Shown here piece by piece: positions 1 to 64,000 of a stretch of DNA of 64,000 bases. Each line of letters opens with the position of its first letter. The stretch's first letter is position 1. A program made the translations under genes and the position numbers. The notes beneath the pieces are model-generated. The model did not search any database. It saw only the letters and a program-made list of their open reading frames with translations, and had not been told where the DNA came from. The stretch comes from Scyliorhinus canicula (lineage: Eukaryota): NCBI RefSeq assembly GCF_902713615.1, contig NC_052162.1:103195811-103259810 (forward strand), written 5' to 3'.

Positions 1-246
1 CAAGATCCAGAGGACTGGAGAATAGCTAATGTGGTATCGCTGTTTAAGAAAGGTAGCAGGGATAATCCAGGAAACTATAGTTCCTCAAGTCGGTTGTAGG
101 TAAATTATTGGAGGCAATTCTCAGGGACCGGATTTATCCCCATTTGGATACAAATGGACTCATAAGCGATAGGCAGCATGGTTTTGTGAAGGGGAGGTCG
201 TGCCTCACTAACCTGATCGAGTTTTTTGAGGAGGTGTCAAAGATGA
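1..246 (+). mobile_element. CR1 LINE reverse-transcriptase fragment
   Basis: Translates to [37 protein letters not shown], homologous to the CR1 ORF2 copies elsewhere in the window. Confidence 0.9.
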
Positions 247-651
247 TGATGAGGAGAATAATAATCTCCACAAAGAATATAGTACTCTATAAATAACCCT
301 TAATCTTTCCTTGCATAAGATATCCATAAGACAAATACCCTCTTCAACACATACATCAAGTTTAAATTCTCTACTGAGAGCAGGTATCACTTTTAAACTA
401 GCAAGTGATTTGAAAACATTCCTTTCATGCAGAAATTAATCAGAATTACACCTGGTTTTGCTGGATGCAGCTTTCAATCTGCAAAACGAAACTAAACACA
501 TCCTGTAGCTGCTAACTCAAAGTGAAAGGAAACCAGACAGATAGCCCAGCTCCACCCACACTCGGACATCAGTGCACCTATTTGATAAACACCCATTTCT
601 TAAAGGTACACCCACTACAGCTATCTGATAAACACCCATTTCTTAATGACA
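247..651 (-). mobile_element. putative solo LTR interrupting the CR1 fragment
   Basis: Begins TG and ends CA (tga...tgaca). Internal direct repeat tgataaacacccatttcttaa occurs twice. CR1-like sequence resumes briefly after it (ttgtgcagg). No TSD seen. Confidence 0.35.
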
Positions 652-985
652 TTGTGCAGGCTATATTCAGATAGGAACTGAAGAATGGGGCGAAATTTCA
701 TTTTACTTGGATTGTGAAATTCAAAAAACTGTTATCAGATATTCCATCATCACAGCCGGTTTATTTGGTGCTCTGCTCAAAAACCCATCTCAGTGAGAAC
801 ACACAAAGTGAGGTTGCTTCAGTTTTTATTTAGTGATGAACAGGAATTGCAGAAATAGAAAAAATGAAACTAATTCAGTCCTGACGGAGTGCTCTTGATT
901 TAAATCAGAGAGATTATCATTGCTCCGGGGATATGGACACATTGAGCTCCACATTGGTATGTCATCTTGTTAACTTGGAGGGAGC

Positions 986-3240
986 GGTCTTCCGCTGGTG
1001 GCTATGAAGCAGTAGGTCGCACATTTGGTGGCAGCCGCTCGGGTCGGAACTTTGGACCTTTTTCCCCAATTTTTTGTCAGATCTGAGGTGGAAAATTGAT
1101 GTTGGGCACAATTGTGAAGAGGAATCCTATGTCAACGATTGGAGAAGGGGACCAGGAGTGCTCGCAAAGAAAGAAATAGATGAACGGAGAAGGTTTGGGC
1201 TGAGGCTGAATGGGGAAAACGTGGCGATGGACTGGAGTTCTGCCTTGACGAACCAGCGGTCGACGGAGCAGTTGATGCAGTTTACACAGGAGGGCTTCGC
1301 CAAGCAGAAACAGGAATGCTTGGACCCGATTAAGGAGTCAATTGCGCAACTGGAACTCAGACTGGATGCTCAAGATCGGGCGATCCAGAAAGTGGAGAAG
1401 GCCCTGACTGAGCAGGAGGAGCAGCAAGCTGCCGTGGAGTTGGAGGTGGGAATGTTGAGAGACCAACAGAAAAGCCTCCAGGAGAAGGTGGAGGATCTGA
1501 AGAAACAGATGCAGGGGCATACATAGTGGCTATGTTTGAGAAGCTACTGGGGGAAGGGGCATTCTCTAGACCCTTGGAGGTGGACAGGGCACACAGAGCA
1601 CTAGCGAGGAAGCCGCGTGTGGGTGACGACCCCCCCCCCCCCCCCAAGAGCAATGGTGGTGAGATTGCACAGGTACCTTGACAAGGAGTTCATTCTACGG
1701 TGGGCCAGGCAGACACGGCGCTGCAAATGGGAGAACAGTGTCCTGCGTATATATCAGGATCTGAGCGTGGACGTGGCCAGGAGAAGAGCAGGGTTCAACC
1801 AGATAAAATCTACCCTTTTTAAGAAGAAGGTAAAGTTTGGATGACTGTATCCGGCCTGTCATTGGGTTATGCACGAAGAGCAACATTTCTATTTCGAGTC
1901 ACCCCGAGGAAGCGATGAACTTTGCTACAGTGCTCAAGTGTTTTTTTTTTGTTGTTCTCTTCTCTTCTGTCATTGTTTTTTTAAAAAGAAAAGTTTTTGG
2001 CTTTGGATGTTACTTTTAAGCCTTTTGTATTGAGCTGGGGTCTACGGACGAGCTGCTCGAGTTAAAATTTGCATTTGCACTGATGGGGGATGGAGGTGTG
2101 AATGGTAGATGTTAGATGTTTGATCTTCTTTTTGATTTTCGTTGCTTGTTTCTTTTGGGCAATTGGGTTGGGATTGTTTACGTTAGCATATGTGTGTCCG
2201 AGCGGGGGAGGGAACAATAGATGGAAAAATGTCTGGCGCCACAGGCGGGGCCACCAAGCTAGCTGGGCGGGCTAGCTCACGGAAGCGCAGTGTGGGTGAT
2301 GTTATCCTTGTTGGAGGGGACTGTGTGTATAGTACTGCTACCTGAGAGGGGGGGGGGCAAATGTTGTGCTGATGGGAGAGGGACTTTTGCTGTGGGACAA
2401 TAGGGAGGTCTGGAATGGAGGCTGCCGGGGGCGGGCCTGTGGATGCTTGGGGTGCAGGCTGGGGACTGGCCCAAGAAAGGGGATAGCTGATTGGTGGAGG
2501 GGGGTTGGGCGAGAAGCCCATCAACCAGGCTGATCACATGGAATGGAAGCGGGCTATGTGGGCCGGCAAGGAGGGCACGTGTGCTCGTGCATTAGAGGGG
2601 ACTGAAGGCGGACGTAGCAATGTTGCAGGAGACGCACCTCAGAGTAATGAGGTGACCAAATCAGATTAAGGAAGGGATGGGTCGGACAGGTTTTTTACTC
2701 GGGGCTGGACCTTAAGACTAGAGGGCTCACAATCCTGATTAATAAGCGAGTGTCATTTGAAGTGGGAAGAATACTTGCGGACGTGGGGAGGTCAGTACGT
2801 AATGGTCAGTGGAAAGCTTGAGGGGTTGCCGGTGGTACTCGTGAATGTGTACGCGCCAAATTGGGATGATATGGAGTTGATAAGGATGATGTTGGGGAAG
2901 GTCCCGGACCTGGATTTGCATAAGCTGGTCATGGGGGGGGGGGAGGGGGGGGGGGGGGGGGGGGGGGGGAGACTTCAACACAGTCCTTAACCCCGGGCTA
3001 GACCGGTCTAGCTCAAGGACAGGAGGTGGCAGATGTTCGTCAATTTCTTTAGGGAAATTTACCGTCAGCAGAAAGGGGGGGGGGGGGGAAGGTAGTTTAG
3101 TGTAGAATAGGAGGCTAGAAAAGGTGGGACCTGTGAGAGAGGAAGACGGCTTTTGCACTATGTTTATAATTGTATGTACACTGTTTCTTCTATTCCTGTT
3201 ATAAAACCATAAATACGTCAATAAAATGTTTATTTAAAAA
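986..3240 (+). mobile_element. internally deleted L1-clade LINE (disrupted ORF1, endonuclease N-terminus, 3' UTR/polyA)
   Basis: ORF1 pieces 1074-1526 and 1617-1844 (coiled coil; RIYQDLSVDVARRRAGFNQIK). EN motifs LITWNG and MLQETHL lie near 2530-2640. AATAAA and an A tail end at 3240. TSD aactt(t)ggagggagc at 972-985 and 3241-3255. Confidence 0.85.
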
Positions 3241-3289
3241 AACTTTGGAGGGAGCTTAACAAATGAAGCATTTTACTGCAACACGAACA

Positions 3290-3612
3290 CATCTCCTCGC
3301 CCAACAAAAGCAGCCACCAGCACCACCCGCATGCTCAGCCCCACTCACCAAAGACATGCCCACACCGCACGCTCACCCCACCTCCAAATGTACTCTTACC
3401 CCACTCTCACCCTCACCTTCACTCCAGCCCCCCACTGTCACATCCACTCCAGATTCTCACTCTCACCCGGCACTCTCAAAGCCAACCCCAACCTCAACCC
3501 CCAGACTCTATCTTCACCTCCACCCCTCACGCTCAACGCTCCTCCACCCTTAGCCCCACCCTCAGCCTCCACCACCCCCACTTACACACCTCAACCCTTA
3601 ACCTCCACCCCC
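3290..3612. repeat. C/A-rich degenerate hexamer (CCCTCA/CCCACA-like) low-complexity tract
   Basis: Visible ~6-bp periodicity; explains the spurious P/T/S-rich ORFs. Confidence 0.7.
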
Positions 3613-3619
3613 AATAGTG

Positions 3620-4103
3620 AACATTATCCTTGGAGATGGGGAATTGACCAAAGTGGATAAGCGAGTCCTGGATAACATTTGGCATAAAATATAATTAAAT
3701 AATATTCAACAAAGTCTCAGTCATAAAGACGTTAGCTGTAAAAGGTTAAGTTTGCCTTGAGGGGGTCAGTACAAGGGTTCTTCCGGCGGTGGCAGCCTTT
3801 TCTCGATTTCCTGGTGGAGACGTAGAGGGTGGTCAGTCTCAGCAGCAACCCGGGGGGGGGGGGGGGGGGGGGGGGGGGTGCGGGGGGGGGGGGGGGGGGG
3901 GGCGGTAAAGGTGGGTGGGTTTGGGGTTTGTTAAGGGCGTTTGTTTTTGCGATGGTGTGTTTGCTATTTTCTTCTTTCTTGTACTGTTATTAGTTATTAA
4001 TTTATTACTTTGTATTGGGGGGATTTCTTTTTCTGTTTCTGTTTAGTTTTACACCTTGTAAATTTGTTGTTGAAAAATTTGAATAAAAATTTTTTTTTAA
4101 AAA
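3620..4103 (+). mobile_element. 5'-truncated L1-clade 3' end
   Basis: ORF2 C-terminus KVKFALRGSVQGFFRRWQPF, G tract 3852-3902, T-rich UTR, AATAAA near 4082. Confidence 0.75.
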
Positions 4104-4621
4104 CTCTTTAAAACAATGAAAGAGTAGGTAGCTGGAAACAGGTAGACACATATCAATACAAGTGCTAAAGTCACAATGCTTGGACAGCTTTCCCTATGAA
4201 TATTATGGATAGAGATATTAATGCCATTGATTTACTCATTGTTCTTGATTGGTAAAACAATTAAATTTACCTCAAAATATCCTTCGTGTGATTAAAGAGA
4301 TACGGTGCTACCAGTTTGCTGGTAGATCACAGCTACTACAGGCACTGGTGTTTGTCAGTCTCGACAGAGTTCAGCACCACTGTGAATACTGAACAATATT
4401 ATCAGAGATTGACGTTTGCAGTAGGTGCTCGGCTGGTGCATTTGCACTTTTATCACCAGACACTGTTCCTCAATCCTCATGGGAGATACTGTCTGGAGAT
4501 TGTAGCTGGGGATTATTTCAGACTGCACATTTGTGTTCTCAGACACTAATCCAATACAGAATGGGAGCAGGTAAACTGCTGCATTCACTAATTCTGCTGC
4601 CAGACATTGTCAATGTTATTT

Positions 4622-4935
4622 TAAAATTTATTCATTCTTGGGATGTGGGCATCACTGGCTGGGCCCGCATGCATTTGTTGCCATAATTGCCCTTGAATAG
4701 AGCGGCTTGCCAGGCCATTTCAGAAGGGGTATTCAATTGCTGCCTGGATGGAAACACATGTAGGGTAAGGACGGCAAATTTCCTTCCCTGAAGGACGTTG
4801 GTGAATCAGATGGGTTTTCATGACAATGGTTGGTCACCATTATACTTTTAATTCCAGATTTTGACTGAATTTAAATTTCACCATCCACCCTGGATTACTA
4901 GTCTAGCAACAATACCACTATGCCACCACTTCCCC
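4622..4935 (-). mobile_element. tRNA-headed SINE with Deu-domain-like core (SacSINE1/DeuSINE-like)
   Basis: Minus-strand tRNA-like head ggggaagtggtggcatagtggtattg and core aaacccatctgattcacca...gggaaggaaatttgccgtccttacc. Related core recurs at 27240-27372 and 53490-53600. Confidence 0.55.
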
Positions 4936-5599
4936 AACACAGTTGCAGTTACACAGTTACGTAGTGGACTCTGCTAAAGACGTTTGTTTAAGGTTCCCTA
5001 GATAATTATCTCAATTTCTGACACTGATTCTTTGAATGTTGAGAACACATACATTTCATGGGGCAGAATGTATTTACATCTTTATTGTCTTTATTCACAT
5101 TGTGGTGATGCTGGTCCAGGAACGAAGAGCTAAACTAGCTATTCCCATTCTGCAGGTCTTGATTTGCAATCCTGTAGGTTACGATGACAAAGAGAGATAG
5201 AGAGCAGCTGAGGTGAAATGCTCTACCTCCACTCTTGCCCCATAACTACCCTGCCGGTTTTAAATCTCAACAACATCTCGAACGACACTGTCAGGAAAAG
5301 TTTCACTGTCGACTCTTGTGAAACAGAATGACGGTTCCCGAAGATACAATAAACACAGAGGCTGACTCGTGTCTCAATTATTTCTGGGAATTTAACATTC
5401 AGATCTCACAGGTTGGTTAACGTAATTTGATTAAAAAGTGAACTATGTTTCTGCTTCATAATCTCAATCACACAAACACTCCGACACCATCACACAGAGA
5501 TGGACACACGCTTTCCCATAAAGAATGAGAAACACATTCATCAACATACTGATACAAACAGAAATACGCAGAACAATCTCCCCTTGGACGTCATACAGA

Positions 5600-5752
5600 C
5601 AGACAGAATCACAAAATACTACAGTGCAGAAGAGGCCCTTCGGCAAATCGAGTCCTGCATAAAAGGACTCCTGCCCACCTAATCCCATTTGCCAGCACTT
5701 GGCCCATAGCCTTGAATTGTTTGGCTTGCCAAGTACTCATCCGGCTACTTTT
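5600..5752 (-). mobile_element. short CR1 3'-tail fragment
   Basis: tacagtgcagaagaggcccttcggc resembles the reverse complement of the CR1/HE1 3' tails. Confidence 0.5.
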
Positions 5753-5888
5753 CATCAGAATAACAGAATAAACCAGTGCAGGGGCGCTTATTGTCTGTCG
5801 TGCATTTCAATTTCAATGATGTCTGCTGAAAATGGTTCATTAAAGTCTACACCCCATTACCCACATGTTGTAGCTGAAGTAAAATATC

Positions 5889-5924
5889 TGCTCCAGGTGA
5901 GGCTCAAACTCACAACCTCGTCAT
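5889..5924 (-). pseudogene. tRNA-Ile(TAT) pseudogene, 3' exon only
   Basis: Minus strand ATGACGAGGTTGTGAGTTTGAGCCTCACCTGGAGCA differs at ~2 of 36 nt from the recalled vertebrate tRNA-Ile(UAU) 3' exon. Intron-like tgcgagc precedes it and TTTT follows; the 5' half is absent. Confidence 0.75.
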
Positions 5925-5967
5925 AGCTCGCAGACACAGAGAAGCAGATGACCATTCAAACACACAC

Positions 5968-6122
5968 CCAGGGACTGGTTTAGCACACTGGACCAAGCAG
6001 GCCAGCAGCACGGTTCAATTCCCGTACCAACCTCCCCGAACAGGTGCCGGAATGTGGCGACTAGGGGCTTTTCACAGTAACTTCATTGAAGCCTATTTGT
6101 GATAATAAGCGATTATCATTCA
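5968..6122 (+). mobile_element. short tRNA-derived SINE with (ATT)-type tail
   Basis: A-box ctggtttagcacactgg, B-box ggttcaattccc, tail ...cacagtaacttcattgaagcctatttgtgataataag. A second copy lies at 41160-41318 (-). Confidence 0.8.
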
Positions 6123-6142
6123 TTTCATTTTCATCCAGTCTC

Positions 6143-6297
6143 AGTCGCACACACACACTCTCCCTCTTTCACACGCACCCCCACACTCACACATACTCTT
6201 ACACACACTCACAAACACAATCTCTCTCACACATTTTCTCATACACATCTTCTCTCACACATAATCACACACATACACATACACAATCATACACACG
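6143..6297. repeat. degenerate (CA)n/(CT)n microsatellite
   Basis: Directly visible. Confidence 0.85.
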
Positions 6298-6334
6298 TTA
6301 GCCCGTAATTTCCTCTTAGTTAAATTGCTGGTCA

Positions 6335-6520
6335 GCAGCACATGCGCAGTGTGATGACCCGGAAGTACAGGCGTAAGGGCATGCATGCTGGAAGCGTGCG
6401 CCGTTCAAATCCCCGGCCATTTTTTTTCTCTCTGATTGGTACGTGAGCTCCGCTGGACCTGTTTCATTAAAATCCAGGAACAGTGTTAACTTTGACGACT
6501 TGCACCGATGTTAGGTAAGT
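6335..6520 (+). promoter_or_regulatory. CpG-rich housekeeping-type promoter and non-coding first exon
   Basis: NRF1-like catgcgca 6341, ETS ccggaagt 6359-6366, YY1-like ggccatttt 6415, CCAAT box (attgg) 6435, consensus splice donor ag|gtaagt at 6514/6515. Confidence 0.6.
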
Positions 6521-6670
6521 TTTTGCACCTTTTTATTGCACTTATATTTCTCGGTCGAGGATAATGGAACAGAGTCAGAAGACATCGGGAGTCATTTTTT
6601 TTGCTAGGTTAATGTTTTATATTATTCGTGTTTGACATTTCTAAATATTTCAAATGCAAATAAAATGAAG

Positions 6671-6702
<32 letters not shown>

Positions 6703-6769
6703 TGTGTACACATTAAATTTTGATTTGTCATGAAGCTGTTAATTCCATTAAAAGGATACTTTACTGTAT

Positions 6770-7077
6770 AATAATAACAATCTTTATTAGTGTCACAAGT
6801 AGGCTTACATTAACACTGCAATTAAGTTACTGTGAAAAGTCCCTAGTTGCCACATTCCGGCACCTGTTCGGGTACACAGAGGGAGAATTCAGAATGTCCA
6901 ATTCACCTAACAAGCATGTCTTTCGGAACTAGTGGGAGGAAACCGGAGCACACGGAGGAAACCCATGCAGACACCGGGAGAACGTGCAGACTCCACACAG
7001 CCAGTGACCAAAGCCGGGAATCAAAACTAGGACCCCGGCGCTGTGAAGCAACAGTGCTAACCACTGTGCTACCATGC
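6770..7077 (-). mobile_element. V-SINE (HE1-like head and core) with (ATT)n-type tail
   Basis: HE1 head and V core joined to the tail gggacttttcacagtaactt...cttgtgacactaataaagatt. Same type at 46260-46560 (+) and 56980-57268 (-). Confidence 0.85.
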
Positions 7078-7253
7078 ACGTATAAAGTGAGTTGGGAGTC
7101 ACAGAAAGTGAAAGAAAGATTTTTTAAACTATGGTTTGTGATGAGAATGTTAATTCCAATATGGGAGCTAAAATTGTTGAATGAGGTGATCACTCGCAAA
7201 CGAGTATGATTGCCCACCTACGATCAATTGTGACCCTTAAATCAGGAGGTTTC

Positions 7254-7472
7254 AGGCAGCACGGTGGCCTAGTGGTTAGCCCAACCGCCTCACGGCGCTG
7301 AGGTCCCAGGTTCGATCCCGGCTGTGGGTCACTGTCCGTGTGGAGTTTGCACATTCTCCCCGTGTCTGCGTGGGTTTCGCCCCCACAACCCAAAAATGTG
7401 CAGAGTAGGTGGATTGGCCACGCTAAATTGGCCCTAAATTGGGTAATCTAAATTTATTTTTAAAATTTTTTT
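7254..7472 (+). mobile_element. short HE1-like SINE with 17-bp TSD
   Basis: TSD ttaaatcaggaggtttc at 7237-7253 and 7473-7489; A/T-rich tail with no CR1-type tail. Confidence 0.9.
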
Positions 7473-7494
7473 TTAAATCAGGAGGTTTCTCCAA

Positions 7495-7900
7495 GTGCAT
7501 ACATGGACAAGGTTTAACATCGCCTTGAGAGTTTAGGCCTCAGGAAAGAGCATTTGATGGCCGTGACCTCAGACCTGGCACCAAGCTCATTTTCAACAGA
7601 ACAGTGGCATACCCGGCCACCGAAATGGCTCAGTCGAATAATTAACAACAAGCAACTCAAAACCCAGGAGAAATATGTTAGCTCTGCCTCTATAAAATTG
7701 GCAGGATAGATGCACCAACATTGGTATTTTTCAGTCCAACATCCACAGCATTGAAGAATTGGCCATGCTCGATTAGCTCTGCTGTGTGGGCCTAACACGA
7801 GACTCCAGAAACAAGCACTCTACTGGGACCTTCAACATGGCAAGCGAGCCCCAAAAGGGCTGAGGAAAACTTTCAAGGATATTCTTAAAAGGTGCAAATT
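7495..7900 (+). mobile_element. old RTE-clade (BovB-like) LINE RT C-terminal fragment
   Basis: Degenerate translation LRKRAFDGRDLRPGTKL...TNIGIF..NIHSIEEL, following the RTE C-terminal pattern RKRVF.DRDL...TKL...RRTN.....IEAL. Confidence 0.6.
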
Positions 7901-8024
7901 TCTTTAATCAAATTGTAAAATTTTGCAGAACCCCATTTGTGTATAATAAAGAAGTGGTCCCATCAAATCTACACCAAGTCTCGGTTTCCGAGTCTCCCTG
8001 CCTGGTTTTATATTCCCTCGGTTA

Positions 8025-8382
8025 TCATAGAATTATCATAGAATTTACAGTGCAGAAGGAGGCCATTTGGTCCATCGTGTCTGCACCGGCTCTTGGAAAG
8101 AGCACCTTACCCAAGGTCAACACATCCACCCTATCCCGATAACCCAGTAACCCCACCCAACACTAAGGGCAATTTTGGACACTAAGGGCAATTTATCATG
8201 GCCAATCCACCTAACCTGCACATCTTTGGACTGTGGGACAAAACCGGAGCACCCGGAGGAAACCCACGCACACACGGGGAGGATGTGCAGACTCCGCACA
8301 GACAGTGACCCAAGCCGGAATCAAACCTGGGACCCTGGAGCTGTGAAGCAATTGTGCTATCCACAATGCTACCGTGCTGCCC
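8025..8382 (-). mobile_element. HE1 V-SINE, full length with CR1-type tail
   Basis: Minus strand gggcagcacggtagcattgtggatagc...ccttctgcactgtaaattctatga. Near-identical copies at 21738-22055 and 55348-55667. Confidence 0.9.
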
Positions 8383-8430
8383 GACAAAGACCGACAAAAA
8401 ATAATTTCGAAAATGATATTCTGTTCAGTT

Positions 8431-8667
8431 TTTTCTTATTTTTTAAAATAAATTTAGAGTACCCAATTCATTTTTTCCAATTAAGAGCCAATTTAGCATG
8501 GCCAATCCACCTCGTCTGCACATCTTTGGGTTGTGGGGGCGAAACCCATGCAAACACGGGGAGAATGTGCAAACTCCACACGGACAGTGACTCAGAGCCG
8601 GGATCGAACCTGGGACCTTGGCGCCGTGAAGCAACAGGGCTAACCCACTGCGCCACTGTGCTGCCCG
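8431..8667 (-). mobile_element. short HE1-like SINE with 14-bp TSD
   Basis: TSD ta(t/c)tctgttcagtt at 8417-8430 and 8668-8681. Confidence 0.9.
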
Positions 8668-8736
8668 TACTCTGTTCAGTTAATATTCAATAACACACAC
8701 GAGTTCTAGAATTTCCCTCCCAGTGAGATTCAACAA

Positions 8737-8797
8737 TGTTTTTGGCCGGTTTCGAACCGGGTACCCTCCAACGGGATAACTACTACTCTGCGGAAAC
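8737..8797 (-). pseudogene. tRNA-Val pseudogene lacking the anticodon arm
   Basis: Minus strand GTTTCCGCAGAGTAGTAGTTATCCCGTT-GGAGGGTACCCGGTTCGAAACCGGCCAAAAACA aligns to vertebrate tRNA-Val (GTTTCCGTAGTGTAGTGGTTATC...CCCGGTTCGAAACCGGGCGGAAACA) with ~12 nt deleted. Confidence 0.8.
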
Positions 8798-9416
8798 AAC
8801 AGCAGGGGCTTTGGGAACTGGCTGGAATGTCAAACCGTGCAATCTGATTGCGCTTTGGAAACTTGTTTTGTGCAAGTTCGGCTGAAAACCTTAGCCATGC
8901 GGCAGACAAATATATCTAATATTAGAATCACAAAATAACACAACTCACTAACAGGACAATCAACACTTCACACATATTCAGACGAGCTTCCTGCAGTTAG
9001 TCCCATTATTCTCTTCCACTATTTCTGTGCATTTTGCAGAATATCATACAAAACTCGAGGAAGTGCAAACATCACATAGCTGTAAGATAATGTGTTTCAT
9101 TACTATTTAACAATAAACGGACATGATGCAACTTGACCTCACAGTTACATTAAAGGAAGTTACAATGCACGAGTCCATTCAGTCTGAGGTGCTGCTGTCG
9201 AAAAACAGTTGCGTTTGGTTGATGAGGATTAATACAGGTGTCAATGTAACCAGTGGGTATGAGTGGGAGGGGAAAACACGGGCGACATTCAACACAAACC
9301 GGCCTTGTCCATCCATACCCGCCCCACTGTCATTACACTGTTCTCCAGGTGTGAGCTAAGCAGAGTTTTCTATAGCTGGAGAAAACCTTTTCCTTTTTTC
9401 TAGCCTCTGTAACGGA

Positions 9417-9688
9417 TTCATAGATCATAGAATTTACAGTGCAGAAAGAGGCCATTTGGCCCATCAAGCCTGCACTGGCCCTTGGAAAGAGTCCAAGCCT
9501 CCACCCTATCCCTGTAACCCCACAACCTTTTGGACACTAAGGGGCAATTTAGCATGGCCAATCCACCTAACCTGCACTTCTTTGGACTGGGGGAGGAAAC
9601 GCACGCAGACATGGGGAGAAAGTGCAAACTCCACACAATTACCCGAGGCTGGAATTTAACCCAGTACACGGGAGCTGTGCCACCATGC
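9417..9688 (-). mobile_element. HE1 V-SINE, partly deleted
   Basis: Same tail and V core as 8025-8382. Confidence 0.8.
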
Positions 9689-9822
9689 CGACAGCTACAG
9701 GAATCAGAATATTCATGTCGACTGAGAGAAAAGAGATGCTTCATCAGAATAAATTTATCAGTGGAACAGATATGAAAGCAACTGCATAAATGTTTTTATT
9801 TCTGGCGGGATGAAGCATAACA

Positions 9823-10189
9823 GCAGGAAAGGTGTCTGATCGGGTGAAAGTCAGGTGAAATCAGAAAATGTGTAATATTCCTCTTTATTCCCTGTTAACT
9901 AACCAATCTTTAGCCCGTGCCTATCTGCACCACTATAGAATTAACTTTTTATTCCAACAATAGCCTTTAATGTACAGCTTAATGTGCCTTCTTGAAATCT
10001 AGATACAGTACATGTCCGGTTCACCTTTATCCACAGCACAGGTGATTCTTTCAAAGGACCTCAGAATAGCGTCATGCTCTAGAGTAATCAGTCTGTGATT
10101 CTCATTTCCCTCAGCCTGAGGTCATGGACATCAAAGGCTTTTGTCATTTAATTTCACTTGACTTCCATCCGATCAGACACCTTTCCTGC
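9823..10189. repeat. 38-bp inverted repeat pair flanking an old CR1 RT fragment (possible MITE relic)
   Basis: 9823-9860 matches the reverse complement of 10152-10189 at 35/38 nt. Confidence 0.6.
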
Positions 10190-10236
10190 ATCATCTCGCC
10201 TGGATTGCATTTATTTTAAACTTCCTACATTACTAT

Positions 10237-12837
10237 TTTTTATATAAACATTTTATTGAGGTAGTTATGGTTTTATAACAACAGAAGAAGCAATGTACAT
10301 ACAAATATAAACGTAGTGCAAAAACCGTCTTCCTCCCTCACAGGTCCCACCTTTTCCAACACCCTGCTCTAAACTAAACTAAAACCCAACCCCCCCCCCC
10401 CCCCCCCCCCCCCCCACCTACTTCCTAATAATGGTTATATTCGCTGTCCAATAATAATTACTAAAGTTCGGCAGCACCATCCCGCCCTCCCCCTGGCTGC
10501 GCTCCAGCATTCCCTTTTTTACTCGCAGGGTCTTTCCCGCCCATACAAAGCCAGTGATCACCTTATTGACCGATTTAAAAAAGGACCAAGCAATAAAGAT
10601 CGGGAGACACTGAACCACAAACAGCAATCTCAGGAGGACCGTCATTTTCACTGTCTGCACCCTCCCAGCTAGTAACAACTGGAGCACGTCCCACCTTCGG
10701 AAATCTTTCTTCATTTGGTCTACTAGTCGGGCCAGATTTAACTTGTGCAGTCCCGCACACCTGGATGCCTAGGTACCGAACGCTTCCCACTACCCGTCTA
10801 AACAGCAGTTCCCCCAATTGCCTCTCCTGCCCCCATGCCTGGATCACGAACATCTCACTTTTCCCCATGTTCAATTTATAACCCGAAAACCGGCCAAATT
10901 CCCCCAGAATTCTCATAATTTCTTCCATCCCTTCTAGTCAGTCCGAAACATATAGGAGCAGGTCATCTGCATATAGCGAGACTCTGTGTTCCACCCCCCC
11001 CCCCCCATCTCCCCCCACCTCTCCCCCCCCCCCCCCCCTCCCCCAAGACCAGCCCCTTCCAGGGCCTTAAGGCTCTCAACGCAATTACCAGTGGCTCTGT
11101 GGCCAGTGCCAACAGCAGTGGGGAGAGGGGGCATCCCTGCTTCATCCCCCGGTGCAGTCTAAAATAGCCCGATGTTAACCCGTTCGTCCGTACACCTGCC
11201 ACAGGAGTCTGATAGAGCAGCCTAACCCAGTCGAAGAAGCCTCGTCCAAATCTGCACCTCCCACAGATATTCCCATTCCACCTGATCAAATGCCTTCTCT
11301 GCGTCCATTGCGACCACTATCTCCACGTTCCTACCCTCTGGGGGCATCATGATCGTATTCAGCAACTTCTTACGTTGGCCGCCAACTGCCTACCCTTAAC
11401 AAATCCCGACTGGAATTCCCCAATCACGTCTGGAACGCAGTCTTCAATCCAAGAAGACAACATTTTGGCCAACAGTTTGGCATCTACATTTAGTAGGGAG
11501 ATCAGTCTGTAGCACCCACATAGCTCCGGGTCCTTATTCCGCTTCAGGATCAATGAGATAGTGGCCTGTGACATCATCGGGGGTAGCACCCCATGCTCCC
11601 TTGCCTCATTAAATGTTCTGATCAGCAGCGACCCTAGTATCCCAGAGAACTTTTTATAAAACTCCACTGGGTACCCATCCGGTCCAGGAGCTTTACCCGA
11701 CTGCATGGCTTTCAGCCCATCTGCTATTTCTTCCAACCTGATCGGGGCCCCCAGCCCTTCTACCAACCCTCCGTCCACCTTCGGGAATCTCAGACAGCTC
11801 CAAGAGTTGCCTCATCCCCTCAGACCCAGCTGGAGATTCCGGCTCATACAGCCTGCTGTAAAACTCCTTGAATGCCTTATTAACCCCTACTGAATCTCCG
11901 AGCAGGTTCCCATCCCTGTCCCTTACTTTCCCAATTTTCCTGGCTGTCTCCCTTCTGCTGGCCTTCTCACCATGTTCATCAATCACCTCCCTCGCCTTCC
12001 TCAGCTGCTCCACTGCGTTCCCTGTAGTTAACAAGCCAAACCCCGCCTGTAGCCTCCGTCATTCCCTTAAAAGCCCTGCCTCTGGGGTCTCCGCATAATT
12101 TCTGTCGACCTGTAGTATTTCCCTTACCAGTCGGTCCGTTTCTGCTCTGTCTACCTTCTTCCCGTGGGCCAGTATCAGCTCCCCTCTAACCACCGCCTTC
12201 AACGTCTCCCAGACCATTGCAGCCATGACTTCCTGTGTCATTAACTTCCAGATAGTTCTGGATACATTTCTTCAGCCGCCCACACACCTCCTCATCCGCT
12301 AAAAGTCCAACAACCAGTCTCCAATACGGATGTTGGCCACCCTCCTTGCTCACCTGTAGGTCACCCCAGTGCGGGACATGATCCGAGATCATGATCACCG
12401 AATACTCAGTGTCCATTCAGTGTCAGTAAAGCCCTGTCCAGGATAAAAAAGTCAATCCAGGAGTACACTTTATGCACGTGTGAGTAGAAGGAGAACTCTT
12501 TCACTCTCAACCACCCTAATATCCATGGGTCCACACCCCCATCTGCTCCATAAACCCCTTTAGCTCATTGCCATTGCTGGCACCCTTCCTGTCCTGGAGG
12601 GCGACCGGTCTAGCCTTGCGTCAATGACTGTGTTGAAGTCCCCCCCACATGACCAACTTATGCAAATCCACGTTTGGGATCTTCCCCAAAATCCTCCTTA
12701 TCAACTCCACATCATCCCAATTTGGCACATACACATTCACGAGCACCACTGGCAGCCCTTCCAGCTTCTCACTGACCATAATGTACCAGCCCCCCACATC
12801 TGCAACTGTTCTTCCCGCCTCGAATGACACTCACTTG
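10237..12837 (-). mobile_element. 5'-truncated, frameshifted L1-clade LINE ORF2 (EN C-terminus and RT) with 3' UTR
   Basis: Minus-strand ORF pieces: KAPGPDGYPVEFYKKF, LISLLNVDAKLLAK, QGCPLSPLLLAL, LYADDLLLY (nt near 10950-10980), KMTVLLRLLF; polyA near 10240. Confidence 0.9.
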
Positions 12838-13687
12838 CTACAATAGGAAGATGAATCCCACAAATGCCCGGGTATGATAAATCGAGGTTTTTGGTGTGAA
12901 TCTCAATACCATTATGCTTCCAACACGTTACAATAGAGTGTTTGAAGCGACACATGATACGGAAAGAGTCAGAAGAGGAAAAAGATAGTGACCAGAAAGA
13001 AGGCATTGTCCTATTAACAAGCAGTTTTACGCCGGTAATGAGGGTGTTGGTTGCAGAATCGTTCAATTGTGCTGTATTGGACAGTGGCTGCACATCGACT
13101 GTGTGTGGAATTGACTGGTTAAAATGTTATCTGGACTCCTTGAATGCTGAAAATCGTGACAAGGTTAAGGAATTTGAAAGTTCCACAAGTTTCAGGTTTG
13201 GGAATGATAATGCTCTGAAGTCACTGAAAAGAGTGGTGATCCCTTGCAATATTGCTGGAGTGAATCATTTCATTAGCACGGATGTTGTATCAAGTCAGAT
13301 ACCCTTGCTTCTGAGCAGACCGTCGACGAAGAAAGCACACATGAAATTGGATATGGAATAGGATAAGGCATAAGGTTTTGGAAAGATGGTGGGCTTACAA
13401 TTTACACAGTCGAGACACTATTGTATCCCATTACTGACAAATAATATTTCAAGTACAGTTGTTAAGGATGTGTTAATGGCAGTTGAAAATGGGATTTAGC
13501 TGATAAAAAGTTTGTTGTATTAAAACTGCATCGGCAATTTGCGCACCCGTCTCCTCGGAGGCTGAGAAATTTATTAAAGGATGCAGGGATAAGGGATGAA
13601 GACTATACTAAACTGATAGAACAGGTTAGTGATCGCTGTGAAGTTTGTAGAAAGTACACCAGCACAACCGATAGTAACCCTACCTTT

Positions 13688-16600
13688 AGAACATAGAACA
13701 TAGAACGATACAGCGCAGTACAGGCCCTTCGGCCCTCGATGTTGCACCGACATGGAAAAAAAAAACTAAAGGCCATCTAACCTACACTATGCCCTTATCA
13801 TCCATATGCTTATCCAACAAATTTTTAAATGCCCTCAATGTTGGCGAGTTCACTACTGTTGCAGGTAGGGCATTCCACGGCCTCACCACTCATGCGTAAA
13901 AAACCCACCTCTGACCTCTGTCCTATATCTATTACCCCTCAATTTAAGGCTATGTCCCCTCGTGCTAGCCACCTCCATCCGCGGGAGAAGGCTCTCGCTG
14001 TCCACCCTATCTAACCCTCTGATCATTTTGTATGCCTCTATTAAGTCACCTCTTAACCTTCTTCTCTCTAACGAAAACAACCTCAAGTCCATCAGCCTTT
14101 CCTCATAAGATTTTCCCTCCATACCAGGCAGCATCCTGGTAAATCTCCTCTGCACCCGTTCCAAAGCTTCCACGTCCTTCCTATAATGAGGCGACCAGAA
14201 CTGTACGCAATACTCCAAATGCGGCCGTACTAGAGTTTTGTACAACTGCAACATGACCTCATGGCTCCGGAACTCAATCCCTCTACCAATAAAGGCCAAC
14301 ACACCATAGGCCTTCTTCACAACCCTATCAACCTGGATGGCAACTTTCAGGGATCTATGTACATGGACACCGAGATCCCTCTGCTCATCCACACTACCAA
14401 GAATTTTACCATTAGCCAAATATTCCGCATTCCTGTTATTCTTTCCAAAGTGAATCACCTCACACTTCTCCACATTAAACTCCATTTGCCACCTCTCAGC
14501 CCAGCTCTGCAGCTTATCTATGTCCCTCTGTAACCTGCAACATCCTTCCGCACTGTCTACAACTCCACCGACTTTAGTGTCGTCTGCAAATTTACTCACC
14601 CATCCTTCTGCGCCCTCCTCTAGGTCATTTATAAAAATGACAAACAGCAACGGCCCCAGAACAGATCCTTGTGGTACGCCACTCGTAACTGAACTCCATT
14701 CTGAACATTTCCCATCAACTGCCACTCTCTGTCTTCTTTCAACTAGCTAATTTCTGATCCACATCTCTAAATCACCCTCAATCCCCAGCCTCCGTATTTT
14801 CTGCAATAGCCGACCGTGGGGAACCTTATCAAACGTTTTACTGAAATCCATATACACCACATCAACTGCTCTACCCTCGTCTACCTGTTCAGTCACCTTC
14901 TCAAAGAACTCGATAAGGTTTGTGAGGCATGACCTACCCTTCACAAAACCATGCTGACTATCCCTAATCATATTATTCCTATCTAGATGATTATAAATCG
15001 TATCTTTTATAATCCTCTCCAAGACCTTACCCACCACAGACGTTAGGCTCACCGGCCTATAGTTACCGGGGTTATCTCTACTCCCCTTCTTGAACAAAGG
15101 GACCACATTTGCTATCCTCCAGTCCTCTGGCACTATTCCTGTAGCCAATGATGACCTAAAAATCAAAGCCAAAGGCTCAGCAATCTCTTCCCTGGCTTCC
15201 CAGAGAATCCTAGGATAAATCCCATCCGGCCCCGGGGACTTATCTATTTTCACCTTGTCCAGAATTGCCAACACTTCTTCCCTACGCACCTCAATGCCAT
15301 CTATTCTAATAGCCTGGGTCTCAGCATTCTCCTCCACAATATTATCTTTTTCTTGAGTGAATACTGACGAAAAGTATTCATTTAGTATCTCGCTTATCTC
15401 CTCAGCCTCCACACACAACTTCCCACCACTGTCCTTGACTGGCCCTACTCTTACCCTAGTCATTCTTTTATTCCTGACATACCTACAGAAAGCTTTTGGG
15501 TTTTCCTTGATCCTACCTGCCAAAGACTTCTCATGTCCCCTCCTTGCTCGTCTCAGCTCTCTCTTTAGATCCTTCCTCGCTTCCTTGTAACTATCAAGCG
15601 CCCCAACTGAAACTTCATGCCTCATCCTCACATAGGCCTCCTTCTTCCTCTTAACAAGAGATTCCACTTCTTTGGTAAACCACGGTTCCCTCGCTCGACC
15701 CCTTCCTCCCTTCCTGACTGGTACGTACTTATCAAGAACATGCAATAGCTGTTCCTTGAACAAGCTCCACATATCCAGTGTGCCCAACCCTTGCAGCCTA
15801 CTTCTCCAACCAACACATCCTAAGTCATGTCTAATGGCATCATAATTGCCCTTCCCCCAGCTATAACTCTTGCCCTGCGGGGTATACTTATCCCTTTCCA
15901 TCACTAACGTAAAGGTCACCGAATTGTGGTCACTGTTTCCAAAGTGCTCACCTACCTCCAGATCTAACACCTGGCCTGGTTCATTACCCAAAACCAAATC
16001 CAATGTGGCCTCGCCTCTTGTTGGCCTGTCAACATATTGTGTCAGGAAACCCTCCTGCACACATTGTACAAAGAACGACCCATCTAATGTAGTCGAACTA
16101 TATCTTTTCCAGTCAATATTTGGAAAGTTAAAGTCTCCCATAACAACTACCCTGTTACTTTCGCTCTTTTCCAGAATCATCTTCGCCATCCTTTCCTCTA
16201 CATCCCTAGAACTATTAGGTGGCCTATAGAAAACTCCCAACAGGGTGACCTCTCCTTTCCTGTTTCTAACCTCAGCCCATACTACCTCAGAAGAAGAGTC
16301 CCCATCTAGCATCCTTTCCGCCACCGTAATAATGTCCTTGACTAGCAGCGCCACACCTCCCCCTCTTTTGCCCCCTTCTCTGAGCTTACTAAAACACCTA
16401 AACCCCGGAACCTGCAACAACCATTCCTGTCCCTACTCTATCCATGTCTCTGAAATGGCCACAACGTCGAAGTCCCAGGTACCAACCCATGCTGCCAGTT
16501 CCCCTACCTTATTTCGTATACTCCTGGCATTGAAGTAGACACACTTCAAACCACCTACCTGAACACTGGCACCCTCCTGCGAAGTCAAATCTGTGCTCCT

Positions 16601-18049
16601 GACCTCTATACTCTCAATCTCCCGTACCCCAAAACTACAATCCAGGTTCCCATGCCCCTGCTGAATTAGTTTAAACCCCCCCAAAGAGCACTAACAAATC
16701 TCTCCCCCAGGATATTGGTGCCCCTCAGGTTCAGATGTAGACCATCCTGTCTATAGAGGTCCCACCTTCCCCAGAAAGAGCCCCAGTTATCCAGAAATCT
16801 GAATCCCTCCCGCCTGCACCATCCCTGTAGCCACGTGTTTAATTGCTCTCTCTCCCTATTCCTCATCTCACTATCACGTGGCACGGGCAACAACCCAGAG
16901 ATAACAACTCTGTTTGTTCTCGCTCTGAGCTTCCATCCTAGCTCCCTAAAGGCCTGCCTGACATCCTTGTCCCCTTTCCTACCTCTGTCGTTAGTGCCAA
17001 TGTGGACTACGACTTGGGGCTGCTCCCCCTCCCCCTTAAGGACCCGGAAAACACGATCCGAGACATCACTTACCCTTGGCTCAGCAATGGGGGGTTGGTT
17101 AGAGGAGGAGGTAGGGTGGGAAACACTCATGAAGTGTTTCGGGTTTAACTGTCACTTGCCAACAGCCCCTCCACAAACCACCTTCAACTTAGGCTGACCG
17201 CACTGCACGTATGCAAATTCCCCCAGAACAGCTGATCAGTAGCTCTGCTCTGCTGCCCTCTGATGGAAGCTTGTCTTCACTCAAACTCCTTGGGTCTCCT
17301 TCGCCGGTTCCCCTTCAACTTAGGCTGACCGCACTGCACGTATGCAAATTCCCCCAGAACAGCTGATCAGTAGCTCTGCTCTGCTGCCCTCTGATGGAAG
17401 CTTGTCTTCACTCAAACTCCTTGGGTCTCCTTCGCCGGTTCCCCTTCAACTTAGGCTGACCGCACTGCACGTATGCAAATTCCCCCAGAACAGCTGATCA
17501 GTAGCTCTGCTCTGCTGCCCTCTGATGGAAGCTTGTCTTCACTCAAACTCCTTGGGTCTCCTTCGCCGGTTCCCCTTCAACTTAGGCTGACCGCACTGCA
17601 CGTATGCAAATTCCCCCAGAACAGCTGATCAGTAGCTCTGCTCTGCTGCCCTCTGATGGAAGCTTGTCTTTACTCAAACTCCTTGGGTCTCCTTCGCCGG
17701 TTCCCCTTCAACTTAGGCTGACCGCACTGCACGTATGCAAATTCCCCCAGAACAGCTGATCAGTAGCTCTGCTCTGCTGCCCTCTGATGGAAGCTTGTCT
17801 TCACTCAAACTCCTTGGGTCTCCTTCGCCGGTTCCCCTTCAACTTAGGCTGACCGCACTGCACGTATGCAAATTCCCCCAGAACAGCTGATCAGTAGCTC
17901 TGCTCTGCTGCCCTCTGCTGGATGCTTGTCTTCACTCAAACTCCTTGGGTCTCCTTCGCCGGTTCCCCTTCAACTTAGGCTGACCGCACTGCACGTATGC
18001 AAATTCCCCCAGAACAGCTGATCAGTAGCTCTGCTCTGCTGCCCTCTGC
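13688..18049 (-). mobile_element. CR1 LINE no.1, near full length, inserted in the copia integrase
   Basis: ORF2 is 16420-14747 plus 14725-13883 in the same frame, broken by one TAG (IRN*LVERRQRV). Esterase half of ORF1 at 17130-16666. (gttctat)n 3' tail at 13688. Copia frame PIVTLPL|ARNFNDIVAMDLK rejoins across the insertion. Confidence 0.95.
17182..18049 (-). repeat. 131-bp tandem monomer array (~6.6 copies) forming the CR1 no.1 5' end
   Basis: Units start at 17182, 17313, 17444, 17575, 17706, 17837 and 17968; each carries ATGCAAAT. Confidence 0.95.
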
Positions 18050-20912
18050 CCTTGGCCAGGAATTTTAACGACATTGTGGCCATGGATCTTAAGATCTGGG
18101 ATAAAGCTAATAATATATTTATTTTGCATTTTGTAGATTTAGCAACCAGATTTAGTCAATCAACTATTGTACGAAGTAAAGAAAAGAGAGTAATTCTGGA
18201 TCAAATCATGGAACAATGGATAGGGACAGGAATGGGTCCACCGGCAAAATTCCTGACGGACAATGGGGGAGAATTTGCTAATGATGAGTTTAGGGATATG
18301 TGTGAAAATGTGAATATCACAGTTATGAATACGGCTGCGGAAAACCCATTTAGTAATGGTGTGTGTGAAAGAAACCATGCGGTAATAGATGTCATGCTCC
18401 AGAAAATTTTGGCAGATAGACCAAACTGCAAGCTAAATTCAGCTTTAGCATGGGCGGTACATGCAAATCGTTCATTGCAGATGGTTGGGGGCTACAGTCT
18501 CTATCAATTAGTGTTTGGCAGAAATCCTAAATTTTCGTCCATTTTAGATGACCAGCCTCTAGTTCGGGAAGGGTCTACAATTAGCTCAGTCTTTGCTGAG
18601 CATTTTAATGCATTACATAACAGCAGAAAAGCTTTTTTGAAAGCAGATGTCTCTGAAAGAATTCGCAGAGCTTTAAGACACAATGTACGGCCATCAGATA
18701 CCGTTTTTCAGCAAGGTGACATAGTATACAATAAGAGAGACAATTTTAATGAATGGAAAGGCCCAGGGAAGATCATAGGCATAGATGGCAAAACAATTAT
18801 TTTTCAACATGGTAATCAAACATGGTAGGGTATATTCATCTAGGATAATGGGTAGAGATTACAAATTTTCAAATTTAGACAGAGCAGACAGACATGACGA
18901 GGAACCAGAGTCATCTGGTACGCATGTGTTGCAAAGCTATGAGGACCAGTTAACTGATGTAGACAGGGTTTCTGTGGAGGAACGCAACACTTCTGATGAA
19001 TTAGAACAGGCCATTTTCTGAAAGGACAACTGCCATAAGTTGGTACAAAAGTGACATACCTACTTGAAGGGTCTAGTCAATGGAAGGCTGCAACTGTTAG
19101 AGCAGGGAAGGCCACTGGAAAGTATAAACATTGGTTGAATTTACAGCATTCTGTGGAAGGAGTCATGACAATGGATCGGGAACACGAAGTTCAAAAATGG
19201 AGGGCACAGAAACACAGTACCAGTTCAGATAGTACGTTGGATAGCGAACAGGTCCGCAGGAAAAGGAGTAGAAGCCGACATGCAGATGAAATTTTGGTGG
19301 CTTCCAATAAATTAGATGAAAAAGTTATCAAAGATGCCAAACAGCAAGAACTGCATAGTTGGAGTGAATTTGGGGTATACACGGAAGTACCAGATATGGG
19401 ACAAAGAGCTCTATCTCACAGATGGATTTGTACGGAAAAGGTTCTTCCAGATGGAACTTATAAGGCAAGGCCAGGCTTGTGGCAAAGGGATTTGAAGAAA
19501 ACTTAGAAGATCAGGATTTAAGGGGAGATTCACCTACAGCAGGAAAGGTTATTTTAAAGATCTTCTTGGCTCTATTAGCCACAAAGATATGGGAATGCAA
19601 ATCTATAGATATAAAAGCTGCCTTTTTGCAGGCGCATCAGCTCCAGAGAGATACTTTTCTCTGTCCTCATAAAGAGGCAGCTAACACAGAAGGGGTACTC
19701 TGGAAGTTGAACAAATGTGTATATGGATTAAATGATCCATATACCAGTCAAGAGTCTGGTATTTTTCCGGTAAGGTCAGTTTTGTTAAAGTTAGGCTGTT
19801 GCCAGTTGAAAGCAGATCTGGACATGTTTTACTGAAAATAAAGGAAATCTTTCTGGCATCTTTATGATGCATGTCGATGATTTTTTTGTGGGCTGGGACT
19901 CGTGATTTTGAAGCTATTGTAATCTCTGGTTTGAGGAAAGAATTCAGGGTTGGAAGTCAGGCTTCCAATGCATTTAAATATATTGGACTGGAAATCGGAC
20001 AGACTAAGTTAGGGGCAACTTTACGTCAGCAATCTGATTTGGAAAGCATCAGCCCGATAGCAATTAATCATGGACGGGTTTCACAAAAAGACGTAATGGT
20101 TTCAAAGATGGAAAAAGAGCAACTGCAAAGTTTAATTGGGCAACTGAATTGGTTAAGTAGACAGACTAGACCGGATGTGAGTTTTGATGTCTTAGAGTTG
20201 AGTACAAAAATTAATGATCCCAAAGTGGAAGACATAATAAGAGCAAATAAAGCATTGGTCAAACTAAAAATGCAGGAGTGTTTTTGAGGTTCCCGGTTTT
20301 AGGTGACCTTCGGCAGTTGAAACTCATGGTTTATAGTGATGCATCCTATGCAAATTTATGTGATGGGGTTTCAAGTGCAGGAGGTTTTATAATTTTCATT
20401 TTAGGGAACAATGTTAAATGTTGCCCTCATGTGTGGGAAACAAAGGAAATAAGGAGAGTGGTCAAAAGCACTTTGGCTGCTGAGACGTTAAGCCTTGGAG
20501 AGGCGGTGGATATGGCCTTTTATATATCTCAGATATTGATAGAAATTTTGGGATTAGGGTAATATGCCTTTTGAATGTCACATTGACAATAAATCCCTGT
20601 GATAAAATGTGCACTCTACAAAAAGTGTCAATGAAGAAAGATTAAGGATCGACATCGCAAGTTTGAAGCAGATGTTGGACAGAGGGGAGATGACAAAAAT
20701 TAAATGGGTCAACAGTAGCTATCAATTGTCAGACTGTTTTACAAAAAGAGGGGCTAGTTCACAGAAACTTTTGGATATTTTAAATGAAGGGCGCCTGTTT
20801 CTGTAACTTTTTTTTCCATATGAAAAAAAAGAGAAGGGGGAAATTGCGTGCGTTTTTGAGTTTCTTGTAATTTTGTTTTCACCTAATGTTTTTTCTCCAA
20901 GGAACGGGAGAG

Positions 20913-21108
20913 TGTTAAGTAATGGGTTAAGAGACATTCCAATTAGTTGTCTCATTTATGATAAGTATCCAATAATTGACACTGATACGTAAAGAGCTTC
21001 AGGTGGCCTTTGTGTCAGGTGATGTGAAGATAGAGTTTTGAGCAATCTGTTAAAGTGAAATAAAGGTGTTTGTCAAAAGGTGAAGAACCTTTGACTCTTT
21101 ATACAACA
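20913..21108 (+). repeat. 3' LTR of the copia element (196 bp)
   Basis: Ends TGTT...AACA; polypurine tract aaggaacgggagag at 20899-20912; AATAAA near 21058. Confidence 0.85.
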
Positions 21109-21737
21109 TCAGCTAAATGTCTAATGTCGGGATGGTGAGTGTGTGCCTTTAACTTTGCTTGTCTTTCAGCGGGAGCGGCCTCCGGATTGTCGGCGGGAGC
21201 AGGGGCCTGTCGGGAAGGTGAGCGTGTGCCTTTAAATTTGCTTGCCTTTTAGCGGGAGCGGCCTCTGGATTTTCAGCGGGAGCAGGTGCCTGTCGGGAAA
21301 GAGAGTACCTGTATATAAGTCGGACGTTTGCTAAACCCGAGACACCAGTGTAGTGTCCACCACCCTTCCACCTCCTCTAACCTAAGGGGTTGAGGGAATA
21401 TCGGGTCAGCTCTTCCTTTCTTTTTCTTGTTTTTATCTAGAGGGGATGGCAGGGAAGGCAGTACAATGCTCCTCCTGCAGAATGTTTGAGGTGAGGGACG
21501 CCGTCAATGTCCCTGCTGATTTCATCTGTGGAAAGTGCACCAGCTCCAGCTCCTCAAAAACCGTGTTAGGGAACTGGAGCTGGGGCTGGATGAACTTCGA
21601 TCATTCGGGAGGCAGAGGTGGTCATAGATAGAAGCTACAGGGAGGTAGTTACGCCCAAGAATAAAGATAGATGGGTGACGGTGAGAGGGGCTGGGAGGAA
21701 GCAGTCGGTACAGGGATCCCCTGTGGTCGTCCCCTTA

Positions 21738-22055
21738 TCATAGAATCTACAGTGCAGAAGGAGGCCATTCGGCCAATCGAGTCTGCACCGGCTTTTGGAA
21801 AGAGCATCCCACCCAAGGTTAACACCTCCACCCTATCCCCATAACCCAGTAGCCCCACACAAAACTAAGGGCAATTGTGGACACCTAACCTGCACATCTT
21901 TGGACTGTGGGAGGAAACCGGAGCACCTGGAGGAAACCCACGCACACACGGGGAGGATGTGCAGACTCCGCACAGATAGTGACCCAAGCCGGAATCGAAC
22001 CTGGGACCCCGGAGCTGTGAAGCAATTGTGCTATTCACAATTCTACCGTGCTGCC
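21738..22055 (-). mobile_element. HE1 V-SINE inserted in CR1 ORF1
   Basis: Near identical to 8025-8382; host frame VVPL|SNRYTALDTV resumes after it. Confidence 0.9.
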
Positions 22056-22974
22056 TTAGTAACAGGTATACTGCTTTGGATACTGTTGGGGGGGGGGGGG
22101 GGGGGGGGGGGACTGACCAGGGGTCAGCCATGGGGTTCAGGTCTCTGGCACAGAGTCTGTCCCTATTGCTCAGAAGGGAAGGGGGGAGAGGAGTAGAGCT
22201 TTGGAGGAGTATTAGTCATTGGAGACTCCATAGTTAGGGGGATAGATAGGAGATTCTGTGGGAACGAGATAGACTCGCGGTTGGTGTGTTGCCTCCCAGG
22301 TGCCAGGGTCCGCGACGTCTCGGATCATGTTTTCGGGATCCTTAAGGGGGAGGGGGAGCGGCCCCAAGTCGTGGTCCACATAGGTACCAATGACATAGGT
22401 AGGAAAAGGGATAGGGATGTAAGGCAGGAATTCAGGGAGCTAGGGTGGAAACTTAGATCCAGGAAAAACAGCGATATTATCTCTGGGTTGTTCCACTTGC
22501 CACGTGCTAGCGAGTCGAGGAATAGGGAGAGAGAGCAGTTGAATACGTGGCTGCAGGGATGGTGCAGGAGGGAGGGTTTCAGATTCCTGGACAATTGGGG
22601 CTCATTCTGGGGTAGGTGGGACCTCTACAAACGGGATGGTCTACACCTGGACCAGAGGGGTACTAATATCCTTGGGGGGGGGGGGGGGGGGGGGGGAGTT
22701 TAAAATGCGTCTACTTCAATGCCAGGAGCATCCGGAATAAGGTGGGTGAGCTTGCCTGGGACTTCGATGTTGTGGCCATTTCGGGGACATGGATAGAGCA
22801 GGGCGAGGAATGGTTGTTGCAGGTTCCAGGGTTCAGATATTTCAGTATGCTCAGGGAAGGTGGTAAGAGAGGGGGAGGGGTGGCATTGTTAGTCAAGGGC
22901 AGTATTACGGTGGCTGAGAAGACATTTGATGACGACTCGAATACTGAGGTAGTATGGGCTGAGTTAAGAACCAG

Positions 22975-23702
22975 GGGCTGGATTCTCCCCTACCCGGCGT
23001 GACGGAGGGTGCCGGCGTAGGGGAGTGGCGCCAACCACTCAGGGGTCGCGCCTCCCCAAAGGTGGGGAATTCTCCCCACCTTTGGGGGCCAGCCCCGCGC
23101 CGGAGCAGTTTGCACCAGAAGACTGGCGCAAACACCCGGCGCAGTCGGAAGCAGGGCTGGCCGAAAGGCTTTCGGCGGTCGGCGCATGCGCCGGCAGTGA
23201 CGTCAGCGGCAGCTGGCCGCTGACGTCACTGCCGGCGCATGCGCGATGCGGGGTTCTCCTCCGCGTCCGCCATGGCGGAGGCCGTGGCGGCGCGGAAGGA
23301 GAAAGAGTGCCCCCACGGCACTGCCCCGCGGAGTGAGCGGGGGGCCCCGATCGCGGGCCAGGCCTCCGTGGGGGCACCCCCCCGGGTCCGATCGCCCCCC
23401 GCCCCCCCAGGACCCCGGGGGCCTGCTCGCGCCGCTGAGCCCGCCGTTCCAGAGGTGGTTTAAACCTCGGCGGCGGGAGAAGGCCTCCCAGTGGCGGGAC
23501 TTCGGCCCATCCGGGCCGGAGATTTGAGGTAAGTTTAAAAAAAATGAAATCCCGCCGGCGCCAGCTGTTTTCACAGGCTGCCGGCGGGATTTGCACAACG
23601 CCGGTTTATGATCGGCGGGAGAATTCAAAAACCTGCGGGAGCGGAAATAACGCCGCTTCCCGCCAATTCTCCGACCCTGCGTGGGGTCGGAGAATTTCGC
23701 CC
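22975..23702. mobile_element. GC-rich non-autonomous DNA transposon (PIF/Harbinger-type MITE)
   Basis: TIRs GGGCTGGATTCTCC and GGGCGAAATTCTCC (11/14); 3-bp CAG flanks at 22972-22974 and 23703-23705; several long internal palindromes. Confidence 0.75.
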
Positions 23703-23812
23703 CAGGTGTCAGATTTGGAGGAAGGTGAGCACTTTGGTGATAGGAACCACAATTTGATTACGTTTACTTTAGTGATGTAGGGGATAGGTATATACAGCAA
23801 GGCAAGAGTCAT

Positions 23813-24160
23813 ATAGAACATAGAACATAGAACAGTACAGCACAGAACAGGCCCTTCGGCCCTCGATGTTGTGCCGAGCAATGATCACCCTACTCAAACC
23901 CACGTATCCACCCTATTCCCGTAACCCAACAACACCCCCTTAACCTTACTTATTAGGACACTACGGGCAATTTACCATGGCCAATCCACCTAACCCACAC
24001 ATCTTTGGACTGTGGGAGGAAACCGGAGCACCCGGAGGAAACCCACGCACACACGGGGAGGACGTGCAGACTCCGCACAGACAGTGACCCAGCCGGGAAC
24101 CGAACCTGGGACCCTGGAGCTGTGAAGCATTTATGCTAACCACCATGCTACCGTGCTGCC
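23813..24160 (-). mobile_element. HE1 V-SINE subfamily with (gttctat)n tail
   Basis: Near identical to 46597-46952; tail matches the 3' ends of the young CR1 copies. Confidence 0.9.
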
Positions 24161-26571
24161 TTTTTGAATAGCCGGCGACAATCCCTTATTTTACATTTTA
24201 AACATCCTAAACTGCGACGATTTCGAAGGGGCTCGAAATCATCTGGGAGAAAGGCAATTATGATGCGATGAGGCAAGGCCGAGGATGCATCGGCTGGAGA
24301 GGAAAACTGCAGGGGGTGGGCACAATGGAAATGTTCAACTACTGCGTGTCCTTGATAAGTCTGTACCTGTTAGGCAGGGAGGAAGTGGTTAAGCGAGGGA
24401 ACCATGGTTTACTAAAGTAGTTGAAACACTTGTCAAGAGGAAGAAGGAAGATGGTTCAATTAGGGCACTTGAGAGTTACAAGTTAGCTAGGAAGGCTCTA
24501 AAGAGGGAGCTAAGAAGAGCCAGGAGAGGACATGAGAAGTCTTTGGCAGGTAGGATCAAGGATAACCCTAAAGCTTTCTATAGATATGTCAGGAATAAAA
24601 GAATGACTAAGGTAAGAGTAGGGCCAGTCAAGGACAGTAGTGGGAAGTTGTGCGTGGAGTCCGAGGAGATAGGAGAGGTGCTAAATGAGTATTTTCCGTC
24701 CGTATTCACACAGGAAAAAGACAATGTTGTTGAGGAGAATACTGAGATACAGGCTACTAGACTAGAAGGGCTTGAGGTTCATAAGAAGGAGGAGGTGTTA
24801 GCAATTCTAGAAAGTGTGAAAATAGATAAGTCCCCTGGGCCTGATGGGATTTATCCTAGGATTCTTTGGGAAGCTAGGGAGGAGATTGCTGAGCCTTTGG
24901 CCTTGATCTTTAAGGCATCTTTGTCTACAGGAATAGTGCCAGAGGACTGGAGGATAGCATATGTTGTCCCCTTGTACAAGAAGGGGAGTAGAGATAACCC
25001 CGGTAACTATAGGCCAGTGAGTCTTACTTCTGTTGTGGGAAAAGTCTTGGAAAGGTTTATAAGAGATAGGATGTATAATCATCTGGAAAGGGATAATTTG
25101 ATTAGATATAGTCAACATGGTTTTGTGAAGGGTAGGTCGTGCCTCACAAACCTCATTGAGTTCTTCGAGAAGGTGACCAAACAGGTGGATGAGGGTAAAG
25201 CAGTTGATGTGGTGTATATGGATTTCAGTAAAGCGTTTGATAAGGTCCCCACGGTAGGGTATTGCAGAAAATACAGAGGCATGGGATTCAGGGTGATTGA
25301 GCAGTTTGGATCAGAAATTGGCTAGCTGATAGAAGACAAAGGGTGGTGGTTGATGGGAAATGTTCAGACCGGTGTCCAGTTACTAGTGGTGTACCACAAG
25401 GATCTGTTTTGGGGCCGCTGCTCTTTGTCATTTTTATAAATGACCTGGAGGAGGGTGTAGAAGGATGGGTGAGTAAATTTGCAGACGACACTAGAGTTGT
25501 GGACAGTGCAGAAGGATGTTACAATTTACAGAGGGACATAGATAAGCTGCAGAGCTGGGCTGACAGGTGGCAAATGGAGTTTAATGCAGAAAAGTGTGAG
25601 GTGATTCATTTTGGAAGGAATAACAGGAAGACAGAGTACAGGGCTAATGGTAAGATTCTTGGTAGTGTGGACGAGCAGAGAGATCTCGGTGTCCATGTCC
25701 ATAGATCCCTGAAAGTTGCCACCCAGGTTGAGAGGGTTGTTAAGAAGACGTACGGTGTTAGCTTTTATTGGTAGAGGAATTGAGTTTCGGAGCCATGAAG
25801 TCATGTTGCAGTTGTACAAAACTCTGGTGCGGCCGCATTTGGAGTATTGCGTGCAGTTCTGGTCGCCGCATTATAGGAAGGATGTGGAAGCACTGGAAAG
25901 GGTACAGAGGAGATTTACAAGGATGTTGCCTGGTATGGAGGGAAGATCATATGAGGAAAGGCTGAAGGACTTGAGGCTGTTTTCGTTAGAGAGAAGAAGG
26001 TTAAGAGGTGACTTAATTGACGCATACAAGATGATCAGAGGATTAGATAGGGTGGACAGTGAGAGCTTTTTTCCTCGGATGGTGATGTCCAGCACGAGGG
26101 GACATAGCTTTAAATTGAGGGGAGATAGATGTAGGACAGATGTCAGAGGTAGGTTCTTTATTCAGAGAGTAGTAAGGGCATGGAATGCCCTGCCTGCAAC
26201 AGTAGTGGACTCGCCAACATTGAAAGCATTCAAATGGTCATTGGATAGGCATGTGGACGATAAGGGAATAGTGTAGAGGGACTTTAGAGGGGTTTCACAG
26301 GACGGCGCAACATCATGGGCCAAAGGGCCTGTACTGCGCTGTAATGTTCTATGTCCTATGTTCTAAATGTTCATTCCTTCTTACGTACCCTATCTACATC
26401 CCTCATTTATTTTGTACATCTCGATCAGGTCCACCCTCAGCCTTCTCTGCTCAGAGGAAAGTAACTCCAGCCTAACCAGCCTCCTAATGTCTGAAATACT
26501 CCAGCCCAAGCAACATCTTGGTGAATCTCCGAAGCAATCACATCCTTCCTAGGTGTGGTGACCAGAATGGT

Positions 26572-26892
26572 GTGGCACGGTGTCATGGTGGTTAGCTCTG
26601 CTGCCTCACAGTGTCAGGGACCCGGGTTCGATTCCGACTTTGGGTAACTGTGTGGAGTTTGCACGTTCTCCCAATGTCTGCATGGGTTTCCTCTGGATTC
26701 TCTGCTTTCCTCATATAGTCCAAAGATGTTTACGTTAGATGGATTGGCAATGCTCAATTGCCCTTCGTGTTCAAAGGTTAGGTGGGATTAAGAGGTGGTG
26801 GGGATCTGGCCTAGGTAGGGTGCTCCTTTGGAGGGTCGGTTCAGGCTAGATGGGCCAAATAGCCTTCTCCTGCACTATAGGGCTTCTGTGAT
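26572..26892 (+). mobile_element. diverged HE1 V-SINE
   Basis: Head ggcacggtgtcatggtggttagc, B-box ggttcgattcc, V core and tail. Confidence 0.8.
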
Positions 26893-27239
26893 TTGTTAAG
26901 CATGATTTGCTTTTCACAAACCATGCTGGCTTTGTCCTATCCCATGAATGATTCAACTGTTCGGATACCACATCTTTCATAATATACTCTTAGCATCTTC
27001 CCCACTACTGGTGTCAGGATAACTGGTCTGTAATTCTCCCTTTTTCTCTCCCACCTTGTATAAATAGAGGGTTACATTTGCCACCCTCCGACTATTTTGA
27101 TTGAACCAATTAAACGAAATTAAACAAACTGAGGGACAAATTAAAATGGGCAGCCCTTAAAGGGTTACTGCCCTAAACAAAAACAAAGAGCAAATGAAAC
27201 TTAAAACATCAAACTGAAGGTAATCATGAAACTTATCAA

Positions 27240-27755
27240 TTGTCATAAATGCCCATCTGGTTCACTAATGTACTTTACGAAGGGAAATCTGCCATCCTTA
27301 CCCGATCTGGCCTGCATGTGACTCCAGACCCACAGCAATGCGGTTGACTCATAACTGCTCTCAAGGGATTGGCAGCAAATTAGCCACAGTGGTTAGCCCT
27401 GCTGCATCACAGTGCCAGGGACTGGGTTCAATTCCGGCCTTGGGTGACAGTCTGTGTGGAGTTTGTGCATTCTCCCCGTCCCTGCGTGGGTTTCCTCTGT
27501 TCGCTCCGGTTGCCTCCCACAGTCCACAGATGTGCAGGTTAGGTGAATTGGCCCTTATTGCCCAGAAGTGTCCAAAGGTTACGTGGGGTTATGGGGATAG
27601 GGCAGGCGAGTGGGCCTAGGTAGGGTGCTCTTTCAGAGGGTTGGTGCAGACTCGATGGGCCGAATGGCCCTTCTGCACTGTAGGGATTCTAAGATTCTAT
27701 GAAATGTTGGCCTCACCACTAACTCCCTCATTCCACGGGCGAATAAAAGAAAATC
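27240..27755 (+). mobile_element. DeuSINE-like fragment split by an HE1 SINE (about 27373-27700)
   Basis: Core cccatctggttcactaatgt...ggaaatctgccatccttacc on the left; tail ...cattccacgggcgaataaaa on the right. Confidence 0.6.
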
Positions 27756-28093
27756 TAAATTTTGTGCAGGGTTGAATGGTCAGGAGTGTGTTAGAATAGT
27801 CAAGTCGAGAGGTAATGAAGGGATGGATGTTTCAGAAACATGAACTGAGAGATGCAAAATCTAGCGACGTTACTGAAGTGGACATAGGCGGACTTGGAGA
27901 TCACACCGATATGTGATCAGAAACTCAGCTGGGGGTGAAATATTTCACCCTGGTTGTGAATGGTCTGGTTCAGCCAGAATTGTCTGGTTCAGTTATCATG
28001 GAGAGGGAAGGAGTCAGTCTAAGGAGTGCAGTTTGTAGTGGGGACTGATGACAATGGCTTCAGTCGTTCCAACATTTCTTAAAAGACGTTTCT

Positions 28094-30243
28094 AATCACG
28101 CGCAGTGCAAACAAGCCCGACACAAATTCCGGTACCTGGGGATCCAAATAGCCCATGACTGGAAAGGGATCCACAAATGGAACCTCACCAGCCTGACGGA
28201 GGAAGTAAAAAAGCACCTGCCAAGATGGAACACACTCCCACTTTCCCTCGCGGGGAGAGTCCAGACGATCAAAATGAACGTACTGCCCAGGTTCCTCTTC
28301 CTGTTTAGATCCATTCCGATCTACATCCCCAAGGCCTTTTTCAAAGCGCTGGACAAACTTATCATGGCGTTCATATTGGGGGGGGGGGGTAAAAATGCTA
28401 GGATCCCAAAGAAGGTCCTACAAAAAACAAAATCCAGTCCTCCCGAACCTACAATTCTACCACTGGGCGGCAACAGCCGAGCGAGTAAGGGGATGGATCC
28501 AGGAGCCAGAAGCCAAGTGGGTGCGTGCGGAGGAGGCCTCCTGCATGGGGACCTCCCTCCGGGCCTTCGCCACGGCAGCACTCCCATCCCCACCCAAAAA
28601 ACACTCCAGCAGCCCAGAAGTGACAGCCACCCTCCAATCCTGGAACCAACTGCGGCAGCAATTTGGCCTGACCAAAATGTCGGACATGGCTCCCATCTGC
28701 AACAACCATAGGTTCACACCAGCACTGACTGACCCCACCTTCAAAAGATGGAGGCAGGACGGGGGGGACACTGACAGGTTCCTCTTCCTGTTTAGATCCA
28801 TTCCGATCTACATCCCCAAGGCCTTTTTCAAAGCGCTGGACAAACTTATCATGGCGTTCATATTGGGGGGGGGGTAAAAATGCTAGGATCCCAAAGAAGG
28901 TCCTACAAAAAACGGACGACAGGATCGCAACACTGGACGAACTGACAGAGAAATTTCGGCTAGCCAGGGGGAACAGGCTACGGTACCTGCAGCTCAAAAA
29001 CGTCTTGCGAAAGGAGACAAGGACGTACCCACAACCGCCATGACAGACACTACTGGAAGACCTACTGGACGCAAGTATCCTAGACAAAGGGAACTGTAGC
29101 GACATGTATGACCGACTGGTAGAAAGGGACTGTACTGGACGCAACAAGAAAGAAATGGGAGGATGACCTGGGGGTTGAGATAGCGTGAGGACTCTGGAGC
29201 GAAGCACTGCATAGGGTGAACTCCACCTCCACATGCGCAAGACTCAGCCTGACGCAACTAAAAGTGGTACATAGAGCCCACTTAACAAGAAACCGTATGA
29301 GTAGGTTCTTCCTGGAAGTGGAGGACAGATGTGAACGGTGCCAAAGAGGCCCGGCCAACCACGCCCACAAGTTCTGGTGTTGCCCCAAACTTGTGGAGTA
29401 CTGGACAGCCTTCTTCGAGGCTATGTCCAAAGTGGTGGGGGTGAGGGTGGAGCCATGCCCGATAGTGGCGGTCTTCGGGGTTTCAGACCAGCCAGATCTA
29501 TTCCTGGGGAGGAGGGCGGACGCCCTTGCCTTTGCCTCCCTGATCGCCCGCCGTAGAATCCTGTTTGGCTGGAGGTTAGCAGCACCTCCCAGAGCTGCAG
29601 ACTGACTGTCCAACCTCTCGGAATCTCTCCAAATGGAGAAAATCAAATTCGCCATCCGAGGGTCAGACAATGGCTTCCACAGAACGTGGGAGCCATTCAT
29701 GCAATTTTCCGGGACCTGTTTGTGGCCAACGAACAAGAGGAAGAATAGTCGGGTGGCCAAGAATCAGGGGAAAATGGACGTGAATCGGGGGAAGGTAGCC
29801 GGGTTGGGGGGGGGGGGGGCTACGGGTTTGTTATGGGGGTTTGTTTGCATGGTTTTACGCTTATTTATTTTTCTTGTTAATTTATTGTTTTTGTATTGGA
29901 GGGGTTACTGTTTTTCTCTGTTGTGATAAAATTTGTTGTTGAAAACTTGAATAAAAATTATTCCAAAAAAAAAGGAAGGACAAAGCCGCAAGCGACAGTC
30001 TGATGGCAAGCTAAGGCCCAAAACCAAATTGTAAATAAATGCCTATAAACATGTGCCTCGGCCATATTGGGGAATGTAAAATATGTCTGCCGGTTAAAGG
30101 AGACGGCCACAGTTGTTATTATGAAGATGCTTGCCTGTAAATATACATGTTAATTTTTGCGTGTTTTTTTTTCTAATAATTTGTAGTTTGTTGGATATAA
30201 AATATGAAAACTCAATAAAAAACATTTCCAAAAAAAATAATAA
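28094..30243 (+). mobile_element. 5'-truncated L1-clade LINE with 14-bp TSD, inserted in an L2-like relic
   Basis: ORF2 C-terminal motifs KMNVLPRFLFLF and CERCQRGPANHAHKFWCCP; TSD taaaagacgtttct at 28080-28093 and 30244-30257 (TT|AAAA target). Confidence 0.9.
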
Positions 30244-30304
30244 TAAAAGACGTTTCTGTTCATGCAGTACTGGATGTCAGACAACTCAGGATGGTGTGAG
30301 ACAG

Positions 30305-30665
30305 GACAGCACGGTGGTGCCTCACGGCGCCGAGGACCCGGGTTCCATCCCAACCCCGGGTCACTGTCCTTGTGGAGTTTGCACATTCTCCCCATGTCTG
30401 CGAGGGTCTCATCCCCACAACCCAAAGATGTGCAGAGTAGGTGAATTGGCCACGTTAACTTACCCCTTAACTTGAAAAAAATGAATAGGATACTCTAAAT
30501 TAATTTTTCTTAAACAAATCCATAGAATCCTGACAGTGCAGATGGAGGCCATTCAGCTCCTCGTCCACTGACCCTCTCAAAGAGCATCCTCTCTCGGCCC
30601 ACTCCCTGGGATCGAACCTGGGACCTCAGTGCCGTGCGGCAGCAGTGCTAACCACTGTGCTGCCC
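30305..30665. mobile_element. short HE1-like SINE (+, about 30305-30512) followed by a deleted HE1 piece (-, about 30519-30665)
   Basis: Head, core and tail motifs shared with the other copies. Confidence 0.7.
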
Positions 30666-30669
30666 TAGG

Positions 30670-31610
30670 TAGTTTTTTTAAAAAATCATTTGCGGGATTT
30701 GGCCATCACTGGATATGCCAGCATTTTCGCAGTAACTTCATTGCAGTGTTAATGTAAACCTACTTGTGGCAATAATAAAGATTATTATTATTGCTCATCC
30801 CTATTTGCCCTTCAGAAGATGGTGGTGATTTGCCTTCTTGAACCGCTGCAGTCCTTGAGGCTTGGGTACACCCACAGTGCTGTGAGGGAGGCAGTTCCAG
30901 GATGTTGCCCCAGCAGTGAAGGAACGGCGATATATTTCTAAGTCAGGGTGGAGAGTGACTTGGAGGGGAACCTCCAGGTGATGGGGTTCCCAGGTATCTG
31001 CTGCCCTTGTCCTTTTAGATGGTAGTGATAGTGGGTTTGGAAGGTGCTGTCGGAAGAAAACCAGCGAGTTACTGCAGTGCATCTTGCAGATGGTACACAC
31101 GACTGTCGGTAGTGGAGGGTTCGAATGCTTGTGGAAGGGGCAGCAATCAAGCGGCTGCTTTGTCCTAGATGGTGTTGAGCTACTGGAGTGTTGTTGGAGC
31201 TGCAATCTCGGCAAGTGGAGAGTATTCCTCAACATTCCTCACTTGTGCCCAGTAGATGGCGGACAGGTTTGGGGGGTCAGGAGGCGAGTTACTTGCCATA
31301 GGATTCCTCACCTTTGACCTGCCCTGGTAGCCACAGTATTGATATAGCTAGTCCAGTTCAGTTTCTGATCAATGGTAAGCCCCAAGATGTTGATTGTGGG
31401 GGATACAGGGATTTTCACAGTAACTTCATTGCGGTGTTAATGTAAGCCTACTTCTGACACCAATAAAAATTATTACTATGCCATTGAATGTCATGGGGCA
31501 GTGGTTAGATCCTTTCTTGCAGGAGATGGTCATTGCCTGACATTTGTGTGACACGAATGTAAATTGCCACTTGTCAGCCCAAGCCTGGATATTGTCCAGG
31601 TCTTGCACCG
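30670..31610 (-). mobile_element. old CR1/L2-group LINE RT 3' fragment
   Basis: QDLDNIQAWADKWQFTFVSHKCQAMTI (ORF 31426-31608); a related piece lies at 53100-53310. Confidence 0.7.
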
Positions 31611-31677
31611 ACCCACTTAAGCCCCCACTTCCAACCCATCACTGTCACCCAATAATGCCTCCTAATCTTTTTTTTTG

Positions 31678-31885
31678 GACACTAAGGGCAATTTAGCTTG
31701 GCCAATCCACCTAACCTGCACGTCTTTGGACTGTGGGAGGAAACGGGAGCACCTAGAGGAAACCCATGCAGACACGGGAAGAACGTGCATTCTCCGCACA
31801 GACAGTGACCCAGCTGGGAATTGAACCTGGGACCCTGGCGCTGTGAAGCCACAGTGCCAGCCACTTGTGCTACCATGCTGCCCAC
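31678..31885 (-). mobile_element. HE1 V-SINE 5' part
   Basis: HE1 head and V core. Confidence 0.8.
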
Positions 31886-32265
31886 TGAATACTCAGTAAT
31901 TTGGCCTCCACAGCCTTCTGCAGCAAAGAGTTCCACAGATTCACCACCCTCTGGCTGAAGAAATTCCTCCTCATCGCTGTTTTAAATGATCATCCCTTGA
32001 GTCTGAGATGGTGTCCTCTGCTTCTAGTTTTTCCTACAAGTGGAAACATCCTTTCCACGTCCACTCTATCCAGGCCTTGCAGTATCTTGTAAGTTTCAAT
32101 AAGATCCCACCTCATCCTTCTGAACTCCAACGAGTACTTATAGGATACTGCGTGGCCTGGATAGAGTGGACGTGGAGAGGATGTTTCCACTAGTGGGAAA
32201 AACTAGAAGCAGAGGACACAATCTCAGCCTAAAGGGACGATCCTTTAAAACAGAGATGAAGAGGA

Positions 32266-34121
32266 TGGCGGGCGGGAAGCGGCCGCGCAACGGAGGGTTC
32301 CCAATTTGAAACGGCATTTTCGGGGCTTTAAGCCCGGTCCCAAGGTCCACGGAGGCTTCAAAGACATGGAGAAGGCACGGAGGAGGCACAGCAGAAGAGG
32401 ATGTCAAGGGTCGGTAAGAAAACGGCCTTTAAAAGAACAGCTGAGGGCCCGTTAGGGAGAGGAGAGGTCAGCACGGGGTCACCAGGAAAAAAGGAGGCTG
32501 GAGCATCAGGGGAGGCCGCATTGCTGAAGGCTGAAGAAATAACAAAGGTAATGGCTGCAAAATTCGAAAGGCAGTTTGCAAAGCACCTGGAGGCGATGAG
32601 GAAGGAATTGAGGGAGGTTTTGAGTGTGCTGGTGGAGGAGGCGATTTCCTCGGTGACGGCGGTGGTGGCGAGTGCAGTGGCGGAGGTGCGGGCGCAAGGA
32701 GAGGCGCTGAAGGTAGTGGAGGATACGGTGGCGCAACACGGTGATCAACTTACCTCAATGGGGAAGAAGATGCGGAAGGTGATGGAGGTGAACAAGGATC
32801 TGCAAGGAAAATTGGAAGACCTGGAAAACAGGTCCAGGCGACAGAATTTGAGGATTGTGGGGCTGCCCGAAGGAGCTGAAGGGCCGAGGCCGACAGAGTA
32901 TTTTGCCGCTATGCTGGCGAAGCAATTGAGGGAGGGGGAGGATCCCTCCCGATATGAGCTGGATCGGGCTCATCGGTCGGGGAGGCCTGTACCAAAGGCG
33001 GGTGAGCCGCCAAGAGTAGTGATCTTGTGCTTCCATAGGTACTGTGTGAAGGAGAAGGTCCTATGCTGGGCCATGCAGAAGCGGGTGGTGCAGTGGGCTG
33101 GAGCTGGTATACGTGTATACCAGGACTTTACGGCGGAGCTGGCGAGGAGGCTGGCTGCTTTCAACCGGGTGAAGAGGATTGGCATTGTATATCCAGCGAA
33201 GCTGAGGGTGACTTATCAGTTCAAGGACTTTTATTTTCGAGCAGCGGAGGAGTTTGCGAAGGCAGAAGGACTGTGGCAGAACTGAGAAGTTGAGATATGG
33301 CCATGTGCCGATGTAACCTCAGGACTGTATTTTCTTCATTTTTGTCTCTTCTTTTTTGTTTTACTGCGTGCAGGTGTATGGGCTAATGGAGCCAATGTTG
33401 TATATATTTGGACAAGGGAAGTGCTGGGACTTGCACTCGAAGTGAGGGCTCATTGGGGTGTAGGTGGATATGCAGGGTTTGTGTGCTAAAAGGGGATTTC
33501 TGGGCTTTCCTAGGGCCGGGCAAAGGGGTAAGGGACCTGGGTGGGGGCCTCCGCGCTGGCCGGTTTAAACCGGTCAGTGAACGGGAGTGAGGTTGGGGGA
33601 GGGGCCGCGGTCATCGGAGCCTGGCAGAACAGGTTCCGAGTGGTCTAGCTGGGGTGGAAAGTTGGGGGGAAGAAACCGAGGTTGGGGGGAGGAGTTTTAC
33701 AAGAGGCAGTGGGCGGGAGGAGTTGGAGGGGAGGGGAGGGTTTACAACTCTTGGGTATCACATACGGTACTTTTTCAGAGGTTGGACGGTGTTGAGTATG
33801 GGGGGTGGGGGAGGGGATTCTGGGGTGACCATGGGCGGGGGGGGGGGGGGGGGTAAGGGAGGAGTGGACACTATGGTGACCATGGGCGGTCCCGGACTCC
33901 TTTCTCTTTTTCTCTTTTGTTTTTTGTTTCCACCGTGGGAGGGTTTGTTTCATTGGATACATTTATTGATAGGTGGGCTGTTGTTTGGGGTGGTGGGAGG
34001 ATGGGATCGTTGTTATTGTTAAGGGGATTGACTTTGTATTTGTTACCGTTTACTGTTTGGGGGTGGGGGGTGAATTTTGGGGGAAAATATGAAAATGGAG
34101 AATAAAACATTTTTTAAAAAA
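32266..34121 (+). mobile_element. ORF1-only L1 derivative (HAL1-like) with TSD
   Basis: 5' UTR, ORF1, G-rich spacer, 3' UTR with AATAAA and A tail; no EN or RT motifs found; TSD agagatgaagagga at 32252-32265 and 34122-34135. Confidence 0.85.
32401..33285 (+). CDS. L1-type ORF1 protein (coiled coil, RRM, CTD), 294 aa
   Basis: Uninterrupted ATG-to-stop ORF with LENRSRRQNLRIVGLPEG, ELDRAHR, RVYQDFT and YPAKLRVTY motifs. Confidence 0.85.
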   Translation: MSRVGKKTAFKRTAEGPLGRGEVSTGSPGKKEAGASGEAALLKAEEITKVMAAKFERQFAKHLEAMRKELREVLSVLVEEAISSVTAVVASAVAEVRAQGEALKVVEDTVAQHGDQLTSMGKKMRKVMEVNKDLQGKLEDLENRSRRQNLRIVGLPEGAEGPRPTEYFAAMLAKQLREGEDPSRYELDRAHRSGRPVPKAGEPPRVVILCFHRYCVKEKVLCWAMQKRVVQWAGAGIRVYQDFTAELARRLAAFNRVKRIGIVYPAKLRVTYQFKDFYFRAAEEFAKAEGLWQN

Positions 34122-34460
34122 AGAGATGAAGAGGAATTTCTGCAGCCAGAGGGTGGTGAATCCGTGGAACACTTTGATCAATAAGGGGATCAGAGTTTAT
34201 GGGGAGAAGGCAGGAGAATGGGGATGAGAAAAATATCAGCCATGATTAAATGGCAGAGCGGACTCGATGGGCCGAGTAGCCTAATTCTGCTCCTATGTTT
34301 TATGGTTTTATGGTCTAATCCGGACTGTCACAGTATTGAACCAGCTCTTCTCAATGTCACAAATTCAATCCAACGTGAATGTCAATCCACTCACCTGCTT
34401 AAGGAGCAGTGCTCCGAAAGTTAGTGATTCCAAGCAAACCTGTTGGACTTTAACCTGGTG

Positions 34461-35040
34461 ATTGGCTGTTCCGGGGAGGTTTGCATACGTGCAGTGCGGT
34501 CAGCGTAAGTTGACGGTGTACCTGCGCAAGTGACCCGAGGAATTCGAGTGAAGGCAAGCATCCAGCAGAGGGCAGCAGAGCAGAGCTTCTGATTGGCTGT
34601 TCTGGGGAGATTTGCATACGTGCAGTGCGGTTAGCGTAAATTGACGGTGCACTTGCGCAAGTGACCCGAGGAGTTTGAGTGAAGGCAAGCATCCAGCAGA
34701 GGGCAGCAGAGCAGAGCTTCTGATTGGCTGTTCTGGGGAGATTTGCATACGTGCAGTGCGGTCAGCGTAAGTTGACGGTGTACCTGCGCAAGTGACCCGA
34801 GGAGTTCGAGTGAAGGCAAGCATCCAGCAGAGGGCAGCAGAGCAGAGCTTCTGATTGGTTGTTCTGGGGAGATTTGCATACGTGCAGTGCGGTCAGCGTA
34901 AGTTGAAGGTGTACCTGCGCAAGTGACCCGAGGAGTTCGAGTGAAGGCAAGCATCCAGCAGAGGGCAGCAGAGCAGAGCTTCTGATTGGCTGTTCTGGGG
35001 AGATTTGCATACGTGCAGTGCGGTCAGCGTAAGTTGAAGG
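34461..35040 (+). repeat. 131-bp tandem monomer array (~4.4 copies) forming the CR1 no.3 5' end
   Basis: Units start at 34461, 34592, 34723, 34854 and 34985; ATTGG in each, ATTTGCAT in four of five. Confidence 0.95.
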
Positions 35041-38000
35041 TGGTTTGTGAAGGGGCTGTTCTCGAGTGACAGCTTTACCCAAAACACTACTTACGTAGTG
35101 TCTCCCACCCATCCTCCTCCACTAACCAAAAAAAAAAGTTCTGTCCATCGGATTGCTAAACTAACAAGTTTTTTATTAAAAAAATATCGTTTTCAGTAGT
35201 TGGGAAGTTAGTTCAGTGGGAATGGAGGATAGGGCAGTTGAATGTTCCTCCTGCAGAATGTGGGAGGAAAGGGTCACCTCGAGTGTCCCTGCTGGCTACG
35301 TCTGCGGGAAGTGCACCCAACTCCAGCTCCTCGAGAACCGCGTTAGGGAGCTGGATGAACTTCGGATCATTCGGGAGGCGGAGGGCGTTATTGAGAGGAG
35401 TTATAGGGAGGTAGTCACACCTCAGCTAAAAGAAGAAGGTAGATGGGTTACCATCAGGGAAACGAGGGGGAACCGGCAGGCAGTGCAGGGGATCTGTGGT
35501 CGGTCCCCTCAATAACAAGTATACCGTTTTGGATACTGTTGGGGGGACGACTTACCAGGGGTAAGCAATGGGGCACAGGTCTCTGGCACAGAGTCTGTCC
35601 CTGTTGCTCAGAAGGGAAGGGAGAAGAGGAACAGAGCACAGGGTACTCCATAGTTAGAGGTGGTTCTGTGGGAACGAAAGAGACTCACGGTTGGTGTGTT
35701 GCCTCCCAGGTGCCAGGGTTCATGATGTCTCTGATCGTGTTTTGGGGATCCTTAAGGGGGAGGGGGAGCAGCCCCAAGTCGTGGTCCACATAGGTACCAA
35801 CGACATCGGTAGGAAGAGAGATGGGGATTTGAGACAGAAATTCAGGGAGCTAGGGTGGAAGCTGAGAGCTAGAACAAACAGAGTTGTTATCTCTGGGTTG
35901 TTACCCGTGCCACGTGCTAGCGAAGTGAGAAATAAGGAGAGAGAGGAGTTGAACACGTGGCTACAGGGATGGTGCAGGAGGGAGGATTTTGGTTTCCTGG
36001 ATAATTGGGGCTCATTCTGGGGTGGGTGGGACGTCTACAAACAGGATGGTCTTCACCTGAACTAGAGGGGTACCAATATTCTGGGGGGGGGAGATTTGCT
36101 AGTGCTCTTCGGAGGGGTTTAAACTAATTCAGCAGGGGGATGGGAACCTAAATTGTAGTCCCAGTGTACAGGATGTTGAGAGTAGTGAGGTCAGGGATAG
36201 GGTTAAAAGTTCGAAAGAGGGCACCGGCAAGCAAGATGCTGGTTTGAAGTGTGTCTACTTCAACGCCAGGAGCATCCGGAATAAGGTGGGTGAGCTTGCA
36301 GCATGGGTTGGTACCTGGGATCTCGATGTTGTGCTGATTTCGGAGACATGGGTAGAGCAGGGACAGGAATGGTTGTTGCAGGTTCCAGGATTTAGATGTT
36401 TCTGTAAGAACAGAGAAGATGGTAAAAGAGGGGGGGGGTGTGGCATTGTTAATCAAGGAAAGTATTACGGCGGCAGAAAGGACGTTTGAGGACTCGTCTA
36501 CTGAGGAAGTATGGGCCGAGTTAGGAACAGGAGAGGAGAGGTCACCCTGTTGGGAGTTGTCTATAGACCTCCGAATAGTTCCAGAGATGTAGAGGAAAGG
36601 ATAGAAAAGATGATTCTCGACAGGAGCGAGAATAACAGGGTAGTTGTTATGGGGGACTTTAACTTTCCAAATATTGACTGGAAATACTATAGTTCGAGTA
36701 CTTTCGATGGGTCAGTTTTTGTGCAGTGTGTGCAGGAGGGTTTTCTGACACAGTATGTAGATAGGCCAACAAGGGGCGATGCCACATTGGATTTGGTACT
36801 GGGTAATGAACCCGACCAGGTTTTAGATTTAGATGTAGGTGAGCACTTTGGTGATAGTGATCACAATTCGGTTATGTTTACTTTAGCGATGGGCAGGGAT
36901 AGGTATATACCGCAAGGCAAGAATTATAGCTGGGGGAAAGACAATTATGATGCTATTCGGCAAGATTTAGGATGTATAGGTTGGGGAAGGAAACTGCAGG
37001 GGATGGGTACAATCGAAATGTGGAGCTTTTTCAAGGAACAGCTACTGCGTGTCCTTGATAAGTATGTACCTGTCAGGCAGGGAGGAAGTTGTCGAGCAAG
37101 GGAACCGTGGTTTACTAAGGATGTTGAAGCACTTGTCAAGAGGCAGAAGAAGGCTTATGTTAGGATGAGACATGAAGGCTCAGTTAGAGCACTTGAGAGT
37201 TACAAGTTAGCCAGGAAGGACCTAAAGGGAGAGTTAAGACGAGCGAGGAGAGGACACGAAAAGTCGTTGGCGGATAGGATCAAGGAAGACCCTAAGGCTT
37301 TCTATAGGTATATCAGGAACAAAAGAATGACAAGAGTAACATTAGGGCCAATCAAGGATAGTAGTGGAAAGTTGTGTGTGGAATCAGAGGAGATAGAAGC
37401 GTTAAATGGATATTTTTCGTCAGTGTTTACACTGGAGAAAGACAATGTTGTCGAGGAGAATACTCAGGTACAGTCGGCCAGGCTAGATGGGATTGAGGTT
37501 CACAAGGAGGAGGTGTTAGCAATTTTGGAAAGTGTAAAAATAGATAAGTCCCCTGGGCCAGATGGGATTTATCCTAGGATTCTCTGGGAAGCCAGGGAGG
37601 AGATTGCAGAGCCTTTGTCCTTGATCTTTATTTTGTCTTTGTCGACAGGAATAGTGCCGGAAGACTGGAGGATAGCAAATGTTGTCCCCTTGTTCAAGAA
37701 GGGGAGTAGAGACAACCCTGGTAATTATAGACCTGTGAGCCCTACTTCGGTTGTGGGTAAAATGTTGGAAAAGGTTATAAGAGATAGGGTTTATAATCAT
37801 CTTGAAAAGAACAAGTTGATTAGCGATACTCAACACGGTTTTGTGAAGGGTAGGTCATGCCTCACAAACCTTATTGAGTTTTTTGAGAAGGTGACCAAAC
37901 AGGTGGATGAGGCTAAAGCGGTTGATGTGGTGTATATGGATTTCAGTAAGGCGTTTGATAAGGTTCCCCACGGTAGGCTATTGCAGAAAATACAGAAGTA

Positions 38001-39090
38001 TGGGATTGAAGGTGATTTAGCGGTTTGGATCAGTAATTGGCTAGCTGAAAGAAGACAGAGAGTGGTGGTTGATGGCAAATGTTCATCCTGGAGTTCAGTT
38101 ACTAGTGGTGTCCCGCAAGGATCTGTTCTGGGGCCACTGCTGTTTGTCATTTTTATAAATGACCTGGAAGAGGGTGTAGAAGGATGGGTTAGTAAATTTG
38201 CAGATGACATGAAGGTCGGTGGAGTTGTGGATAGTGCTGAAGGATGTTATAGGATACAGAGGGACATAGATAAGCTGCAGAGCTGGGCTGAGAGGTGGCA
38301 GATGGAGTTTAATGCGGAAAAGTGTGAGGTGGTTCACTTTGGAAGGAGTAACAGGAATGCAGAGTACTGGGCTAATGGCAAGATTCTTGGCAGTGTAGAT
38401 GAACAGAGAGATCTCGGCATCCAGGTACATAAATCCCTGAAAGTTGCCACCCAGGTTAATAGGGCTGTTAAGAAGGCATATGGTGTGCTAGCCTTTATCA
38501 GTAGGGGGATTGAGTTTCGGGACCACGAGGTCATGCTGCAGCTGTACAAAACTCTGGTGCGGCCGCACCTGGAGTACTGCGTGCAGTTCTGGTCACCACA
38601 TTATAGGAAGGATGCGGAAGCTTTGGAAAGGGTTCAGAGGAGATTTACTAGGATGTTGCCTGGTATGGAGGGAAGGTCTTACGAGGAAAGGCTCAGGGAC
38701 TTGAGGTTGTTTTTGTTAGAGAGGAGAAGGCTGAGAGGTGACTTAATAGAGACATATAAGATAGTCAGAGGGTTAGATAGGGTGGACAGTGAGAGTCTTT
38801 TTCCTCGGATGGTGATGACCAACACGAGGGGACATAGATTTAAATTGAGGGGGGTAGATATAGGACAGATGTCAGAGGCAGTTTCTTTACTCAGAGAGTA
38901 GTAGGGGTGTGGAACGGCCTGCCTGCAACAGTAGTAGACTCGCCAAATTTAAGGCATTTATGTGGTCACTGGATAGACATATGGATGAAAATGGAATAGT
39001 GTAGGTCAGATAGGCTTCAGATGGTTTCACGGGTCGGCGCAACATCGAGGGCCGAAGGACCCGCACTGCGCTGTAATGTTCTGTGTTCTA
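34461..39090 (+). mobile_element. CR1 LINE no.3, full length, with a 796-aa ORF2 segment
   Basis: ORF1 CSSC...CGKC (35216) and esterase (35691-36065); ORF2 36244-36489 plus 36511-38901 with EN (GDFNFP, SDH) and RT ([14 protein letters not shown]); 3' tail gttctgtgttcta. Confidence 0.95.
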
Positions 39091-39244
39091 AAACTTCTTA
39101 TTGTGCTCACCCCATTCCAACACCGGCATCTCCACATCGACGTTAATGTGACTCCGTAAACTTCGCTCAATGTCCATCTGACTCTCGCCCCCATTAACTC
39201 CTCATAATGCTCGGATGATTGACGGCAGCTCCGGACAAATAGGA

Positions 39245-39413
39245 AATCAAGGGGCGGGCCTGGAGGACCACAGGGGAGCATATGGTCCTCCAAATAATCT
39301 GAGATCATGAGGGGTGGGGCCAGGAGTCGAGCATGCGCAGTTTGAGTAATGGCGAAGTACTGATGTTTGTGTATTGAATGCTGCTTTGGTGAAGGAGATA
39401 AATTACGGTAAGA
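39245..39413 (+). promoter_or_regulatory. promoter and non-coding first exon, probably of the ZNF gene at 53782
   Basis: GC boxes ggggcgggcc (~39250) and ggggtggggc (~39311), NRF1-like gcatgcgca (~39331), YY1-like aatggcg, donor acg|gtaaga at 39407/39408. Confidence 0.55.
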
Positions 39414-39984
39414 AGGGAACTATTGATCCAGCGATTGGGCGGAGAGGCTTGGTAAATTTGTTGTGTAAACCGCATAAGGCGAAAATCAACTTTCCTGAAC
39501 CCTTTTTGCACAGAGCGGAGTATCAGTTTTTTTCCCCAGTTGCACACCCGAGATTTTGGCCGTCATGTTTTCAACAGACAATGTGTGGCAAGGCGCATGC
39601 GCAATTGCAAGGTCTGTGAGGGGCATTGTGCTTCTGCGTTCGGGTGCCTGCGTGGCCGCCATGCTTGTGACGGGCAGCTTCTTCAATCATTTTCCTCACA
39701 GAATGGGAAACACTGATATATCAAACTGGTTCATCTTAATGTCAGATGTAACACCAAAAATTTGAACAGTCTGGTTCGGGCATTTTTCAGGGCTAGGAAT
39801 GGAGTCACTGGTTAGGGAGTGGAGTCTGTCACAACGGCTGAAGACAATGTCTTCCCAAAATGTAAATACATTTCTGCCCGCCCAGTTTTCGATGTCGGAT
39901 CAGTCAGTTCTTCTTCAACTCTGATTGATGGGGAAATTGGAGATGATGGCCGACATCTTAAATTGCAGCAGAGATTCGTGGAGG

Positions 39985-41395
39985 CATTGAATAGAATCAA
40001 AAATTCCCTGGATTCTGAAAATTCCAGTGGATAGGGAAAAGGCTAATGTAGTACTGTTCAAAAAGGGAGAAGACCGAACGTCTGTTGTGAGCAAATTGTT
40101 GGAATCCATTATTAAAAAAGTAATAACAGGATATTTAGAAAGACAAAATGCAATCCATCAGAGTCAGCCTAGTTTAATGAAGGGTAATTAGTGTTTGGCG
40201 AATTTGCTGGAGTTCTTTAAAGATCTAACAAGTAAAATGGATAATGGAGGTCCTGTAGATATAGTGTATGTGGACTTCCAGAAGGCATTTAATAAAGTGA
40301 CGCACAAAAGGTTAATACACAAGGTAAGATCCCACGTTTTGGGGCAATATATTAACTTGAATAGAGGATTAGTCAACAAACAGAAAGCAGAGACTGGGGA
40401 TTAATGGGTCTTTTTCTGGTTGGCAAGCTGTAATTAGTGCTGTACCACAGAATTTGGTCAATGGGCCCCAATGATTTGTAATCTATTAATGATTTGGCTG
40501 CATGAATAGAATGTACGATAGCTAAATTTGTAGATGACGCAAAAATTGGTGGGAAAGGCAAGTTGCAATGAGGAAATAAGAAATTTACAAATGGATATAG
40601 ATAGTATAATAATCTTTATTAGTGTCACAAGTAGGCATATATTAACACTGCACTGAAGTTACTGTGAGAATCCCCTAGTTGGCAGATGGTATTTAACGTG
40701 GATAACTATGAGGTTATTCATTTTGGTGAGAAATAAAAAGGCAACTGATTAACTAAATGGAGAGAACCTTTGAAATGCTTTGGTGCAGAGAAATCAGGGG
40801 TCCTTGTGAACGAATTGCAGAAAGTTAGTACGCAGATGCAGTAGGTAATAAAGGCAAATCGAATTTTGGAATTCATTGATAATGGAATAGATGTTAAAAG
40901 TCCGGAAGTGCTGTTGGAACTGCATAGGGCTTGGTGAGACTGCATACAGAGTGGTGCACACTGTTTTCATCCCCTTACTTGAGGAAGGATAGAAGTGCAT
41001 CAGAAGTTTTCAGAGAAGGTTCACTGGATTGATTCCAGAGTAGAAGCGTTTGCCTTAAGAAGAGAGATTGAGCAGTTTAGGTCACTGGAGTTTCGAAGAA
41101 TGTCAGAAGATCTAATTGAGGCATACAAGGTGCAAAGGCGATCGACAGGGTATATACACAATAAGAATAATAATCACAAGAATGCTTCAATGAAGTTCTC
41201 TAGTCGCCACATTCCTGCACCTGTTCGGGGAGGCCGGTACAGGAATTGAACCCGCGCTGCTGGCATTGTTCTGCATTACAAGCCAGCTATTTAGCCCGCT
41301 GTGCTAAACCAGCCCCTCAGAGCGGATGTTTCCACTGGTTGGACATTCTAGAACAAGAAGCCAGAGTTTTAGGCTAAAGGGTGTGAGATTTAAAA
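39985..41395 (+). mobile_element. old degenerate CR1 RT fragment with SINE insertions
   Basis: NLLEFFKDLTSKMDNGGPVDIVYVDFQKAFNKV (ORF 40195); short SINE at 41160-41318 (-). Confidence 0.75.
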
Positions 41396-41765
41396 AGAAC
41401 AAAGAAATATACAGCACAGGAACAGGCCCTTTGGCCCTCCAAGCCCGTGCCAACTATGCTGCCTGTCTCAACTAAAATCTTCTACACTTCCTGGGTCCGT
41501 ATCCCTCTATTCCAATCCTATTCATGTATTTGTCAAAATGCCCCTTAAATGTCACTATCGTCCCTGCTTCCACCATCTCCTCTGGCAGCGTGTTCCAGGC
41601 TCTGTGTAAAAAAAACTTGCCACGTTAATCTCCTCTAAACCTTGCCCCTCGCACCTTCAACCTATGCTCCCTAGTAATTGACCCCTCTACCCTGGGGAAA
41701 AGCCTCTGACTATCCACTCTGTCTATGCCCCTCATAATTGTGTAGACCTCTATCAGATCGCCCCG
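41394..41765 (-). mobile_element. CR1 3'-end fragment
   Basis: Reverse complement closely matches 44745-45110. Confidence 0.85.
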
Positions 41766-42419
41766 GACATCACTTAAAGAACCCCCTCAGCCTTGGACAT
41801 GCCCAGAACATGTGGATGTTCATGGGCCCCTTCACCTGCGCCTACACATATCCTCTACCCCCGCAAAGAACCTACTCATCCTCGCCACCATCATATGAGC
41901 CTGATACACCACTTTAAACTGGATGTGGCTTAATCTCACATTTGACGAGGAAGCATTCACCCTCCGCAAGGCCTCCGCCCAGGTCTCGACCCCCAGCTCC
42001 CATTTGAACACATCGTTCCATTTACGCTTCATGTCCCCCACCAGGGCTCCCTCCCACTCCATCAACTTCTTCCAGATAACCAACACCTTCCCCTCCCCCA
42101 TTTAATCCTCCGTAAACTAATTACAGATTTTCCTGCAATCCCAGGGGCAGCAGGCCAGGAAAGGATGGCCCTCTCTCCTTACAACTCCTGAACCTGCAGG
42201 TAGGTACCTAGAGTCGTTCCTTCTGGGCAACTCGTACACTTCTCCCAGGTCCTCCAGTCCCACAAATTTGCTCCCTATAAAGAAGTCACTGAATCCCTGC
42301 ATACCGCCTGCCGCATAACCTCGCATCCAGCCCCGCCGGCACAAACCTATGGTTATTACAGATCAATACCCGCAGCAAGGACCCTCCAGCCCCAAATGCT
42401 GTCTCCACTGCTGCCACAC

Positions 42420-45110
42420 AAGATTTAGATGATTCAGGCGGGGTAGAGGGGGATATAAATGGGGTGGCAGAGTTGCACTACAGGTTAGGGAGAATATCAC
42501 AGCGGTACGACGCCTCAGCACATCTCAGAGGGCAGTGAGGCTATATGGGTAGAGATCAGGAATAAGAAGGGTGCAGTCACAATGTTGGGGGTTTACTACA
42601 GGCCTCCCAACAGCCAGCGGGAGATAGAGGAGCCAATAGTAGACAGATTTTGGAAACTAGTAAAAACAACAGGGTTGTTGTGATGGGAGACTTCAACTTC
42701 CCCAATATTGACTGGGACTCACTTCGTGCTGGGGGCTTAGACGGGGCAGAGTTTGTAAGGAGCATCCAGGAGGGCTTCTTAAAACAACATGTAGATAGTC
42801 CAACTAGGGAAGGGGCTGTACTGGATCAAGTTGGTATAAGTTATACTGGTACAAGTTTCTGTAGGGGAGCATTTCGGGAACAGTGACCACAATTCAGTAA
42901 GTTTTAAAGTGCTGGTGGACAAGGATAAAAGTGGTCCTAGGATGAATTTGCTGAATTGGGGGAAGGCTAATTATAACAATATTAGGCGGGAACTGAAGTA
43001 CCTAGATTGGGGGTGGATGTTTGAGGGTAAATCAACATCTGACACTTTCAAATGTCAGTTGAAAGGAATTCGGGACCGGCATGTTCCTGTGCGGAAGAAC
43101 GATAAATACTGCAAATTTCGGGAACCTGGGATAATGAGAGATATTGTAGGCCTCGTCAAAAAGAAAAAGGAGGCATTTGTCAGGGCTAGAAGGCTGGGAA
43201 TAGACGAAGCCTGTGTGGAATACAAGGAACGTAGGAAGGAACTTAAGCAAGGGGTCAGGAGAGCTAGAAGGGCTCATGAAAAGTCATTGGCAAATAGGGT
43301 TAAGGAATATCCCAAGGCTTTCTACACGTACATAAAAAGCAAGAGGGTAGCCAGGGAAAGGGTCGGCCCACTGAAGGCTAGGCAAGGGAATCTATGTGTG
43401 GAGCCAGAGGAAATAGGCGAGATACTAAATGAATACTTTGCATCAGTATTCACCAAAGGGAAGGAATGGTAGATGTTGAGTCTGGAGAAGGGAGTGTCGA
43501 TAGCCTGGGTCACATTGAGATCCAAAAAGACGAGGTGTTGGGCATCTTGAAAAATATTAAGGTTGATAAGTCCCCAGGGCCTGATGGGATATACCCCAGA
43601 ATACTGAATGAGCCGAGAGAGGAAATTGCTGAGGCCTTGATGGAAATCTTTGGATCCTCACAGTCTTCAGGTGATGTCCCGGAGGACTGGAGAATAGCCT
43701 ATGTTGTTCCTTTGTTTAAGAAGGGCAGCAAGGATAATCCAGGAACCTACAGGCCGGTGAGCCTTACGTCAGTGGTAGGGAAATTACTGGAGAGAATTCT
43801 TCGAGACAGGATCTCCTCCTATTTGGAAGCAAATGGACGTATTAGTGAGAAGCAGCATAGTTTTGTGAAGGGGAGGTCGTGTCTCACTAACTTGATAGAG
43901 TTTTTCGAAGAGGTCACAAAGATGATTGATGCAGGTAGGGCAGTGGATGTTGTCTACATGGACTTCAGTAAGGCCTTTGACAAGGTCCCTCATGGTAGAC
44001 TGGTACAAAAGGTGAAGTCACACGGGATCAGGGGTGAGCTGGCAAGATGGGTAGAGAACTGGCTAGGTCATAGAAGGCAGAGAGTAACAATGGAAAGGTG
44101 CTTTTCTGATTGGAGGGCTGTGACCAGTGGTGTTCCGCAGGGATCAGTGCTGGGACCTTTGCTGTTCGTAGTATATATAAATGATTTGGAGGAAAATGTA
44201 TCTGGTCTGATTAGTAAGTTTGCAGACAACACAAAGGTTGGTGGAATTGCGGATAGCGATGAGGATACAGCAGGATTTAGATCGTTTGGAGACTTGGGCG
44301 CAGAGATGGCAGATGGAGTTTAATCCGGACAAATGTGAGGTAATGCATTTTGGAAGGTCTAATGTAGGTAGGGAATGTACAGTGAATGGTAGAACCCTCA
44401 AGAGTATTGAAAGTCAGAGAGATCTAGGTGTGCAGGTCCACAGGTCACTGAAAAGGGCAACACAGGTAGAGAAGGTAGTCAAGAAGGCATACGGCTTGCT
44501 TGCCTTCATTGGCCGGGGCATTGAGTATAAGAATTGGCAAGTCATGATGCAGCTACATAGAACCTTAGTTAGGCCATACTTGGAGTATCATGTTCAATTC
44601 TGGTTGCCACACGACCAGAAAGATGTGGAGGCTTTAGAGAGGGTGCAGAAGAGATTTACCAGGATGTTTCCTGGTATGCAGGGTATTACCTATGAGGAGC
44701 AGTTGAATAAACTTCTCACTGGAACGACGGAGGTTGAGGGACGACCTGATAGAGGTCTACAAAATTATAGGGGCATAGACAGAGTGGATTGTCAGAGGCT
44801 TTCCCAGGGTAGAGGGGTAAATTACTAGGGGGCATAGGTTTAAGGTGCGAGGGGCAGGTTTAGAGGAGATGTACGAGGCATGTTTTTTACACAGAGGGTA
44901 GTGGGTGACTGGAACTCGCTGCCAGAGGAGATGGTGGAAGCAGGGACGATAGTGACATTTAAGGGGCATCTTGACAAATACATGAACAGGATGGGAATAG
45001 AGGGATACGGACCCAGGAAGTGTAGAAGATTTTAGTTTAGACGGGCAGCATGGTCGGCACAGGCTTGGAGGGCCGAAGGGCCTGTTCCTGTGCTGTACTT
45101 TTCTTTGTTC
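42420..45110 (+). mobile_element. 5'-truncated CR1 LINE (EN and RT, frameshifted) inserted in the L1
   Basis: ORF pieces 42650-42886, 42909-43472, 43466-44323, 44220-44828; tail ctgtacttttctttgttc. Confidence 0.9.
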
Positions 45111-46259
45111 GCACCCTTGGGGCCGACACCATTTGGCTCACGGAGTACCTGGCCGGTATGAACGGTTAAGTGGCATCAATAAGGCCCTAAAACACTTATC
45201 CCCAACATGATGCCACCCCTACCCGTGCGCACAACGACCTCTCCCCCATGGTCCATTTCCTTACCAGACCAATGTTTGCTGCCCAATGATAATTCTTGAT
45301 GTTCAGCAACGCCAGTTCTCTGCCACACCCACCTCGCCCCACTCCAAAAAAGCCCCGCTCACAAAAACCCAGAGATCAGTCCGTTGACCTTCCTAAAAAC
45401 CGACTTAGGAGCAAAGATTGGGAGGTTCTGAAATACAAACAGAAACCTTGCCATTTTCACTGTCTGTAGCAGCCCTGCCAACGACAGCACTTTCCACCTC
45501 TTAAGGTCCGCCTCTATCTGCTCCACCAGCCGAGACAAGTTCAGTTTAAGCAACTTGGCCCAGCTCTACGCCACCTGGATACCTAAATATCTGAAAGTCG
45601 ACCCCACCACCCGAAACGACAACACCCCGAGTCTCCTTTCCTGCCCTGTGGCCTCAATCGGGAACACCTCACCCTTTCCCATATTCAGTTTGTATCCCGA
45701 AAACCGGCCAAATTTTCCCAGGATCTCCATAATGACTCCGATGCTGCCCACCTGGTCCGAAATATATAACAGGTTGTCCTAATACAATGAGACCCTGTGT
45801 TTGGTGCCACCCCATCCCCCGCTCAATCCAATTGCCAGCTGCTCTATCACCTAGGCGAAAAGCAACGGGGAGAGTTGGCACCCCTGCCTCGTCCCACAAT
45901 GTAGCACGAAGAACCCCAAACTCACTCAGTTCGTGCCCGATACAACAGCCGGACCCAATTCACAAACCCTTGCCCAAACCGCCCCAACATCTTCAACAAA
46001 TATGCCCACTCCACCCAATCAAAAGCCTTCTCCCATCCTTCGCCTCCACCTACTGCGCCTCCGGAGGAATCATAATTACATTGAGTTGCCTCCTCACATT
46101 CGCTGACAACTGCTTTCCCTTCACAAAGCCCCTGATTCTCGCCTATCACCCCTGGCACACAGTCCTCAATTGCGATGCCAAAACCTTCGCCAACAACTTG
46201 CCGACCACATTCAGTAATGATATCGGGCAGTATGACCCACATTGCTCCGAGTCCTTGTA

Positions 46260-46952
46260 GGCGGCACAATGGTCAGCACTGTTGCTTCACAACTCCAGGG
46301 ACCCGAGTTCGATTCCCGGCTTGGGTCACTGTCTGTGTGGAGTCTGCACGTTCTCCCTGTGTCTGCGTGGGTTTGCCCTGGGAGCTCCGGATTCCTCCCA
46401 CAAGTCCTGAAAGTCATGCTCGTTGGGTGAATTGGACATTCTGAATTCTCCCTCAGTGTACCCGAACAGGTGCAGGAGTGTGGTGACGAGGGAATTTTAA
46501 CAGTAACATCATTGCAGTGTTAATGTAAGCCTACTTGTGACATTAATAAAGATTATTATTGTCCTTTAAAATCAGGGAGATGGAAGCCTGTGACTATAGA
46601 ACATAGAACAGTACAGCACAGAACAGGCCCTTCGGCCCTCGATGTTGTGCTGAGCAATGATCACCCTACTCAAACCCACGTATCCACCCTATACCCGTAA
46701 CCCAACAACCCCCCCCCCCCCCCCCCCTTAACCGTACTTTTTTTTTAGGACACTACGGGCAATTTAGCATGGCCAATCCACCTAACCCGCACGTCTTTGG
46801 ACTGTGGGAGGAAACCGGAGCACCCGGAGGAAACCCACGCACACACGGGGAGGACGTGCAGACTCCGCACAGACAGTGACCCAGCCGGGAATCGAACCTG
46901 GGACCCTGGAGCTGTGAAGCATTTATGCTAACCAACATGCTACCGTGCTGCC
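46260..46952. mobile_element. two adjacent V-SINEs (46260-46560 +, ATT tail; 46597-46952 -, CR1-type tail)
   Basis: Motif identity with the other copies. Confidence 0.85.
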
Positions 46953-49175
46953 CCTATGTATCCACACCCTCTCCCTCACTTCATTGTACGCCCTCACCAG
47001 CAGTGGCCCCAAGTTTGCCCCACACTTTTCATAAAACTCGACCGGGAACACGTCTGGCCCCGGGGCCTTCCCTGCTTGCATCGCCCCTACACCATCCATC
47101 AACTCTCTCAATTAGGATCCCCAGCCCCTGAACGAGCCCCTCCTCCACTTTCTGAAACTCCAACCCATCCAGGATCCTCCGCTTCCCTCCTCCCTAGTCA
47201 GGGGCTCCGATGCGTAGAACCTCTGATAAAAGGCCTTCACCCCTTCCGGGTTCATCACCACCTTACCCTTATCAACCCTAAATCTACTAACCTCCCTCGC
47301 TTTCTCAACATCCTACTTTCTCAACATCTTACCCGTACACTGCACCTCTGACCATCCGCAGCTGACCCACCTCCTTCTCCATAGAAACTAGCCTGAACGC
47401 CATCAGGAGCCTCTGCCTCCAGCGCCTCAGAGTATCTCCTGTCCACCCTCAAAATCGCATCCACCAACCTTGCCCTCTCCTCGCTCCATCGAGTATACAC
47501 TCGATATGATATAAACTCCCCCCTGACTACTGCCTTGAGTGCCTCCCACAGCGTGGCAGCTGTGACCTCCCCCGTGTCGTTCAGCTCCAAGTAGCCCCAA
47601 ATGGCAGTCCTCACCCGCTCACACACCTCCTCATCCAGCCTCCACTGTGGCCATTGGGCCTCTCCCTAAGCCACACACAAATCAACCCAATGCGGCGCGT
47701 GGTCAGAAACTACAATCGCCGAACACTCGAGAGTCGGCCACCCTCGCCAGCAGCATCTTGTCCAACACAAAAAAGTGCACATGGTATAAGTATGAAAACT
47801 CCTTCGCCCCCGGCCTCCCAAACCTCCACGGGTCCACACCCCCTCAGCTCCCTCGCCACTGCCGACACCCTGGACAATTTGGGACTCGACCGGTCCAAGC
47901 TCAGATCTATGACCGTATTAAAATCATCCCCCATAATCAACAGATGCGAGTCCAAGTTCGGAATCTTCCTAAACGCTGCCTCATAAAATCCACGTTGTCC
48001 CTATTTGGGGCATAAACGTTTACCAGAACCCTTCAACTTCCCACTAACCATCACATATCTACCCTGCCGAATTCACCACAATACTTCCTACCTCGATCGC
48101 AACCTGCTTATTGACCAACACCGCCATCCCCTTGTCTTCATATCCAGCCCCAAATGGAACACCTGCCCCACCCATCCCTTTCTCAGCCTCATCTGATCCC
48201 CCCAATTTCAGGTGCGTCGCCTGCAAAAAAGTCACGTCTGCCTTCAAAATCCTTGTGTGCGTGAACACACGCAACTGTCTAACTGGCCCATTCAAAACCC
48301 TCACATTCCACGTGACCAGCCCGGCAACCACTCACTTCACTCCCGTTAACAAGCCCATCCACCCAGCTGGCATGGTGGCCCCGACAAAGTCCTTCAATCA
48401 CCCCATCTCCCTCCAGTTACACCCCTCCCCCGACAACCCCTAAAGAGTAACAAAAGGCACACTCATCATCACTGCTCCCCCGCCAGGACGTGCCCCGGAA
48501 TACCCACCCGCAAACATTTTAAAAAGTACATGAGGGTGGTCTTAATCCAATTGAACCCGGCACTTCTCTTCGCCAGCTCCGCACCCAGGTCCTGCTACAC
48601 CCGCAGCTCACTCCCTTCCCAGGTACACTTCTTGATCTGCCTCAACTTGATCTTCTCCTTGTGAAGAAAGCGGTGCAACCGTAGCACCATCGCACCTGGT
48701 GGCTCACCCGCCTTGGACCTCCTCCGCAGCGCCCTGTGTGCTCGGTCCACCTCCAGAAGGCCCCCTCCCCTATCCATCGCTCCAATATCCTTGCCACATA
48801 GACAGTGGCCTCCGCACCTTCGATGCCTTCAGGCATCCCGACAATCCTTACATTTTGCCACCTGGAACAATTATTCAGATCTCCATCTTCTCCCTCAGCC
48901 TCTTCTGGCTCTCTCGCTGCACTCCCACTGCTGCCACGAACGACGCCAACTGCTCGTTTTTCCCCACTGTCTCCTCCACTTTCTGGATCGCCTGACCCTG
49001 GGATTCCAGCCTCTGCTCAACTCGCTCAATCCCACATCTCTGCTGTTCTACCACCTTGGCCAGGTCTTCCAGGGCCTCTTTATAATGCTGCAGGAAGTTA
49101 TTGTTCAGTAACTTTACCAACTGCCCGTCACTCACTGGACAGGCAGCACCTTGTCCTCCGCCATCTTTACCTGTG

Positions 49176-52100
49176 ATGTGAAGATGCCGGCATTGGACTG
49201 GGGTGAGCACAGTAAGAAGTCTTACAACACCAGGTCAAAGTCCAACATGTTTGTTTCATAGACTAGCTTTTGGAACACTGCTCCTTCCTCAGGTCACCTA
49301 GTGTTTGAAAGGAACATGTTGGACTTAGAACATAGAACATCACAGCGCAGTACAGGCCCTTCGGCCCTCGGTGTTGTGCCGACCTGTGAAACCACTCTAA
49401 AGCCCATCTACACTATTCCCTTATCATTCATATGTTTATCCAATCACGATTTGAATGCCCTTAGTGTTGGCGAGTCCACTACTGTTGAAGGCAGGGCATT
49501 CCACGCCCTTACTACTCTCTGAGTAAAGAACCGACCTCTGACATCTGTCCGATATCTATCTCCCCTCAATTTAAAGCTATGTCCCAGACAGCACCATTCG
49601 AGGAAAAAGGCTCTCACTGTCCACCCTATCTAATCCTCTGATCATCTTGTATGCCTCAATTAAGTCACCTCTTAACCTCTCTAACGAAAATAGCCTCAAG
49701 TCCCTCAGCCTTCCCTCATAAGATCTTCCCTCCATACCTGGCAACATCCTGGTAAATCTCCTCTGCACCCTTTCCAATGCTTCCACATCCTTCCTATAAT
49801 GCGGCGACCAGAATTGCACGCAATACTCCAAATGCGGCCGCACCAGAGTTTTGTACAGCTACAACATGACCTCATGGCTCCGAAACTCAATCCCTCTACC
49901 AATAAAAACTAACACACCGTACGCCTTCTTAACAACCCTCTCAACCTGGGTGGCAACTTTCAGGGATCTATGTACATGGACACCGAGATCTCTCTGCTCG
50001 TCCACACTACCAAGAATCTTACCATTAGCCCAATACTCTATCTTCCTGTTATTCCTTCCAAAATGAATCACCTCACACTTTTCTGCATTAAACTCCATTT
50101 GCCACCTCTCAGCCCAGCTCTGCAGCTTATCTATGTCCTTTGTAACTTGTAACATCCTTCTGCACTGTCCACAACTCCACCGACTTTAGTGTCGTCTGCA
50201 AATTTACTCACCCATCCTTCTACGCCCTCCTCCAGGTCATTTATAAAAATGACAAACAGCAGTGGCCCCAAAACAGATCCTTGGGGTCCACCACTAGTAA
50301 CTGGACTCCAGGCTGAACATTTCCCATCAACCACCTGCCTCTGTCTTCGTACAGCGAGCCAATTTCTGATCCAAACTGCTAAATCACCCTGAATCCCATG
50401 CCTCCGTATTTTCTGAAATAGCTTACTGTGGGGAACCTTATCAAATGCTTTATTGAAATCCATATACACCACATCAACTGCTTTACCCTCGTCCATCTGT
50501 TTGGTCACCTTCTCAAAGAACTCAATAAGGTTTGTGAGGCATGACCAAATGAGGCATGACAAAACCGTGTTGACTATCCCTAATCAAATTATTCCTTTCT
50601 AGATGATTATAAATCTTATCACTTTTATAAACATTTCCAAGACTTTGCCCACAACAGAAGTAAGGCTCACTGGTCTATAGTTACCGGGGTTGTCTCTACT
50701 CCCCTTCTTGAACAAGGGGACAACATTTGCTATCCTCCAGTCTTCTGGCACTATTCCTGTAGACAATAATGACATGAAGATCAAAGCCAAAGGCTCAGCA
50801 ATCTCCTCCCTAGCTTCCCAGAGAATCGTGGGATAAATCCCATCCGGCCCAAGGGACTTATCTATTTTCACACTTTCCAGAATTGCTAACACCTCCTGCT
50901 TATGAACCTCAAGCCCATTCTAGTCTCGTACCCTAGTCATTCTTTTATTCCTGACAGATCTATAGAAAGTTTTAGGGTTATCGTTGATCCTACCTGCCAA
51001 AGACGTCTCACGTCCCCTCCTGGCCCTTCTTAGCTCTCTCTTTGGGTCCTTCCTAGCTAACTTGTAACTCTTGAGCGCCCTAACTGAACCTTCACGTCTC
51101 ATCTTTACATAAGCCTCCTTCTTCCTCTTGACAAGTGTTTCAACTACTTTAGTAAACCACGGTTCCCTCGCTCGACCACTTCCTCGCTGCCTGACAGTTC
51201 CATACTTATCAAGGACACGCAGTAGCTGTTCCTTGAACAAGCTCCACATTTCAATTGTGCCCATCCCCTGCAGTTTCCTTCCCCATCCGATGCATCCGAG
51301 GTCTTGCCTCGTCGCATCATAATTGCCTTTCCCCCGGATATAACTCTTGCCCTGCGGTATATACCTATCCCTTTCCATCACTAAAGTAAACGTAATCGAA
51401 TTGTGGTCACTATCACCAAAGTGCTCACCAACCTCCAAATCTAACACCTGTCCTGGTTCATTACCCAATACCAAATCCAATATGGCCTCGCCTCTTGTTG
51501 GCCTATCTACATATTGTGTCAGGAAACCTTCCTGCACACATTGGACAAAAATGGACCCATCTAAAGTACTCGAACTATTGCGTTTCCAGTCAATATTTGG
51601 AAAGTTAAAGTCCCCCATAACAACTACCCTGTTACTTTCGCTCCTATCCAGAATCATCTTTGCAATCCTTTCCTCTACACCTCTGGAACTTTTCGGAGGC
51701 CTATAGAAAACCCCTAACAGGGTGACCTCTCTTTTCGTGTTTCTAACCTCAGCCCATACTACCTCAGTAGACGAGTCCTCATCAAACGTTCTTTCTGCCA
51801 CCGTAATACTGTGCCAGAGACCTGTACCCCATGGCTTACCCCGGTAAGTTTCCCCCCCCCCCCCCCCAAAACAGTATCCAAAGCGGTATACTTGTTACTA
51901 GGGGGAACGACCACGGGATCCCTGTACTGACTGCTTCCTCGCAGCCCTTCTCACCGTCACCCATATATCTTTATTCTTTGGAGTAACTACATTCCTGAAG
52001 CCTCTATCTATGACCACCTCTGCCTCCCGAACGATCCAAAGTTCATCCAGCTCCAGTTCCCTAACACGGATTCTGAGGAGCTGGAGATGGGTGCTCTTCC

Positions 52101-52508
52101 CACAGATGAAATCAGCAGAGACACTGACGGCGTCCCTCACCTCAAACATTCTGCAGGAGGAACATTGCACTGCCTTCCCTGCCATCCCCTCTAGATAAAA
52201 CAAGAAAAAGAAAAGAAGAGCTTACCTGATATTCACTCAACCCCTTAGGTTAGAGGAGGTGGAAGGGTGGGGGACACTACAAGTGTAGTGTCTCGGGTTT
52301 AGAAACTGCCCAACTTATATACAGGTACTAACAAATCTTCCCAGAAACCCCCACGGCCGACTTCCTGCAGCTCTAAAGGTAAGTTTTTAAAGAGGTAAAC
52401 TTAACTTCCCAACAGGACACTGCTCCCGCCGAAAATCTGAAGGCCGCTTCTCCTGCAAGGTAAGTTTTTAAAGGTTAAACTTAACCTGGTGTTGTAAGAC
52501 GTCTCACT
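49176..52508. mobile_element. Penelope-type terminal repeat copy B with inverted segment and 13-bp TSD, split by CR1 no.4
   Basis: Reverse copy 49176-49298; forward partial copy 49299-49326 plus 52481-52508; TSD atctttacctgtg at 49163-49175 and 52509-52521. Confidence 0.75.
49327..52480 (-). mobile_element. CR1 LINE no.4 with internal deletions
   Basis: ORF1 N-terminus MAGKAVQCSSC (ORF 52203-51898) joined directly to ORF2 EN near 51810; ORF2 pieces 51801-50920, 50892-50599, 50562-50131, 50155-49859; (gttctat)n tail at 49327. Confidence 0.92.
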
Positions 52509-53781
52509 ATCTTTACCTGTGGCACACGACAAATACTCTCCTGCTCCCGCTGCTCTTTCCTGCACTGGCGGATCCATCCACCAGCCACACCAGAGGAGTA
52601 TTAGCTTCCCAGGGCACTCCTGTATCTTTTGCCCTCAAATACTACACCTTTTGGGCAGGAAAAGACCAAAATAAATCCGCCTTGAGCGGGAGCCACCAAA
52701 TATGTGACCACCCACTCCATGACCGCCACCGGAAGTCTACCTAGTTCTTTCGTTCCAACAGAAATGTTTGGCTGTTCTCAATTTCTATCCCGGGTGACAG
52801 TAATATCTGAGGTTAGGTGGGTTACTGGGTTACGGGGATAGGGAGCTCTTTCCAAGGGCCGGTATAGACTCCATGGGCGGAATGGCCTCCTTCTGCATTG
52901 TACATTCTATGATTCTCCCATCGCCATTTATCTCTTGCACCAAATGTTAAATCTGTGTCTCATAATCATTTAGCTATTAGCTATTAAGGAAGCCTTTTTC
53001 CTTGTCTAGCTTACTTTCCTTACCTAAACCCACCATTAACTTGTACACTGCTATCAAATTGCCATTCAATCTACTTTGTTTCAAGGAGAACAGACCTGGT
53101 TTCCTTGACCACAGTGATAGATGTGTGTGCCATCTATAAAATGCACTGCACCGACTCGCCAAGCCTCGTCCTGCAGCACCGTCCAAATCTGTGACCTCTA
53201 CCACTTGAGAGGACAAAGGGCAGAAAATACACAGGATTTCCACCACCTGCAAGTTCCACTCCATGTCACACAACATCCTGACCTGGAACTACATCGCGGT
53301 GTATGACTCGGAGGAGAACCTGGGAATGAGGGTGTTCACATACACCTATCCTGCTCCTCTGCGTGGTGGAGATTGAGGGTTTGGGAGACTGTGTCAGAAT
53401 TCTGGTGAAAAGGTGACTATATAAAATCCCTTTGCTTCCCCACCCCCTCTCTTTTTTCTCCTACCCTCTCCGGCCGTGTGGGCCAAAGTCTTATTGGGTT
53501 CCCTTCCCTGAAGGATATTAGTGAACTCGTTGGGTTTTTAAAACAATCTAGCAGCTTTCATGATCACTTTTTCCTCATGCCGGTCCCACATTCAGCTCAA
53601 TTTCACAACCAGCCTTTGTGTTTTTGTGGTTCTCTCTCACTCCCTTTTTTCTGTTTTAAATCAATTTCACAGGGGATTAGAAGGAGAGGATTTTCAGTTG
53701 GGAAACTGAAACCAAACATCACATCAGGATCTGACAGGGTCTTTAGATTTATCAGGACCTGAAGATCATCAGCCTTTGAAC

Positions 53782-54903
53782 ATGGAAGGAAAAAGCACCA
53801 TTCACACTGGGAATAAAATATGGAAATGCGGGGATTGTGGGAAGGGATTCAGTTATCCGTCCAAGATGGAAATTCATCAGTGCAGTCGCACTGCAGAGAG
53901 ACCGTTCACCTGTTCTGAGTGTCGGAAGGGATTCACTCGGTCATCACACCTGCAGGCACACCAGCGAGTTCACACTGACGAGAGACCTTTTAAATGTCCA
54001 GACTGTGGGAAGTGTTTTAAAACTTCCAGGGAACTTATGATCCATCAACGCGTTCACAGTGACGAGAAACTTTTCAGGTGTCCTGAATGTGGGACTGGGT
54101 TCAAGACATCATCTAATCTCACTGTACACCAGCGTGTTCACACTGGGGAGAGGCCTTTCACCTGCTCAGAGTGTGGGAAGGGATTCAGCCAGTTATCTAC
54201 CCTGCAGAAACACCAGCGAGTGCACACTGGGGAGAAGCCATTCACTTGCTCAGAGTGTGGGATGCAATTCAATAATTCAACCAATCTGCAGACACACCAG
54301 CAAGTTCACACTGATGAGAGACCGTATCAATGCTCAGACTGTGGGAAGTGCTTTAAAAGTTCTGTGGCGCTGATGCACCATCAACGTGTTCACACTGATG
54401 AGAGACCCTTCAGGTGCTCTCAATGTGGAACTGGGTTCAGGCGATCATCTGACCTCACTAAACACCAACGCACTCACACTGGGGAGAGACCGTTCACATG
54501 CCCTGAGTGTGGGAAGGGATTTACTCAGTCATCTGCCCTGCGTACACACCAGCGAGTTCACACTGGAGAAAGACCATTCACCTGCTCCGAGTGTGGAAAA
54601 GGATTCACTCTGTCGTCTGACCTGCTGAGACATCAGCGGGTTCACACTGACGAGAGACCTTTTAAATGCCAAGACTGTGTGAGGTGTTATAATAGTTCCC
54701 AGGAACTGATGTCCCATCAACGGGTTCACACTGATGAGAGACCATTCAGCTGCTCTCACTGTAAGACTAGTTTCAGGCAATTATCTCAACTCACTGTACA
54801 CCAGCGAATTCATACGGGGGAGAGACCGTTCACCTGCTGTGTGTGTGGCAAGGGGTTTACTCAGTCATCCCACCTGCGGAGACATCAGCGAGTTCACAAG
54901 TAA
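53782..54903 (+). CDS. C2H2 zinc-finger protein, 12 intact plus 1 degenerate finger, no KRAB domain seen
   Basis: Tandem CxxC-x12-HxxxH units with TGERPF/TDERPF linkers; ATG at 53782; splice acceptor ttcacag| at 53672; AATAAA at 55017 and 55028. Confidence 0.9.
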
Positions 54904-55347
54904 CTACAGTGATTGAATTTTGCTGTTGATAACATCCAGGGTTGAACAGTGTTCATTTCAGACTCGTCCTGCTAATGTCAATTATCTCCAACTTAGACAT
55001 ATGTGTTAATGTTCTGAATAAAAGTCAAATAAATCAGCTTTATTAAACAGTGTATCAAGTCTTTTTAATATCCCTGACGCACGTTTGTTCCTTTTGAAGG
55101 ATTCTCCCTCTCCCCTGTCTCCTCCATTCTCACCTCCAACAAGTGTGAGGAGCTAAAGCATCTTCTTTGTAACTAAGATTGAGACAATCTGATCAGCTAC
55201 CTTTACTGTTTCCCCCCCTTCCATGATTCCACCATGACAAAGGGCCTCTAAAGTTCTGCCTTGTCTGAGCCCTGAACACGCATCTTATCTTGTATTTAAT
55301 TTCTCATCTTTCCTCATGCTGTCTCAGTGCTCATCTTGTCCATGTTT

Positions 55348-55667
55348 CATAGAATTTACAGTGCAGAAGGAGGCCATTCGGCCCATCGAGTCTACACCGG
55401 CTCTTGGAAAGAGCACCCGACCCAAGGTCAACACCCTATCCCCATAACCCAGTAACCCCACCCAACACTAAGGGCAATTTATCATGGCCAATCCACCTAA
55501 CCTGCACATCTTTGGACTGTGGGAGGAAACCGGAGCACCCGGAGGAAACCCACGCACACACGGGGAGGATGTGCAGACTCCGCACAGACAGTGACCCAAG
55601 CCGGAATCAAACCTGGGACCCTGGAGCTGTGAAGCAATTATGCTATCCACAATGCTACTGTGCTGCA
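55348..55667 (-). mobile_element. HE1 V-SINE
   Basis: Near identical to 8025-8382. Confidence 0.9.
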
Positions 55668-56394
55668 AATGTGACCCACCTCTTGCTCCATATTCCCCCA
55701 AAACTGCTGACCAACCAACTTCCTCACGTTTGCTGGTATTGTTAAAGGTTCTGTTTCTTTAGGTCCTGCTCCTCTCTTATGCAAGCTCTGACATCTGTCA
55801 TTGTTTCCCTGTCCTCAAAATACATCTAATACTTCACTCCTTCGTTTTTTTCAAATTATCAACCAAGCTCCAACCTCACATTACTGTCCAAAATCCTTAC
55901 ATTTATTGTATTCTCCCAAATCCGTGTGCATTTTTCCAGACCTCTGAATCACTTCAGTCATGTTTCTTTCTACCCCCGCCCCAGTACTTACTGAACCAGC
56001 TCTTATCAAACTGACCAATGACATCCTTTGTGACTGTGACAAACGGACAGTCCCTTCTCGACCTGTCTGTGGTGGATTTCCCTCTCTCAGCCCCTGGGTT
56101 TTATCTATTGTTCTGAATGCTGAAAGTATGAAACTTCTCCCTAACCTGTCCTAACCCTTCTGCTGGTTCATTTATTAAAACCAACTCTCCTTGTTCTAAT
56201 GGAGACATTCCCTGTTAGCCCTTGAATATTTTGCACATTGTTCCACCATGTAAATAAAATAAATAAACATGGAGTCACATTTCAGTTACAAATGTTGAAA
56301 TGTTTGCTCTTCATCCACATCTGTTTAAAGCCACAAACACAAAGGTCCACTTTTCTCCAGGAATTTCACACCCATCAGTTTTCAGATTAATGCA

Positions 56395-56594
56395 GAGTTT
56401 CAGCCAATGAGTGAAATCTTGGTTGGAGGACCAGTCGCCCACTCCGTTCGGTCCTCCAGCTCCGCCTCTCATTCACTCCGATTGGTTGGAGGATCGGTCC
56501 TCCAGTCCCGCCCCGTCCTCTCCCTGTTGGTCCGGAACTGCTATCAATCATTTTGAGCTGGAGGATGCACAATCCGTGGAGACAAACGGTGAGA
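56395..56594 (+). promoter_or_regulatory. promoter and non-coding first exon of the second ZNF gene
   Basis: CCAAT boxes (cagccaatga 56401; cgattggtt ~56480), GC box cccgcccc (~56507), donor acg|gtgaga at 56588/56589; acceptor ttacag| at 57735. Confidence 0.6.
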
Positions 56595-58001
56595 GCTAAA
56601 CTGAGGTGATTTAAATTGCGGGCTTTACAAACATCGAGTGCGGATCTGGAGTCGAAAATAGACCTGAGTGTAGTAGGGGGTGGGGGTCATAAACTCACAA
56701 TGTCAGCACCAAAAGCCTCAGGAAAGACATATCGGTCCCGTCTGACCAAACAGTGACCTCAGGCTATTCACCGGAAACAGGCCCGAGGTAACCGCCGCCA
56801 CCTTTAGGTGGGGGTGGGGGTGGGGGCGAGGAAGAGAGAGGCTGTGCGACTTCTATCTCAGAGGCAATGGGCTAAATAGCGTTCGAACTGATTTCATCTC
56901 GAGTTCCCAAGGAACTGGTATCGAGTGTGGATTGGAGCATGTATTGAAAACTCTTCAGTCTGTTCAATATTGAATTAATCTTTCTGTCACAAGTAGGCTT
57001 ACATTAACAGCGCAATGAAGTTACTGTGAAAAGCCCCTAGTCGCCACATTCCAGCGCCTGTTCGGGTACACAGAGGGAGAATTCAGAATGTCCAAAATAC
57101 CTAACAGCATGCCTTTCAGGACTTGTGGGAGGAAACTGGAGCACCCGGAGGAAACCCACACAGACATGGGGGCGATGTGTAGACTCCACACAAATAGTGA
57201 CCCAAGCTGGGAATTGACCCCGGTGCTATGAAGCAACAGTGCTAACTACTGTGTTACCGTGCCACCCATATTTAATTATAGTTAATTAGTCATTAGGATT
57301 AAAACCATAATGGACAGTGAGACTGACCCCAGGTTTAACTTAGTTAGAGAGGGAGAGAAAGAAGGAAGGAAACCCTGGGAGATTTGGAGAAGCCACCTTC
57401 ACCATTGCTCACTAAAGCTCCCCACAGTAAGTGTTGGACACAAGGTTAACGTCTGCTGTTCCGTGTGGTCGGTCAGGCGGTTCCAGATTAATGTTTTGTC
57501 ATGAGTGATGACTAAAGTGGATGATCAAACATATTGTTATCTCTAGTTGTACAAATTTGTTAAAATGATACAGAAAAAATTGCCCAAAACCTTGTTTAGA
57601 GGAGGGAGAATGTGTGGGACGGATATTTGCAGCTCTCACAGAACATGAGAGGGAAAATAATTCCATAGCAACTAGGATTTGTTCTAAATTTCTTTTTGTA
57701 CTGACAATGATAACTTTTGTAAACTAATCTTACAGGGAATTAGAAAGGAAGAATTTGCAAACGGGAGACTCAAACCAAACATAACGTCAAGATCTGACCG
57801 AGTCACTCGATATAAATCATCGGCCTTTGAAAGTGGAAGAAGTATTCTTCTTTGAAGAGCTTTAATCAGTTACACTGTCTGAAAAAAAATCACACCACTC
57901 AGAGCGGAGGGAAACCGTGCACGTGTTCTATGTGTGCAACAGTTTTTTTAAATTAAAAAAACTTTTCAACTGATCATCCAACTTGGATAGATACATGGAC
58001 G

Positions 58002-59345
58002 ATGGAGAAACCATGGAAATGTGTGGGCTGTGGGAAAGGATTCAACTATCCATCCATGTTGGAAAAGCATCGGCGCACTCATACTGGGGAGAGGCCGTTC
58101 ATCTGCTCAGAGTGTGGGAAGGGATTCACTCAGTCATCCAACCTGCTGAGACATCAGAAGTTTCATACTGGGGAGAGGCCGTTCATCTGCCCTGAGTGTG
58201 GGAAAGGTTTCACTCAGCTATCCAACCTGCTGAGACACCAGCGACTTCACACTGGAGAGAGACCATTCACCTGCCTTGTTTGTGGGAAAGGATTCGCTGG
58301 ATCTTCTGACCTGCTGAAGCACCAAAGAATCCACACTGAGGAGAAGCCATTCAGCTGCACTTCCTGCGGAAAGAGATTCAATTCTTCAGCCGAACACACT
58401 GTTCACCAGCGACTTCATACAGGGGAGAGGCCGTTCAGCTGTACTTCCTGTGGAAAGAGTTTCCGGTCTTCATCTCACCTCAGTGCACACCAACTAATTC
58501 ACACTGAGGAGAGGCCATTCAGCTGTACTTCCTGTGAAAAGAGATTCAGGTCTTTATTCAACCTCAAAACACACCAGCAAGTTCACACGGAGAAGTCTTT
58601 CAGCTGTACTTTATGTGAAAAGAGATTCTGGTCTTCATCCAACCTCAAAGTACACCAGCGAGTTCACACTGGAGAGAGGCCATTCATCTGTCCTGTATGT
58701 GGGAAAGGTTTCACTAGGGCTTTCGACCTGCAGAAGCACCAGCGAATTCATACAGAGGAGAGGCCGTTCAGCTGTACTTCCTGTGGAAAGAGATTCAGGT
58801 CCTCATCTCAACTCGGTGCACACCAGCGAGTTCACACTGAGGAGAAGCCATTCAGCTGTACTTCCTGTGGAAAGAGATTCAGGTCTTCATTCAACCTCAA
58901 AGCACACCAGCGAGTTCATACTGAGGAGAAGTTTTTCAGTTGTACTTCCTGTGAAAAGAGATTCAGGTCTTCATCTGGTCTCAAAGCGCACCAGCGAGTT
59001 CACACTGCAGAGGGATCATTCACTTGTCCACTATGTGGGCAAGGTTTCATTAGGTCTTTTGACCTGCGGAAGCACCAACAAATTCATGCTGAAGAAAGGC
59101 CGATCAACTGTACTTCTTGTGGAAAGAGATTCAGGTCTTCCTCCAACCTCAAAGTACACCAGCGAGTTCACACTGGGAAGAGGCTGTTCAACTGTTCTGA
59201 GTGTGGGAAGGGATTTACTCGGTCATCGCACCTGCTGACACACTGGCGAGTTCACACGGGAGAGAGACCGTTCACCTGCTCTGAGTGTGGGAAGGGATTC
59301 ACTCAGTCATCCCACCTGCTGAGGCACCAGCGAGTTCACAAATGA
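58002..59345 (+). CDS. C2H2 zinc-finger protein, 16 fingers, no KRAB domain seen
   Basis: 447-aa uninterrupted ORF of tandem C2H2 units. Confidence 0.92.
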
Positions 59346-59394
59346 TTACAGGGATTGGATTTTGCTGTTATTGTTGCTGTTAATAATATCCAGA

Positions 59395-60699
59395 TTGTGG
59401 TAGGGCGCTGGAAATCAGAACAATAAGCCAGCAAGTATAGAGACTGGGGAAGAGCATGGTATCGGGGCCAGGCTAGCTAAGAGAAAGGGCAGGCTGGGGG
59501 AGGTCGAACCCAGTGGGACTGGAGGTCTGGAGTGTATCTGCTTCAATGCACGGAGTATAACAGGTAACCTTGATTCATGCGCAGTAACGGAAACTGGGTT
59601 AAAAAAGGGGCAAGACTGGCAGCTAAATATTCCGAGATATAGGTGTTTTAGGTGAGACAGTGGGGGGGGGTAAAAGATGTGGGGGAGTTGCAATATTGGT
59701 TAGAGAATATTACAGCTGTTCAGAGGGAGGACACCTTGAAAGTAACGAGGCACTGTGGTTAGAACTCAGAAGCAGGAAGGGAGCAATCACTATGATGTGC
59801 GCGGGAAGTTGAAGAGCAAATATGTAAGCAGATTCTGGATAGATGTAGAAATAATAGGGTTGTTGTCGTAGGAGATTTTAATTTTCCTCATATTGATTGG
59901 AAATTCCTTAGAGCTAGGGGTCTGGATGGCGGGGAATTTGTTGAGTGTGTCCAGGAAGGTTTTTTGGAACAGTATATGGATATGCCCACGAGAGAGGGGC
60001 TAAACTGGACCTAGTACCAGGGAATGAGCCTGGCCAGATCATCAAGACTGCAGTACAAAGAACAAAGAAAATTACAGCACAGGAACAGGCCCTTCGGCCC
60101 TCCCAGCCTGCGCCGATCCAGATCCTTTATCTAAACCTGTTGCCTATTTTCCAGGGTCTACTTCTCTCTGTTCCCCATCCGTTCATATATCTGTCCAGAT
60201 GCATCTTAAACGATGCTATCGTGCCCGCCTCTACCACCTCCGCTGGTACATGGGGAACATGTGGCAAACAGTGACCACAATTCCTTTCAGATACTCATGG
60301 AAAAGGACGAGTGTTGTCCTAGGGTTACGGTGCTAAATTGGGGCTAACTGCAACCAGATTAGGCAGGATTTGGAGGCTGTTGTTTGGGAGAGGCTGTTTG
60401 AGGGTAAATCCACGTTTGGCTTGTGGGAGTCTTTTGAGGAGCAGTTGATGGGAGTGCAGGACAGGCATGTGCCGATGAAAACGAAAGGCAGGATTCAGGA
60501 ACCAGAGATGGTGTAATTTATGTTAGTTATATTGAACGTTGGTTCGGCCACATTTGAAATACTGTGTCTAATTCTGGTCACCACACTACCAAAAGGATGT
60601 GGAGACTTTGGAGAAAGTACATAAAAGGTTTACCACAATGTTGCCTGGTATGGAGGGTATTAGCTACGAGGATAGATTGAATGAACTGGGATTGTTCTC

Positions 60700-60738
<39 letters not shown>

Positions 60739-61140
60739 AGGGAGGGAGGGAGGGAGGGAGGGAGGGAGGGAGGGAGGGAGGCTGAGGGGTGACCCGATAG
60801 AAGTTTATAAAATTATGAGGGATATAGATAGGGCAGACAATTGGAGGCTTTTTTCCCAGGGTGGAAATGACAATTAACTGGGGGCACAAGTTCAAGGTGA
60901 GGGGGGGATAGTTTCAGTGGAGATGTGTGGGGGATTTTCTTATACAGAGGATGGTGGTTGCCTGAATGCACTGCCAAGTGAGGTGGTTCAGGCAGATACA
61001 TTAGCGACCTTTGAGACTTATCTGGATAGACCCATGAACAGACAGGGTATAGAAGGATACAGGCAGTTGGTCTAGATAGGACACATGCAGGCTGGAGGAC
61101 TGAAGGGCCTGTTCCTGTGCTGTACTATCCTTTGTCCTTT
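59395..61140 (+). mobile_element. composite of CR1 fragments (EN piece, inverted 3' tail 60055-60250, RT 3' end)
   Basis: CICFNARSITG and GDFNFPHIDW-like motifs; ALEKVHKRFT-like region; CR1 tail near 61100-61140. Confidence 0.75.
60702..60781. repeat. (GA)n-(GGGA)n compound microsatellite inside CR1 RT
   Basis: Directly visible. Confidence 0.95.
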
Positions 61141-61639
61141 TGTTTTTTGCCTGAACCATGTTCATTCTGATAGTTGGGGTATGTTTCTGCAGATGTTAAT
61201 CCCTGTAACTGGGCTGGAGTTTAATATTCTGGATCCATGGCTGATTGTGTTCTCGGGGTTGTAGTGACCCTTTAAGAACTGCTGTCTGTGATCTTTTCCC
61301 ATAATTCAGGAACTCTCATCAAAAATTATATTACAACAAGATTCTGAACTTTTACTTCAATACTCACTTGATCTTTGATGCAAACTCCACAATTCAGTGT
61401 CTGAGAGTTCCGCAGATTAACATCTCAAATTAGAAAGTGCTGATTAATCCTATCTGAAACGTCTTACTGACTTGCACATTACACACAGTGACACCTCCAT
61501 TATCCAGCAGAAAGACTGGGAATGGGAATTGGTGGAGAATCACGAGTTCACAAATGTTACTCCACCCGCCTGGTCCAGAAATTCCCTCTGCACAGGAATG
61601 GAGACAAATTAAATCTAAGTAATGGATCGCAGAAATCTC

Positions 61640-62157
61640 TGTATTTAAAATATAAAATATTCATAAATTTATGAAATATTTGAAAAATCGCTCTCTTTTA
61701 TGAAGAAAGCATCCATAGCAGCTTGCTAGCTGACAGAGGACAGGCCTGTTATCTCTGCCAAGGACATGTCTCCAGCACGGGGCCTGAAACAAAACATTTC
61801 TAACCCAAATTGGATCTCATGACGCGTACGGAAATCAACTGTCTGTAAAGGTTAAAACAGGCCCTCGAGATTAAAGAGGTTTTGAAATAATCCGTGCTGG
61901 CTTCAGCACCCACACTCTGGCTCACACCAGTTAACCGTTCATAGGCACTGCCACCACCAACAATGGAGACCAGCTCTCACTCTGGGACGGGTAAACGGTT
62001 TCAACCTGTCACAGGTTGTGTGTTTTTCTGTCTGTTTCACTGCTGCATCTATTTAAATTGTTGCTTCTCAATAAACTATGTTAAAATAATTTCTTAATTA
62101 TTTCGGTAATCTATAACGCTCAGACCTAAATAATTGAAGTGGTGTTCGGAGTGGGAT
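61640..62157 (+). mobile_element. possible LTR followed by a tRNA-Leu-type primer-binding site
   Basis: TGTA start at 61640 (boundary uncertain), AATAAA at 62070, TGGTGTTCGGAGTGGGAT at 62140-62157 (16/18 to the complement of the tRNA-Leu(CAG) 3' end). Confidence 0.4.
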
Positions 62158-62164
62158 CACAGTG

Positions 62165-62436
62165 GTTGAGATATGGGCTTGAGAAGCATCAGTCCCAAAC
62201 ATCTGGCCTGCCAAGACACATGCGTAGTCACACTGGGGAAAAGTTCTGTAAATGCAGGGACTGGAAATTCATCAGCACAGTCACAGTGGGGCGCCCAGTG
62301 TGGGAAACAATTCATTCAGTTATCCACCTTGCTGAGAAACCAGCAAATTCACACCGGGGTGAGGCCCTTCACCTACTCCATGAGTGGGAATGGATTTACT
62401 CGGTTATCTCATCTGAGACACCAGCGAGTTCACACT
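62165..62436 (+). pseudogene. degenerate C2H2 zinc-finger gene fragment
   Basis: [16 protein letters not shown] and [25 protein letters not shown]...HLRHQRVHT in different frames, with Cys/His losses. Confidence 0.8.
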
Positions 62437-62678
62437 TGATTTGATTTATTATTGTCACATGTATTAGTATACAGTGAAAAGTATTGTTTCTTGCATGCTG
62501 TACAAACAACAAAGGAGAGACTGCAGAATACAATGTTACAGTTACAGCAAGGTGTAGAGAAAAGATCAACTTAATATGAGGTAGGTCCATTCAAAAGTCT
62601 GATGGCAGCAGGGCAGAAGCTGTTCTTGAGTCGGTTGGTATGTGACCTCAAACTTTGGTATCTTTTTCCTGGCAGAAG
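62437..62678 (-). mobile_element. LINE 3' end, probably Rex1/Babar type
   Basis: Minus strand ends ...acaataataaatcaaatcaa; contains gcagaagctgttcttgagtc, recalled as typical of these tails. Confidence 0.45.
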
Positions 62679-63945
62679 AACGAAGAAAATTACAGCACAG
62701 GAACAGGCCCTTCGGCCCTCCCAGCCTGCGCGGATCCAGATCCTTTATCTAAACCTGTCGCCTATTTTCCAAGGATCTACTTCCCTCTGTTCCCCACCTG
62801 TTCATATATCTGTCTAGATGCATCTTAAATGATGCTATCGTGCCCGTCTCCACCACCTCCGCTGGCAAAGCGTTCCAGGCATCCACCACCCTCTGTGTAA
62901 AAAAAAATTTCCACGCACATCTCCCTTAAACTTTCCCCCTCTCACCTTGAAATCGTGACCCCTTGTAATTGACACCCCCACTCTTGGAAAAAGCTTGTTG
63001 CTATTCACCCTGTCCATACCTCTCATAATTTTGTAGACCTCAATCAGGTCCCCCTTCAACCTACTCCTTTCCAATGAAAACAATCCTAATCGACTCAAAC
63101 TTTCTTCACAGCTAGCACCCTCCATACCAGGCAATATCCTGGTTAAACTCCTCTGCACCCTCTCTAAAGCATCCACATCCTTCTGGTAATGTGGCGACCA
63201 GAACTGCACGCAGTATTCCAAATGTGGCCTAAACAAAGTCCTCTACAACTGTAACATGACCTGCTGACTCTTGTACTCAATACCCCGTCCAATAAAGGCA
63301 AGCATGCTGTATGCCTTCTTGACCACTCTATCAACTTGCGTTGCCACCTTAAGGGGACAATGGACCTGAACTCCCAGATCTCTCTACATCAATTTTCCCC
63401 AGGATTCTTCCATTGACCGTATAGTCCGCTCTTGAATTGGATCTTCCAAAATGCATCACCTCGCATTGCCTGGATTGAACTCCATCTGCCATTTCTCTGC
63501 CCAACTCTCCAATCTATATTTTGCTGTATTCTCTGACAGTTCCCCTCGCTATCTGCAACTCCACCAACCTTAGTATCATCTGCAAACTTGCTAATCAGAC
63601 CACCTATACCTTGGTCCAGATCATTTGTGTATATCACAAACAACAGTGGTCCGAGCACGGATCCCTGTGGAACACCACTAGTCACCTTTCTACATTTTGA
63701 GACACTTCCTTCCACCACTACTCTCCTGTTGCCCAGTCAGTTCTTTATCCATCTAGCTAGTACACCCTGAACCCCATGCGACTTCACTTTTTCCATTAAC
63801 CTGCCATGGGAAACTTTATCAAACGGCTTACTGAAATCCATGTATATGGCATCTACAGCCCTACCCTCATGAATTAACTTTGTCACTTCCTCAAAGAATT
63901 CTATTAGGTTTGTAAGACATGACCTTCCTGCACAAAACCATGTCT
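62679..63945 (-). mobile_element. 5'-truncated CR1 RT and 3' UTR
   Basis: [42 protein letters not shown] in ORFs 63958-63737, 63718-63389 and 63236-62835. Confidence 0.92.
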
Positions 63946-64000
63946 CTCTCGTTCCCACAGAATCTCCTATCTATCCCCCTAACTATGGAGTTTCCAATGA

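What the first reader, a model, noticed from the sequence alone, without database searches (positions are those of the whole stretch)
32266..34121. HAL1-like (half-L1) non-autonomous element with an open ORF1 and no ORF2
A 1.85-kb unit of 5' UTR, uninterrupted 294-aa ORF1, spacer, 3' UTR and polyA is bounded by a 14-bp TSD at a TT|AAAA site, with no trace of EN or RT. HAL1 elements are described mainly from mammals, so an independent shark lineage would be notable. The ORF has an ~8-codon in-frame gap relative to the ORF1 at 1617-1844 (FNRVK|RIG versus FNQIKSTLFKKKVKFG) but stays open, which could reflect youth or selection. It is also raw material for L1TD1-like domestication.
Basis: partly seen in the sequence, partly recalled or inferred. 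Interest (0 to 1): 0.7.

Follow-up and report, generated by a model that had tools for sequence, protein, structure and literature searches.

The report
Catshark ORF1-only half-L1 retroposon copy
This is an old, neutrally decaying copy of a short jumping element in a catshark-type genome that kept only the RNA-binding gene (ORF1) of an L1 retrotransposon and has no copying-enzyme gene, a shark counterpart of the mammalian "half-L1" elements that this scan has already met elsewhere in the same genome.

Summary
Window 32266-34121 is a 1,856-nt insertion flanked by an exact 14-bp target-site duplication. It interrupts a host repeat whose in-window paralog is uninterrupted. It carries a 134-nt 5' UTR, an open 294-aa ORF1, 836 nt of non-coding G/T-rich sequence, AATAAA and a 6-A tail. 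ORF1 is a true L1 ORF1p by sequence and by fold. No endonuclease or reverse-transcriptase trace was found.

It is probably not a one-off. Contigs from DNA runs of two organism labels cover every part with dozens of distinct variants per site. Structurally different copies bridge the spacer/3' UTR junction. One contig shares the 5' end with a different flank. End-to-end linkage could not be shown because the contigs are short.

This copy is not young or selected:
- It is about 10% different from other copies.
- Its listed differences from the majority are 5 synonymous to 18 non-synonymous, the neutral ratio.
- It lacks 8 + 3 codons in the C-terminal domain.

The scan found this family before on other DNA of the same genome (s1-195944, s1-207403 and others). 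I could not check that those loci are the same family.

Verdict: a HAL1-like ORF1-only L1 derivative, a new member of a known kind, of moderate interest.

The parts
32252..32265 (.). 5' copy of the 14-bp target-site duplication AGAGATGAAGAGGA, preceded by TTTAAAAC
   Evidence: Read directly. The host-repeat paralog is continuous across this point.
32266..32400 (+). 5' UTR, 134 nt, G+C-rich, with one short out-of-frame upstream ATG at 32367
   Evidence: A 450-nt contig of run X1 aligns from 32263 onward and has 238 nt of other sequence upstream, so another copy has the same 5' end in a different flank (table 8, record 3).
32401..33285 (+). ORF1, 294 aa plus stop, an L1 ORF1p-type protein
   Evidence: ORF; best relative is a 305-aa Scyliorhinus torazame protein, 75% identity; others are L1 ORF1/Transposase_22 proteins of fishes. 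Human L1 ORF1p 2YKP is hit at E 7.8e-5 by the single sequence and at 4.7e-24 by a profile. Foldseek against 2YKP gives E 1.2e-9.
32530..32838 (+). Coiled-coil helix, residues 44-146
   Evidence: AlphaFold2 model, one long helix, pLDDT 88-98.
32845..33123 (+). RRM domain, residues 149-241, starting at the conserved NRSRRQNLRIVGLPEG motif
   Evidence: pLDDT 89-97. TM 0.77 to the human ORF1p central domain 2W7A. Invariant columns.
33133..33282 (+). C-terminal domain, residues 245-294, with an 8-codon gap at nt 33177/33178 and a 3-codon gap at 33237/33238 relative to relatives
   Evidence: pLDDT falls to 57-73 here. Other copies carry extra letters at 33239 and give a loose-end pile at 33240 (tables 4 and 7).
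33286..33813 (+). Non-coding spacer after ORF1: T-rich tract at 33331-33369, then a G-rich stretch. Depth of other copies dips at 33727-33813.
   Evidence: Multi-copy at depths like ORF1 up to 33726. A similar T-rich tract follows ORF1 in the other L1 at 1940-1985.
33814..34121 (+). L1-type 3' UTR: 15-nt direct repeat GGTGACCATGGGCGG at 33824-33838 and 33875-33889 around a G run, T-rich tracts at 33901-33929, an abundant core at 33991-34032, AATAAA at 34101-34106 and A6 at 34116-34121
   Evidence: Same layout and same terminal motif as the 3' end of the EN-bearing L1 at 3840-4103. Copies with -49, +22 and +35 nt around 33833-33864 are seen.
34122..34135 (.). 3' copy of the target-site duplication
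32094..32251 (+). Host repeat, left part; its right part continues at 34136-34300
   Evidence: Collinear at 89.5% with the paralog at 31924-32094 (minus) across the insertion point.

Best explanation
The stretch is one old insertion of a multi-copy, L1-derived, non-autonomous retroposon family of catsharks. The family consists of an L1 5' UTR, ORF1, the L1 inter-ORF spacer and an L1-type 3' UTR, with ORF2 missing. Inferred mechanism: a unit-length RNA is transcribed from the 5' UTR and polyadenylated at the AATAAA. ORF1p made from source copies coats its own RNA. The endonuclease/reverse transcriptase (ORF2p) of autonomous L1s in the same genome is borrowed in trans. ORF2p nicks a TTTT|AAA-type site and copies the RNA in by target-primed reverse transcription, which leaves the short A tail and the 14-bp duplication. 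What is shown: the anatomy, the L1 ORF1p identity, the absence of ORF2, the insertion signature, and the multi-copy state of all parts in two organism labels. What is inferred: trans-mobilisation by L1 ORF2p, a role for ORF1p in it, and end-to-end identity of architecture among copies. The copy in this window is itself dead weight. It has drifted neutrally and its ORF1 lacks 11 codons in the C-terminal domain.
For: The ORF is open and the unit is bounded by a 14-bp TSD inside a repeat whose paralog is uninterrupted. ORF1 is an L1 ORF1p. No EN or RT trace was found. The 3' end shares its layout and the motif AATAAAA-N-T6-9-A4+ with the 3' end of an L1 that still has endonuclease remnants. These are the only two matches in 64 kb, with 0 expected, though the pattern was defined post hoc. 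In one search, DNA contigs of organism labels A and B cover ORF1, spacer and 3' part, with 20-88 distinct contigs per listed site. Depth rises from 5' to 3' within ORF1, as 5' truncation would give. A contig shares the 5' end but has a different upstream flank. Some contigs in both labels share this copy's 9-nt-shorter state at 33239, which suggests a subfamily. A 305-aa intact relative exists in S. torazame as a single-exon gene model, with no other called gene within 6 kb. Leads from the scan, not tested here: eight notes of ORF1-only units in this genome, six of them 1,824-1,873 nt long.
Against: No single contig links ORF1, spacer and 3' UTR in another copy, because contigs are 130-450 nt. 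Depth of other copies drops 5-40 fold at 33727-33813. This could mean that many relatives carry something else there, possibly ORF2, and that only a minority share this junction. ORF1 and spacer depth may include autonomous parents at 85% likeness or more. No second copy lies in this window. The A tail is very short. RNA reads come mostly from other copies and may be read-through transcripts. No mobilisation evidence of any kind is available.
Confidence: 0.75

Rival explanations
1. A host gene or a single master locus derived from L1 ORF1 (L1TD1-like) is expressed, and its mRNA is repeatedly retroposed by L1. On this reading the copies are processed pseudogenes of one source rather than a self-propagating transposon family.
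For: The unit looks like an mRNA: 5' UTR, ORF, 3' UTR, AATAAA and an A tail. S. torazame carries annotated single-exon gene models of this ORF, two of them named as isoforms. This copy evolves neutrally.
Against: There are dozens of distinct variants per site in two organism labels. A subset of copies in both labels shares this copy's 9-nt-shorter state at 33239, which suggests more than one source lineage. The 3' UTR and spacer have L1 architecture. Three different S. torazame models lie on one chromosome at 62-80% identity to this ORF, which does not look like one conserved gene.
Confidence: 0.12
2. A one-off event: a full-length L1 lost ORF2 by internal deletion at this locus or in the one RNA that gave this insertion. 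Only its separate parts are repeated elsewhere, as parts of ordinary L1s.
For: Internally deleted L1s exist in the same window: the element at about 1074-4103 keeps ORF1, endonuclease remnants and the 3' UTR but no RT. There is a depth dip at 33727-33813. No whole-length second copy was seen by me.
Against: Contigs and raw reads from structurally different copies span 33762-33916. The dip bin still has summed depth 767 (label A) and 2,765 (label B), where single variant contigs have depth about 4-16. A one-off deletion in one genome should not be multi-copy under a second organism label. Other scan notes of 1.82-1.87-kb units are leads only.
Confidence: 0.08
3. A composite. ORF1 comes from an L1, but the 836-nt tail comes from an unrelated repeat, with its spacer part (about 33370-33726) perhaps in reverse orientation. 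It would then be a chimeric retroposon rather than a simple ORF2 deletion.
For: In stranded polyA RNA reads the strand flips from about 7:1 sense over ORF1 to about 7:1 antisense over 33379-33639. A T-rich tract at 33331-33369 could be the A tail of a reverse-oriented insert.
Against: DNA depth of the spacer is no higher than that of ORF1, so no separate abundant family is indicated. The T-rich tract is A-rich on the minus strand and would prime oligo-dT internally, which explains the antisense pile. A similar T-rich tract follows ORF1 in another L1 of the window.
Confidence: 0.05

Closest known systems
Mammalian HAL1 (half-L1) elements (Smit 1999; Bao and Jurka 2010, as cited in PMC5753468, PMC13756887, PMC4859970)
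   Same: Both are non-autonomous derivatives of L1 that encode only ORF1p, are about 2 kb long, are retroposed with an L1 insertion signature, and are presumed to use L1 ORF2p in trans. HAL1s arose several times independently.
   Different: The host is a cartilaginous fish. ORF1 is closest to shark and teleost L1 ORF1s (30-41% identity, 75% to a S. torazame protein) and only 22-23% identical to human ORF1p, so it is not a descendant of the mammalian HAL1 lineages. All 17 papers listed in the held library's 'half-L1' search came up in mammalian or unrelated contexts. I read the HAL1 passages of four of them, and all four treat HAL1 as mammalian. Bao and Jurka 2010 itself could not be read.
Autonomous L1 elements of the same genome (two degraded examples in this window at about 1074-4103 and about 47321-49210)
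   Same: They share the type of ORF1 (coiled coil, RRM, CTD), a T-rich tract after ORF1, and a G-run plus T-rich 3' UTR that ends in AATAAAA-N-T run-A run.
   Different: They keep endonuclease remnants downstream of ORF1. Their ORF1s are only 26% and 45-48% identical to this one. The studied unit has no ORF2 sequence at all.
L1TD1 (domesticated L1 ORF1 gene of mammals, PMC4161310)
   Same: It is also an ORF1-derived coding sequence without ORF2.
   Different: L1TD1 is a single-copy host gene under selection. Here the sequence is multi-copy, TSD-flanked, and drifting neutrally in this copy.

Membership tests
HAL1-type (ORF1-only, L1-derived non-autonomous retroposon) | Coding region homologous to L1 ORF1p | tested here: met
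   human L1 ORF1p 2YKP is hit by sequence and by fold, and relatives carry PF02994.
HAL1-type (ORF1-only, L1-derived non-autonomous retroposon) | No ORF2 (endonuclease or reverse transcriptase) in the unit | tested here: met
   no Pfam hit and no similarity to in-window L1 ORF2 remnants in 33286-34121.
HAL1-type (ORF1-only, L1-derived non-autonomous retroposon) | Inserted as a unit by L1-type retroposition (TSD, A tail, T/A-rich target) | tested here: met
   a 14-bp TSD, a paralogous empty site, the target TTTAAAAC, AATAAA plus A6. The tail is short.
HAL1-type (ORF1-only, L1-derived non-autonomous retroposon) | A family of independent insertions that share the ORF1-only architecture | tested here: inconclusive
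   every part is multi-copy in two organism labels, other copies bridge the spacer/3' UTR junction, and one shares the 5' end. No contig is long enough to show the whole unit elsewhere. Scan notes are untested leads.
HAL1-type (ORF1-only, L1-derived non-autonomous retroposon) | Mobilised in trans by L1 ORF2p | not testable with these tools
   Inference from the insertion signature and from L1s with endonuclease remnants in the same window.
Mammalian HAL1 lineages (common descent with Repbase HAL1) | Sequence descent from the mammalian HAL1/L1 lineage | not tested
   No HAL1 reference sequence is available in these tools. The nearest relatives are shark and fish ORF1s, so an independent origin is inferred.
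L1 ORF1p, Pfam Transposase_22 (PF02994) | Match to the Pfam model above threshold | tested here: not met
   no hit for this sequence. Six of 10 aligned relatives match at E down to 2.8e-8. PDB sequence and fold matches make the homology secure all the same.
L1TD1-like domesticated ORF1 gene | Single-copy locus under purifying or positive selection | tested here: not met
   It is multi-copy. The ratio is 5 synonymous to 18 non-synonymous differences from the majority of copies, which is the neutral ratio.

The most novel reading that the evidence does not exclude
Catsharks carry a large ORF1-only family, possibly hundreds to thousands of copies. It arose independently of mammalian HAL1, still has intact and transcribed source copies (such as the 305-aa S. 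torazame model), and depends on its own ORF1p to hijack L1 ORF2p. That would make ORF1-only parasitism a recurrent vertebrate-wide strategy rather than a mammalian oddity.
Probability: 0.15. Interest if true: 0.65.

Novelty: new member of a known kind. Interest (0 to 1): 0.4.

Why it matters
Half-L1 elements bear on an open question in LINE biology: does ORF1p made in cis give a non-autonomous RNA better access to ORF2p made by another element? In the literature I could search they are treated as a mammalian phenomenon. A separately evolved ORF1-only family in cartilaginous fish would show that this route to parasitising L1 is recurrent. It would also give a second, distant system in which to compare which parts are retained (5' UTR, ORF1, inter-ORF spacer, 3' terminal motif). 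For genome annotation, such units explain 'uncharacterized protein' gene models in catshark assemblies. This particular copy adds little, because it is an old, neutrally decaying member.

Tried and rejected
- A second copy in the window: none by blastn, blastn-short, nhmmer or tblastn. Only two other L1 families were seen.
- Protein word search with the C-terminal 110 aa, to catch fragments on short contigs: blank.
- Earlier findings by sequence and by relatives: blank.
- Bao and Jurka 2010 (PMC2923044): not held. One literature search failed on a short term.
- Rfam: nothing inside the element, only sub-threshold miRNA-family hits on the hairpin of the host repeat.
- The bacterial promoter/terminator scan is irrelevant here and found nothing.
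- Youth or selection as the reason for the open frame: rejected on the neutral substitution pattern and the roughly 10% distance to other copies.
- dN/dS among copies: not possible, because no nucleotide sequence of another copy could be fetched.

Full report
**What is there.**
Window 32266-34121 (+) is a discrete 1,856-nt insertion.
- It is flanked by the exact 14-bp repeat AGAGATGAAGAGGA at 32252-32265 and 34122-34135.
- The two flanks are halves of one host repeat. A paralog of that repeat at 31924-32094 (minus strand) is collinear at 89.5% across the insertion point and carries the duplicated 14-mer only once. The duplication is therefore a target-site duplication, not a chance match.
- The target reads TTTAAAAC immediately 5' of the duplication. 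On the other strand this gives a TTTT|AAA-type nick site, as L1 endonucleases use (established knowledge).
- The unit ends in AATAAA (34101-34106), a T6 run and only six A (34116-34121).
- If the duplication is read as 19 bp with one mismatch, the tail is shorter still.

**Coding content.**
The only long sense ORF is 32401-33285, 294 aa and open.
- Pfam does not hit it directly, but its relatives are L1 ORF1 proteins. The closest is a 305-aa 'uncharacterized protein' of Scyliorhinus torazame at 75% identity over the full length. The rest are teleost and coelacanth 'L1 transposable element RRM domain' or Transposase_22 proteins at 30-41%.
- The single sequence finds the human L1 ORF1p trimer 2YKP at E 7.8e-5. 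A 10-sequence profile finds it at 4.7e-24.
- An AlphaFold2 model from 48 aligned sequences has mean pLDDT 82.7. It shows a disordered N-terminus, one long helix (residues 44-146), an RRM (149-241, pLDDT about 90-97) and a C-terminal domain (245-294).
- Foldseek ranks the human ORF1p structures first, at E 1.2e-9. The RRM alone reaches TM 0.77 to 2W7A.
- The C-terminal domain has pLDDT of only 57-73. It is where this copy lacks 8 codons (between residues 259 and 260) and 3 codons (between 279 and 280) relative to all aligned relatives.

**What is absent.**
The 836 nt after the stop codon have no coding signal.
- No Pfam hit was found on any ORF of 60 aa or more on either strand.
- tblastn with 51 translated pieces of the ORF2 regions of the two other L1s in the window gave no similarity.
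- The composition is G- and T-rich with a strong G-over-C skew.

**Why the tail looks like L1.**
A second L1 in the window (about 1074-4103) keeps ORF1 and endonuclease remnants but no RT.
- Its 3' end has the same layout as the studied unit: a long G run, then G/T-rich sequence, then T-rich tracts, then AATAAAA, a T run and an A run.
- The pattern AATAAAA-N1-2-T6-N0-3-A4 occurs only at these two 3' ends in 64 kb, with none expected in 100 shuffles. I derived the pattern from the two ends, so this shows exclusivity, not independent significance.
- That L1 also has a T-rich tract some 50 nt after its ORF1, as the studied unit does at 33331-33369.
- I read the unit as L1 5' UTR plus ORF1 plus inter-ORF spacer joined to an L1 3' UTR. 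The join lies somewhere in 33727-33838.

**Is it a family or a one-off?**
The window has no second copy, so I laid public runs on 31900-34500 at 85% likeness (runs, organism names coded).
- In DNA contig sets of two organism labels (X1 label A, X14 label B) every bin of the element is covered.
- At listed sites, 20-88 different contigs cover ORF1, 35-76 cover the spacer and 31-64 cover the 3' part. Each part therefore exists in at least dozens of distinct variants under both labels.
- Depth rises from the 5' UTR (about 1-2 thousand in X1) through ORF1 (5-15 thousand), and the spacer stays similar (3-10 thousand up to 33726).
- Single variant contigs have depth about 4-16, so these sums suggest hundreds or more copies. 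This is a rough inference, and the tool warns that depth is not a copy number.
- A 450-nt contig aligns from 32263 into ORF1 and has 238 nt of unrelated sequence upstream. That is another copy with the same 5' end in another flank.
One contig skips 33815-33863 with 52 nt or more on each side. One replaces 33806-33872 by 18 other letters. Raw RNA reads carry 22 or 35 extra repeated letters at 33833.
- These cannot come from this locus, so the junction region is shared.

**Caveat on the family question.**
Depth falls 5-40 fold at 33727-33813 (767 in X1, 2,765 in X14).
- This segment may be hypervariable.
- Or it may be the only truly family-specific segment, with ORF1, spacer and 3' UTR depth inflated by autonomous relatives.
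- Or many relatives may carry something else there.
- With contigs of 130-450 nt I cannot tell, and I could not show a whole second unit.
- The scan's own index lists eight notes of ORF1-only units in this genome, six of them 1,824-1,873 nt long. Two follow-up reports reached the same reading. These agree with mine, but I could not test them. Nor could I check by sequence that those loci belong to the same family as this copy.

**State of this copy.**
- The longest aligned pieces of other copies differ from it by about 6-14%, in ORF1 and in non-coding parts alike (table 8; a small and biased sample).
- At 23 listed ORF1 sites most or nearly all other copies, and most RNA reads, carry a different letter. 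Most of the majority letters I checked restore the residue seen in the S. torazame protein.
- These differences are 5 synonymous and 18 non-synonymous. Random change in this ORF would give 23.5% synonymous and 4.6% stops. The copy has therefore drifted without constraint.
- The 9-nt-shorter state at 33239 is shared by a minority of contigs in both labels, so it may mark a subfamily rather than decay in place.

**Expression.**
A stranded polyA single-cell RNA run of label A (X24, 1% sampled) gives reads over the whole unit.
- Reads are about 7:1 sense over ORF1 but about 7:1 antisense over 33379-33639.
- Most carry the majority letters, so they come from other copies.
- The antisense pile sits just upstream, on the minus strand, of the tract that is A-rich on that strand. 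Internal oligo-dT priming of read-through RNA is the likeliest cause (inference).
- I draw no conclusion on autonomous transcription.

**Comparison with the known.**
- HAL1 is defined as a non-autonomous L1 derivative encoding only ORF1p. It is found throughout mammals and has arisen several times (PMC5753468, PMC13756887). ORF1-containing truncated L1 RNAs can be retrotransposed in culture (PMC4859970).
- The 17 papers listed in the held library's 'half-L1' search came up in mammalian or unrelated contexts. I read the HAL1 passages of four of them, and all four treat HAL1 as mammalian. The key paper, Bao and Jurka 2010, is not held.
- The element here meets the anatomical definition and works like a HAL1. 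By descent it is a shark lineage of its own.
- It is not L1TD1-like, being multi-copy, TSD-flanked and neutral.

**Verdict.**
It is a new member of a known kind. The scan has already found the family on other DNA of the same genome, and this copy is an old, inactive one. Interest 0.4.

Noticed in passing
window 31924-32265: The host repeat is present as an inverted pair (31924-32094 minus, about 32094-32265 plus), which forms a hairpin of about 240 nt right next to the insertion. Rfam gives sub-threshold hits to MIR7533 (93 bits, cut-off 230) and MIR2630 (91 bits, cut-off 144) at 31993-32236.
   Followed up: partly
window 1074-4103 (+): This is a degraded L1 of another family. It keeps ORF1 (frameshifted) and endonuclease remnants (about 2650-3100), has no RT, and has a complete L1-type 3' end, so it is an internally deleted L1 of about 3 kb.
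   Followed up: partly
window 47321-49210 (-): A third L1 has ORF1 pieces 45-48% identical to the studied ORF1. The start of an endonuclease domain follows within about 100-200 nt.
   Followed up: no
window 33991-34032: A 40-nt core of the 3' UTR is far more abundant than the rest of the element (summed depth 60 thousand in X1, 173 thousand in X14). Other copies diverge on both sides of it. It may be a 3' motif shared with other, more numerous repeat families.
   Followed up: no
window 33379-33639: Stranded polyA RNA reads flip to about 7:1 antisense here, next to a tract (33331-33369) that is A-rich on the minus strand. Internal priming is suspected but not tested.
   Followed up: partly
window 53859-54914 and 58052-59340: Two arrays of 84-nt (28-aa) repeats have the C2H2 zinc-finger linker pattern, probably exons of zinc-finger genes.
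   Followed up: no
window 17050-18135 and 34328-35113: Tandem arrays of 131-nt units. The second begins about 200 nt downstream of the studied insertion.
   Followed up: no
window 8166-8390, 21840-22064, 23945-24169, 31666-31890, 46737-46961, 55452-55676: Six copies of a tRNA-like SINE (core GGGAATCGAACCTGGGACC), 76-95% alike.
   Followed up: no
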